DNA from: Geosiphon pyriformis uo1
Taxonomy: Eukaryota; Fungi; Glomeromycota
Assembly (NCBI GenBank): GCA_016748015.1
Contig: JAAOMT010000681.1
Location: 71,605-135,604 of the forward strand
Direction of reading: 5' to 3'
DNA: 64,000 bases
Shown one piece after another: positions 1-64,000 of this stretch. Both the position numbers and the translations under genes were made by a program. Numbering within the stretch: position 1 is the first letter of the stretch; each line of letters begins with the position of its first letter. The notes beneath the pieces were generated by a model. That model was not told where the DNA came from, did not search any database, and saw only the letters and a program-made list of their open reading frames with translations.

Positions 1-39
1 CAAAAGTTTTCCCAATTTCTTTCTCAACATGGTGGCCAG
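1..39 (-). repeat. Fragment of a host Gypsy LTR split by insertion of E1 (continues at 9912-10550)
   Basis: Joining 1-39 to 9916 onward gives continuous sequence resembling the E4 and E6 LTRs (compare 61611-61650). Confidence 0.75.
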
Positions 40-1021
40 TGTTACCGGAGGTTTTTGGTCTTTTTTCTTAAATGTTGGTAATGTTGATTTGCTGTGAATT
101 CACGTTTTCAGGAAGTAGTTGAACCTTCAATAACTGAATTTATCTTCAAATTATCTCCTATAATTTGAACTGCTGGGCTTATAAGTGGAATGGCCAATTT
201 CTTGCCAGTTACTTTATGTAGTTACATTGTAGTAAACATCAACTCTTTCCCAGGAATTGCTCGTCTGGAAGCTCACTAAAAATGTGTAGTTACTTTGCTG
301 TAAAAGTCAACTCTTCTACAGGAATCTTGTCTGTAGGCTACCCTAATGATTATAGTAAGAAAAATAAAAGAAAATAAAAGAAATGTAAAAGAAATAGAAT
401 TTTTGTTAAGAAAAACATTTTCTATCCAGACCTGAAGTTACTAACAGTTTACTGAAATTGGTAGCTAATCAATTTCAAAATGTTTAGTTGGGTTTTGGGA
501 ATTTTTCAAGTACAATAATTAAAGAATTTGGTTTTTTTGAATTATTTGATATTTTTTTTTTTTTGTGTATATAGGAACGGTTTTAAGAGATAAATCTAAA
601 GTAAGATATATTTTCTCGAAGAGAGAAACTCTTCTTTTATACAACTTGTCATAACACTATTCTATGAACTTAAACTTTGCTATTTTCTACAATTTTGCTG
701 AACTAAAGATACATTTCGGCAAACTACAAGTTATTTTTGCAAACTATTAGATATTTCAGTAAACTATCAATTATTTTGGCAAATTTCTATAAATTTTGGC
801 AAACTTTTGAATGTTACATAGTTCAGGGTATTGCATAATTGATCATCGCAATTAGGTTACATTTGTTTTGTGTACAATTTGGGTTATTAATTAAATGATA
901 ATTTCGGACATTTTTGCTAATGTAATAAGTGATAATTTGAAATGATAATATATGCTAATTAATGATAGAAATTATAAGATAATTTCATGCTAAATAATAT
1001 CTCTAATTTTGTCTGGTAACA
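40..1021 (-). repeat. 3' LTR of E1
   Basis: TGTTACC...GGTAACA termini; near-identical to 8931-9911; purine tract GAGAAGAAGA on the minus strand just inside at ~1022-1037. Confidence 0.95.
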
Positions 1022-1709
1022 TAATCTTCTTCTCAAGACTGAGCTCCGTCGAAGTCCAAGTACTGTTTGTTATTTCCAGATAATAATCCAAAATTATTAA
1101 AGAAATTTGGTCTGAAAATTGTTGAAATTTCAGTTCTGTGAGCTTTCTAATGTATTGAATCTTCAAAGGTTGAAAAATTGGGTTTTGTAGTACATTTTCA
1201 CAGGTGTGAAATAGGTCATAAAGTCTAAGAGCAGCTCTGAGCCTGTAGTAACTGTTTGTTGATCCAGCTGTTGTCTTGAATTCGTTGTGGAATTGTTTCT
1301 GAATAGCTTTTTTTGCGAGGTTTGCTGTTGTAAGTTCCAGTTTCTGTTCGTAGAGTGTTTTTCCAATGTGAAAATATCTATAGATTGGAGGATATTCAGT
1401 GTTTTTTTCATTGAGACACAGTTGAAGTTTTTGTTGAATTGTAGCATTTGGTGGAATACTAATCAGAATGAGCATTAGATTTTCTCTTAAAGCAAGTTTT
1501 AAAAGTTCTGGCAGGTGAATTCCAGTATAACTTCTTGTGTTCTTCTTATACGGGTAATATTTTCATGAATTTGGGGCTAAATTTGTAACTACTTCTATTT
1601 GGGTATAATTAATGTGGTTTCCAGTAACAGTAATAGATAATTCGGGTATTGTTTTTAAAGCTAACATTAGTTTTTGGGATAATTGTTGAATGTTTTGAGG
1701 AATAGTCAT
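990..1709 (-). pseudogene. E1 ORF3, ~239-aa accessory protein of unknown function, one internal TGA
   Basis: ATG at 1709 is in frame with the 990-1475 ORF (MTIPQNIQQLSQKLMLAL...YRYFHIG...AALRLYDLF). It runs through the PPT and ends inside the 3' LTR. Homologs lie in E3, E4 and E5. Confidence 0.8.
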
Positions 1710-1830
1710 TATAAGTGATTTGAAATAAAAAAAAATTATTTTTGGTGCATGGGTTTTTATGTTATTTTTGTTTTGTTTTTGTGAGATTGTTTCTAAATTA
1801 TAAGAAGATAACTATAATAATAAATTTAAA

Positions 1831-3216
1831 TTAAGTGTTCAAGTTGTGAGGCTGTTCAATGACAACTATTGATTCTAAATTTCGGGGAATGTCTTCAGGA
1901 TTGATTAAAGGGGAATGTATACCAATTTGTGGAATTAATGGTTCAAGATTGTTTCTGGAATTATAGTGTTTCAAACAATCTCCATGTGCAATTTTTGCTA
2001 GAATTTTGTCATCAAGTCTTAGCTTGTATGATCTATTGCCTAAAACTTCATGAATAAAGAATGGTTCATCCCATTTATTTTCAAATTTTCCACTTCATTG
2101 TTTTTCAGCCTTAGTTCTGTGTAAGAGAACTTTATTTCCAACTTTAAATTCATTGGTAATAAATGGTAATTTATTGTCATGTCTTTCTTTTTGTTGAGCT
2201 TGGGAATGTTCAATATGAGCTGTTGCTATTCTTTTTTTTCCTTCCAGTGTACTAAGAAGAGTGTAGGCTCTTCTTTGGAGTGTCTCTTGAAAGTTTTTTT
2301 CATTGATTGGTTGCACTGGGTATGTTTCCACTGTAAAATTAATTGGTAATATTGCTGTCTTTCCATAAGTAAGATCAAATAGTGTGTGTTTTATAGTATC
2401 TTGTTTTAGTGTTCTGTATGCTAGTAACACTGATGAAATAAAGATATCCCATTCCTGTTCAAAGTCTGTTGAGACTTTGGCTAAAGATTCACACAATGTT
2501 CTGTTAAAACGTTCTACAAGTCCATTTGTTTGAGGGAGATAAGGTGATGATAGAAGTCTTTTGACATTGAACCGTTTACAAATTTCTTGTATCAAGTTGT
2601 TCACAAAATGTGTTCCTTGATCAGATAAGAGTTCAAATAGGCATCCATGTCTACAGATAATGTCTTTATAGATAAATTTTACTACTGATTTTGCATCTGC
2701 TCTTTGGATGGCTCCGGCTTCAGGCCATTTGGTAAGATAGTCTACGACTACTGCAATGTAGTGGTTTTCTTGGTTTGTAATAGGTAATGGTCTGACTAAA
2801 TCAATACCAACTCTGTCAAAAGGCTGTCCAACTTTGATTGGGTTTAAAGGTTCTGTAGGGCGAGTTCCTCCTCTTTTTTGACAACTATCACAAGATTCGA
2901 CATATTCGTAAATGTTTTTTCTCATTCAAGGCCAAAAGTAGTATTCTAGTGTTCTTTGGGTGGTGCTGTCTTTTCCAAAGTGGGCTGATGAAGGATTTGA
3001 GTGCATGTTGTATAATATAGTCTCTTTTTCCTGTTCTTGTATTAATCTAAGTGGTTTGTCTGGGTTTTTGAAATTTCAGTAATAAATAATGTTGTTGTGT
3101 AAAAAATATTGTTTGGCTTGTTGTTGTAGTTGATGTTTTTCATCTGGAAACCAATCTGTTGGGATTGTTAATGTTTCCAAATATTGTTTGAGATTATTGT
3201 AGTTTTCCGAATTCAT
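1831..3216 (-). pseudogene. E1 integrase, separate ORF
   Basis: Own ATG (MNSENYNNLKQYL); HHCC finger (MHSNPSSAHFG...CDSCQ); DDE core (GIDL, SDQGTHF, NGLVERFN); GPF-type C-terminal module; no chromodomain; a few premature stops. Confidence 0.9.
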
Positions 3217-3272
3217 TGTTTGTTGGCTCTTTTGGTTGGTTAAGTTGAGTGTTGGTTTTTGTGTTTTTTTTT

Positions 3273-6200
3273 CTAATCTTATCTCATTCTGGAGAGACAG
3301 TCAACATTGGTGTGGAGTTTTCCTGGTTTGTGATGTACTATGTATCAATAGTTTGCTAGAAATCCTGTCTATCGGGTTTTTTTTGCATTCAGCTGAGTAT
3401 TTTTGTTCTGAAGTCATTTGAGTCCAATATTATCAGTGATAATATCGAATTCTTTAGGCCTGAGATAAAGGTTGAAGTGGTGTAGGGCCCAAATTATGGC
3501 TGCTGTTTCTAGTTCTGTGGCAGGGTAGTTTTTCTCAGCTGGTTTTAATGTTCTGCTAGCATAGGCAATTACTCGCTTATTTTTATTGTCATTTAGTTGT
3601 GATAAAATGGCACCAAAGACAGTATATGAAGCATCTGTAGCTAGTCGAAATCGGTTGCTGAAATCCGGGTAGGCGAAGATTGGAGCTGTTGTCAGTTTTT
3701 CCTTGAGAATTTCAAAAGCTTTTTGGTGTTCAGTAGTCCATTTGTATTCAACGTTTTTGGTGGTGAGCTGGTTGATGAGTTTTGCAATTTCCGAGAATCC
3801 TTTGATAAACTTCCGATAGTAGGATGCTAATTCTATGAATCCTCTTAGTTCTGTAGTATTTTGTGGAACTTTGAAATTCTTAACAGCACTGATTTTTCCA
3901 GAATTTGGTTTGACTCCTTCTTCACTAACTATGTGACCAAGAAAGGCCAGACTTGTTTTTCCAAAATGGCATTTCTCAATGTTTAGTTTTAATCCTGCCC
4001 TACGTAATCGTTGAAAAACTTCTCACAGGTGAATTAAATGGAGTTCAAAAGATGGGGAATAAACATCAGTGTTATCAAGATAAACAACTATTGATTTCCA
4101 AAGGAGTCCAGCATATACAATATCCATGAGTCTTTAGAATGTTGCTGGCACATTGCATAATTTAAAGGGCATTACATTGAATTCATAGTTTCCTTCTTGT
4201 GTTGTGAATGCTGTTTTGGAGTTGTCCTTGGAATCCATAGCAACTTGCCAGTATTCATTTTCTAGGTCTAATGTTGAAAGGTATTTAGATTTTCCAAGGG
4301 CATCTAACATGTCATCAATTCGCGAAAAAGGGTAAGCATCCCCAATGATGACACTATTGAGTTGTTGATAATCAACACAAAATTGTATTTTTCTATTTTT
4401 CTTTTTAATTAGGACCATAGGTGAGGCCCATGGATTCATTGATGGTTGGATAAGCCCATTGTTAAGCATTTGTTGTACTTCTTCTTGGATAAATTGGTGA
4501 CTTTCTGAAGCAACTCGGTAGACTTGTTGTCATCTTGGTTTAGCATCTTCTGTATAGATTTGGTGTTGCACCAAATCGGTTCTTCCTAAGTCATTGTTGT
4601 TTTCGGCAAAAATATCAGCAAAATCTGCAATTAGTTTCTTGAGCTGGTTTTGTTGTTGTGGTTCAAGTTGTCCTATGTTGATTCGAGACAGTTTTTCCAT
4701 AACAACATAGTAGTTTTCAGAGCTGAAGTTTGGGTTGATTTTTGGTAGTGAATGTCCAATGATTTCAGAGAAATCAGAAACTGTTTGGGGTAATTCTTGT
4801 TGAAATATATTACTGTGAATAATTCCAATTTCTAAATTATTTAATAAAATTATGGGGTAATTATTGGGGTTGTAAAAAGTAACTTGGACTTTCTTTGTTC
4901 CTTCTGGAATATAAATGTTTGGGATCAAAATATTATGTTTCAAGCAGACTTGTTCATTGGATTCAAAAATTTGTTGTGTGGTTGTTGGCTTTGGGCAGAT
5001 GTAGATTTCCAGATGTTCTTCAAAGAGTGAGATGGTAATTGGTTGTGGAAGTCTAAGAATCTGGTGGGATTCTTTCTGTTTGTTGAGAGCTATGTTTACT
5101 GGAACTGTGAAACATCCAGTTGAACCAAAACCTTGTGTTCCTCTTTCACTTTTTCCCAACTGTTCTCTTTGATTAACTAATTGTAAACTCGAAATGTTGA
5201 TTAAGGGTAAATAGATAGCTTGAACAATTTTTTCAGCATATTCAATTTTGAAAGGTTTATCAGTTTCATTTTGTAACATGACTGTAATGTTTCCTGTGTA
5301 TCCAGCATCAATGATTCTTCCTCTAACATTGATTTTTTTGCTTGCCAAGGATGATCGAGAAGCAATTTGAACTATTGCTCCTGGTGGGATTTCGAGGGCA
5401 ATTTTGAGATTGATTTTTGTGAGCAATTTGGGTTTGAGAATAAGAGTATTTTTTCCTGGATATTTTAGATCATATCAGCATCAATCTCGTGAGCTTTTTC
5501 TGGTTTTATTCCTTTGTCCATTGTTGTTGAAGTATTTAAGTTGTAATGCAGGCTAATTTTTGATGAGATAGATGGGTGTTGTCTCAATTTCTTTTGTCAC
5601 TTCAAGTTCTCTGAATTTAATTTCATATTCATCATTTTCACTGGGCAAGGGAATGCTAAGAGCATAGCATTCAGGACACCACTGTTCATCACAAGGCATA
5701 ATGCATTCTTCACATAGCCTAATGTTCATTTGCTCTAATTGTTGAATTTGAGCTTCTTGGGTTGGGTAGATGTGACTTGCGATTTGGTAGTAGACTTCTA
5801 CTTCGTCTTTGTAATTGAATCCAGCTAATTCCATAGTGTATTCAATGTATTCTGCTTCCTTCATTTGACAAACATCTTCTTTGGTAGCTCCATTAATTAA
5901 TGTCATTGCTAAGTCGAAAATCATTTCGGCATTATGGGGGTAGTGATAAAGTTTGTTGAGAGTACTGTTGTATGCTGCATAAAAGAGAGTTCCCCTTTTT
6001 ACTTTTTCTGAAATTGATAAAGCATATTGACAGGTCTGATTGCAGACTTCTGCTCTCATGGCTACATCAATCTAATTGCATTCTTCTGGTAGCATATCTC
6101 TACAAGTCAAACAAGGGGTGTTGTCCTATTTTCCACTCCTTTTTATTAGATGGCCCCATCATTCTCTGTGGCAAGCCTTGCAGTAATAACAAGTATGATT

Positions 6201-8885
6201 TTCATATTTTTCTTCAGGTGAAATGCAGGCTCTCATTGATGATAGTTTCTTGTGGCAGTCCTTACATTTAAGAGGAATATAGGGACATTGTTTCTTTGGT
6301 TCGGGTTTTGAGTAAGGGATATTCCATCTAGAGGTTTCGGGTTCAGAATATAGGGTAAAATGTTCTTGTTCTGTTTCATCGGCCCAGTTAGATGTTGATC
6401 CAAGAGCCATAAATGTTTCAAAGAGGGGTTTTTCCTCCTCTAGTTCGAATTCAAAAGCCGGGGCTTTTTCAGAATGTTTGTTAAATATACCACAAGTAGC
6501 AGGTACCCGGGTGTGTTGTCCTTGGTAAGAGATTGTTAACTCTTGTGTCTCCCAATTCAGATTAGCATTGGCTTTTTAAAGCCAATCATTTCTAACAAGA
6601 GCTTGGTACTGGGGTGCGTCTATTACAAGAACTTTGACTGGAATAGTGATTCCATCAAGGGTGAATGGAAAATTGTCAATTTCTTCTACTGAAGTTTTTT
6701 TCATGCCATCAGCAGTGACAATTACTGTTTGAGCTGGTCAGTCGACATTTCTCTTCAACTGTTGCATTAACTGGTAGGTGATAATGCTTCCAGCAGATCC
6801 ACTGTCTAAGATCAAGCAAATTGTTTTTCCTTCGACTTCTGCTTTGGTGTACATAGCCATGATTGCTTTTTGTTCATTGGCAGCTACATTGCTAAGCAGG
6901 AATGGTGACTTATTTGCTTCAAACTCAAAAGAGAATATATCTGAAAGGTTAGCATTTTCAGCAATTCTGGCTGGTGAGATTGTGGTGGGAGTATAGGAAA
7001 GGTTTTGTTGTTGTGCTGCAGCTCTACCTTCCGAGGGTACAGTATGGTGAAAATCTTGTTCTTCTGACATTGTTAGATAACTGGGTTGAGTGTGATAATG
7101 GTTGGATTTTGGTTGAGTAGAATTTCGGGGAACCAATTGGTTGCTTGAACTGATTCTATTGTTGTTTACTTGGTATCGGTTTTGTGGTGTAAATTGACTT
7201 TGTATACTCAGTCTTTGAGTAGGTACTTGATAATGTTGTGTGGGTGGTTGTTGGTATTGCTGTTGGATTGTCTGTGGGGTGGGCTGATAATAGTTATTTT
7301 GGTATTGAGGTCTTGGTAGATAGTAAGCTAGTGGTGGTAGTGGTTGATAATAAGATTGCTGTGGTAGAAGGTAACATTAATTACTTCTATTTTGTTGGTC
7401 TCGTTGTAGCTTTCTGCAATCTCTTTTTCAGTGGCCAGAGTTTCTACAGTAATGGCAATTCTGAGGCTGGTTATTAGAAAGTGGTGCAAAGTTGTTTTGA
7501 TTTCGTCTTTGTGGTGGTTAATATCTTTGGGGTTGCTGTTGTTGTTGGTTAGTGAAATAGTTTTCAACTTTTTTTGTGAGTTGGTCAATTTTTTCCTCAG
7601 CTGCTGAGCTGTTTTCTCCAATTGCCAAATTTACAAGTTTTGTGCAATTGGTCTTTTCTATGGCCATTTCATATCTTTTCGCATACTGTATGGCAGAGTT
7701 TAAATCTTCTGGCGCATGTGGCTAAATCTTTTTAATTAGTTTATCTTTTAGACCAGTGATAAATTGATCCAAGATTTGAGCATTGGAATAATAATTGTTT
7801 GTTTCGAGTTGGCAAATTTGTCTGAGAAGTTTGTTGAATTTCCCAATATAAGTCATAACAGATTCGGAGGGTTCTTGTTTGATATTTCAAAAACAATTGC
7901 GAAGAGTAATAGAGATATTATTGTCAGTGAACTGTTCAAGGAAGGCTGCTTTGAAAGCATTCTAATTATTGAATGGGGCAGCCAAGTTTTTAAACCATTC
8001 TTCTGCTGTTTCTTTGAGAAAGTAGGGAATTGTTCTTAACATTCTGGCAGCATTCCATCCATTTGCATCTCCAGCTTTAGTAACTTGGTCGAGCCATTCT
8101 TGGAGACTGGTCTCAATGTCTTCTCCATTAAATTCAGGGATTTTTGTGATGTATGTTGTCATTTCATCTTCTTCATTTTCACTGTCTATTGATTCTTCTT
8201 CGGATATTTCAGGTTCATTTTCTTCATTCACTGCTGTCTCAGAGTGTTCACTTTGATTTTCAGCTAGAAAGTCAAGGAGATTGGAACTAGTTTGAAGGGG
8301 TTCTTGTTGTCTGGTGAGACTTCTAAGTGATGTAAAATCTTCTGGTCTTGCAAATCGATTCAAGGGTGAATTAGGTGTTTGTGCTTGTGCAAGTAAAGCT
8401 GGAAAAGATGTGATAGTAAGTGGAAGTTTTGAACTGGTTCCTTGTGCAGGTGTTTGTAAATGTTTGAATGATATTTTGGGAGTATTGGGTGTTGTGTGAA
8501 TAGGTCGGTTATCTTTTTGTCTTTTGTTGCTACTGGTTTCAGGTTCAGATTCGAGTTCAAAAGCAAATTGTGCATTTGCAGGATATTTTTCTTCACAGAA
8601 TCAAATGATATTATAATCAAGTTCCTCAAAATAAGTAGTGCAAGCTTCAGCACTAATGTTTTTTGATTCAGTGTTGGAATAGTGTAGTATGTTCTCAAGA
8701 AGATCTTTTTTAACTGTTGTAATGTTATAGTTTCCAAAGAGGTAGTCGTTGATTCAATTTTTGATGTATTGAAAAAGTGTTTTCTTAAAAGCTATGATTC
8801 TGTCGTGTATTTTAAATCATTGTTTGCAGTCTGTATAAATCCATTGATAGTATTCTAAAGTTGTGATGTCTGAGGTGGTCACCAC
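3273..8885 (-). pseudogene. E1 ORF1: gag (CCHC) - aspartic protease - Cys-rich domain - dUTPase - RT - RNase H
   Basis: All ORF-track fragments from 4134 to 8363 that carry these domains share one frame. Motifs: CHYCRNSGHxKRDC knuckle (~7415-7457), ILDSGSAGS protease, RT NPWASP / FCVDY / YLDN(D), RH ATDAS...V(A)DCLSR. Many CGA/CAA/TGG-derived stops. Confidence 0.9.
5115..5500 (-). other. dUTPase domain inside E1 pol
   Basis: All five trimeric dUTPase motifs: DA(G)YDL, ASRSSLA, GRIIDAGYTGNI, KIVQAI, SERGTQGFGSTG. Confidence 0.92.
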
Positions 8886-8910
8886 TTTGAATTTGTTGTT
8901 GCTGTGTTAT

Positions 8911-8928
8911 TTCTGTGGGAGAGCACCA
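8911..8928 (-). promoter_or_regulatory. Primer binding site of E1
   Basis: TGGTGCTCTCCCACAGAA begins 2 nt after the 5' LTR, complementary to a tRNA ending GAGCACCA. Related PBSs start at 46468 (-), 24037 (+) and 35345 (-). tRNA identity not assigned. Confidence 0.85.
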
Positions 8929-8930
8929 AA

Positions 8931-9911
8931 TGTTACCAGAGGTTTTTGGTCTCTTTTTTTAAATGTTGATAATGTTGATTTGCTGTGAATTCACGTTTTC
9001 AAGAAGTAGTTGAACCTCCAATAACTGAATTTATCTTCAAATTATCTCCTATAATTTGAACTGCTGGGCTTATAAGTGGAATGACCAATTCCTTGTCAGT
9101 TACTTTATGTAGTTACGTTATAGTAAACGTCAACTCTTTCCCAGGAATTGCTCATCTGGAAGCTCACTAAAAATGTGTAGTTACTTTGCTGTAAAAGTCA
9201 ACTCTTCTACAGGAATCTTGTCTGTAGGCTACTCTAATGATTATAGTAAGAAAAATAAAAGAAAATAAAAGAAATGTAAAAGAAATAGAATTTTTGTCAA
9301 GAGAAACGTTTTCTATCCAGGCCTGGAGTCACTAACAGTTTACTGAAATTGGTAGCTAATCAATTTCGAAATGTTAGTTGGGTTTTGGGAATTTTTCAAG
9401 TACAATAATTAAAGAATTTGGTTTTTTTGAATTATTTGATATTTTTTTTTTTTTGTGTATATAGGAACGGTTTTAAGAGATAAATCTAAAGTAAGATATA
9501 TTTTCTCGAAGAGAAAAACTCTTCTTTTATACAACTTGTCATAACACTATTCTATGAACTTGAACTTTGCTATTTTCTACAATTTTGCTAAACTAAAGAT
9601 ACATTTTGGTGAACTACAAATTATTTCTGCGAACTATTAAATATTTCAGTGAACTATCAATTATTTCAGCAAATTTCTATAAATTTTGGCGAACTTTTGA
9701 ATGTTACATAGTTCAGGGTATTGCATAATTAATCATTGCAATTAGGTTATATTTGTTTTGTGTACAATTTGGGTTATTAATTAAATGATAATTTCAGACA
9801 TTTTTGCTAATATAATAAGTGATAATTTGAAATGATAATATATGCTAATTAATGATAGAAATTATAAGATAATTTTATGCTAAATAATATCTCTAATTTC
9901 ATCTGATAACA
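8931..9911 (-). repeat. 5' LTR of E1
   Basis: Direct repeat of 40-1021, adjacent to the PBS. Confidence 0.95.
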
Positions 9912-10550
9912 TCGGATTTAGTCTGGCAGTCATGCCTTTCTAGTAAGCTATCTGATAATATATAAAATCCTACCCTTATTTCTAGGTCTTTTACCAGGCT
10001 ATCCTTGACATCAATAACTCAGTGCTTAATCTTTTAATCAATTAGTATATAACAACAAAATCCAAGAAAGAAAGAAAATAAAATAAAGAAAATAAAAATA
10101 AAGAAAAATAGAGACAATAAGCCAAGACAATTTGGTATGTTAGTATCCTGTCAATAGCTGTGATTAAGAGCTATTGTTCTAATATGGTTAAGTATTAATT
10201 ACTATCGAAGTGTTGATAGTGAAGAGTAGATTGAGATATAGAATAATTATTTATTTGATGATTGGGAACTGGAAAGTTGCTTAAATTAAATCTAAACTGA
10301 GAGGTCTGTCTTTTTAGCTTCTAATCTTGCTGCTATATATACATAATTGAGATTCCTCAATTCCTTGATTTTTCACAACAGGAATCCTGGAATTCCTGAA
10401 ATCCTGTGATTTCTTGTTGGGGAATCCTGCAATTTCTGAAAAGAATCCTGGAATTCCACATTTTACTATGTCTACCTCTGATTGGCTAATATCTACTGAC
10501 TAATAATACTATATTTCCTATATTCTATGAATAAAAATGAATCCACTACA
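9912..10550 (-). repeat. Remainder of the host Gypsy LTR interrupted by E1
   Basis: Shares the TATA, AATAAA and CAATAGCT..AGCTATTG core with the E4/E5/E6 LTRs; starts with TGTAG on the minus strand at 10550; GGAATCC-type U3 repeats at 10350-10460. Confidence 0.75.
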
Positions 10551-10790
10551 CCACCAGGTATATCAGAATTCTTAGATTTCTTGTATGAAGGAACATAAGA
10601 ATATATGCTCTTAATGTGTACTTTCTTTTTATTATTAAACTAGGTCCCCAATCCAGCCAAAACAGAACTAAAACTATTAGCAAAAAAGCCTACTGGTTCT
10701 ATTACAACAAAAAGAAGAAAGTCAGAAGAAATAATTAAAAAAAAAACAAAGGGAGAAAGGAATAAAACTAATTAAAACTTCTATAAAATA
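10551..10790 (-). mobile_element. 5' end of a LINE (ORF1 N-terminus), interrupted by the host LTR element
   Basis: Minus strand reads EPVGFFANSFSSVLAGLGT*FNNKKKVHIKSIYSYVPSYKKSK, similar to the ORF1 start at ~57840. Confidence 0.65.
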
Positions 10791-11391
10791 TTGCTTTTGT
10801 CATAATTAGAGAATTGACAAGAGAAAAAGTTTTTTAAATAGCTTTTTAAATTAGTCTTTTATAATTTTAAAATTTATTATTATTAATTGTTTTTGTTATT
10901 ATAAGTTTTATATATAACTTAAAAATCAATATTATTTTTTTATTTTTTTTAAAGCATTTTTAACAACTAAATCTATTGAAAAAACAAAAAATTAAGTGAA
11001 AATATCTTCAAAACTAAAAAAATATTTTTATAAAAAATTTTAAACTTGTTATAAACAAAAAAAATCTTGTTAAAAAAAATTATATAAAATATTTTTTTGG
11101 TTATTTTAATTAAAACAATAAGTTTAGTGTTTATTAAGATTTTTTTACTTAAAAATTTTGAAATTATAAATACTCTAGCTTTTTATTAAAATGTAAAACA
11201 AATTTATATATTAAATATAAATTTAACAATTTTAAAAATAATGAAATACATAAAATAATTTATAAAAAAAAAACTTCTTTCTCTCTTATCTCCAAAATCA
11301 TTAAAAAGCATTTTTCTAAATAAAGAAGTTTTTTTGTTATTTTTCCCTGCTGTATTAATTTACTATTTCTCTAACTAATAACTCTTTTGTT

Positions 11392-13294
11392 GTGGATTTG
11401 GAAGCTGCTTCTAATGGCATTATGTCTAAGAAGACAGTGGCCAAAAGTGCTTTTTCTGGTCCTGCTGGCAGTTCTTTTGCTCAAAAGAAAAAGGTTGGAG
11501 TTGGCAATATTAAACACTCTGGTAATGAAAAAAATATTTCTTTGGTCAGGTCTAGTGCTAATGGTGGTGAGTTTTCTGATATGAATAGTAAATCTAGTGA
11601 TAATGGTGATGGTAGTGGTGGTGCTATTTCTATAGTTGGTGTTAGTGGTGGGTTTTTTTTTGGCTCGGCAGCTACCACTTCTAAAGCAAAGCAAGTTAAA
11701 CCTGATATGACTCTCAGTTCTTCTTTCAGCTTTCCCAATTACGACATGGATAAGGAAGTTATACCTTTTCCACTTCCTTTTAAGAAAATCCCCTTAGAGA
11801 AGATTTGGATTGATCCCAAAAATTGTGAAAACTCCTGTTGAGGTGGCTAAGAATAAGTCTTTTACATTGGATATCAATTTTTTGGCAGTAAAAGACAATT
11901 CAATTACAGCAAAAACTCAGCTTATTCGAAAAATTTTCTCAAAAGTCAATGGTTTTGAAGAGGCCACTACTCCCTTAAAATTTGAAGAGATCATCTGATT
12001 AATGTTTACATCTGAAGAAAGCATGAAGAAAGCCATTTCATTGGCTGAAGTTAATGATATCAATGTAAACACTGATCTTAAAAAACAGAGTTTTTGTTCA
12101 AATCGGGCTGTAGTAATTAAAAAAATTCTCATAAATACACCAAAAAATATGATCATCACTGCAGTATCCGAATTTGGAGTTATTAAATCAATAAAAGTTC
12201 AGCTGATTGAGATATGGCAGAAGGCTGTGGTAAAATTTGCCAAATCAGGTTAGGCTAATCTGCTGGCTTCCAAATAGTTATTCTTAATTGGGAAAGATTC
12301 AATGCATGGGGCCAAAGTTGTGAGAAATTGTGATGTCTGGGCATCAAAAAATCAGTTTAGAGCACTGTTGTTTATCTTGCCTATGGGTACAACTGCACAT
12401 GATTTTGGGGCTTTCTTAAAACAGGCTGGTAGGAAAACATGTATTATCAATTGCTTATTGGAAACAGGCAATAGGTTTTGTTGTGCTGTGGTTGGTTTCA
12501 AATTTGAGGAAGTGTTGGAGTCTGCTTTTTGCACTGTGCCAAATTTTGGTAGGGTACAACTCTCATGGGCCAGATTGAATTTGGTTTGGTGTGAGAAATA
12601 TAGGTGTTTTGGCCACTCAATTCTTAAATGTAATATGCCTGATACATCATCTTCCAATTCTCCAGTCTTATTTAAAAAACATGCTTTTGGTGTGAGTTAT
12701 CTTCAGCTGGCAAAGCTGTATGCCAAGAAAAATGTTCCTATCTCTTGTTCTGTTGCTTTTGGTGGCAAGTCATGGGCCCAAGTAGTTTCCCTTGCCTCTT
12801 CTTCTAGTGGCTCTCCATCTGGTTCTGGTGTTAGGTCTGGTGCCTCCTCATTTGGTGTCTTTGGTTTGAATGGTAGCTCTTCTTCAGTCTTGTCTAACAA
12901 CTCTTTTATGGTTGCTTGTTTGGCGTCTTTAGAATGCTCTTTGGAGATCTTGGGCAACCAAGTTTCCAGTATTCTCAAAAAATTGAGTTTTGTCGATTTG
13001 GTGCCATTGGAGCTGTCCCTTAGTAATCCCTCCTTGGTTGTCTCTGTGCCTGTAGTTCCTGTTTTGGATTCAGATATGGCTCTGAATAATGAATTGTCTT
13101 CTGTTCCTCTTCTTTCAAGTGTTAATGAATTGGTTGCTAATCTTAGCTTGAGTAGTTTTAAGATTCTGACTGCCAAGGTAAGCAGTTTGGAATCAAAGTT
13201 GGTGGCTTTAGAGGCATCTGTTGGGTCTATTTTATCAAAATTGGATTTTCTTTGTTTTGGTTTGGGTTTGCTGCTAAACTCTTTTTCCCAATGA
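11392..13294 (+). pseudogene. LINE ORF1 (nucleic-acid chaperone with CCHC-like knuckle and coiled coil)
   Basis: Fragments 11392-11841, 11810-11998, 12002-12253 and 12302-13294; CEKYRCFGHSILKC motif; heptad-like KVSSLESKLVALEASV. Confidence 0.8.
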
Positions 13295-16200
13295 GTGATC
13301 TAGTATGGAGAATTGCTACGTGCAATGTGCATGGGATGAACAATTTTGCAAAACAGGAAGACATTTTTTGTTGGCATACTGATTCTGGCAATTTGATCTC
13401 AATTGTTACAAAAACCAAATTGTGTTCTAATTCACAGCCATGAATAATGAAAAAGTTTGAGGGTGTTCGGGTTTTTACATCTGGGTTGGATGCTAGATTT
13501 TGTGGTGCTGGTGTTGCCATCTTCATGAATAATTCCTTGGCTTGTCATGTTTCCAAAGTCATAAAGGTTAAGAGCAGAGTTCTTTTGGTTTGTCTTCTGT
13601 TTAAAAACAAGCTTTCAATTTTGGTTATTGGGTTGTATATGTGTGCATTTGGTTGTGACAGATTTGTTCAGGCTTCTGTGGTTAACTTTTTTATTGTCAA
13701 TGCTGTCAACAAGAGTTCTTTTGTTGTTTTGGATGGAGATTTCAATGAAGACAATTTTGTGAAGGATGCTAGCCTTAGAAAATGCTTGGGGTTGGGTTTG
13801 GTCAACACTCTTAAAAGATGTCATCTGACTGAGATTCTTACCTAGAACAATTCAAGAGGTGTGAGCAAAGTTTTGGACTATATTTTTGTTAGTAATTCTT
13901 TGGCATCAGCTGTAGTGCATCATGAAGTTGATTCAGTTTCTGAATTTTTTGACACAGATCACTTGGCCGTCTCAATATTGGTTGGCTTTGGTGGCCTTTT
14001 GGACTTTCATCTAAACAGTCTTCACAAACATACTAATAAGAATTGCTGGAAATTTAAAATTAAGAATGCAGATGTGAAAAAGTGGGCTCTTTTCAAAGAT
14101 TTTTCTGGGTCTGCACTTTTGGGGTCTCTGGCTAAGTTTGAAGTTTCTAAAGAAACGAATAACTTGGATGAGATGTGAGGGGTTTTGGTCAGATCTGTAA
14201 CCACTTCTGCTGATAAGGTTTTTTCAAAATATTGGTTTAGTGAATTCAATTGTGCTAGAAATAGACATTTTTCAAAGTTCTTTAGGTTAGAGTTATTAGT
14301 TGTCAAGTTGTTAAGAATGCTGAAACTGGATAATGCATCTGGCTTCAATCATTTTGTTGATGCTTGGTTTGTTGTTGACCCTACTGAGGCATCTTTGGTT
14401 CATGGTATGATTGATAATGGTGTGTGCAATAGTATTTTGGTGGGTCATCTTTCAAAAATTCATAAATATTATAGGAAGTTCAAGTATTTTGAGTCTGAAG
14501 TGGCCAAAGGTCTTGTGATCAGAGATGCAATTGATAAGTGTATGGAAAAATTTAGTACTGACAAGGGTGGGATAATTAAGAGCATCTTGGAATGGCCTTT
14601 TCACAAAGTTGTCTTGGACTATTTGGTTGTCGATGACTCTCTCATTTTGGAACCTGATGAAGTGAAACTCAAAGTTGATGACATCATAGTTAATTGGACC
14701 AGAAAAAAAAATGCTTTTTCAGTTCTGTCTGGCCCTTGGGCACAACAATATGCCCCTCTGGATTACGTCAATAATAGTGCTTTTAGCTTGGTCATATGCG
14801 ATATTAGCATGAGTGAGATGTCTTTGGTAATTAACAATCTTCCTGATGGCAAAGCTGCTAGTTTATTTGGGATCCCCAATGAACTTTGGAAACATGCTGA
14901 TGCTTTGGTCTTGGAGTGTTTGTTGGCTTTGTTAAACTATTGTTTATATTTTGGTGATATTCTAATCCTTTGGAAGAAGACTTGGGTGTCTATGATCCCT
15001 AAGCCTTATGATTGGGATGGTGTTCTTTCAAATACATGACCTATTGCTTTGATCGAAACTGCCAGAAAGATTCTTTCAAAAATTCTTTCAGATAGAATTT
15101 TTTTTGCTTGTAGTAAGTTTGATGTTCTCCATGGTAATAACTTTTCAGTCCTCAAGGGTATGTCTACTCAATCTCTTTTTTTTGCTGTGAGCTTTATTGT
15201 GGAAGATGCTTTGGAAAAGGACTGTGAGCTTTGGCTGGTTCTTCAAAACATGTGTAAAGCATATAATTCCATTGGTTGGCCTCATTTGAAAGCTAGTTTA
15301 CGTCATGTCAAAATGTGTGACAGGTTTATTAGGTTTTTTATCAACATCCACAACAACTGATTCAACAAAGTTAAGACTGATTTCCACTTTTCAGATGGAT
15401 ACAGGGTGCATGATGGTTTGGATTAGGGTGAAATCTTCTTCCTGCTTCTCTGGAGAATTTTCTATGACCCCCTGTTATGTGAGATTATAAGACAGGATCA
15501 TTTATGTGGGTATCAGATTAACTTCAACTTTGTAGCAAAGACCAGTAGGATAGAGACTAGTAGGAGTATAATGTCGTTCTTTGCAGCTGGTGCTTTTGTT
15601 AATGACACAATTTGGGTGAAGAATGAACAGGCTTCTACTCAACATATTTTTGGTATTGCCAGCGAGTTTTTCTCTATTAATGATATTAATATTAACAATA
15701 AAAAGACTGTCACCATTCCTATCAACAAGAAGGTAAGTTCTCCAGTCTTGTCAATCAATGGCCAAGCTATTGCTATTGCTAAGCCTGATAAAAGTCATAG
15801 ATATTTGGGTATTTTTTTATCCACTTATGGCTTGTTCAAGCCAAGCCTAGCCAAAGTTAGTTCGGATGTCCAATTTTTTTTGAATTTGGTTTTTCAGAAA
15901 GCTATATCTGATAAACAATTTTCTTATTTAGTCTCAGCTGTTCTACAACCTATTGTTAGTTATCGGACTCAATTTAGTTTTGTTTTCAGAGTTGTGTGTC
16001 AAAAATGGGACATTTTAATCAGAAAGGGCCTTAGATTGAAGACTTGTCTGCTAAGAAACTTTCCGAATGAGGTCTTATATCATCTGTTCCTTTATGGTCT
16101 GAAGTTTTTTGAACAATTGCAAGCTGAGTACAAAGTGGCATCCATTGTGCAGTTTGCCAATGCCTCTGGGATTCTTGGCCAGTTGTTTGACTATCATCTT

Positions 16201-17976
16201 TTAGATTTACAAGTTTTGTGCTGGGCTTCACTAAATCCTCTCCAATTTTCTGTTAAGTTGAAGGTGACCACTTTCAATAATTTTCTGGTGGGTGTGGTTT
16301 GTTTGTTTGTAGATAATAAATTATTCTTGGTCAACTATCTTCCCAATGCCTTTCAATCTTCTGACCGCTTCTCAATGTCAGTAATTTTAGGTGATTCCTT
16401 GTATTTCAATGTAGCCTGTTCCTTAAAATTAGCTGGAGTGGCTTTTGGAGACCAACTCTTAGACAAAAATGGTTCTGTTATCAATTGGCATACATTTCAC
16501 TATTGAAAAAGACTGAGTTCTAAGAGCTCTGTGCCTTGTTAGTTTATGAAGGCTTCTGCCTATATGAACAATTTTTTGAATGTTTCTCCTTCTTTGGAGT
16601 TGGCAATCTCTTGCCCTGATGTTTTAAATTCAGCTATGTTTGCTGGTGTTTATGATGACCAGCATGGATTATGAGCTGATGAATTTTGTGTTTACACTAA
16701 CAGTTTCCTCAAGGGTTTGGGTATGCCTCAAGTGACTTGTGGTGCTGCTGCTTACTTTCCTAGTTTGAATAGAAGTCTGGAAGTGGAAGTTCATGGTGTT
16801 CTGTTATCTACTTTGGCAGAGCTGCAGGCTGTTGCTTTGGCTCTGATGTGTGTTCCTGCTTCATGTTTGGTTGCCTTATATACTGACAGTCAGACGTCTA
16901 TTGATGCATGTGTTTTTGAATTGGGTCTTTTACAACCTAATTATCACAACAAGTGTTGAATAGAATGGCATCATGTTGTTAATTTGATTAAATCCAAGGA
17001 CTTTTCTGTCTGCTGGATCAAAGTTAAGAGTCATGCTAACATTGCTGGTAATGTTAAGGTTGATGCTCTTGCCAATCAGACTGCACACTCTGGAGTTTCT
17101 CTCCCTGCTGGAATTTCTGATAGATATATGGTTGCTAATGGTAAGGTGGTTTCTGGAAATGCTCACCACTTTGTCTGTGACATCTTTTGTTCTGTCTGTT
17201 GTCTTCAATGAGAGGTTGGTCCTGGTCAGAGTGTTTGGTCTGGTTTATTTGGTTTGGATGTTGATTGGAATAGCACTACTCTGGTCTGGCACTCTGACTC
17301 TTATATGTTCTCTGAAAGTACTTGTCGGACCACTGCTGCTCTTCACACATATTTTATGAAAGCTGTTCATTTAAGACTACCTATTGTCATCTGAAAGAGA
17401 CTTTATGATAAGGCTTATTCTGGGATTCTGTGTTTGTTTTGTGGTAATGTGGAGCTTTCCGACCATGTTTTTACTTGTGCTAATGATGTCTCTGCTTGTT
17501 CTAATATTTTGAATAAGTTTGGTAATCTGTGGAGATCTCTGTTGGGTTGTGATTTGGCTTTGCCATCTTCTGTGCTGAGTGATCTCTCTTTGGGATTATC
17601 TGATATTGGTTTGTATTCTGTTTTTTGCAAGGGGTTTGTTCTGAATAGGTGAGTGGATGAGGCCACTGTGGCTCTTGATGCCAGGAAGAAGGCAATCTTT
17701 GTAGTGGTAGATTTTGTTCATCATCTGGCCGAGTGGCATAGATTGAGTCTTTGGCTTTTTAGGGCTAAATTCAGAGTGAACATAGAAAGGGAAGACTTGA
17801 TTGGTGATGATAGTATTGTGCCTGGTCCTGTTGGTGTGTCCTCCTCACCTCTCTCTGCTGGTGCTATTTGACTTATCAACATTCTGGATTCACTTAGTGT
17901 CAGTTTTGGCTTTAAGGAGAGGTTCTTGTTTTTCTCTAGTGCAATTAGTAGGGTTTGTGTTTCTATAGGTGTGTAG
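13291..17976 (+). pseudogene. LINE ORF2: AP endonuclease - RT - RNase H - Cys/His finger
   Basis: ATCNVHG, GDFN, LDYIFVS and TDH (APE); FVN(D)DT (RT); STLAELQAV, YTDSQ and KVKSH..GN..D (RNase H); CLFCGNVELSDHVFTC. One 1562-codon frame with scattered stops. Confidence 0.92.
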
Positions 17977-18249
17977 TATTGCCTTGATTGACTTGAGTGG
18001 CCAGTCACATGTAGTCAATGCATAAACCATGTTTAGTTAACTACTTTTTTTGTATCTTAGTCTAGATTATGGTTGGGCTGCACTCGTTAAAAATATAAAA
18101 AAAAAAAAAAAAATAGTTTTAAAACATAATTATTGTAATATTTTCAAAATTTATTGGTAATCTTAAACAAACTAATGGTTTTTTTATTAAAAAATCTTTA
18201 ATTATAACAAATATTTTATTAAAACTAATTTCAATTATTATATTAAAAA

Positions 18250-19444
18250 AAATATTGTTATTAATATAAATTAAAAGAAAATATTATTAAACCTATAAGT
18301 TAAAAACTATGTTTAATATTATAGAAACAGCTAGAGAAAATGTTTTAAAAATTTTTTCCTTACTTAATAATCATGAAAAACTGTTTTTAATAACTACTAA
18401 AATATTTTTTTCATTTTTGGCTGGTTTTTTACCAATTAAAGTTTCTTTAAAGAGACATATTTAGATTAATTTTAGTGTTGTTTCCACCTAATTTAAGAGT
18501 CCAAAAGTTTTTAATAACAGATTAGTTAACAAGCTAGTTTTTTTTTATAGTTTTTATATCTAGTACTGTTAGTAGCACCTCTTTAAAAAATATAATTAAA
18601 AAGACCAAAAATTCAAAAAAATAAAGCAGTTATTTGTTTCTGCTATTGTTACACCAAATTTCTTTGTGATATTAATAAGATTTTAGATAAAATATTTGTT
18701 GTATTATCTAACACATTATCTAAGATGGGCCAAAATTAACTACTGGTTGTGTTGTCAAATATGATATTCTTTAGCAAATTATTGCTGATTTTAAAAGCAA
18801 AACAATAGTCTTTATTGGATTATTTTTTTTTAAAAACTGGGCTAATCAGATAAAAACTAATTTAATTTTTTTCTTGATTTCTGGTGCTGTCATTAGTGAT
18901 GTTTAAAAAACTATTATTAGTTATTAAAAATTTGCTAAGTGAGTGGTTTTTATTTTAGTGTCTAATACAACTTTCAAAATCAAATTGGTTTATATTAAAA
19001 CTGTTTTTCAATCTGTGCATGGTTTTTTAAGTACAAAATCTTTTTCTAAAGACAATATTAAGCTTTTTTGTATAAAGTTTGTTTTTTAAAATTCTTTGAA
19101 TGCTATGTTTCTGGTTGAGCTTACAAATTTTGTTTGTTTGGTTATTTTTAAATTTGCAAAGTTTTTGGTAGTTTCAAAAACTGGTTTTTTTTTTGCTGTT
19201 ATTGTACTATATGATATGTTTTTGAGTATATCTGCTGCTAATATTAAGATAACTTTTAATATATTTGGTAAAATTGCTTATGTTATACTGAAGTCTAGTA
19301 GTATTTAACAATATAGGATTGTTTATTTTGTTAAACTGGACTCTGCTGTATCTGCTTTAAATTATTGGTCAGCTTTAATGAATAAAAATAGTGTTAAAAT
19401 TTTTTTTTAATAAATCAAAATAAGATTATTTTATTTTATAATAG
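18250..19444 (+). mobile_element. ORF1-only LINE derivative (HAL1-like), 5' part, interrupted by E3
   Basis: Decayed ORF1-like coding sequence that resumes at 47131. The 5' boundary is uncertain. Confidence 0.6.
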
Positions 19445-20160
19445 TGTTATAAATTGAAGTAACAAACTAATAAATAGCAAAAAAACACAAGATTGTAAAA
19501 TAATAAAAAAAATCAAAGAGAATTCAACTTCAAAAAGTGAATTAAATGAGTATGAATTTAATATATAAAATCAGTCTCATAAAATATCTTAGTTATTATA
19601 CTTTTTAAAAGATAACTGAAAAATTTGAAGATAAAAGGATAGTTTATACTGTTAACAAATGATTACACACTGGTATAATTCTATGTCTTACATTGGTACT
19701 TTTAGAATTCAATATCAGATATCAGATGTGTTTTTCAGTCATATTTTATTTAATAATCTTCAAATGCTACAATTACATATTTTAAGAAAAAAGTAGAGAA
19801 TAACCAACAAGTAATCTTTTATCTTAAGATGTTCAAATACTTGAAGGTAAGGAAAGAGAAATTAGTGATAAGAGAAAAATTGAGATGAAAGTTATTATTT
19901 TATTTATTTGATTTCTTCAATTTCTGATATGTATTTCTATAGCTAAGAGATTCATTGCTTATATAGCTATCAAAAAGAGTCAATGATCAGGTTAACAACT
20001 AGGTTAATAATCAGATCAATAATTAGATTAATGATCAGATCAACAATAGGGTCATTAATCAGGTCAATGATTACTATCTAAAAATAAAGTAACTAATTAT
20101 ATGACATCAGTGGTTAATACATGTAATAACTAATAAAAAATATGGGTTTTAATCATAATA
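19445..20160 (-). repeat. 3' LTR of E3
   Basis: Direct repeat of 46475-47130; 12-bp tandem array at ~19980-20074. Confidence 0.9.
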
Positions 20161-20579
20161 TCATCCTCTTAAAAAAAATTAAGCTCTGGCAAAATCAAGA
20201 TATTTATAAAATAATCTATTTAAAGAGTTTTGTTTAATTCAAAGCTAACTAGTTTATTGAAGTCTTTGGTAGATAAGATATATAATATTTAAGGTGAAAT
20301 GAGTTTTGTATCTAAGAAACCAAATTTTTGTATTAAAGTTTTGGTTCTTTTAGCAATAGTTAAAACTTTTGAGATATCTAATTATATAATGCCCAAAATT
20401 TTTGCCTGTATCTTTAAAATTGTTTTTTTGGGTCTAATAATAATATGTGTTCTATTGTTATCAGTTATAGTGATTTGTTTTTTAATAATCAGAGTAGCAT
20501 TTGGATAGTTTTTGATTTAATACTTATGAAAAATATAGAAAATGTTTTAAATGTTTTGATCCAAGAAATAATTATTCAT
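20161..20579 (-). pseudogene. E3 ORF3 (shorter, divergent homolog)
   Basis: ATG at 20579; reads ...IAKRTKTLIQKFGFLDTKLISP*ILYILSTKDFNKL...LPELNFF, resembling the ORF3 C-terminal motif. Confidence 0.55.
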
Positions 20580-20689
20580 GTTAATTGAAAATATTTCTGT
20601 TTTAGAAATAATATATTTATTTATACTTGATTTTTGCTGATTATTTAAGTCAGTATTACTACAACAGACAACCAATCAGATCATTTATG

Positions 20690-23188
20690 ATATTTTTTGA
20701 GTCATGTACCATAAACAAGACGATTATTAAAGATTGTTTCAGATTAATCTTGAAAAATATAAGAACTATTGATTAAAACTTTGTTAATTATAAAGAGTTT
20801 TTTCTACTGGCTAAAGAATTTATTATCATAGATATTGTTTCTGTCTGAACAGTATTCCAATATTAAGTTACCAATACTTAATGAAAGTGTTTTTAAGTTT
20901 TTTTTTTCTTAAGCTTTTTTTGAAACTGTTTTATCTTTTCAAAGGTAATTATTTGTGTTTCTATCAATGAGTCAAGAATGGTATCAAGTCTTCTTTGCAA
21001 AATGTTTTTATAATTCCCTATTGTAATTTCTTTAAAAAATATTGTTTCAATGTCAATTTCTATTGGTAGTATTGCCATGCATTCATAGAACAGATAAAAA
21101 GATTCATAATTTGTTATGTCATAATTTACAGTTTTATAAGCAAACAAAGCTAAAGACAGTACTTTGTTCTATAAGTTTGTTTTTTTACTGGTTTTAGCTA
21201 AGGTTTTACATAGTGTTCTATTGAAATATTCTACTAAACTATTTGTTTGCAAGTGGTAAGAGAAGAAAAGTTTATGATGTATTTCCATTTTTTTACAAAG
21301 TTTTTCAACCAGTGTACTAAGAAAAACTCTTCTTCTATCAAATAAAAGTTTTTTGAAACAGTCATAATAGCAAATAATATCTTTATAAATAAAGTTGGCT
21401 ATTAAAACTGCTGTTTGATCTGGAGTGGTTCTTGTTTCTACTCACTTTGTAAGATAGTCAGTAGCTGTAATAATGTATCTATTGCCGTTAAGAGTTATTA
21501 TTAAGAGTCCAACAACATCTATACCAATTTTGTCAAATAGTTAGTCAATAGAGATTGGATGAATATCTTTCTTCTGGTTGGATTTTCTTTTTTTTTGGCA
21601 GATGTTACAGGTTTTAATGAACTCAACAATGTTTTTTCTTAAGATAGACTAATAATAGTAAGCTAAAGTTTTCTGAATTGTATTTGTTTTTCTAAAGTGT
21701 CTAGCTAATGAATCAGTATACATGTTATAGATCACAATTTTTTTTCTTCAAATCTAATGACTTTTTAGGAATAATCAAGATCTTTTCTATTTCTTTTGTA
21801 AAGTTAGTTTTAATAAATTAAATAGAAATTTAATTGTTTGTACAAATGTTCTCTTTGCTGTTGAGTGTATTCTGGTAGATATTGTTTTTTACCCAAAAAT
21901 TCTATTAAAGCAGAGTAGTTGTCCAAGTTTATTATTATGTTTGTTTATGAGAGTATTACTAATAATTAAGTTAGTTTGGTTAAGAGACTGTACTATTACT
22001 GAATGATAAGTCTAGAAAAAGTGTTGAAATTTTGATAATTTGCTCCTTTGTAGTATTGAATATTATAGTCAAATTCATTTACATAAAGTATCTAGCAAGT
22101 TATTTGTTTGTGTTCTAGCTTCTTTTTATTGTGCAGTCAAATCAAGACTTAATAATCTGTTACTACTAAGAATTTTATATTAAAAAGATATTGGTCTCAG
22201 TAACTAGTAGCCCAAACTACTGTCAAGCATTCTTGTTCAGTAACTGAATAGTTTTTTTCTGTTGGTGTAAGAGTTTTACTGATATATACTATAGTATGTT
22301 TCCTATTATCTTCAATTTTTTGTAATAAAACAGCACCAAGTCTATAACCAGATGCATTAATGTGCAGAATAAAAAGTTGGTTTAGGTCAGGTTGTTTAAA
22401 GATTGGTTTAATAATAAGTTTTTCCTTCAAAGTTTCAAAAGCTTTTTGTTGATGAGTGCTCCAGTGATAATTGTCATTTTTTTTGAATAGCTAATTAAGA
22501 AGAAAAGCAATTTTGGAAAAATTCTTGATAAATTTGTAATAGTAAGAAGCAAATTAAGAAAAAAACATAGTTTAAGAACATTTATTGGTTGTCTAATGTT
22601 CTGAACTTTTCAACTTTAGCTGAATTAGAGAAGATTTCATCTTTTGTAATAAGATAACCAAAGAACTAAGTGGATTGTTGTTCAAAAAAAAATTTGATTG
22701 AATTTATTTTAAGGCCAGGATTTTTAAAGAGATCAAAAACCTTTTACAAGTGTTCAAAGTGTTCATCTCAGATTTTTGAGTATACTATTATATCATCCAG
22801 ATAGACCAGAACAAAGTTTTTTTTTACTGATTCAAACACTTTGTTTATTAGGTGTTAAAAAGTAGAAGAAGCATTGATGAAACTAAAAGACATAATTGTG
22901 GATTTATAGATGTCATACTTGATAATAAAAACAGTTTTCTTTCTATTTTCTAGATCTATCTCTACTTGCCAGAATTTAGCAGTTAAATCAATAGTTAAAA
23001 AGAAAGCAGCATCATTGAATTTGTCTAGCATTGTATTAATTTTGAAGAGTAGGTATATATCTCTTATAGTAATGACATTTAATTAGCAGTAGTTGACACA
23101 GAAGTGTAAAGTTCCATCTTTTTTGGATACAACTAAAAAAGCCTATTTATTTTTGGTTTTTTGTATGAATTCAAGATTTTTCATTTGG
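20690..23188 (-). pseudogene. E3 RT - RNase H (stop at 21998) and separate integrase (from ~21932)
   Basis: ORF fragments 22197-22430 (LHINASGYRLGAVL) and 20893-21147; GIDVVG and NSLVEYFN integrase motifs. Confidence 0.85.
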
Positions 23189-24034
23189 TGTTACTCATAA
23201 AAAAAACAGATATAGAAAATAGTAAACCAATAAAGAAGTAGTAGTTAGCATATAAGCACATTGCTCAGCAATATGGAGTGATATTAAAAAATTAAGGCAC
23301 ATTGCTTAGCAATATGAGCATTGTTCAAAAAATCATAGCACACTGCTTGAGAATGTAAGCAATCTTATAGAACATAAATTAAGTATATATAACAATAGCA
23401 TTAGAAGCAGAAAAGACAGACCTCTTAGTTTAGATTTGATCTAAGCAATCTTTTACATTACAAAATATCAATAAATAATTATTCAATATTTCAAATTCAC
23501 TATCCACTATCAACACTTTTTGTTAATAGTAATTGATACTTAACCACATTGGAACAATAGCTCTTGATCACAGCTATTAATATAATATTAACATTTATTG
23601 TCTTGGCTTATTCTTTATTTTCTTTTATTTTCTTTTTTTTGTTTTGTTATTTCTCATTGTGTATTAAATTGGTTAAAAAATTAAAGCTCTGAGTTACTGA
23701 CATCAGAATATAGCACTGGTAAAAGACCCAGGAATAAGAGTAAACACTCAGATTTGAAAATAGCTTACCAAGAGATTGTTGGCCACTATGCCAAGAAAAA
23801 AATTGACAGAATTGTGATTCCGGGAAGTGACAGACAACAACTACTTAACCCACAGGTTGATATTAGAAACACCATTTAAAGAAAATCATATTGGAATTTC
23901 TGTTTATTATACAAAAGACTCAACAAAAACCTTCAGATATAGTTAATTTTTAGAAACCAACATTATTATATTAATTGAACACCAAGTTACAGGTTTTTTA
24001 TTTGCTTTAAGACCCCAAATAATCACCTGTAATA
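23189..24034 (+). repeat. 5' LTR of E4
   Basis: TGTTAC...TGTAATA termini; direct repeat of 42581-43400. Confidence 0.9.
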
Positions 24035-26026
24035 TTTGATGCTTCCTGTAAAGTATAATTCTACAGAGAACTGGCACTAACAACAATTATCCAAAAGTGG
24101 CAAAATCAGAAATAATAAAAACAAACCATCTAAAATTCACTAAATTTTTATTTTAGCAGTACAGCCAACAATTGGGCTTAACCAACAACCATTATCCAGC
24201 AGAATCAGCATTCAACTTTTATGTTAACAAAAGAATCACAGATTTTCTGAGAAGACCAATTGACATTAAGTCAGCAAAAAAAAATTTTTATACAGAATTA
24301 ATTTAATATACTAGCTTATCACAAAATTACAGTTTCGCACCAATCATCAGAAAAATCAATCAAAAAATTGAAAGATACACTCAACAACAATTCCCTATTA
24401 TCTATGCAAATAAAAGTAAAGGAAAGTTACAAACACCAGCAGCAACTCCAAAAAAAATACAATTACCAACATAGAAAAAACAAAGAATCAAATCTCCTCT
24501 ATATCCATCATACTATCACATATCTGGAAGTACTATTAATATCATATCAGCAGTCATGTTCACATCAAATGCAACATCAACATTTGGATGACTCCCATTT
24601 CAAAGTAAACAAAAGAAAGCAGAGTTATTGAGAACATATGGTGATTACTTTGAAAGATTCAAATCACAATCCTCAACACCATCAGGATTCCAATTACTGC
24701 CACTTCTACCAGATTTTAGAATTGCAAGTCTTTGGAAAATAATGGCATCACAAGAAAAAAAAGAAGAGTATTAAGAATTTAATTATCAAAATCTGATTGC
24801 AGAAAATCTGGAAGTGAAAACTCTAAATATTAAAACCCAGCAAACTCAAAAAAATCCAAATCTTAAGTTAATTAATTAGCAAAACTTACCTCCAGTAATT
24901 ATTATTAATCAACAACCAATTGATTCAATTGCTGAACAACTTCAACAGCCACCAATACTACCTCAGCAATTACTACTTCAACCATCACAACAACCAAACT
25001 TGGATTCAATAGCCTACACCCCAATAGCAAAACTTGAAAAATTCACCAGCAAAGAAGATGATGCCCAAGTGTGACTAAACAATATGGAGAAAGCCATTGT
25101 AGCCAACAGATAGAATAATACATGAGCCATGCAAATCATTCCATACTTCTTTCAGAATACTGCCAACTTATTGTATCAGAGCTTGGTCAACAAACCTTAG
25201 AATTTCAATACATTTAAACTTGAGTTTTTGAGATATTTTAGCAACAACAACAGTATTAATCACTTAGCCAATACCTTCACCACTATTAAGTAAGGAGAAA
25301 CTAAAGCAGTCACTACTTACTTAGAATGCTTCCATAATAACTTGTGCCAAATACAAGCAATTGATGCAAATTATTTTACAGCACCACAGATTTTGAACCA
25401 GTTCATCTGTGGACTGTGCAATAGTATTCTCCAATGCATACACCCAATGCATCCACAAACTTTTCAAGATACAGTTACCAATACATGAGATTTTGAATTT
25501 GCAGAACTTGAAGCTAATCACACTTAAGCCATCAATTTAGTGATGAATGAATCATCTGAATTAAATTTCAAATCAAAACAACTCAGTAATTCAATTAATC
25601 AGAAATTAAAAGGATACTTAGCTGACAATTGTGCAATTTATCAGCCACCTCAATGATACAATAATTCCGGAAACATAAATTACTCCCAAAATTAGTTGCA
25701 TCTCTTATCATTATCCAATCAGCTATGGCAGCAAGAAATGTGTATCTGTCATAATTGTGGTAAACAAGGCCATTTGAAAATTGACTGCTATTTTTATAAT
25801 AATAATTTATAATCAGAAAATCAATATAGAAATTCCAATCACAGGTTTCAAACTCTGAATCAATACTCAAATCAGGATCAATACTTATCTTATTACATTC
25901 AAATGATGTAACAACCAATTTATCAACCACCAGTATATTAAGTACCAATCTATTAGCTAACAACATTTGTTATTTATCAGCCACAGTTGCAAGTAATATA
26001 CTAGTCTCAACAAATTCAAACACTGC

Positions 26027-26943
26027 TGTTACAAGTGATTATTTGGGATTTTAAAGCAAATAATAAACCCATAACTTGGTGCTCAATTGATGATATTAGT
26101 AATGTCTGAAGATGTTTTGATCTAAAGGTTTTGATTAAAGTTTTTTGTATAATAGACAGAGATTCCTATGTTATTTTATTTGTAGCTTCTCAGAATTACA
26201 ATTCCATCAATTTTTTTTTCAGCATAATGGCTGGCAATTTTCTGATAAGCAATCCATAATTCTTATGCATTTTATTTACTTACAGAGATTTTTTACTAGG
26301 CAATTTTTGATGTTAATACTTAGCACTTAATTTTCAATCAATTAATATATACAACAAAATAAAGCAAAAATAAAGAGATAAAAAAAAATAAAGACAATAA
26401 GCCAAGACAATATAAGTTAGTATTCTATCAATAGCTGTGATCAAAGGCTATTGTTCCCACATGTTTTAAGTATCAATTACTATCAACATTTTAGAATTGA
26501 TAACAAACAATTGGATTTGAAATGCTGAATAAGTATATTTATTAATATTTTGGAATAATATGGTTTCTAACTAAGAAACAGTAACTAATGAATTTCTGTT
26601 TGGCGATTTGTCTTTTCTGCTTTTAATGATACTGCTATATATATGTATTTTCTAGTTTTACAAGGTTACTTTAGATCATCTGTTCTTGCTAATTATCACT
26701 TTATTTTCTTATATTATAACTAATTATCCTATATTATAATATGTTATCTAATATTATTACACATTATTCTGTGTTATTCTGCATTATAACATGTTATCCC
26801 ATATTATAACATATTATCCTATGTTATAACACATTATCCAACATTATTGTGTGCTATTCTGTGTCTTTTTACATTTTATCACGTTTTTTTTCAGATCACA
26901 TTTTTCCTTCTTTCTTTGATAGGCTTTCTTTTTTCAAGTAATA
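26027..26943 (-). repeat. 3' LTR of E5
   Basis: Direct repeat of 35348-36265; 10-bp periodic array at 26711-26860. Confidence 0.92.
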
Positions 26944-26959
26944 TTATTTCTTCCTTTTT

Positions 26960-27729
26960 TAATATTGAGTTTTTATAAAGTCAGTTATGTTTGTTAATAG
27001 AACTTTGTTTATGTAATGTTTGATGGTTATGTTGACTATGGCTTTTTGTAGATCTTTGAACTGTTGATTGGTCATTTGTTTTATGTTGTTGACTGTTATT
27101 TTTTTCAAAGATCCATCCAATAGTATGTTTGAACAATGTCAGAAAGTAACATATAATTGATATACTGCCTTGTAGTATAGTGTTAGGTTGCTCCTTCCTA
27201 CAAATTTTTCTACTTATCATATTGTTTCTTTGTTAAAAATTTTCTGGTTGTAGTTTCCATATGGGTTTTTTAAGTCTAATTGTTCTTTGATTTTGTAAAA
27301 TCAATATGTTAGAAGGAGTTTTTTTTTCCACTTCTAGACATTGTCTGGTGTCTACTCTTTTGTTTCAGGGAGTTTGGTCACATGAGCTAAAGATTCTTTA
27401 ATTTTTTCTAGTTTCAAGACCAAGTATGTTGTATATAATTGTTTTTGTCTTCTATCTAATTTTTTCACTCTTTCTTCTTCCTCTCCTCTTTTTTCTCCAC
27501 ATTTCACCTAAGAAGTATATTTAATTTCTTTTTGTAAAATTTCTTTCTTGGGCAGAATATAGAAATGAGAATAGTTAGTTCTAGTTGAACTCTTACCCAT
27601 CCTTTTCTTTCTCTTATCTCTATATCTTATCTCTTTTTTATCAATTATAATTTTTATTTGAGATGTAGATTTTTGAATTTTGTTAAATAATTGTTTAGAT
27701 AATTTTAAAATTTTGTTTGAAAAGTCCAT
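26960..27729 (-). pseudogene. E5 ORF3
   Basis: MDFSNKILKLSKQLFNKIQKSTSQIKIIIDKKEIRY...GRSNLTLYYKAVYQLYVTF*HCSNIL aligns by eye with E1 and E4 ORF3. Confidence 0.75.
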
Positions 27730-27809
27730 GTTTGAAATTTCTATCATTCTTTTTTTTGTGGTTTTGAGACTTATATGCACATAATATCTAGATTTTGGCA
27801 TGTATATAG

Positions 27810-29173
27810 CTATGTCTTAATGATTATAATTGGTTCCATATTTTATGATATATCTTCTGGTCTGATTAATAAAATTTGTGCTTTTAGTTGTGATTCCACT
27901 GATGTTGATCCTTGTGTTTGATAAATTTTTAAATGATTTCCATGTGCTGTTCTTTTCAGAATTCTGTTTTCTAATCATAACTTGTAAGATCTGTTTCCTA
28001 AAATTTTGTGTATGTAAAATGATCCATCCTATTTTGGATCAAACTTTCTATTCCATTGTTTTTCTGCTTTGGTATGATGTAACAATACTTTGTTTTCAAT
28101 TCTGAATTCGACTGGTTTATCTGATAGTTAGTTATTGTGCTTTTTTTTTTGTTTTTCTTGTGATTTTTTGAATGTTATTAACTGCTCTTTGCCATTTGTT
28201 TTTTAGTGTTTCCATTAAGTCATATGTTTTTCTTAGCAATGTTTTTTGAAAATTGTCTTCTGTTATTGGTTTTGTTGGATATGTATTAACTTCTATTTCA
28301 ACTGGTAATGTTGTTTTTTTACTGTATACTAATTTAAATAGTGTTGCTTGTGTAGTATCTTGTTTTATCATTCGATAAGCAAATAATACTAATGGTATGA
28401 ATAAATTCTATTTGTTCTGGTTTTCTTGGCTGATTTTGGCTATTGCTTTACACAATGTTTTATTAAATCTTTCAACTAATCTATTGTTTTGTAAATAATA
28501 TGATGATGATAATGGTCTCTTCATTCTAAATCTTTGATTCAGTTCTGTTAATATTCTATTTACAAAGTGAGTTTTTTGGTCGAATAATAATTCTTTTGGA
28601 CATTTGTGTTAACAAATCAGATCTTGATGAATGAATTTGGCAACAGATTCTGCATCTGCTCTTTGAATTGCTTTTGTTTCTCCATTTAGTAAGTTAATTT
28701 ATGGCTACTGTGGTGTATCTGTTTTTTTTGCTAGTTATTATTAATGATTTAACTAAGTCAATTCCAATACACTCAAATGGTTGTCTTACTTTAATTGGTC
28801 TTAATGGCTCATTGGGTCTTATTCCTCCTCTTCTCTGACAAGCATCACAATTTTGCATGTATTAGATAATGTTTGGATACATAGATGGCCAATAATATTT
28901 ATTTCTAGTTTTTTTCATGATTGCTTCTTTGTAAAAATGTCCTGCTGTTAGATTAGAGTACATGTTGAATAATATTGTTTTTTTTTTTGGTTCTGTAATT
29001 ACTCTGGTTGGTTGATCTAGATTTTTTTTGTTTTTCCAATAAAGTATATTTTGGTAAGTGATAAAATATTTGAATTGTTGTTTGATATGGTTTTGTTTCT
29101 TTTGAAATAATTTCTCCTTGAATCATTAAGTATTTATAAAATGTTGAAGTTGTTAATATTTTTGTGTATTCAT
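27810..29173 (-). pseudogene. E5 integrase, separate ORF
   Basis: ATG at 29173 (MNTQKY); HHCC and DDE motifs; ends EPIIIIKT*. Confidence 0.85.
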
Positions 29174-29203
29174 TTTTTGTTATATTTTTGGGTTGAAGTG
29201 TTC

Positions 29204-32200
29204 TTAAATTTGTCTTATTAGTGATAAACCATCAGCATTTCTATTTTTTTTTCTTTTTTTGTAGTGTATAATATATTTAAATGATAAAAGTTCTATTTTC
29301 TATTAAGTGTGACAATCATCTCCAAATTTTTGCTTCTGGATTGAAATCAATTCTTTATGATCAGTGTATATGTTGAACTTCTGGCTTAAGTATTCTTTTT
29401 ATTTCATAACTGCTTAATAGATTGCTAAATGTTCTAATGCTGGTGTTCTATTGTTTTTTTTAGCTGAACTCAAACTTCAACTGGCATATACTACTGGATG
29501 TTTTCTTCTATCCAGTCTTTTCTGTGATAGTACTGCTCCCAATGCTTGGCCTGATACATTAGTGGAGATGATGAATAGTTTGTTGTGATCTAAATACATC
29601 AACACTAGAGCTTAAAAAAGCTTTCTTCTTAATATATCAAAAGCTTTTTACTGGTTTTCTGTCTATGCATACTTGATGTTTTTTAATTAGAGCTGGTGTA
29701 ATGGCTGGGCCAGTTTAAAAAAGTCTTTGATAAAGCAGCAATAGTATTTAGCAAATTCCAAGAATGCTCTTAGTTCTGTCAAATTGGTTTGTACTAAAAA
29801 GTTTTTGACTATCTCAATCTTGTTTAGATCTGTTTTGATACCATTTTTGCTCACAACATGTTCCAAAAACTTGAGATCAGTTTTTCCAAAAAAACACTTG
29901 GTTGCATTTAATTTTAATCTGATTCTTTTTAGTCTTTTAAACATTTGTTCGAAATGATGTAAATAATTGTTGAATATCTTGAAGAACACATTTGTGTTAT
30001 CTAAGTAAACAACTACTAATTTCTATAGTAGTCTGATGTAAACAATTTTTATTAGTCATTGGAAGATGGCTGGTGCATTTATCAAACCAAATAGCATTAC
30101 TTCAAATTTGAAATTCCCTTTTTGTATTGTAAAAGCTGTTTTCTTTTTATCTTTCAGTTTCATGGCTACTTGCCAGTAATCATTGTTTAAGTCCAAAGTT
30201 GGGAACCATTTCTTTTCTTCAAAAGCATCAAACAGTTCTTGAATCTTTGGAGTTGGGTAGCTATCTCTTTTTGTTACTCCATTCAGTTTCTTGTAATCTA
30301 TACAAAAGTGGATTTTCCCATTTTTCTTACAAACTAATACGACTGATGATGACCATGGGCTTATTGATAGCTGAATAAGCCTGTTGTCAAACATCTGATT
30401 GATTTTTTGATAAATGATTTCATGGTTGGCTAGTGGTACTCTGTATGCTTGTTGTTTTATTGGCATCATATCTTCAGTCTTGATCTAATGCTAGATGATG
30501 TCAGTATAGCCAAATTCATTTTTGCTGGCAAAAATATTATTAAAGTTGTTGAGTAACATCTTGAGCTACATATGTTGAAGTGAGTTTAAGTTTCTCATGT
30601 TCATTTGTTCTAATTGTTTTGGTTAAAACAGATAATATTCATTTCGTCTATAAATTGTTTATGATGTGATATTCACATATCTGCAAAGCTGTAGAAAATT
30701 TAAAATAGAATTTGGTGGCTGTTTTTTAACTTCAGTGCTTAAATATCTGATGGTGGTTCCTTTTGGTATTTTTATGATGTTTCCTGTTGCATTGTAGATA
30801 AAAATTTTGATATGATTCTTGTTTTTGGCTGGTATGTAGAGATTGGTAAGTCCAATTTCTCCTGATTTGCAAATGGTTCAAAAATTTGTGCCTGATTCTT
30901 CACTTTTCTTTCTATAGTTAACATGTACTAGTTATATGGCAGAATGAAAATTGATTGACAGGTGGATATAATTTTTCCCTTGTTAATAACTTTTTCTTCT
31001 ACCATATTGACTGATACATTTATTTTACCTGTTGATCCAAATCTCTGTATCTCTCTAGCTGTAATTTTTAATTCTTTCCTGTTTTTTACTGATATTAATT
31101 AAGCTACTTTAACCAGAAACAGGAATATTGCCTGTGCTATTTTTTCATTTAGCTCTATGATATAGATCTTTTCTGAGTCATTTTGTAATATAACAATGAT
31201 ATTTTTTACATATCTGGTATCAATTATTTCTTTTCTGATGCTGATTCTTTTTTTTGCTAAGCTACTTCTAGATGTTAATTGAATCATTGTTGTTGCAGGG
31301 ATTTCCAGTACTACTTTAAGATTAATACAGATGTGTGAATGTGGTTCTAATTTTATGGCATCTTTTTCTGGATATCTTAGATCAAACTCTGCATTGGTAT
31401 CATGTATGCATTCTGGCATAATACTTTCATTGTTGTTACTGAACCATCTAAGTTCCTGCTTTTTGGAGAGATTAGGAAGCATGATATACTGTTTGGAGTC
31501 TAAATTTGAGTTTAAATTGTTGTTGTTATTGCTGTTGTCATTTTGAACAGAGTTGGAACTATTGTTGTCATTGTCGTCAAGATTTGAATTGGGATTGAAA
31601 GTTGAATTCAATTTTGATGCACAGCTGCTGATTGGTTGTTCCTCTTCTGGAATTGTGTAGATTCTGCGTGATGGTAGATTGTAGATAAGATCATACTTAT
31701 TACAATACTGAAAGTCATATAGGATTAAACAATGGTTACATAATTGAGTTTTTATTTCTTCCAAGTGCTGTTCTTGTTTTTTTTGAGTGGGTGCTAAATT
31801 TTAATAGTGTTCATAAAATTTTTCTGGGCCTGTCTCAATATCTAAAAAGGCATCAGAATTGGGAATAAGAACAACTTCAACTGATTCAGAGGGATTGTTC
31901 TTTATTTCTAAAATCTTACTGGACAAAGCACCTTCTATCTTGGTATTGGTTATTCTCCAAATCTCACTTTTGTTGTGTGGGTAATTGTTTAGATAAGAGA
32001 TTGCTCAATACCAGGCTGCAGTTATTGGAATTTCTCAACTTATCCAGTTGTTAATAAGAATTGTGTATTGACATGATGTGTTGCAGATTTTTTTTGACCA
32101 GGAATGTTGTTCCACATCTTTTTGTTGAGCAGTTGTTCACCACAAGTGAAACATGATTCATTGTTCTCTTGCCTTGGCGTTTTGGGTAGCCATAGCGTTC

Positions 32201-35200
32201 ATGGTGGCATAATTTGCAATAGTAATGGGTTTGTGTCCAGTAGTCTTTGTTGGACACAATTCAAGCTCTTATGAAGAACAATTTTTTCTGGCAGTCTTTG
32301 TATTTGAGTGGAATATAGGATGGTTCTAGTCTGGTATTAGTTAAATAGAAACTTCTCCAGCCACTGGTAATTTTGTTGATAGTATTATTTTGTAACTTGT
32401 CTTTTTCTATTTCTTTTTCTTTGTTGTCTCAAGACAGTATTGGTGATAATTTATTGTGGTTGGTGTTAGCCCATGAAATTTGGTAGGCTTTCCAGATAGG
32501 TTTTTTTTCTTCCTCTTTCAATTTGATGTGTAGTGTTGGGTTAGTGTTTATTTTGAAATAACCACATGTGGCTGATACACATGTGTGTTGACCATTTTGG
32601 CTGAGTTGGAGCTTTTGTGTGGTCCAATCAAGCACAGTATTGGTTTTGAACAACCAGTCATTACTAATTAGTGCTTGGTATTAAGTTGTTTTCATTACAA
32701 GGAATTTGATGAGTGCAATTATGTTGTTGACTTCAAAAGGGAAGTCATTGATTTTGCCAATAGGAGTTTTTGTCACTCCAACAGTTGTAATAATTCTGGT
32801 GCTGGCAGCTCAATCAACTCAGTGACCTAATTGGTCTATGAGTTGTTGTGTAATGATGCTGCCTGCTGAACTGCTGTCTAAAATCAGTTTGATGGATTGA
32901 CCATTGACTTTAGTGTATATTGCAGTAATGAGTTTGGTGTCAAGAGTGGCTCTGCTAAACAATAGAACTGGTGTAGTTTTCTTAAGTTCAAAATGAAAAA
33001 TTGCTGTTAGGGATTCATTATTGGTGATAATGGCTGAAAGTATATTGTTATTGATCGTTTGCTTTGGGGAGGTTTCAAGGTTGTTATTGGTCAAGACATT
33101 TTCTGGGGTAATTAGGAGACTCAGATAGTTCTGAAAACTCAGATTTTGGTTGTACTCATTTTCCGAATTTCTGGAACATAATCTTAAGACATAATTGGAT
33201 GAATTGGGAATCAATTGATGTACAACTATTGCTGATCTTCAGTTTTACTGGACAATTTTTGGTCTTTGGTTTCCAGATAACATCTGAATTAGATTGTGTG
33301 GTGAAATTTGAATTTGTTGTGGCTGATATATCACTTGTGGCTGTAGTTGGTAGATAACTGGTGCTGGAGTTTGGTAGATTGGTTGCTGTATTACTTGAGT
33401 ATAGTGTGGTTTATTGTGATCTTGATTTAAATAGTGGTTTGGAGTTTGAAATTTGCAATCAAGGTTTTAATATTGATTCTCTAATTGTGAATTATTGCTA
33501 TAAACTCAGCAGCTAGCTCTGATGTGATCTTGTTTACCACAATTGTAGCAACTATGTATCTCTTGCTGCCATGGCTAATTGGATGATAATAATGAAGGAT
33601 GCAACTGATTTCGGAAATGATTTACATTTCCTAAATTATTGCATTATTATGGAGGCTAATAAATTGCTTGATTGTCAGCTAAGTATTCTTCTAGTTTCTG
33701 ATTAATTGAATTACTGAATTGTTTCAATTTGGAATTCAATTCAGATAATCTGTTTATCACTAGATTTATGGCTTGGGCATGGTTGGCTTCAAATTCAGCT
33801 GTTTCAAAATCTCTGGTGTTTGTAATGGCAACTTGAAGATCTGCTGAATGCAAGAAACATATACATTAGAAGATACTGCTACACAGGCCTCTAATGAATT
33901 GGTTTAGGATTTGTGGTACTGTGAAATAATCAATTTGTATTGCCTGAATTTGGCACAGATTTTTGTAGAAGCATTCCAAGTATGTAGTAACTGCTTCAGT
34001 TTCTCTTTGTTTAATGATAGTAAAGATATTGGCTAAGCAGTTAATGCTATTATTATTGCTAAAATATTGTAGAAATGCAAGCTTAAATGCATTAAAATCC
34101 TGGGGTTTGTTACCCAGACTTTGATACCACAAGTTGGCAGTATTCTAAAGGAAATATGGAATGACCTACATGGCTCTGGTGTCATTCCATCTATTGGTTG
34201 TAATGGCCTTTTCAATATTGTTTAGCTATACCTGAATGTCATCTTCTTCATCCATGAACTTTTCGAGTTTTGCTATTGGGGCATAGGTCATTAGATCCAA
34301 GTTTGGTTGCTGTTGTTGTTGTTGTTGTGGTGGTAACTAAATTTGAGATTGTGACAGTGACTGTTGTTGTGTGGCAACTAGTGATGAGTTGATAACAATT
34401 ACTAAAGATAAGTTTTGTTGATTATTAATGTTGGGATTTGGATTGTTCTGATTTTGTGGAGTTTGAAGATTCAAAACTTTAATTTCTGGATTTTCTAAAA
34501 TCAGGTTTTGCTGAGTTTGAACATTTGTGGTTTTGATTTTTGGGTTTTTAATAATTGGGTTTTGGTAATTGAATTTTTGATTGTTATTTTTTTCTTTCTT
34601 TAATTCTGTTACTTCTCAAAGATTCATGATTCTGAAATCTGGTGAAGGTGACAGTGATTGTAATCCTGATAGCATTGATAATTGTGACTTAAATTCTTTG
34701 AAATATTCACTGTAGGTTTCTAATAGATCAGTTTTTAATTGTTTACTTTGAAAGAGTATTTGTGCCAATAAGGTTTTTGCATTTGATGTAGACATACCTG
34801 TTAATGAGATGTTGATGGCACTTTTGGATGTATAGTAGTATGATAAATTTGTTGGTGATTTAAGTCTTGTTTTCTTCTAAGTAGATGGTCGTATTTTTTA
34901 GGGTGTTACTGTTGGTGTTTGTGGTTTTCTTTTGCCTTTGTTTGTGTAGGTAATTAGATATTTTTGTTAAGTGTAGATTTTAATTTCTTTATTAATTTTA
35001 GTGAAGATTGCTGTAAAATTATAATTTGCTAGTAGGCTAGTATTTTGGATTAATTTGTTATAGAAATTTTTTCTTTGGATTAATTTGTTGTAGAAATTTC
35101 TTCTGGCTGAATTGGTTTTTACTGGTACTTCTAACAAATATGAAATTCTCTTATTGACATAGAAATTAAAAACTGATTCTGCTAATAGGTGATTGTTGAT

Positions 35201-35284
35201 TAATCTCAAGTGTTAACAGTAGTATTGAAATAAAAATTTGCCAAATCTTAAATGGTTTGTTTCTATTCTTTGTGGTTCTGCCAC
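29204..35284 (-). pseudogene. E5 ORF1 gag-PR-Cys-rich-dUTPase-RT-RH
   Basis: ORF-track fragments 33866-34132 (gag), 32819-33214 (ILDSSSAGS), 31099-31764 (dUTPase), 30056-30469 and 29687-29989 (RT). Confidence 0.88.
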
Positions 35285-35347
35285 TTTTGGATGGTTGTGT
35301 ATTAGTACTGGTTCTCTGTAAAATTATATTTCACAAAGAGCACTAAA

Positions 35348-36265
35348 TATTACAAGTAATTATTTGGGGTCTCAAAGCAAATAACAAACCCATAACTTGG
35401 TGCTTAATTGATAATGTTAGTAATGTCTGAAGGTGTTTCAATTTGAAGGTTTTGATTGGAGTTCTTTGTATAATAGACAAAGATTCCCATGTTATTTTAT
35501 CCATAGCTTTCCAGAATTGCAATTCCATCAATTTTTTTCTTAGCATGGTGGCCAGTAATTCTCTGGTAAGCAATCCGTAATTCTTATATGTTCTACCCAC
35601 TTGCAGAGTTTTTTTACCAGACAATTCTTAACATTAATACTTAGCACTTAATCTTTAATCAATTAGTATACACAACAAAATAAAACAAAAATAAAGAGAT
35701 AAAAAAAAACAAAAACAATAAGTTAAGACAATGTAAGTTAGTATTCCATCAATAGCTGTGATCAAGGGCTATTGTTTCTGCATGCTTTAAATATTAATTA
35801 TTATCAACATTTTAGAGTTGATAGCAAACAATTGAATTTGAAATGCTGAATAAGTATATTTATTGATATTTTGGAATAATATGATTTCTAATTGGAGAAT
35901 GATAACTAATGAATTTCTGTCTGGAGATTCTGTCTTTTTTGCTTCTAATGCTACTGCTATATATATGTATTTTCTAGTTTTACAGGATTGCTTTAAATCA
36001 TCTGTTCTTGCTAGCTATTGCTTTATTTTTTTATATTATAATTAATTTTTCTATGTTATAACACATTATTTAATATTATTACACATTATTCTGTGTTATC
36101 CTGCATTATAACACATTATTCTACATTATAACACATTATTCTATGTTATAATACATTATCCAATATTATTGTGTGCTATTTTGTATCCCTTTATGTTTTG
36201 TCACATTTTTCTTCAGATCATGTTTTTTCTTCTTTTTTTGATAAGCTTTTTTTCTTCAAGTAACA
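35348..36265 (-). repeat. 5' LTR of E5
   Basis: Direct repeat of 26027-26943, adjacent to the PBS. Confidence 0.92.
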
Positions 36266-39200
36266 CCACCACAAAACTTATCTCAAACTGGAACACAAAG
36301 ACTGAGAATGACACAACAAAACTGAAGATTAGCAATGGTTGTCCATCAACTAATTTCCAGTTCTTTCACTCAACAATTAGAACACACTCTTAGAATTTGG
36401 AGATTAGATACACCCAAAACCTAAATTCTCAACACTATTTAAGTCTCATAGTTACCCCAAAAGACACCTTATCCAACAACTAAAAACCCAACCAAAACAA
36501 ATCATTTACCAGCAACATACCTCCAGCCACCATAACTAATAATAAATCACTAGCAGCAATCTTTTCATTTAAATTTGAAGAATCATTACAAACACTATTT
36601 TTTAGTAGAACCATGCTTGAAGAAAAACCCATCACTGCCATGTACACTATTGCTAAAGTCAATAGTCAGACCATAAAACTGATCTTAGATAGTGGTCCAG
36701 CAGGCAGTATTATCACATAACAACTTATAAACCAATTAGGTCACTGAGTTAATCATGCTGCCAGCACCAGAATCATAACAGCCAATGAAGCAACCAAAAC
36801 TCCAATTGGCAAAATTGATAACTTACCTATTGAAATCAATGACATTACCATACTTATCAAAGTTTTTGTAATGGAAGCAACTCAATACCAAGCTTTTATT
36901 GGGAACAACTGGCTGTCTAAAACCAATGTTATGCTTGACTAGAACACTCAAGAACTGCAGCTCAGCCAAAATGGCCACCACACAAGGGTGCCAGCTACTT
37001 GTGGTTATTTCAAGACTACTACTAACAACAAGCTGCTCATCAAATTCGAAGAAGAAAAAAAAACCTACCTGAAAAGCCTACTAAATCTCATGGGCCAACA
37101 CTAATTACAACAAACTATTACCAATACTATCTTGGGATGACAATGGAAAAGAAAAAAAAAAAAAAAAACTTACCAAAAATACTGACCAAATATAATGGAC
37201 TGATGATAACAGTACTAAGCTAATGCCAACTTGAGAGTGAAAAAGGAATAACAAAGAAAAAGAAAAAGAGAAAAAAGAAGAGCCAGCACCAACTATTACC
37301 ACCACCTATATTCCATACATCTATACCCCACATTACCACTTAACTATTGCCAACCAAAACTGGTATGTGTTGATTGTGGCAAAAAATTGTCATTAATGGG
37401 TGTATGCTATGGTGACAATAAGAAATACTTTATGGCAACCAAATTCTACTGCTGCTCATGCATCCTAGAATGCTTTGGAAGACTAAAAAAGCAAAGAAAA
37501 TAGGACAACAAACTATGTCTTGCTTGTGGAGAACAATTACTCGACAAAAAAATGTGAAATGACATTCCTGGATGAAGAGGAACATATGACACTTTGTGCC
37601 AATATATGATTCTCATCAGCAACTGAATAAATTATGGAACTCTCATTATTGCAGCCTAGCACCAAGCAATTTCTTGTTTAGACAGTTACTCACATAATGA
37701 AGACAAGATCTGGTGAATGGCAAATGCGAAAATTAAAGGAGTTACATCCAGCAAAATACTGGAAATCAAAAATAATCCTCCAGAACCAGTTGACATCATC
37801 CTCATTCCAAATCCTAATGCTTTTTTTGACATAAAAACAGGACCAGAAAAATTTCACAACCATTATCAGAATTTAGCATTCACAAAAGAAGAACAGAAAC
37901 AGTGCTTAAAAAAAATTAACATCCAATTATGTAACCACTGTTTAATTCTATGTGGCTTTCAGTATTGTAATAAGTGTAATCTTATTTACAATTCACAATT
38001 ATGCATGATCTACACAATCCAAAAAGAACCAATCAGCAGCTATACATTAAAATTGAAATCAATTTTTAATCTCAGTTCAAACTCTGACAATAACAACAAC
38101 AACAGTTCCAGCTTTATTTAAAATGGCAATGAAAATAACAACAATTCAAATCCCAATTCAAACCCAAAATAATATATCATGCTTTTTGACTTTATCAAGG
38201 AGCAAGAACTGAGATGGTTCAGCAATAATGATGAAGGTATTATGTCAAAACAAACGCATAATACCAATACTGAATTTGATCTGAGATATCCAAGAAAAAA
38301 TGCTATCAAATTGGAATCATATTCACATATCTGCATTAATCTTAAAGTAGCTCTGAAAATTCTAGCAACAACCATAGTTTAATTAGCATCCAGAAGTAGT
38401 TTAGTGAAAAAAAGATTTAATATAAGAGGAGAAATAATTGACACAAAATATGTAAAAAATATCATTGCAATACTACAAAATGATTTAGAAAAGATCTACA
38501 TCATAAAGCCAAACAAAAAGATAACACAGACAATATTTCTGTCTCTGGTTAAAATAGCTTAATTAGTATTAATAGAAAACAGGAAAGAATTAGGGATTAC
38601 AGCTAGAGAAATACAGAAATTCGGATTAACAGATAGAATAAATGTATCAGTTAACATAGCAGAGAAAAAAATTGCTGACAAGAGAAAAATTATTTTTATC
38701 AATCAATCTTTATTCCACTATATAACCAGTACATGGTAGTTATAAAGAGAAAAATAAAAGATCAGGTTCAGATTTTTGAGGCAAAAACGAAACTTTGTAA
38801 ATCAGGAAAAATTGGATTAGTCAATCTATACATACCAGTTAAGAATCACAGTTACATCAAAATTCTTATTTACAACAACATGAAAAACACTATCAAGATA
38901 CCAAAAAGAACTATCATTAGATATTTGACCATTAAAATTGAAAACCAACTGCCAAACACCATTTCAGACTTTCCATAACTGTGTAGATATGTAAATATTA
39001 TATTTCAAACAATATATGAACAAGAAAAATGTTATCTGTTTCAACCAGAACAATTAAAACAGATAAACTTAGAAAATCTAAACTTACTACAACATATGCA
39101 GCTTAAGATATTATTTAACAATTTCAACAATATCTTTGCCAGTGAAAACAAATTTGGCAGAACTAACATAATTCAGTATCAGACCAAGACTGGAGATGCA

Positions 39201-40493
39201 ATGCCAATTAAACAAAGAGCATACAAAATATCTCCAGCCAGCCATGAGATCATTCATCAAGAAATCAATTGAATGCTTGACAACAGGCTAATTCAGTCAT
39301 CAATGAGCCCATAGTCATTACCAGTAGTACTAGTTCATAAGAAAAATAGAAAAATTCACTTTTGTGTGAATTACTGAAAACTGAATAAAGTAATTAAAAA
39401 AAATAGCTATTCAACACCAAAAATCTAAGAGCTATTTAACACTTTTGAAGAAAAGAAATAGTTCTCAACTTTAGACTTAGACAATAGTTATTGGCAAGTA
39501 GCCATGAAACTGGAAAATAAAAAGAAAATGGCTTTTACAACACAAGAAAAAAATTTCAAATTTGAAGTTATGTTATTTGGCTTAATGAATGCTCCAGCCA
39601 CTTTTTAGTAGTTCATGAAAATTTTCTATACTGGACTGCTATAAAAATCAGTAGTCATATACTTGAATAACACCAATGTGTTCTCAAAAACATTTAATGA
39701 TCATCTGCATTATCTTCAACAAGTATTTGAAAGACTCAAATGAACAGGATTGAAATTAAATACAAATAAATACTTCTTTAGCAAAACAGAACTCAAGTTT
39801 TTGGGACATATGGTGAGCAAAGACAGTATCAAAATGGATTCAGATAAGATCAAAATTGTTAAGAACTTTCCAGTACCAAATAATCTCATGGAATTAAGAG
39901 CATTTTTGGGATTTGTTGGATACTACTGCTGTTTTATCAGAGACTTTTCTAAAATAGCTCAACCATTATACCAACTCCAAACAAAAAACACCAAATATGA
40001 ATGGACTGAAATCTAACAAGAAGCTTTTGATACATTAAGAAAAAAGCTTATTTAAGCTCCAGTACTGATCTATCCAGATCATAGCAAGCCATTTATAATC
40101 ACAACAAATGCATCTGATTAAGCATTAGGAGCAGTATTATCTTAAAAAAGACCAAATGAAAAAGAACATCTAGTAACATATGCTAATTGCAGCTTATGTC
40201 CAGCTAAAAAAAACTATAAAACACCAGCATTGAAACACTTGGCTATCTATTGGGCAGTCATGAAATAGAAAAAATACTTGAGTCAAAAATTTGAGGTATA
40301 CACTAATCATAAAAGATTGATTTCAATTCAGAAGCAAAAATTTAGAGACAATCATTATGCTAGATGGAAAATAAAACTTTCACTATTTAACTATACAGTA
40401 TATTACAAAAAAAGAAAAAAAAACGGAAATGCTGAAGGCTTGTCATGAATAAGACAAATCTAAAAACATTTTACCACAAAAATACAACAAAAG

Positions 40494-41876
40494 ATGAATA
40501 TACAAAAATACCAACAACTTTAACATTACATAAATACACAATTGTTCAAGGAAAAATTATCTCAAAAGAAACAAAACAACATAAAACAACAATCAAAATA
40601 TTTTATCAACTATTAAAATATACTTTACCAGAAAAACAAAAAAAATTCAGATTAACCAATCAGAATAATTACAAAACCAAAAAAAGAGACAATATTATTT
40701 AACATAAATTCAGATCCAACAGCAGAACATTTTCACAAAGAAGCAATCATAAAAAGAATCAAAAAAAGATATTATTGGCCATTAATGTATTTAGACATCA
40801 TTCAATATATTCAAAATTGTGATGCTTGTTAGAGAAAAAAAGAAACAAGATTCAGTAAACCATTAAAACCAATTAAAGTGGAACAACCATTTGATTGCAT
40901 TGGAATTAACTTAGTCAAATCATTAATAATAACCAGCAAAGGCAACAGATATATTGCAGTAGCCATAGACTATCTCACAAAATAGCCAGAAGCAAAAGCC
41001 ATTCAAAGAGCAGATGCAGAATCCATTGCCAAATTTGTTCATCAAGATTTAATTTGTCAATACAGATGTCTAAAAAAACTATTATCAGATCAAGAAACTC
41101 ACTTTGTGAATAGAACATTGGCAGAATTAAGTCAAAGATTTGGAATAAAAAAACTATTATTATCACCATACCATTCACAAACAAATGGGTTAGTTAAAAA
41201 GTTTAACAGAACATTGTGTGAAGCAATTGCCAAAATCAGCCAAAAAAACCAGGATGAATAGGATTTGTTTATATCATTAGTATTATTTGCTTACTGAACA
41301 ATAAAGCAAGACACTATACAAACAACACTATTTGAATTAGTATACAGTAGAACAGCAATATTACCAGTTGAAATAAAAGTCAAAACATATTCAACAGAAT
41401 CAATAACAGAAGGAAATTTTCAAAAAACATTGTTGAGAAGAACATATAACTTAATAGAGACATTAGAAAACAAATGATGAAAAACAGCTGATAATATCCA
41501 AAAGTCACAAGAAAAACAAAAAGAAAGACATGATAACCAATTATCAGATAAACCAGTCAAATTCAAGATTGGAGACAAAGTATTTTTACATTGTACTAAA
41601 GTAAAAAAACAATAAAGTAGAAAATTTGACCCCAAATAGAATGGATCATTTCATGTAGAAGAAATTTTAGGAAATAGAGCTTATAAATTAAGGTTAAATA
41701 ACAAAATTTTAACCAAAGCAGCACATAAAAATTGACTAAAACTATATTAAAATATAGTATTAGCATCCACCAGTAATATTCTACAACTGAAAGCACAGAG
41801 AATACTAGTTCAACCAGATAAGATTCTATGAGATCTAGAACCAATCATAGTTATTAAACCAAACACATTAAATTAA
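40494..41876 (+). pseudogene. E4 integrase, separate ORF
   Basis: AAGATG start (MNIQKYQQL); CDAC, SDQETHF and TNGLVKKFN motifs; ends EPIIVIKPNTLN*. Confidence 0.85.
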
Positions 41877-41931
41877 ACAACCAAAAGAGTATATAAAGAC
41901 ACAATATATGCGACAAAAGCAACAAAGAAAA

Positions 41932-42570
41932 ATGAAAATACCAGACCATATTTACACTTTAGTTTAACAATTGTTTCAGGCTTTAAGTTAACAGCAAGTA
42001 AACATAGAAATTATTATTAACAACCAAACAATCTGTTATCAAAACACTAAACAAAAAGGGAAAAGTACATCATACCAGCAACCACAAAAACAATTAATAA
42101 ACTAGTCAGATAAAATAGTAGAGAAAATAAAAAACACTTTTGGAAAGATAATCATTATTATTTCAACAAAAAAACTGACAAAAAAAAATTGGAACCAATG
42201 AATAGACCAACTTTCAATACCATACTGCTACTATTAATTGGGACAAAAAGTAGAGATTCAGAAGTTATATTTTGACAAATCCAAGAGAATCTTCAATCAA
42301 AAGATAATTTAGAATATTGAAGACATTATTTGAAAAAAAACAAACTTGACACTATACATCAAGACCATTTATCAATTACACACTATATTTTAAAACTACC
42401 CAGAAGTATTGTTACACTTAGACATGGAAACAATAATCATCAACCAATGAGGAAGAATGAACAACTCACAAATTGAAGAAATAAAGAGTAGAATAGAACA
42501 GATACTATTTAAAAAAAAAGTATTTGACATAATTCAAAATAAGAATTTTGATGGAACTCAATATTAAAAG
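41932..42570 (+). pseudogene. E4 ORF3
   Basis: MKIPDHIYTLV*QLFQALS*QQVNIEIIINNQTICY...PYCYY*LGQKVEIQKL...IKTIYQLHTIF*NYPEVL, homologous to E1 ORF3. Confidence 0.75.
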
Positions 42571-42580
42571 AAAGAGATAA

Positions 42581-43400
42581 TATTACTTATAAAGAAAACA
42601 AATATAGAAAATAGTAGACCAATAAGAAAGTAGTAGTTAGCACATGAGCATATTGTTTAGCAATATTAAAAAATTAGGGCACATTGCTTAACAATGTGAG
42701 TATTGCTCAAGAAATTATAGCACACTGCTTAAAAATGTGAACAATCTTATAAAACATAAATTAGGTATATATAACAATAGCATTAGAAGCAGAAAAGACA
42801 GACCTCTCAGTTTAGATTTGATTTAAACAACTTTTTACATCACAAAATATCAATAAATAATTATTCAATATCTCAAATTCACTCCCTACTATCAATATTT
42901 CATGTTGATAGTAATTGATACTTAACCATACTGGAACAATAGCTCTTGATTATGGCTATTAACAAGATATTAACATTTATTGCCTTGGCTTATTTTTTTA
43001 TTTTCTTTTATTTTTTTTTTTTTGTTTTGTTATTTCTTGTTGTATATTAATTTGGTTAAAAGATTAAAGTGCTGAGTTATTAACATCAAGATATAGCACT
43101 AGTAAAAGACCCAGGAATAAAAGTAGACACTCAAATTTGAGGATAGCTTATCAGAAGATTGCTGGCCATCATGCCGAGAGAAAAATTAATGGAATTGTGA
43201 TTTTAGGAAGTGACAAACAACAACTACTTAATTCATGGGTTGACACTGGAAACACCATTTAAAGAAAATCATATTGGAATCTCTGTCTATTATACAAAAG
43301 ACTCAACAAAATCCTTCAAAAACCAATATTATTATACCAATTGAGCACCAAGTTATGGGTTTGTTATTTGCTTTGAGACCCCAAATAATTACTTGTAACA
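42581..43400 (+). repeat. 3' LTR of E4
   Basis: TATTAC...TGTAACA termini, following the purine tract. Confidence 0.9.
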
Positions 43401-46400
43401 TCAGATTATCTCTTTTTTTATAAACTTATTATTGTGTCAATTGAATTGATAAGACTTTAAATGGATGAAATAAGTTTTTCTGGTGGTGATAATGTGTTGT
43501 ATTACATAGATTCATCCAGAAGTATCATCTTCTTTTAAGATAACTGGGCTATTGTTAGCCAACAGATTTTTAATGTTTATTTTTCTTTCTTTAGAGAAGA
43601 GTTCTCTTTATTTTATAGCAAGTAATTGAATTTCAGATGGTTCATTCTTAAAGCTTTTTTGTACTTCTCTTAGTTCTTTTCTGGATATCAAACTAATTGG
43701 CTCCCAATCTTTGTAATAGATTAGACAAAACTTGCATTTATCACTAGGAGAATACAAAAGTTTATTATACCAGCACTTGGTACAAGAACCATGCCACCAA
43801 TAACTGTATTTAGCTTTTTTGTTAGATTTTCTGTTAAAGGTTTTTCTGAGTATGTTATAGTAGAGCCAGCAAATCAGCTTGTTATTTACAATAATTCCTT
43901 TTCTGTTAGCTTTAATATTATCTAGTGGTTTGCTATTGCTGGTAAAAATGGTATAAGCAAGTTCAATAGTTTTTTTTTGTTTTTCTTGATTTTTTTCTTT
44001 ATTGCTTTTATTATCATCTGATTTATTTGATTGTTTTTCTTCTTGGTTTTGCTTGGGTGCTGGAGAAATTGTTTAATGATAGTACTTAATTACAATAAGC
44101 TTCTTACTATATCTGATGATTAGTTTACAAAGTTTATAGTCAAGTAATTTTTTGGCTTTTTTGAGCCACTCATTGCCAACAATTATGGTGTACTTTTTCA
44201 CTTCAAATACTTCTATGTTAGTTTTAATGCTGATGCTATTGATGTAAACAAAAACAGCTTTGGCTATGCCCAAACTTTTTTTTTGTTACCATGTACATTA
44301 GTTATAGACTGGATAAAAAGTTCATCAATTTTTCTTCCAATTGCTTTCAAAAAGTGTTTGACAATTACATTAACAAATGATCTATTGTCTAGGATCAAGT
44401 TAATAAAATAACCAGCCACTTGGGCTCTGCAAATAAGAAAAGTAACATTGTTGTTGTTAACAAATCTAGCTTGGCAAAAACATTTGTTCGTCTTTAGTGT
44501 TTTTTTTTTAGAATCAATAATTTGTGAAGATCTTTCCTAAACTGTGAATGAGTTATTAATTAGCCAAATGTAATGTGTGTTGGGGTTTCCATAAGATCTT
44601 TAACAACAGAATAAAGACCAGATTTTTGTACTATTTCTGGAGATTTTAACTTTGAAGAATTTTAAAAAACTTTAGCTTTTGGTGGCTCATTGTTATCAGC
44701 AGTTAATGTGAATGTTTTGTTTGGATCCAGAACAAAATCAACCTTAGCTTTTTTTTTCTTTCTTGTTGATTTAGAGATATTGATTGCTAATTCATCTTGT
44801 TATAATTATTATTAATTAGATTAAAAATGTAAAAAGAGTTTTCTTCTGGTTGACTTGTATTTTCATCTTTTGGAGATGTGCCTACTAATTTAAAGACTAA
44901 TAAACAGTGGCTTCAACTAAGGAATTCTCTCCAAAAAAATTGATGTTGGCATGATTGAGTTTTTGATTAAGAATATTGTTGTTAATAATTCTGTTCTTTT
45001 AATTGTTATTGTTTCTGAAAGCTAGAGGAGACAAAGAAAAATTGTTGCAATCTCTGGAGAAATGTTTAGTTAATTTACAGTAATAACATACAAGTGAATC
45101 ACAATTTTGTTGTCTTTGATAAAGAAATTGCTGAGACTAATTAAAACAGAGTTCAAATCTGGATCTTTGTGATTGTTGATTATTTTTGACAGCTTGGACT
45201 AAGAGTTCCAGTAACTGGGCAAAATTGGCTATGAGTCTATCTATTAACTGTTCATTTGGGTCTTGAGTTTAAGTAGCAAAGAAAATAACAGCCATTTGGA
45301 GAGCAAGAGCCATAACAAAAGCAGATACAAAAACTGAAAATGTAGATCTTAGGTGTATTCTTTGATTATCTTCTATTTTTTGGGCAAGTTTAATAGCCAT
45401 ATTCATTGTGAAATTATTTTTTAGAGCCAGGAAGGGCCAAAGAGCATATAAGAGATCAGTTTTTAATTTTTTTGTAAAGAAATGAATTTTCTGTTCTTTT
45501 GTCCGGTTTTTTCCAAAGTCTATCCATTTGATTAACTTTCTGATTGCTTTGGCATATTTAGTTACAACTTTATCAAGACTTTGGATCCTTTTTTCTAATT
45601 TTATGCACTATTTGGATATTAAGATAAGAGTTCTAAATTTTATTTCAAACCAGGTAATAAAAAAGATATTGTCTTCTTTAGTATTTGCTGATGTCTATCT
45701 AATAATTTTTTGTTGAGCATTAACATTGGTTTTTTGTAAGAACCAAATAGCAAAAAAGCCTTAAAAATAGCCACCAATGATTGAAAACTTGTATTTATTA
45801 TCATATTGGTTGGCTGTGACAGCTTTTTTTAAGTCATCCAATCATTTAATTAGATCTTATGCATTATCTTTAAATAATAGTAATAGGGTATTGTTTCTTT
45901 GTCCCAAAGCTGTTTGTATGTCTTGAAGGACAACCAGAATATTTTGTTGTATAGAATCATTAGCCATTGGTTCAGGAGTAGCTGTTTGTATAGAATATTC
46001 TGATTTACTTAAAAAGAAATCAAAAACAAGAATGGTTTGATAGCTTTTTTTTTCTGTTTCAAAGAGTGTTTCAGTTAGCTGATGGGCAGCAATCCAAATA
46101 TGAACTTGGTAATTTAGGTATTCAAAATCAAAGGGCTGTTGTTCAAATGTTGTGGAATATAAAAACTGATTGATGCTGTTGTTTTTTTCTTCAAAATAAG
46201 CTTGGTTAAAGTAATAAGTTATATAGACTGTGTAGATTTTAGCTGAATGTTTATTCAAAAACCAGTTCCAAAAGTCTTAGAATTGTCTACTAAATTGTTT
46301 TTTAATGGGGAAGCAAATTAAGCAGAAAAGCAAAGAATTGAGTTTAATTAAGTTTAGATTGTTTTTGTTGTGTGCTTCAAAGTATTCTTCTGATTGTTGT

Positions 46401-46430
46401 GACAGGTATAAATAATCACCCATACAATAG
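43401..46430 (-). pseudogene. E3 gag - protease - Cys/Trp motif region
   Basis: ILDNRSF and IIVGNEWL protease motifs; WWHGSCTKCWYNKLLYSPSDKCKFC motif; no dUTPase motifs before RT. Confidence 0.75.
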
Positions 46431-46474
46431 AAAACAAGTAGATTTTGACAACCTTATAGGGAGCACCACTTTTA

Positions 46475-47130
46475 TGTTATGAATTAGAATAACAAGTTAA
46501 CAAATAGCAAGAGAAAACAAGATTATAGAATGATAAAAAAAATCAAAGTGAATTCAACTTCAAAGAACAAATTAAATAAATATAAATTCAATGTATAAAA
46601 TTAGTCTCATAAAATATCTCAGTTGCTATACTTTTTAAAAGATAACTGGAGAATCTAAAGATAAAAGGATAGTCTATACTGTTAACAAATAATTATATAC
46701 TAATATAATTCTATGTCTCACATTAGTGCTCTTAAAATTTAATATCAGGTATTAAATGTACTCTTCAGTCATGTTTTATTCAATAATTTTCAAATACTAC
46801 AATTACATATTTCAGAAAAAAAGTAGGAAATAATCAATAAGTAATCTTTTATTTCAAGATGTTTAGATACTTGAAGATAGGAAAAGAGAAATTAGTAATA
46901 AGAGAAGAATTGAGATAAAAGTTGTTATTTTATTTATTTGATTTCCTTAATTTCTAATATGCATTTCTACAGCTAAAAAATTCATTGCTTATATAGCTAT
47001 TAAAAATAGTCAATAATCAAGTTATTAATCAAGTCAATGATCACTACCTAAAAATAGGGTGGCTAATTATATGACATTAGTAGCTAATATATGTAATAAC
47101 TAATAAAAAGTATGGGTTTTAACTGTAATA
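46475..47130 (-). repeat. 5' LTR of E3
   Basis: Direct repeat of 19445-20160, 60 bp shorter (five fewer 12-bp units). Confidence 0.9.
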
Positions 47131-48175
47131 ATAAGTTTAAAACCAAGTTAGTCAACTTTTTTTCTGGCTGTACTGTTTTTAAAATCAGTAATATAATTTT
47201 TTAGGTTGGTAATTGAACATGTTTTATTTTTTATTTTTTTGATTTTGGTTATTATTTTTGGTTTGCTTTGATAATGTTTGGTTTCTAAATTGATTTAAAT
47301 GCTGCAGTTTTCAAGATTAGTATGTTAAAAAATGTTATATCTGGTAGAAAATTTTTGGTCATTGGTATTGTTTTAAGTGTCAAAAAATAAGTTATTTAAC
47401 AGTAAACTATAAAGTTTCACCACCTTCTTTGCCTAAGGCTCTTAAGATATTCAAATTATGTTTTGTAAATAGTGTTTATTATACTAAAATTTTAGTTTTT
47501 TTGAATCTTATTGGGTTTTTTTTTGGTGGTTTCTGCTTTTTTTTCTGTAGTTGTTGGTAATTTTTTGATTTTTTCTTGGCTAACATTTCTGAAATCTGAT
47601 TTGATTAGATTGTTAGCTTTGATCAAATCAATTATTAAGTTTGTTAGTATATTGGTTATTATGTTTAAGTAATTTATTAAAAATAATTTGGCTTTAAGTA
47701 GTGTTTTTAGTCTTAAGATTAATAAGCTTATAATTTATTTGGGTTTTTTCAGTAAGATTATTGATAAATTAGAAAAAAAAATGGTCTTGTTAAAAAAAAA
47801 GTATTGCATAAATAATATTAGTATATTTAATGACTTAAAAATTTCAATTGGTATTGATAATAATACATTTTCTAACTTAATGTCTCTTTGGGTACATGAA
47901 CCTAATAATGTTAAAATTAATCTTTTAAAAGTGGCTAAATAATTAGTTGGATTGGTTTCTTATAGTGTTTAATTGTTTAATATAGTTAAAAGATATTGGC
48001 TTTGGATAAGTTTTTTTTATTACATTAATGTAGTATAATTTAAATTGATTTAAGTAATTGGTTATATATAAAAAGTACATAAACTATACTTAATTTGAAA
48101 TATTTAGTTTGTTTTATAGTTTTAAGTAGTAATTAGGCCATATTTATTAAATACAAATAAAAAAACAAAAATTTT
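47131..48175 (+). mobile_element. ORF1-only LINE derivative, 3' part
   Basis: Decayed CCHC (CFKCQKISYL at ~47368) and coiled coil, then a 3' UTR (48044-48150) similar to LINE 3' UTRs 17977-18088 and 59958-60070, then an A-rich tail. Confidence 0.6.
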
Positions 48176-48599
48176 TAAATTAATTAATTAATTTTTAAAA
48201 TTATTAAGAAATTTACAAATAAGTTTTTTATTGTTTTTGTTATTAATTAGTTTTTAAAAGTTTAATAAAAAAAATAGTAATTATAATAATATTAATAAAT
48301 TTTTATTCATTTTAACAAAATAAAATTCAATTGCTATTTAATATAATAAAACATTTAAGTATTTTAAATAAATATAATTTATATATTTTTTATATATAAT
48401 TAACTATTTAAGCTATTTAAAAAATTAATTAAGTTAAATCAAAAAAATTTAGAAAGAAAATTTAACTTATAAAATCTAATAATAAAACTATTCATATTTT
48501 AATTATTAAATAAACTTATTTAAAAAAAATTTAGTTTTTTTAATATTTTACTTAATATTAGAATTATTATTTATTACAAAACTATTAAACAATTAATAA

Positions 48600-49700
48600 T
48601 TTTATTATTTAAATATTAATATGTTATCAAAATTTATCTTAGTTTTAAAATTATTAAAGTTTTTAAACAAATTAGCCAAAAAATCAACAAAAATTTTAGT
48701 AATATATTTTATAATAACTAATTTTTTATCTTAAGATTTTTGTGCATATTTTTAATCAAAAAAAAGGTAATTAAAATAACCAAAAAATTAATCAATTTAA
48801 TAATAAACTTAATTAAAAAATTAAATTAAAGATTAAAATTTTAAAAAATATTGTCTAAAATTAAACAAAGAATTAAAAACAAAATTAGTCAAAAGTATAA
48901 TAAAAAAAAACCAAAAAAACAAAAGCATTAACATAAAATTTTATATAAATAAAAAATAAAACAAAAGTCTTAAAAATATTAACACACTTAAAAAAATAAT
49001 AATAATATTTTATAATCTAAAAATAAATAATTTAAATTTTAATATTTATAATAGTAATAATATTTAAAAGTTTTTTATCAAATATAATATTTATGTAAAA
49101 TATCAATTTTTAAAACAAATGAATTTAAAATTTTTCAAACTTAAAAATTATAATAGCAAAATATTAATAACAATAAAAATTAAAATAAAACAATTATTAT
49201 TACCAACTTAAAAAATTAAATAACTGATTATAAAAACAATAAAACCAAAAAATATTAATTAATTTTACTTTAAAAATGTTTTTTAAGATAATAACTTTTT
49301 TTTAATTAAGCAAAAAATATTTTAATACTGTTTTTTATTAGTATAAACTAATAAAAAATAGTAATAACAATAATATATTATTATAAATTAATAGACATTA
49401 ACTTAATTAAAATAACAATATCGAAAATATGTTAAAAAAAATATTATAAAATACAACAAAAATTAAAAAAAAAACAAAAACCATTATAAAAAACTTTGTA
49501 ATCTTAAATATAGTTAAGAAAATAAAATTACCAATAAAAATTTTATTAATAATAACTAAAAAAACATTAAAAACAAAATTTACACAAAACAACTTAATAT
49601 TGTTTTTTAAACCTAATTTTAGTTCAACAAAACCAGACAATAAATTAAACAAAAATAAAATATTTATAAGTTTAAAATGTTTTTTATAATTAAAAACTTA
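48600..49700 (-). mobile_element. Extremely decayed second copy of the ORF1-like element
   Basis: ORF 49407-49652 (LKNNIKLFCVNF) matches KDNIKLFCIKF at ~19048-19080. Boundaries are approximate. Confidence 0.45.
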
Positions 49701-50409
49701 TTGTTTTTATTAAAAGTATATTTTTTATTAAAAATTTTTTAAATTACATATTTTTTAAAAATACATTAGTTTATAAATTTTATTAAAAACTTTTAATAAT
49801 GTATTTTTTTATTATTATATTTTTATATATAAAGTTTTCATATTTTATAATATTTAATATTTTTAAAATACTTATATTATATAAAAATTACAATTAAAAG
49901 CTATTAGTTCAGAATAATAAAATAGAATTACAGTGAACTCTTTCTATAGTCTCTTTGATTATAGTCACTATCTTCTTATAATCACATTTTTTTAAAAACC
50001 AAAACCATTTATATATAATATTATCTTCTTATAGTCACTTTTACTATATATATCTCCTTATAGTCCCTATTCCCACAAATATGATAGCAAAATATAAGTA
50101 ATTTCTACTCTCTATAGTCACATTATAATCATATAATATTAGATATAAACATCAAATGTTATCTTATATTTAATCAAACATGTAAGATATCTTAGATTAT
50201 AAAAGGTGCCAAATATTATTTTAAAATGTTAACTCTATTTTACATTTAAGTATTGCAATAATAAGACTTATATTAATCTATCATTGTTTGTTTTATTTAT
50301 TAATTTATTATTTTATTGGTATAATTTTAAAAGTTACAACAAGCAAATTAGTGTAAAATAGTATGTTCTGCTTTGCCTTGGTGGTAAATATTGAATAATT
50401 ACCCAAACC

Positions 50410-51740
50410 ACTAAGTAAATTTATTTAGCATTGCTGTAATAATTACCATAACTATTCAAAGTAAGTGAAGTAAATTATTATTGTTATATTGATTGTCGAG
50501 GCTATTCAAAGGTAAGTGAATCTGATTATTATTGTCACATTGATTGCCATAACTATTTAGAGATAAGCAAATTTGATTAATATATTCGTGTAAATTGTTA
50601 TAGCTGTTGTTACCGGAGGTTTTTGGTCTCTTCTTAGCTCTTGTATGTTTGTTGTAATACTGTTAATTCATGACTATGAGAAGTGTTTGAACCTTCAATA
50701 ACTGAATTTTATCTTCAAATTATTTTCTATAATTTAAACTGCTGGGCTTATAGTGGAATGGCCAATTCCATGCCAGTTGCTTTGTATAATTATATTGTAG
50801 TAAACGTCAACTCTTTTCCAGGAAATGCTCATCTGGAAGCTCACTAAAAATGTGTAGTTACTTTGCTGTAAAAGTCAACTCTTCTACAAAAATCTCGTCT
50901 GTAGGCTACCCTAATGATTGTATAAAAAAAAAGAAAAAAAATGCAAAAGAAAATAAAAGATGATTTATGAAAGTCATTTTGGATCCAGGCTTGGAAGTGT
51001 TTCAACAGTTTACTGAAATTGGTAGCTAATCAATTTCAAACTGTTTAGTAGGAATTGGTTAATTTCAAAAGGAAAATAATTAAGGATTTGGTTTTTTCGA
51101 ATTATTTGATATTTATTTTGTTTTTGTGTGTAAAGAATGATTTTAATTGTTAAATCTGAAGTAAGATACATTTTCTCAAAGAAAAAAGCTCTTCTTTTAT
51201 ACAACTTGTCATAACACTATTCTATGAACTTGAACTTTGCTTTTTTCTACAATTTCACTGAACTAAAGATACATTTCAGTGAACTACAAGTTATTTTGCA
51301 AACTATTAGATATTTTGGTGAACTATCAATTATTTTGGCGAATTTCTACAAATTTCAGCGAACTTTTGAATGTTACATATTTTGGGATATTGCATGATTG
51401 ATCATCACAATTAGGTTACATCTGTGTTATGTACAAATTGGATTATTAATTAAATGATAATTTTGGACATTTTGCTAATATAATAAGTGATAATTTGAAA
51501 TGATAATATATGCTAATTAATGATAGGAGTTATAAAAATAATTTCATGCTAAATAATATTTCTAATTTTGTCTGGTAATACTGTCTAAAGGTAAGTGAAT
51601 TACTATTGTTGCATTGATTACTGAGACCATCCAAAGGTAAATGAATTTGATTATTATTGTTGTATTGATTGTTGAGACTATTAGGAGGTAAGCAAACTGA
51701 ATTATCATTGCCATGTTAATTGTTGTGGCTGTTTAGAGGT
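50410..51740. repeat. 51-bp (17-codon) tandem array, ~7 units, split by a solo LTR
   Basis: GTAAGTGAA-type motif recurs at 50461, 50512, 50563, 51591, 51637 and 51688. Confidence 0.8.
50608..51580 (-). repeat. Solo LTR of the E1 family
   Basis: TGTTACC...GGTAATA termini; high similarity to 40-1021; perfect 4-bp TSD CTGT; no internal sequence. Confidence 0.93.
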
Positions 51741-51802
51741 ATTTTTTAAAAATGTAAAAATCTCAAATTAAATTTTCACTATCTATTTTGTTTAAATTCT
51801 AG

Positions 51803-52255
51803 AAACTTTGCAGCAATGGATAAATTAAGAAATTGCTACATTCACGGCAAAAGTGTTAATTAGGACACAAGTCAAGTTGTCAAATTATATCAAAAGACAA
51901 GTGATGCAGAGAATTCTGCTACAATGAACAATTTAGGTTATTGCTATCAGCATAATGAAAGTATCGATTAAAACAAAAGTCAAGGGGTCAAATTATATCA
52001 AAAAGCTGTTAATGCAAGAAATTCTGAAGCAATAACTCGATTAGGTTGTTGCTATTAATATGATAAAAGTGTCAATTAAGACATAGATCAAGCTGTCAAA
52101 TTGTATCAAAAGACAAGTGATACAGGAAATTCTAAAACAATAACTCGATTAGAACATTGCTACTTTAATGGCAAATGCATCAATCAGAACACAGATTAAA
52201 CTGTCAAATTGTATTGAAAAGTGGCTGATGTGAGAGATTCTGGAGCAATAAATTA
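51803..52255 (+). pseudogene. Four Sel1-like repeats (108-bp units), decayed gene fragment
   Basis: Reads e.g. MNNLGYCYQHNESID*NKSQGVKLYQKAVNARNSEA, matching the 36-aa SLR consensus; possible splice acceptor TTCTAG at 51802. Confidence 0.85.
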
Positions 52256-52619
52256 GATTTAGAAAGTAAAGATAAAAATAAAGATGAATCTTTGTCCTTG
52301 CTATCTACACATTAAAGTAAAACTGCAATTGAAGATACATTGTACTATTGTGAAGAGCACTATAGTGAAAAAGTTGATTCAGACTTTTTTAAAACTTTGA
52401 AAATATTAATTCATAATACTGTTCTCAAAGTTCAAGAAGAGAAAAAACAGTTGCAAATAGATAGCTTTTTTAAATAAAATATATATAATTAGTTATTATA
52501 TTATGCATGTGATATATAGATTATGTGATAAGATATTAATCATTTTTTATAGTCTCATTTTTCTATAGTCACCACAAATGTGCTGACCAAAAAGTGTGAT
52601 TATAAAGAGAGTTTACTAT

Positions 52620-54850
52620 ATGTTTTTTTTATTTAAGTTTTATAAATATAGTCTAATTGTTATTTAGTACATAAAACCAGATTAAATAACTTAAACTAAA
52701 TACAATTTATGTTTTTATATATGTAACTAGTTATTTGAATCAAACAAAACAATACTATATATTTATACAAATACTAATATTATCATTTAAACTAAAAAAA
52801 AAACACATTTTATACTTACTAAAGCTAACTACAAAAAACTCAATAATATCAAGCAATTAAATCATTTTATTTGACAATACAGCCATTATATTACGATATT
52901 AACTTACTATCTTTGATTAATTCAGTTTTTTTTATATTAATTATTTAATACTTATAAAAAATATTAAAATATTTTAAATATGTTAATTTAAAAAAAATTG
53001 TTTATTATAATTAATATTTTTTATTTTAAAAATAATGTATTTATTTATATCTAATTTTTGCTAATTATTTGTAATATTTTTTAAGTTTTATACTATATAC
53101 AAATTAATTATTAAAAATTAAGCAAATATATATTTTAATAGTTTATAAGTTAAAATTTTATATTGATTTTATAAATATAAAATTTATTATTTGATATTTT
53201 GTTTATAATAAAAATTTTTTCTAGTAACTTAAAAATTTATTTTATAATTATTGTTTTATTTAAATAATATTTTAAAGCTAAATTATTAATACTTAAAAAA
53301 AGTATTTTATAAATTTTTTTTGAGTTTTTTTTAAATTTGTTTAATTTTTAAAAATAATTATTTATGTCTTTATTAATAGATTTAAAATAATATTTATAAT
53401 GTATTTTTGTACTTTTTTTGTAATTATTTAAATAATATTCTTTTAATATTAGTTTTTATTAATAATAATAATATTTTTTATAAAGTAAATAGAAAAATTT
53501 ATAATTTATTATATTATAATTTACAGTTTTATGGATAAATAAAATTAAAAACAATATTTTATTTTACAAGTTTGTTTTTTTATTGGTTTTGATTAATGTT
53601 TTTTATAATATTTTATAATATTTTTCTATTAAATAATGTTTTTTTATTGTTAAGTATAATTTAATAAATTTGAAAAATCTAATAAGTATAAAATAAATGT
53701 TTAAATCTATTATTATATTTAATATAATAAAAAAACTAATTTTAATTTAATGTTATTATTAAATATTAATCTAAAATATATATTAATATTGTATTTCATA
53801 GTTATAATTATTAAATAAAGTATTTGATAAATTATTTTTTTATCTTTTTTTTATTGTACAATTAAATCAATTTTTAATAATTTGTGATTAAAAATTTAGT
53901 ATTTAAAAAATAATATAATAAAAAAATAGGTTTAAAAAATCTTTTAACAAATTTTAGATAATAAATAAATAAATCAAAAAAAGTATAATTATATATATTT
54001 ATATATTATTTGTTTTATAAAACTTTTTTAATCTTGCTTAGATTAAAAACAATGTTATATTTTATAATAAAATATTCAAAAAATTAGATAAATTGTTTAA
54101 AAACAGATTTAATAAAATTAATTTTAAGACCAATATTTTTTAAAAGATTAAAAGCTTTTTGTAAATACGTAAAATTTTTATTTTAAGTTTTTGAAAATAT
54201 TATTATACCATTTATATAAATTAAAACAAAGTTTTTGTTAACTAATTTAAATACTTTGTTTATTATTTGTTAATTTAAAAAATATAATTTTTCTTGAAAA
54301 TTATTATTATTATTAGAAAAACTTATTTATTTTTGGTTTTTTGCATAAATTTAAATTTTTTTATTTTGATTATTATTTTCTTAATTAAGATTCTTATTTT
54401 TATAGTTTTAATAATATGTTTAATTAAGTTTGTTTGTTTAAAAGAATTTTTTTTTTTTAATAACTGGTTTATTATTGACCAGTAAGTTTTTAATGTCTTT
54501 TTTTATTTTTTAAAATTTATATAGCTTAACATAATTTTATATAACTGTTATATATTTTAAGTTCTTATTAAATTTTTTTTTGATTTAATACATAAAAAAT
54601 AAAATCATTAAATTTGTTTTATTTACAAATTAAATATATAAACTTTTATTTAATAAGTTTAAAATTAATATAAAGTTACATATATTTATACAAAATAATA
54701 ATAAAATATATTTTAATACTGATGTAATTTTTTCTAATTTTAAAACTTACAATTATTTTTATTTTACAATAATAAAACAAATTTTTTTCAATATTAAAAT
54801 ATATAAAACAATAATAATGTTAATTTAAAAAATAATTATTAAATAACAAT
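52620..54850. other. Extremely AT-rich tract, probably fully decayed repeats
   Basis: Two sampled 60-nt lines each contain only 3 G/C; no credible ORFs. Confidence 0.55.
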
Positions 54851-54989
54851 TATATTATATAGGCATATTGCAGGGGTTAAAAACTCTGATTATCGTTATA
54901 ATTTAACAATAGATCTGAAACGCCATTGACACGAACCAAACATATATTAGGCCATATCTTCCCAAACCATAACAAACACCCAAAACACC

Positions 54990-56931
54990 ATGGCGAGCGT
55001 TGAAGATATTAAACTTGAATTAAGAGATGTTAAGACCGAATATAAGAGATGCGTGGAGGAGCTGAAGGGAAAGAGTGAGAAGCTGGGTGAGAAGGGAGAT
55101 AAGTTAAGTGAATTGAAGAAGTTGAGAGAAGAGAAGTATGAGAACGAAAACCAAAAGAAAGAGCTAGAAAAGCAAAAAGAAAAGCTAGAAGAAGTGAAGG
55201 AGGTAAAAACGAATAAAGATAGATGGGAGTTGCAGATGCAAAAACGGCAAGATAACTTTATGGAAACAAATAAGACAGGTAGCAACTTAATGACTTGAGA
55301 CATAGAGTAGAGCTTAAGAAAATTTGTAAATTCACTTTTCCATCCATACTACTATTCATTTATTTTGTAATCATATGCGTTTTATGGAAGGAATATCCAT
55401 ATTTGAGAGAATATTTGGTTATTATACTTATTTCTTTCAATTTTCCATTCTAGAACATCTTGCGAAGCGTGCTAGACTTTACATGCCTGTTTACATGCCT
55501 GACAACACCATATCATTTCTACAACTCCTCTGTCCTCCCTTCGTTGAACCAATCACACTCGGCAATCTTGAACACTGTTTTACCTCAGCGTTACTTCAAA
55601 AATTGCCAGCTATACCCCATCTTTGCCGGGACTATGGAAATTATCTTGTACCTATAAATTCAGATGCTTTCTACAATGTTCCTAGATTGTGTGCAATCGT
55701 CAGTAACATTTTCAGCAAGTTCTATACCGAATGTTCTAGGCAAGAAGGATTAACCAAAGATGGTATCAATAATCATATTTTGGACATGATAACATTTTTA
55801 AGCCAATATATCGCAACTCCATATCTAAGTTGGAAACGTAATGAAAGAACAGGAAAGAAGGTTCGGCCAGATATCACAGTTTATTGCAACAACTTGCTTG
55901 TAATGAATGGTGAAGAAAAAGATGTTCGGGACAAATTATTAATCGCAGCACAAAAACTGGATGGTTATTTTCCATTTTGGAATCCACTTACCTTCGGTAA
56001 CTTACCATTTGTTCTAGCCCTTGCGGCGGGAGGTACACATTTGCAATTTCACTATTACTACGTGGACGATACAACAGGCTTGACACCAAGACGTCAGACA
56101 ATTGGCGAACATCTGAGCCTTGACAGTCCAAACCGAGTATACAATTATCAAGTGCTTCAGTACACAATCAATTTTTTTCGGATTCTTCGGACTTTGTGTC
56201 GAGATCAGTACATCACAGCTCCAATATTGGGGCTATACGAGAATATCATAGAGTCACATTTTAGTATTACAACACTCCCCCACAAGATCGTTAAAAAAAT
56301 AGATAGACCAAGCATTGTTGATCTAGATTTCCATAAAGAATTTTACCAAAATACGCTTCCAGGCTTAGGGCCAATCAGGGTTCTTGACTATTACCTTACA
56401 AATCACTCAGTGGTAGTACATTTGGCTCCAGTTGGCTTTAAGAGATATCCTGAATGTGAACCCGAGCTGCGAGATGCTATACGGCATGTACTTGTAACGC
56501 TAGAAAAACTTCATAAGATGAACGTCGTCCATCGGGATATTCGCTGGGATAATGTTTTAAAACTCCTGGATGATAGTTGGATGTTAATTGATTTGAAGAA
56601 GCTGCTCCCTTAGGAGCTTCAAGGTACAGTGATAAAAGAATTTCGACTTACGGTTAGACATGTTTGCTAATTGTTGCTATTTACTTTACAAAGAGATTCA
56701 TTGGTTATTGGAGCTCCAGAATATGAATCGGGGCAAGACTTTTGTAGCGCTGCAGGCGATATTTGGATGGTTGGAAATCTTTTCAACCATATTCCACTTT
56801 CTTCATCCGCTCAACAGTTTAGGGAAAAATTGATGAACGAAAATCCTAATAGTCGACCGACTGCAGATGATGCTCTAAAAGATGAGTGGTTTAATTTGCC
56901 AGAGGAGCAATTATCTATAATGCAAGTTTAG
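54990..56931 (+). CDS. Crinkler-type REase + protein kinase gene with coiled-coil N-terminus; exons 54990-55278, 55454-56623, 56694-56931; 1-nt frameshift at 56592-56594
   Basis: Two phase-consistent GT-AG introns; RPD...GEEK PD-(D/E)xK motif; HRDIRWDN, ID(F)EE, APE, DIWMVG and RPTA kinase motifs; KRARL NLS-like motif; CpG-rich. Confidence 0.8.
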
Positions 56932-57789
56932 ACTTTTAAACATCCCATATTAAATGTACTGATGTTTAATTATGTTATTATTTGCTTAAATCAATCTTAA
57001 TTTTCAAATTTGTCATGCTTATCTTTGTTTTTTTATATTTTCGGAATTAAAAAAGTATTTTATTCAAAACAATAGCTTTTTTATTTTATTTTTTTAGCTG
57101 TTAATGACTGAATTTTTTACTCCAGATTTTTTAAATAACACATTATTTTCAGTATAAATAACATGAAATGCTTATTTTAATTTGTAATAGTTTTAAGTTT
57201 AAAATATTAATATTAACAATTTTATAAAAAAACAAAATTTGATTATGCATGTAGCCAGTTATCTAAATTAGTTAAAACAACATTACATTTTAAATAAAAT
57301 ATTTCTAATATATTATATATATGTTGATTATTAATAAAAAATGTAAAAAAATTTTATATTATTAACTAAACTTAAGTAATTAAAAAAATTGCAATTTTAT
57401 TCTTTAATTTAATATTATTAAACTTGTTATTTTTGGTATAATTGCTATTTTCAAATTTATTTTATGAATTATGTTAACTTTACAAACTTTTTTTTGTATA
57501 TAATATTATTCAAATAGAAAAATAACAAAACATCTTGTAATTAAACAACCAAAAACTTGAAAACTATTTTTATTTTTATATTAAATTTATTTTATTGTAA
57601 ATAAAAATTACTATTTTAACTTATAATTATTATTAATAAAATAACATATTTAAAAAATATTATTAATTAATAGCAGATATTTAAAGCATAAAAAAAGTTA
57701 ATAAAACTATTAAAATCTTTTTTTTGTTAATTTTTTGATCGTGATAAAAGCTAAAATATACCAAAAAAATAATTTTTCTTATTTTTTTT

Positions 57790-60105
57790 TTTTTTTACAG
57801 TTTTACAGTTATTTTTTTAAATACATTTTGTTTATAGCTATAGAATCAGTAGACTCTTCTGTTAGTAAATTAGTATCTGGTTTAATTGATTTAAGGACTT
57901 AGTCTGAAGTTAAAAATAAGCATTTGGAAAATGCTCACTTACATAACATATTATATAAAAAACCAAAGAAGTCTATTATTGTTAACAATATAGTTAAGTT
58001 GTTTATTGGTCTTTTAAGTTTTGCAGATATAAAAACCAAAAATATTAAACCTATAAAATCTTGAAACAGTAAAATAAACAGTAAAATAAACAGTGTTAAT
58101 AAAATCTTAAATCTAAAAAATATGAAGTATAAAGTTGCAAAGAAGACTAGTTATGCAAATTAAATATTTCAAAGATTAATAATATAATAAATAATGTTAT
58201 ATTCAAAAGAACATACACTAAAATATATATTTTAGATAGTCAACTAAAAAAAATATTCTTTAATGACTTAAGTAATAATACTAACAACATTCTAACATTT
58301 TTGAATTTTAAGTTTTTTAATGACAAACATTTGTTAGCAATTGTGTTATGTGTTTTAAAAAAAAATTTTAAGCCAATTAAATCTTTTACACTAGATATTA
58401 AGTTATTAATTGTGTCTGACAAAATATCTGGAAATAAATTGTTAAATATGAAAAAAAAATTTTATTACATTAATGGTTTTAAAAAGAGTGTTTATTTTCT
58501 TAAAAATTTCAGAAATTATTAAATTATTTTTTATATTGGAATCAAATTTAAAAAACCTAAAGACATGATAATTTGTAAAAAAATTTTGGTTAATAATAAT
58601 GTTAAAAAGATCAGTAGTTATACAGATTAAAAAATAATAGTCAAGAAAATTTCAATTAATTTTCTGAAATCAGCTGTAAAATTAGTTTTTTCTAAGTTTG
58701 GTGCTCTGTTAGTGTTATTAGTAATATTGCTGTATATTTTCTGGCTTTGAATATAAGTGTTGGTATTGGAATTTGCAATCTGGTATTTTCTATTATGACT
58801 AAGTTGCAAGCTGTTGTATTGTTTTTAGAGTGTGTTCTGTTATCATGTTTTTTGGTTTTATATCTCAACAGTCAAGCTGTTATTAATACATATGTGTCTG
58901 AAATGTTGTTTGCTATGCCAAATTTTCATAATCAATGCTGGATTGAAAGAAAGCATATTTTTAATTTGATTAGGAATAAAGATTTTATGATGAGTTGGAT
59001 TAAGATTAAAGATTATTTTGGGGTTTGTGGTAATGTAAAGTCAGATGCCACTATAAATGTGGCTGTTAGTTTTTTTTTTCTTTGCCAGTAAGAGTGCAAA
59101 AACGTTTTTTGATGGCTGAAAATACTGTTATGTCTGACAATACTTATCATTTTGTTAGGAAAGTTTTTTAAGTTTGTTTGTCATAATTGTTAAGAGATTG
59201 GTCCTGGCTGTAATATAGTTTCTAATATGTTAATCAAGAATATAGATTAAGACATTACTACAAAAGTCTAGTATTTTAACTCACACATATTCACTGGTTT
59301 TATTAATTAGAAGTTATCTAGTCTTTATACATACTTGATAAAAGCTGTACACAAACAGTTACTAATAATTATTAGAAAAAAGTTGTTTGATAAAAAATAT
59401 CCTGGTGTGCTGTGTTTGTTATATAATAAGGTAAAGTTATCAGATTCTGTTTTCACTTGTGCACAAGATATTAGTATTCAAGAAGAGATTTTGGCTAAGG
59501 CTTCCATGTATTGAGTTGCTTTAGCAAACACTTGTGGTTTGTCTTTTTCTACTGTTTTATGGGTGCTTTTTTGTTGTTTATTAAATGTTGAGACTTATGC
59601 AATTGTGTACAAAAAGTTTGTGCTGAAAAATTGGTATATGGAAACTATTGAGATTTTTAATAATAAAAAAAAAACCACTTCTGCTGTTGTTAATTTTGTA
59701 AGGTATTTAGTAAAGTTGTATTATTCTAAGATCTGGTTAACAAAGCCTAAGTTTAGAGTTAATATAAAAAAAGCTAGTTTGGTTAGAAACAGCAGTGTGA
59801 TGTTTGGTTTGTAATATAGTTTGGTATTAATGTTATCAGATAGTATGATCAGGATGCTTAGCATTATTGAATCTTTTGCTGTTAGTTTTGGCTGTCATAA
59901 GTCATGTTTTTTTTTCTGGTCTAGATTGCAATATAAGTATTAGTATAGATATATAGTGTTGTTTTGTCTGGTCTAAATGGCTAGTCATATGTAGTAAGTA
60001 TACGAATTATGTTAATTTAAGCCACTTAGTCTGGTTTTATGTACTAGATAGTAATTAAATTTCATTCAATAAATAATAATAATAAAAATAAAATAAAATA
60101 AAAAT
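57790..60105 (+). mobile_element. Internally deleted LINE (ORF1 N-terminal half joined to RNase H and 3' end)
   Basis: ORF1 up to FSKFG (~58702), then directly RNase H (MTKLQAVVLFLECV, LNSQAVI, WIKIKDYFGVCGN), 3' UTR and A-rich tail. Confidence 0.75.
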
Positions 60106-60310
60106 TTTTAATAAACAAGTTAATTTCAAGTTAAGAAATATAATTTAATTAAAAATTTGATATTATAAAAGTTTAATTTTTTTTTAAAAAATAATATTAG
60201 AATTATTATTCTATTTTTTTATAAAATTATTAACTTATTTATTAATCTATTTATTAATTTAGTTATTTAATTTAATTATTAATTATTATATAAACAAAAA
60301 AATAAAAAAT

Positions 60311-61420
60311 TTCTTTTTTTTTACATTTCAAATCTCTTAAAGAGCATATTTTTGATAAAAAAGTTTTTTGTTTTTTCTTGTTTTTTTTATTCAATAACTT
60401 TATTATAAATTTAAAAATTGTTTTAAGTAATAGCATATCAAAAAATAAATATTCAAAGAAGCTTTTTATAATTCTGTTGGTAACTTTCTTGTTTAGAAAA
60501 AAAAAGTAGCTTTTGACAACATTAAATATTTTGGTAATAAGAAAGATATATCTTTAGTTAAGTCTGGTTTTAATAATATTTACTCAGATTTAAACAATGA
60601 GTCTAATAGTAGTAAAGACAATAATATTATGGAAGACATTAATAGTGTGTTTTTTTTAAGTTTAGTTGCAGCTACATTCAAAGCCCAAAAAATAATTAGT
60701 AATATAAATTGTGGCTTCTTCTTAGGTTTTTTCAAATTTAATATGAAAGAGAAAATTGATTTTTTTTTATTTCTTCTTAACATTCTCTTAAACAAAAAAT
60801 AGATTAACTTTAAAATAGTAAAGACTTTAGTTGAAGTGGCTATTAAAAAATCTTTCACTTTGGATATTAATTTGTTAACAATAGAAGACAAATTAGCAAT
60901 AACTAAAACACAGACAATTAAAAAGTTATTTTTATTAATCAATAGTTTTGAAAAAGTTATTACTTTCTTAAAATTTGAAAAAATTATCTGATTAATATTC
61001 AAATCAAAAAAAAGTATAAAAAAACTATGTTATTAACTAAAAAAAAAAGAATCAAAGTAAACAGTAATTTTAAAAAACAAAAAATTAGATCAAATTAGAT
61101 TGTAATAATAATAAAAATTTTTATAAATACACCAAAAAAATTATTATTACTACAGTATTTAAGTATGACCAAATTGTATTAATCAAATTACAACTTATTA
61201 GACTATAACAGAAAACTGTAGTGGAATTTATTGAATTGGCTTAAGCAAATTAATTAACAGCAAAGTAATTATTCTTAATTAAAAAAGATTCAGTATATAT
61301 AGCCAAAGCCATAAGAAATTATAATATTTAGATATTAAAAAATTAATTTAGAGCACTTTTGTTTATTCTGTCTGTAAGAACAACTGTTTATAATTTAAGC
61401 ACTTTATTAAAAAGAACTGG
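60311..61420 (+). mobile_element. Decayed 5' part of a LINE of the 11274 family, interrupted by E6
   Basis: Colinear with 11274-12430 (5' UTR, KSFTLDIN, FRALLF) but strongly AT-shifted. Confidence 0.8.
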
Positions 61421-64000
61421 TATTATAGATAATAGATTTGGAGTTTGAAAACAAATAACAAACCTATAACTTAGTGCTCAATAGCTGATACATGTTAGTA
61501 ATTTTTGAAGGTTTTCATGATTTAAAAGTTTTTATATTTAAAGGTTTTTATTTGAGTTCTTTGTATAATTAACAGAGATTCAATAATTGTTTTTAATAGT
61601 CTTCTGAAATTATAATTTTGTCAAATTTTTTTCTCAATATGGTGGCCAAGTCTTTTACCAGTTTTTTTGATGTCAATAACTCTGTATGTTAATCTTTAAT
61701 CAATTAGTAAATAATAAACAAACAAAAAAAAAAAAGAAAAAAAATAAGCCAAAACAAGAAAAAGTTAGTATTCTGTCAATAGCTATAATTAAGAGCTATT
61801 GGTCTAATATAGTTAAGTATTAGCAATTATCAACATAAATTGTTGATAATAAAAAGATAGATTGCAATATTTTATAAGTATTTTATTGATATTTGATATT
61901 TTTACTTCAAGTTATAGAATACTATTATATGAAAAAATGAATCTAAAATTGAAACTGGAATTCTAAAACTAAGGAATCTGTCTTTTTTGCTTCTAATGCT
62001 ATCACTATATATATATAAATTTCATTGTATTCTTTAGCCAAAAATCCTGAAATTTCTCACATTAATTATTTTTTCTCTAATGTTGATTTTTTTTTGCTAA
62101 ACTATTCCTAGATGTTAACTGTACTATTGTAGTTACTGGAATTTTCAGTGCTATTTTTAGATTAATGCAAGTATATGAATGTGGTTTTAATTTGATAGCA
62201 TCTTTTCTTGAATATCTTAAATCAAATTTTGTATCAGTATCATGTATACATTCTGGCATAATATCTTTATTGTTATTGCTGAACCATTTAAGTTTCTGCT
62301 CTTCAAAAAGATCAAGAAGCATAATATATTGTTTTGAGTTTAAATTGGAATTTGAATTATCATTGTTGTTATTGCTATTTTGAACAGAGCTAAAGCTATT
62401 ATTATTATTATCATTATTAGAGTTTGAATTATGATCAAGTGGTAATTTTGATTTTGTTCTATAGTTGCTAATTAGTTCTTTCTCTTCTAGAATTGTGTAG
62501 ATTATGTGGGGTGGTGGATTGTAAATGAGATCAGAATTATTGTAATACTGAAAATTACATAGTATTAAAAAATAGTTACATAGTTAGGTGTTTAATTGTT
62601 CTAAATGTTGCTCTTGTTTTTGTCTGGTTGGTGCTAAATTCTGGTAATGTTTGTGGAATTCTTTTAGACCAGCTTCAATGTCAAGAAAAATGTTGAGAAT
62701 AAGAAAAGTTTCTACTGGTTCTGATAAGTTATTCTTAATCTCTAATATTTTACTGAACAATATATCTTTGACTTTGACACTTGCCATTCTTCAGATTTTG
62801 TTTTTATTGTGCAAGTAGCCATTTAAGTATGACAAAGCACAGTTCTATGCAGCATTAAAAGGCATTTTTTTGCTAATCCAATTGTTTATAAGGATTGTGT
62901 ATTAACACAAAGTGTTACATATTTTTTCTCAACCAAGAATGTTGTTCTATATTTTTTCATTGAGTAACTGTTTCTTACAAGCAAGACATAGTTTATTGCC
63001 TCATTTGTCTTGTTATTTGGTGTAACCATAGCATTTTCTGTGGCATGGCTTACAGTAATAATATGTGGATGTTCAGTAGTCTTTATTAAGTGTGATCTAT
63101 GCTTCTATGAAGGACAGTTTTTTTTTGCAGTTCTTGTATTTGAGTGAAATGTATAGAAGTTTTTTTCTTGTATCTACTAAGTATGATCTTTCTTATTTAC
63201 TAGTTATTTTTTCTGTAGTGGTGGTTTTTTCAGGTTTGTTTTCTTATTTTCTCTTTTTTTTGTTGTTTCAGTCTAAGAGTGGTAATAGTTCATTATGTTT
63301 TTTTTTGGCTCACAAAATTTGATAGGCTTTCCAGATAAGTTTTTTCTTTTTTTTCAAATTTGATTAGTAGTGATAGTTAAATAGCATTCATCTTAAAATA
63401 GCTGTAAGTGGCAGGTACCCAAATTTGTTAACCATTTTGATTAAGCTGGAGCTCTTGCATAGTCTAATTAAGAATGACATTGGTCTTAAACAGCTAGTCA
63501 TTACTAACTAATACTTAGTACTATATGGCTTCTATGATAAAAACCTTTATAAATGCAATAATACTGTTGACTTTAAACAGAAAGTCATCAATCTCACCAA
63601 TAAAAATTTTAGTCATTTTATCAGCTGTGATAATTCTGGTACTGGCAGCACAATCAACTTGGCAATTTAATTGATTCATGAATTATTATTTAATAATGCT
63701 GTCTGCTGACTCACTATTGAGGATTAGTTTAATAGACTGGTCATCAACTTTGACATTAGTGCATATTATAGTGATAGATTTGGTATTTAGAACAGCTCTA
63801 TTGAATAATGATGTTTCTAATGGAGTTTCTATTTTTAAAAAAAATATTGTGGTGAGAGATTCATTTTCTGTAATGATTGCAAGTGAAATGTTGTTGGTAA
63901 GTGTTTGTTTCTGATTAGTTTTTGGTTTGTTGAATTAGACATCTTTTGGAATAACCAAGAGACTTAAATAGTTCTGAAAATTTGGGTTTTGGTTATACTT
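61421..64000 (-). mobile_element. Gypsy element E6 (dUTPase family): partial 3' LTR 61421-~62060 fused to the dUTPase/Cys-rich/PR region; runs off the window
   Basis: LTR core similar to E4/E5; ORFs 62077-62322 (FDLRY, TSRNSLA) and 62584-62787; LILNSESADS protease at ~63700. Confidence 0.85.

Follow-up and report, generated by a model that had tools for sequence, protein, structure and literature searches.

Target duplications of Geosiphon Ty3/Gypsy retrotransposons suggest a CG-centred, Ginger1-like integrase preference

A probable preference for CG-centred targets

In a window of 64,000 nucleotides of Geosiphon pyriformis DNA (contig JAAOMT010000681.1, positions 71,605 to 135,604), Ty3/Gypsy retrotransposons of a Glomeromycota type probably generated their 4-base duplications from CG-centred targets (CCGG, CCGN/NCGG), the integrase itself most likely reading the sequence, as reported for Ginger1 transposases. 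Such a CCGG-like preference is likely to be intrinsic to the integrase and shared with Ginger1. Strict sequence choice is rare among the integrases of LTR retrotransposons and has been described chiefly for AT-rich words in insects. If true, these elements would be among the rare retrotransposons in which a preference for a CG sequence is built in, the fungal Gypsy lineage would be a living retrotransposon counterpart of Ginger1, and a new character would be gained for the question of whether Ginger1 derives from a Gypsy integrase.

The integrase would make a staggered 4-base cut with the CpG step at its centre, reading sequence or shape directly, and one outer base may vary. The element and its edges would be methylated later, each copy of the duplication would then lose its C or G separately, and such independent decay would yield pairs like TTGG/TCAG. 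As CpG decay breaks the duplications, tools that search for exact duplications would likely miss most of the older elements in LTR-rich symbiont genomes.

Retrotransposons in the window

Repeat DNA made up most of the window. The full-length Ty3/Gypsy element E1 (40-9911, minus strand) was bounded by an LTR pair (40-1021/8931-9911) of 95.5% identity and encoded gag, protease, an unknown domain, dUTPase, RT, RNase H and integrase in reading frames broken by stops; Pfam matches were obtained for dUTPase, RVT_1, RT_RNaseH and rve. It carried direct LTRs with TG...CA ends, a primer-binding-site-like TGGTG and a polypurine tract, the gene order protease, RT, RNase H, integrase, and a target duplication within the 4-6 bp of Ty3/Gypsy elements, which in this window was 4 bp long, exact in a solo LTR and decayed in E1, E4 and E5. 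Alignments revealed that E1 had inserted into an LTR of the E4/E5/E6 type, which continued at 9916-10348 with its remainder at 1-35.

The dUTPase-bearing Gypsy element E4 (23189-43400, plus strand; LTRs 87.3% identical) was split by another one, E5 (26027-36265, minus strand; LTRs 86.1% identical). A solo LTR of the E1 family (50608-51580, or 50604-51584 with flanks, minus strand) lay within a 51-bp tandem repeat, and E6 (61421-64000, from 61417 with its flank, minus strand) represented the 3′ end of one more element with a dUTPase, which continues past the window edge. Among the matches listed, the best named ones for the dUTPase-bearing elements came from Geosiphon pyriformis. E3 (19445-47130, or 19441-47134 with flanks, minus strand; LTRs 84.5% identical) is a related Gypsy element of a separate family without dUTPase. 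All elements terminated in TGTTA/TATTA...TAACA/TAATA; the LTRs were direct and about 850-980 bp long, and the inverted ends were short (only about 6-10 bp).

Target duplications and their probable ancestral sequence

The flanks listed in the earlier note for E1, E3, E4, E5, the solo LTR and E6 were all recovered at the element ends. For E1 they read CCAG (36-39), with CCGG as the putative ancestor, and TCGG (9912-9915), in which the CG is still intact; a 5-bp duplication was ruled out here by GCCAG/TCGGA. E4 was flanked by TTGG (23185-23188), located in the RT gene of E3, and TCAG (43401-43404), with TCGG as the probable ancestor, and E5 by CTGC (26023-26026), within E4, and CCAC (36266-36269), for which the ancestor would be CCGC (all on the plus strand). 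The two copies thus mismatched at 2/4 bases in each of E1, E4 and E5. A single flank, CTGG (61417-61420), adjoined the end of E6 at 61421. The flanks of E3 (ATAG/ATAA) were a counter-example, as the earlier note had recognized; reading them as decayed ACGG was rejected, five changes being required.

At the solo LTR (50604-51584, minus strand) both flanks read CTGT. The sister units of the 51-bp repeat (CTAT, CCAT, CTGT) were as claimed before, but the CCGT ancestor drawn from them is no simpler than CTGT: since the copies are identical, insertion at CTGT is as simple as at CCGT. Another proposed flank, CCAC at 10551-54, turned out to be a boundary without a homology-supported LTR end and was for this reason excluded from the counts.

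An ancestral CG was backed from outside at two sites, at E1 by homologous empty sites and at E4 by a broken codon. For the E1 target, one E5 LTR had CTGG at the homologous unoccupied site and the other had CCAG, and an X2 contig had CCGA; against this, CCAA stood at the homologous position of E6 and of one of the E4 LTRs. The target of E4 lay in an RT codon of E3, of which one side gave TGA and the other CAA, both of them products of CGA decay; at this codon, relatives carried Arg in 7/29 cases and Gln in 0/29.

Integrase domains and phylogeny

The integrase of E1 (1831-3216, minus strand) contained a YPYY-like N-terminal motif, an H2C2 zinc finger, a DDE core and a decayed GPY/F motif. Translation and alignment thus recovered the Ginger1-type set of YPYY, H2C2, DDE and GPY/F, with YPYY assigned by eye against P0229. 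A domain search of the E1 C-terminal piece and two intact relatives revealed no chromo, PHD or methyl-binding domain and no OTU, Ulp1 or PHD C-terminal domain, and PF00385 was absent among the 120 matches listed. The integrase therefore lacks the C-terminal chromodomain of chromoviruses, as had been suggested from the sequence.

In the integrase tree, the fungal clade, Tat-like integrases and Ginger1-type proteins fell on one branch with a support of 100/99 ("Tat-like" being our label, chosen because these proteins come from plants and carry an additional RNase H domain). Three elements outside this branch (L088, L086 and L087) had the duplications AAAG, GATC and CATA. Fitting flanks spanned two sub-clades of the fungal clade, that of E1/E4 and that of the metagenome locus L031, and the non-fitting E3 and L059 belonged to the same clade. 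The preference and that of Ginger1 would go back to common ancestry. It is conceivable, at somewhat below even confidence, that a Glomeromycota LTR lineage retains a CCGG specificity of Ginger1 that predates the split of integrase and Ginger1 transposase, and that it would use up its own targets in old silenced DNA. Such depletion, brought about by the decay of methylated CpG, would drive the elements towards young repeats and towards genic DNA that is unmethylated and rich in CpG.

In the free tree, however, it was the Tat-like integrases that joined the fungal clade (90/92; nearest neighbours P0126 and P0127 from Tanacetum), not Ginger1, and a constrained grouping of fungi with Ginger1 gave a p-AU of 0.0504. 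The preference might accordingly be real but have arisen separately in a fungal sub-clade, the match to Ginger1 being convergence on a bendable CpG step. The absence of the motif from E3 and L059 is in line with this, as are the CGCG targets described for the ZAM errantiviruses (PMC5408687), which form an unrelated Gypsy group. Nevertheless, the Ginger1 motif was matched even in its CCGT/ACGG variant and the fitting flanks occurred in both sub-clades, and we consider convergence rather unlikely.

Frequency of the motif within and beyond the window

The motif was defined as a centre of CG, TG or CA plus C in first or G in last position. It was found in 9/11 flanks, equal to 5/6 independent sites (E1, E4, E5, solo LTR and E6, but not E3), while 4.6% of the window 4-mers passed the same rule (binomial p about 1e-6); the CG core claimed for positions 2-3 was supported. 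Shifted controls taken 4-30 bases further out passed in only 7/297 cases. A stricter null was derived from the share of aligned LTR-pair dinucleotides with a CpG signature (E1 1.7%, E4 0.9%, E5 1.5%), and even with a 12-fold correction for the choice of position and element p remained about 3e-5. Reciprocal TG/CA pairs were present at E4 and E5, and the same pattern occurred at 5/813 and 11/912 LTR dinucleotides. Both p values are optimistic because the motif was defined on these very sites, six in number. The further proposal of a polar motif, NCGG, was not supported: its basis is three non-palindromic sites (chance 0.25), and L031 has CCGT when read along the element.

Outside the window, 80 loci were kept from 379 metagenome relatives, together with 4 short loci. 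Comparison of the 34 loci with a recognizable 3′ LTR start resulted in 7 end rows, of which three ran into the primer-binding site (collapsed or circular assemblies), one was spurious (L028) and three were usable. Among these flanks from related soil contigs, CCGT (L031, an exact match to a word making up 0.7% of its 4-mers) and CCAG (L050) fitted, and GTAG (L059) did not. L092, L094 and L095, whose ends were unresolved, were left out; L085, L090 and L093 yielded neither a flanking pair of LTRs nor one of inverted repeats with a duplication. An LTR-end pattern search of the metagenome contigs gave 0 matches, no relatives were found in the viral contigs, and searches in five genomes behind loci yielded no further LTR copies.

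Overall, the pooled flanks of contigs gave a weak and mixed signal, their consensus rows being drawn from 16,861 X1 contigs in one set and 753 in another; X1 may be the window's own source and is not independent. In favour of the preference, eight such flanks gave TTGG (agreement 0.53); against it, the 21 behind 9911 gave a consensus starting with ATAT, not C (agreement 0.45); flanks like the reference TCGG may have aligned further and so been lost from this row. The row before position 40 (28 contigs) represented mainly the internal side of the element. A depth ratio across the left E1 flank of 11x the random-flank estimate (0.072 vs 0.006) was discounted, since contig depth is no copy number.

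The missing C behind 9911, the few sites, the post hoc motif and a CG frequency in E1 of 2.5 times that of the window would all suit an absence of true preference, with small-sample chance aided by reconstruction of C/G ancestors and by insertions landing in young repeats that contain more CpG. We regard this as improbable: the LTR-pair null uses element DNA of equal age, the shifted controls rarely passed, there is independent empty-site evidence, and 2/3 outside flanks fit.

Nesting and methylation

All four resolved targets (4/4) lay within other repeats, namely one LTR, two element coding regions and one tandem repeat. It is doubtful that a CGG preference drives such nesting, as had been suggested, since repeats account for most of the window in any case, and CCG/CGG sites are denser in the CpG-rich stretch at 54-57.5 kb (6.3 per kb) than in the young E1 (3.75 per kb). 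That the integrase or a host tether recognizes methylated CpG and steers insertions into silenced repeats would agree with these targets and with the high CG methylation that most families of transposons show in Rhizophagus irregularis (10.1101/2021.03.30.436303), but is very improbable given the lack of chromo, PHD and methyl-binding domains in the E1 C-terminal piece and two intact relatives, the lack of PF00385 among the 120 matches listed, the constraint on the outer C/G base, needless for a plain CpG reader, and nesting as the default here. All that the CpG decay shows is that methylation probably reached the sites at some point once the elements had inserted.

Comparison with known systems

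Like the fungal elements, the Drosophila errantiviruses (gypsy, ZAM and Idefix groups) combine Gypsy-class integrases with sequence-specific 4-bp targets, but theirs are TATA, CGCG and ATAT. The fungal elements presumably lack env and belong to a branch other than that of the errantiviruses, which were absent from the integrase tree. Errantivirus motifs are palindromic and clade-specific (PMC3276498), and among Drosophila elements sequence-specific integration is described as exclusive to errantiviruses and their derivatives (PMC5408687/PMC3276498).

The Ty3/Gypsy elements with a YPYY motif (Athila/Tat; Gypsy-1-I_RO, DGLT-A) share with the fungal elements a non-chromovirus Gypsy layout; the fungal elements are set apart by a dUTPase between protease and RT and by the 4-bp CG-centred duplication. 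Plant Tat/Athila duplications are 5 bp long, and ancestry shared with Ginger1 therefore requires a loss there.

The closest precedent is Ginger1, a group of animal DNA transposons. Its duplications were CCGG in 75% and CCGT/ACGG in 24% (PMC2836005). In that study, Bao, Kapitonov and Jurka (2010) reported no Gypsy lineage clustering with Ginger1 at significant support, and in the part available gave no CCGG target for any Gypsy element. Compared with the Ginger1 set, the inferred fungal targets TCGG and CCGC are less strict. Only Ginger1 has terminal inverted repeats (40-270 bp), no RT, and OTU/Ulp1/PHD tails, whereas the fungal elements have direct LTRs, gag, protease, dUTPase, RT and RNase H. 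Common to both are TGTNR ends and an integrase with YPYY, H2C2, DDE and GPY/F on the same 100/99 branch, and the 4-bp duplication of CCGG or CCGT/ACGG type may be shared as well.

Most insertion flanks fit a probable CG-centred motif

Self-alignment of the window resolved LTR pairs for four elements, a solo LTR and a partial element. The pairs belong to E1 (40-9911, reverse strand), E3 (flanks ATAG/ATAA), E4 (23189-43400, forward strand, inside E3) and E5 (26027-36265, reverse strand, inside E4); the solo LTR (50608-51580, E1 family) lies in a 51-bp tandem repeat, and the partial element is E6 (from 61421, reverse strand). When element ends and flanks were re-read, the flanks listed in the earlier note were recovered; the boundary of the flank at 10551 was without support, and it was left out of the counts. 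A flank was scored as fitting when its 4-mer was centred on CG, TG or CA and also had C first or G last. Nine of eleven flanks, at five of six sites, fitted this rule. The background was 4.6% for 4-mers across the window, and of 297 shifted controls 7 fitted.

Differences between paired LTRs were nearly all transitions (44 transitions and no transversions in E1; 121 and 6 in E5), which makes decay by C>T and G>A the appropriate model. In their own LTR pairs, the reciprocal TG/CA pattern of the E4 and E5 flanks recurs at 5 of 813 dinucleotides for E4 and 11 of 912 for E5; under this null the joint chance including E1 was about 3e-5, with 12 ways allowed for, and these values are optimistic because the motif was picked on these very sites. 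The flank observation itself is real, and the CG core probably is as well. The repeats are under strong general C>T/G>A pressure in the LTR pairs of E1, E3, E4 and E5, where transversions were few and transitions mostly lay without visible CpG context (83 of 97 in E4, 94 of 98 in E3).

Ancestral state of the targets

E1 is hosted by an LTR of the E4/E5/E6 type, and the homologous empty site in the two LTRs of E5 reads CTGG and CCAG, a reciprocal pair indicating CCGG as the putative ancestor; other homologues read CCGA (contig of sequencing run X2), CCAG (right E4 LTR) and CCAA (E6 and left E4 LTR). E4 interrupts the RT gene of E3, and the codon spanning its duplication is TGA at one flank and CAA at the opposite one, each one step from CGA. 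Of 29 relatives, 11 have Lys at this residue, 7 have Arg and none has Gln; at the same place the window elements carry Gln (E1 and E5) or a stop (E4), which is that decay pair again. At the E5 site the encoded residue is Leu or Pro within a Pro/Gln-rich gag stretch, and a CCG ancestor is compatible with it. Both duplication copies at the solo LTR are CTGT, sister repeat units read CTAT, CCAT and CTGT, and the ancestral 4-mer is ambiguous.

Flanks outside the window and strand polarity

In three related soil contigs the 3′ LTR end was followed by non-element DNA beginning CCGT (L031), CCAG (L050) and GTAG (L059); the first two fit the rule, whereas the third does not. The duplications AAAG, GATC and CATA flank three complete elements whose integrase identity is 35-37%. 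Pooled Logan contig flanks were weak and mixed, with TTGG ahead of position 40 (8 contigs) and ATAT behind 9911 (21 contigs). Unless flanks resembling the motif extended their alignment into the reference and so dropped out of this row, the latter consensus speaks against a strong preference. LTR ends of the clade often read TGTTACCGG (E1 40-48; L029:8695, L054:1574, L059:3148), and CCGG is therefore carried by the element end itself. Complete eukaryote-type Gypsy elements also occurred in bacterial MAG records (L085-L095), on contigs as long as 2.7 Mb; these records therefore likely hold host DNA.

Oriented along the element, the sites in the window are CCGG, TCGG, GCGG, ACGG and CCGG, and a polar motif, NCGG, had been proposed. 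This polarity is not supported: just three of the sites lack palindromic symmetry (chance 0.25), L031 has CCGT, and the pooled TTGG consensus has the opposite polarity. What the evidence safely bears is a CG core preceded by C or followed by G.

Element anatomy and integrase relationships

In the Ty3/Gypsy elements E1, E4, E5 and E6, a dUTPase separates protease from RT; domain comparison with them bore out that E3 lacks this module. As the earlier note had it, no chromodomain was detected in the integrases alongside the YPYY-like start, H2C2 finger, DDE core and GPY/F region. The protease-dUTPase interval of E1 (5553-6575, reverse strand) holds a domain of no Pfam family, common to all four elements (homologues near 31666-32103, 37597-37977 and 62545-62925) at 26-31% identity. 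In many of the relatives (among P0001-P0120) the integrase is predicted as a separate ORF of 400-430 aa with its own Met (compare E1 near 3216), and in L048 a stop codon separates RNase H from integrase; from these reading frames, separate expression in this clade is possible.

Ginger1-type proteins were gathered, and so labelled by us, on domain content (integrase plus OTU, Ulp1, PHD or UCH, no RT). A tree built with IQ-TREE from 41 rows, picked out of a set of 112, placed the fungal clade (89/93) on one 100/99 branch with the Ginger1-type clade (99/98) and Tat-like integrases. Outside this branch stood 13 other Gypsy integrases, which were found with these queries and cover part of the lineages. 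The Tat-like rows were closer to the fungal clade (90/92) than the Ginger1-type rows were, and constraining fungal and Ginger1-type rows together gave a p-AU of 0.0504.

Genomic setting and nesting

The window has 28% G+C and a CpG observed/expected ratio of 0.17, against 0.86 at 54001-57500, a likely unmethylated genic island surrounding an ORF of 427 aa that matches a kinase weakly. A tandem repeat at 51849-52214 (unit 108 bp, 3.4 copies) presumably resembles Sel1-type coding repeats. At 11340-18110 (forward strand) lies a decayed non-LTR element, labelled LINE-like from its sequence, with a terminal poly(A) run near 18088-18113; its ORF pieces gave zero Pfam matches. Among the matches listed, the best named ones for the E1 integrase were proteins of Geosiphon pyriformis (79-86% across roughly half of the query), followed by Rhizophagus proteins (47-52%). 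The host is accordingly a fungus of Glomeromycota type. Available parts of the literature report striking LTR expansions in Geosiphonaceae and Ambisporaceae (PMC11952901) and CG methylation marking most transposon families of R. irregularis (10.1101/2021.03.30.436303).

Nesting, which the earlier note suggested CG preference could drive, needs no special cause. CCG/CGG sites number 6.3 per kb in the CpG-rich 54-57.5 kb region, 3.75 in E1 and 0-1.4 in old elements, and a CG-seeking integrase would meet more sites in that region than in E1 or the old elements.

Comparison with known systems

Sequence-specific targets are described for errantivirus Gypsy elements (TATA, CGCG, ATAT; PMC5408687), and clade-specific palindromic ones for Drosophila Gypsy elements (PMC3276498), in the available parts of these papers; those of PMC6839031, PMC5751038, PMC12440569 and PMC12863088 name no CCGG or CpG target for any Gypsy family. 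A search for CCGG- or CpG-targeting LTR retrotransposons brought up Ginger1 and no fungal case, and Repbase, subscription papers and supplements may already record such duplications.

The available part of the Ginger1 description (Bao et al., PMC2836005) gives 4-bp duplications (CCGG 75%, CCGT/ACGG 24%), TGTNR ends and the same YPYY/H2C2/DDE/GPY/F motifs as the window integrases, and places Ginger1 near Athila/Tat with no Gypsy lineage as supported sister. The same chemistry, in a retrotransposon, would be the simplest account of the window. The integrase would pick the site of a staggered 4-base cut with a CpG step at its centre and one outer base loose; methylation would come afterwards, and each duplication copy would then decay independently. 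The integrase presumably reads the target directly, and its preference may share ancestry with that of Ginger1; methyl-CpG recognition by the integrase finds no support here. The lineage would probably resemble Ginger1 in target choice, yet it is a Gypsy lineage and not a Ginger1.

What the first reader, a model, noticed from the sequence alone, without database searches (positions are those of the whole stretch)
990..1709. Conserved non-Env ORF3 between integrase and 3' LTR
Seen: E1, E4 (41932) and E5 (27729) each have a ~210-250-codon ORF with alignable blocks. N-terminus: MTIPQNIQQLSQKLMLAL / MKIPDHIYTLV*QLFQAL / MDFSNKILKLSKQLFNKI. Middle: YRYFHIG / YCYY*LG. C-terminal: AALRLYDLF / KTIYQLHTIF / KAVYQLYVTF. 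E3 has a shorter relative. There is no signal peptide or transmembrane stretch, and it diverges far more than pol between E4 and E5. In E1 it overlaps the PPT and U3, like lentiviral nef. Inference: an uncharacterised accessory protein family, possibly a transactivator, anti-silencing factor or integration cofactor.
Basis: partly seen in the sequence, partly recalled or inferred. Interest (0 to 1): 0.78.

Follow-up and report, generated by a model that had tools for sequence, protein, structure and literature searches.

The report
Unnamed third gene in fungal retrotransposons
Several families of decayed Gypsy-type jumping genes, likely from the fungus Geosiphon, carry a real third gene after the integrase; it has no membrane anchor, is predicted to fold into a helical domain with no clear known match, and likely works in the nucleus to help the element stay active.

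Summary
Confirmed for E1, E4 and E5; not for E3. ORF3 (1709-990, minus, one internal stop) lies between integrase and the 3' LTR of a dUTPase-bearing Ty3/gypsy element; the host is most likely Geosiphon pyriformis. It is a real gene: intact 239-aa paralogues exist, E1 and E4/E5 families match by profile (95%), second codon positions are far more conserved than first and third, and five unnamed metagenomic relatives (four apparently full length) keep the same two-part layout. It diverges much faster than pol (27% vs 68-72%, E4-E5). It has no transmembrane stretch. The C-terminal domain models well (pLDDT 92), is all-helical and has no confident Pfam, PDB or viral fold match; a DUF1016_N/ParB-like lead failed a profile test. 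A disordered linker has a PY-NLS-like motif in 7 of 11 lineages. The 'nef-like' overlap is incidental: 10 codons into U3 in E1, while E4 and E5 stop before the PPT. Best reading (0.35): a nuclear nucleic-acid-binding regulator of the element's own expression; no function or expression was tested. Extra ORFs at this position are a known kind, and this scan noted similar unnamed genes in other genomes.

The parts
990..1709 (-). E1 ORF3, 239 codons, one internal stop at codon 49 (1563-1565)
1599..1703 (-). N-terminal module (residues 3-37): one helix and a two-strand hairpin, modelled at pLDDT about 60-66; hydrophobic pattern shared by all lineages with an N-terminus
1548..1565 (-). PY-NLS-like motif (basic residue, 2-5 residues, Pro-Tyr) in a basic linker with pLDDT < 50 (residues 39-64)
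   Evidence: consensus from PMC2408616 abstract
1080..1526 (-). All-helical core domain (residues 62-210), pLDDT 91.6, pTM 0.85; helices 133-148 and 153-167 joined by a conserved G-x-T-N turn, conserved Arg162
1025..1047 (-). Conserved DNA motif and polypurine tract upstream of the 3' LTR; read through by ORF3 in E1, carries the stop codon in E4 and E5
40..1021 (-). E1 3' LTR (95% identical to 5' LTR)
1710..1830 (-). A+T-rich spacer between integrase stop (1831-1833) and ORF3 start; TATA-like and pyrimidine-rich stretches seen by eye only
1831..8930 (-). E1 gag-pol, broken by many stops: gag, protease, Cys-rich stretch, dUTPase, RT, RNase H, integrase (Ty3/gypsy order); no chromodomain seen after the integrase
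   Evidence: Pfam for dUTPase, RT, RNase H, integrase; gag and protease read from the translation
8931..9911 (-). E1 5' LTR, followed by a primer-binding site
41932..42567 (+). E4 ORF3, 211 codons, 9 internal stops, ends before the PPT
26959..27729 (-). E5 ORF3, 256 codons, 7 internal stops, ends before the PPT
20169..20579 (-). Short broken frame between integrase and 3' LTR of the outer element (presumed E3); relation to ORF3 not shown

Best explanation
This is a real third gene of a group of fungal Ty3/gypsy retrotransposons, kept by selection while the elements were active, and its protein likely enters the nucleus and likely binds the element's own DNA to keep it transcribed under host silencing. 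Shown: position after integrase, open frame in many paralogues, protein-level constraint, no membrane segment, fast divergence relative to pol. Predicted: small N-terminal helix-hairpin module, disordered basic linker, compact all-helical core. Inferred: the PY motif in the linker acts as a karyopherin-beta2/Kap104 import signal; the basic helix after the G-x-T-N turn contacts nucleic acid; fast divergence follows the equally fast-changing LTRs it would recognise. How it is expressed (own promoter in the spacer or a spliced RNA) is unknown. The three copies in this window are dead.
For: Gene is real: 207 relatives at E<=0.001 among 514 candidates, 120 of 120 listed from G. pyriformis, many intact at 239 aa. 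Codon positions 1/2/3 identical in 44/67/45% of 187 E4-E5 codons against a shuffle null of 33/36/33%; ungapped blocks give 29/40/31 of 60, 19/35/19 of 46, 15/28/18 of 38, and E1-E5 21/32/18 of 60. Between two E1 subfamilies (40 and 27 of 121 proteins used) fixed differences are 19 of 97 core columns vs 44 of 123 elsewhere (Fisher p=0.010), while within-subfamily decay is even along the protein. Five unnamed metagenomic relatives keep N-module and core; two end in the same translated PPT/LTR junction as E1, which points to the same place in an LTR element. Nuclear/nucleic-acid role: basic-x2-5-PY occurs in members of 7 of 11 lineages, in the disordered linker (shuffle frequency 3-27% per sequence); in E1 subfamilies the dipeptide is PY in 16 of 26 and 15 of 27, the rest SY, LY or FY as expected from C-to-T decay. 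Arg162 and Asn152 are kept in 9 of 10 lineage representatives; no acidic, His or Cys column exceeds 6 of 10, so an enzyme is unlikely. E1's LTR has no blastn match to E4/E5 LTRs and E4-E5 LTRs match at 67-69%. Strong host pressure: LTR pairs differ almost only by transitions (44 of 44, 121 of 127, 97 of 104).
Against: No fold match: best Z 6.0 among 48,161 chains, none >= 8, and the tool notes Z under 8 (13 for helical proteins) is not informative; Foldseek gave 0 hits at E<=0.001 in PDB (whole model) and in viral models. The HTH-family lead failed: DUF1016_N matched 8 of 56 members (best E=0.0075, below cut-off) but profile-profile score was 17.3-17.8 against a shuffle maximum of 20.5. The PY motif is missing in 4 of 11 lineages, including three metagenomic ones, and in E1b the full motif is met by only 8 of 27. 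Lysine content is inflated by G-to-A decay (E>K is the commonest change, 208 of 1642). Fixed differences were not more conservative than decay changes by BLOSUM (41% vs 45% positive). dN/dS was not computed. No DNA context was obtained for any non-Geosiphon relative.
Confidence: 0.35

Rival explanations
1. Rev/CERV-like factor: it binds the element's full-length RNA in the nucleus and gets it exported or stabilised.
For: Precedent in a gypsy-type element: CERV of Cer1 is nuclear and needed for genomic RNA export (PMC10309623, abstract and passages). Basic linker and PY motif fit a shuttling RNA-binding protein. A DNA motif just upstream of the PPT is kept across all elements here and could be an RNA signal. 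Weak fold rows include the PNPase helical domain (Z 6.0, rmsd 2.2, 59 aligned).
Against: CERV has a different described layout (H, M, G domains); no direct comparison was run. The PNPase row is within noise. No spliced RNA shown.
Confidence: 0.2
2. Integration cofactor: it carries the pre-integration complex into the nucleus or tethers it to chromatin, in place of a chromodomain.
For: E1 integrase ends without a visible chromodomain; import-signal-like motif; weak rows with chromatin or origin proteins (CHD1 C-terminal domain Z 5.3, rmsd 3.8, 81 aligned; an ORC chain Z 5.0, rmsd 4.8, 80 aligned).
Against: Integrase is 72% identical between E4 and E5 while ORF3 is 27%, which fits a partner of integrase poorly. 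Fold rows are noise-level.
Confidence: 0.2
3. Host-defence antagonist acting by protein contact (for example on RNAi or methylation machinery), evolving fast in an arms race.
For: Fast divergence with kept fold; DNA methylation and small RNAs act on TEs in a related fungus (10.1101/2021.03.30.436303, passages).
Against: No positive-selection test was possible; conserved Arg/Asn on one helix suggest a fixed ligand.
Confidence: 0.14
4. Passenger or non-functional sequence: a captured fragment or an open frame produced by constraints on the 3' region.
For: All three window copies are broken; the last 20 codons of E1 overlie cis signals.
Against: Codon-position pattern, core-biased constraint and distant intact relatives; pol is as broken as ORF3.
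Confidence: 0.05
5. Env-like or FAST-like movement protein.
For: It sits where env sits.
Against: No hydrophobic segment in 10 of 10 proteins; soluble helical model.
Confidence: 0.03

Closest known systems
Additional ORFs between pol and the 3' LTR of LTR retrotransposons (aORF-3S / aORF-3R; PMC7264820, parts 1-2 of 3 read)
   Same: Same position; present in most copies of a family; no database similarity; Grande GENE23 is a nuclear accessory protein with its own promoter.
   Different: Sense aORFs in that review are env-like, some with membrane segments; the nuclear ones are antisense and in plants; the only fungal case named is antisense (Boty). This one is sense, soluble and in Glomeromycotina.
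ORF3 types of bdelloid rotifer LTR retrotransposons (PMC5408684, abstract only)
   Same: dUTPase-bearing LTR elements with varied non-Env ORF3s.
   Different: Those are Env, small membrane proteins, GDSL esterases or DEDDy exonucleases; this protein matched none of these Pfam families and has no catalytic pattern.
CERV of C. elegans Cer1 (PMC10309623, abstract and passages)
   Same: Non-enzymatic accessory protein of a gypsy-type element with nuclear signals.
   Different: Made from a spliced RNA and built of H, M and G domains; no homology shown or tested directly.
VANC anti-silencing proteins of plant MuDR DNA transposons (PMC13547354, passages)
   Same: Functional analogy only: element-encoded factor that counters silencing.
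   Different: DNA transposons of dicots, MAIN-related; no such match here.
DUF1016_N (YhcG N-terminus) and ParB/Spo0J-type helical DNA-binding domains
   Same: Shared Y-x-I-G-x-x-L helix pattern; Spo0J and Raf1 are among weak rows that span the whole core (Z 4.3).
   Different: Below every threshold; profile-profile test at shuffle level.

Membership tests
Ty3/gypsy LTR retrotransposon (carrier E1) | Two LTRs, PBS, PPT, order RT-RNaseH-integrase | tested here: met
Sense additional ORF (aORF-3S) | Same-strand ORF between pol and 3' LTR | tested here: met
Sense additional ORF (aORF-3S) | Kept across copies and lineages under constraint | tested here: met
Sense additional ORF (aORF-3S) | Expressed (spliced RNA or own promoter) | not testable with these tools
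   no run could be laid on the stretch (see Tried and rejected)
Env / env-like / FAST-like sORF2 | Transmembrane segment | tested here: not met
   max Kyte-Doolittle 19-mer 0.44-1.29 in 10 of 10 proteins; model soluble
Env / env-like / FAST-like sORF2 | Signal peptide or lipid anchor | tested here: inconclusive
   judged from hydropathy only; no predictor available
Enzymatic ORF3 (DEDDy exonuclease, GDSL esterase) | Pfam match and invariant catalytic residues | tested here: not met
   no such family for members of A1 (17) or among the listed families for A8 (25 of 49 shown); no acidic/His/Cys column above 6 of 10; core all-helical
DUF1016_N (PF17761) | Score above curated cut-off or significant profile-profile match | tested here: not met
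   best E=0.0075 in 8 of 56, window domain 13.3 bits vs cut-off 32.8; HHalign 17.3-17.8 vs shuffle max 20.5 with 74 YhcG proteins
ParB/Spo0J-type HTH DNA-binding fold | Structural match over the domain | tested here: inconclusive
   Spo0J Z 4.3, rmsd 4.5, 89 aligned; Raf1 Z 4.3, rmsd 5.6, 101 aligned
PY-NLS | R/H/K-x2-5-PY in a disordered basic segment | tested here: met
   sequence only: E1 and members of 7 of 11 lineages
PY-NLS | Binds Kap104/karyopherin-beta2 and directs import | not testable with these tools
   needs experiment
Lentiviral nef-like arrangement | Conserved coding overlap with PPT and much of U3 | tested here: not met
   10 codons of U3 in E1; stop before PPT in E4 and E5

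The most novel reading that the evidence does not exclude
A clade of early-diverging fungal gypsy elements encodes a nuclear regulator with a new helical fold that recognises its own LTR and counters a strong C-to-T mutating or methylating host defence: a retrotransposon counterpart of VANC or Tat/Rev in fungi, which helped LTR elements fill about 40% of the Geosiphon genome.
Probability: 0.2. Interest if true: 0.8.

Novelty: new variant of a known kind. Interest (0 to 1): 0.5.

Why it matters
Fungal Ty3/gypsy elements are usually treated as gag-pol only. A conserved, soluble third protein spread over many lineages means these elements need an extra function, and intact paralogues plus a confident model make it easy to test. 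It also explains several hundred 'hypothetical proteins' in the G. pyriformis annotation as transposon products. The value is capped because extra ORFs at this site are well known and no function is shown.

Tried and rejected
No whole genome was held, so copy counts and dN/dS on DNA were not possible. DUF1016_N homology: rejected at profile level. phrog_23683 (unknown function) matched 19 of 56 members, best E=0.00079, mostly correlated sequences; members could not be fetched, left open. NCBIfam rows (FtsQ, 2 of 16) and PDB sequence searches (best E=0.023 and 0.58) treated as chance. Fold searches: no family listed with confidence; this does not show the fold is new, and the N-terminal module was not folded alone. 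ESM Atlas with P0227: top row a 98-member Mucoromycota hypothetical cluster (0.94), which may be the Geosiphon cluster itself; closterovirus coat protein (0.93, 156 shared features) is a lead only. Linkage outside Geosiphon: a DNA-motif scan of metagenome contigs gave 14 loci, 0 with pol or ORF3; the motif scan of viral contigs gave 0; protein scans of viral contigs and prokaryote genomes gave 0 confirmed; phage tblastn gave 2 rows at E=8. No RNA holder was listed. No self-association model was obtained, so oligomerisation is open. E3 frame as ORF3 relative: not supported. Literature: seven searches listed no paper describing this ORF; the library lacks most subscription journals, the G. pyriformis genome paper (recalled) was not listed, and no supplements or Repbase/Dfam entries were seen.

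Full report
Setting. The window is A+T-rich and packed with nested LTR elements. E1 is on the minus strand with LTRs at 40-1021 and 8931-9911, 95% identical. Between them lie gag, protease, a Cys-rich stretch, dUTPase, RT, RNase H and integrase, broken by many stops. That is the Ty3/gypsy order. All 120 listed relatives of ORF3 are hypothetical proteins of Geosiphon pyriformis at up to about 90% identity, so the host is most likely that fungus. LTR sequences cover 41.2% of its genome (PMC11952901, passages).

Observation. E4 (41932-42564) and E5 (27729-26962) have equivalent frames with 9 and 7 stops, fewer than shuffles give. The E1 and E4/E5 families align at 95% probability over 194 columns, and each family's profile finds the other in the window. 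Identity is 27% for E4-E5 against 68-72% in pol, and 17-18% against 49-51% for E1. The E3 claim did not hold up: a 137-codon broken frame sits at the same place in the outer element, but profiles score it like shuffles, with one weak pairwise hint.

Is it a gene? Yes. Many paralogues are open over the full 239 codons. Second codon positions are much more conserved than first and third in every comparison, also in ungapped blocks, though these blocks were anchored on protein motifs. Between two E1 subfamilies, fixed changes avoid the core (19 of 97 vs 44 of 123 columns, p=0.010) while post-insertion decay is even; a BLOSUM comparison did not separate the two classes. A profile search of 1.84 billion representatives gave 93 hits. 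I looked up the source of 20: 15 are G. pyriformis and 5 are unnamed metagenomic proteins at about 19-30% identity to an intact E1 paralogue. These keep both the N-terminal module and the core; one is cut short. Two end in the same translated PPT/LTR junction as E1, so they probably lie at the same site of an LTR element; I could not fetch their DNA. In Geosiphon, gene models that join integrase tails to ORF3 show linkage for the E1, E5 and one further lineage.

The overlap. E1 reads through a conserved DNA motif and the PPT and ends about 10 codons into U3. E4 and E5 read the same DNA in another frame and stop just before the PPT. The motif is therefore a cis element and the overlap is read-through, not a nef-like design.

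The protein. The full model (built on the intact paralogue P0004) has an N-terminal helix and hairpin at pLDDT about 60-66, a disordered linker (39-64) and a helical core. The window's core alone reaches pLDDT 91.6, pTM 0.85. No membrane segment exists. Conserved columns are hydrophobic or aromatic, plus Gly116, Asn152, Arg162 and Gly188; no catalytic set appears. Helices 133-148 and 153-167, with a short turn and a basic second helix, look like a helix-turn-helix; that is my reading, not a match. Fold searches found nothing confident: best Z 6.0, Spo0J 4.3, no Foldseek hit at E<=0.001. The DUF1016_N lead (8 of 56 members, best E=0.0075) failed against 74 YhcG proteins. The linker has basic-x2-5-PY, the PY-NLS consensus (PMC2408616, abstract), in members of 7 of 11 lineages; it is absent from one Geosiphon lineage and three metagenomic proteins.

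Mechanism. I favour a nuclear regulator that binds the element's own DNA and keeps it expressed (0.35). The import signal and nucleic-acid binding are inferred; the target is a guess from the parallel fast divergence of ORF3 and LTRs and from the heavy transition-only decay. A Rev/CERV-like RNA export factor (0.2), an integration cofactor (0.2) and a protein-level defence antagonist (0.14) remain open. Passenger (0.05) and Env-like (0.03) readings are unlikely.

Comparison with what is known. Extra ORFs between pol and the 3' LTR are well documented and mostly of unknown function (PMC7264820, parts 1-2 of 3; PMC5408684, abstract; PMC13486581, passages). Nuclear accessory proteins have precedent in Grande and Cer1, anti-silencing factors in MuDR elements. 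Seven literature searches listed no description of this family, within the library's limits. Earlier notes of this scan describe similar unnamed genes in other genomes; two sequence look-ups found no overlap with them, so whether they are the same family is unknown.

Verdict. A real, undescribed accessory protein family in a known genomic slot, with a well-modelled but unplaced fold and a testable nuclear-import lead. Interest 0.5.

Noticed in passing
LTR pairs 40-1021/8931-9911, 26027-26943/35348-36265, 23189-24033/42581-43401: Differences are almost all transitions (44 of 44, 121 of 127, 97 of 104) and fall in CpA, CpT and CpC contexts as well as CpG; protein decay is directional (E>K 208 vs K>E 30). 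This resembles a RIP-like or all-context methylation process, although a paper passage says RIP signatures were not detected in G. margarita or Mucoromycotina.
   Followed up: partly
19445-47130: Three-deep nesting: E5 (26027-36265) sits inside E4 (23189-43401, gag on the left, pol on the right), which sits inside an older element with LTRs at 19445 and 46475.
   Followed up: partly
4533-6575 (and matching regions of E4, E5): Pol carries a dUTPase (Pfam E=4.8e-17) between protease and RT, preceded by an unannotated Cys-rich stretch of several hundred residues.
   Followed up: no
1025-1047, 42550-42580, 26945-26975, 20160-20190: A short DNA motif directly upstream of the PPT is kept in all four elements although their LTRs are very different; probably a cis signal.
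   Followed up: partly
50608-51578: Solo LTR of the E1 family, 84-85% identical to E1's LTRs.
   Followed up: no
61421-64000: E5-like fragment in which an LTR piece directly adjoins the dUTPase region; RT, integrase and ORF3 appear deleted.
   Followed up: no
12278-17359: Long plus-strand frames (338, 286, 359 aa) with no Pfam match; possibly a non-LTR element.
   Followed up: no
55330-56613: 427-codon plus-strand frame with a weak protein-kinase match at its end (E=4.7e-5, below cut-off).
   Followed up: no
51795-52162: Tandem repeat with a 108-base period, 66-71% identity.
   Followed up: no
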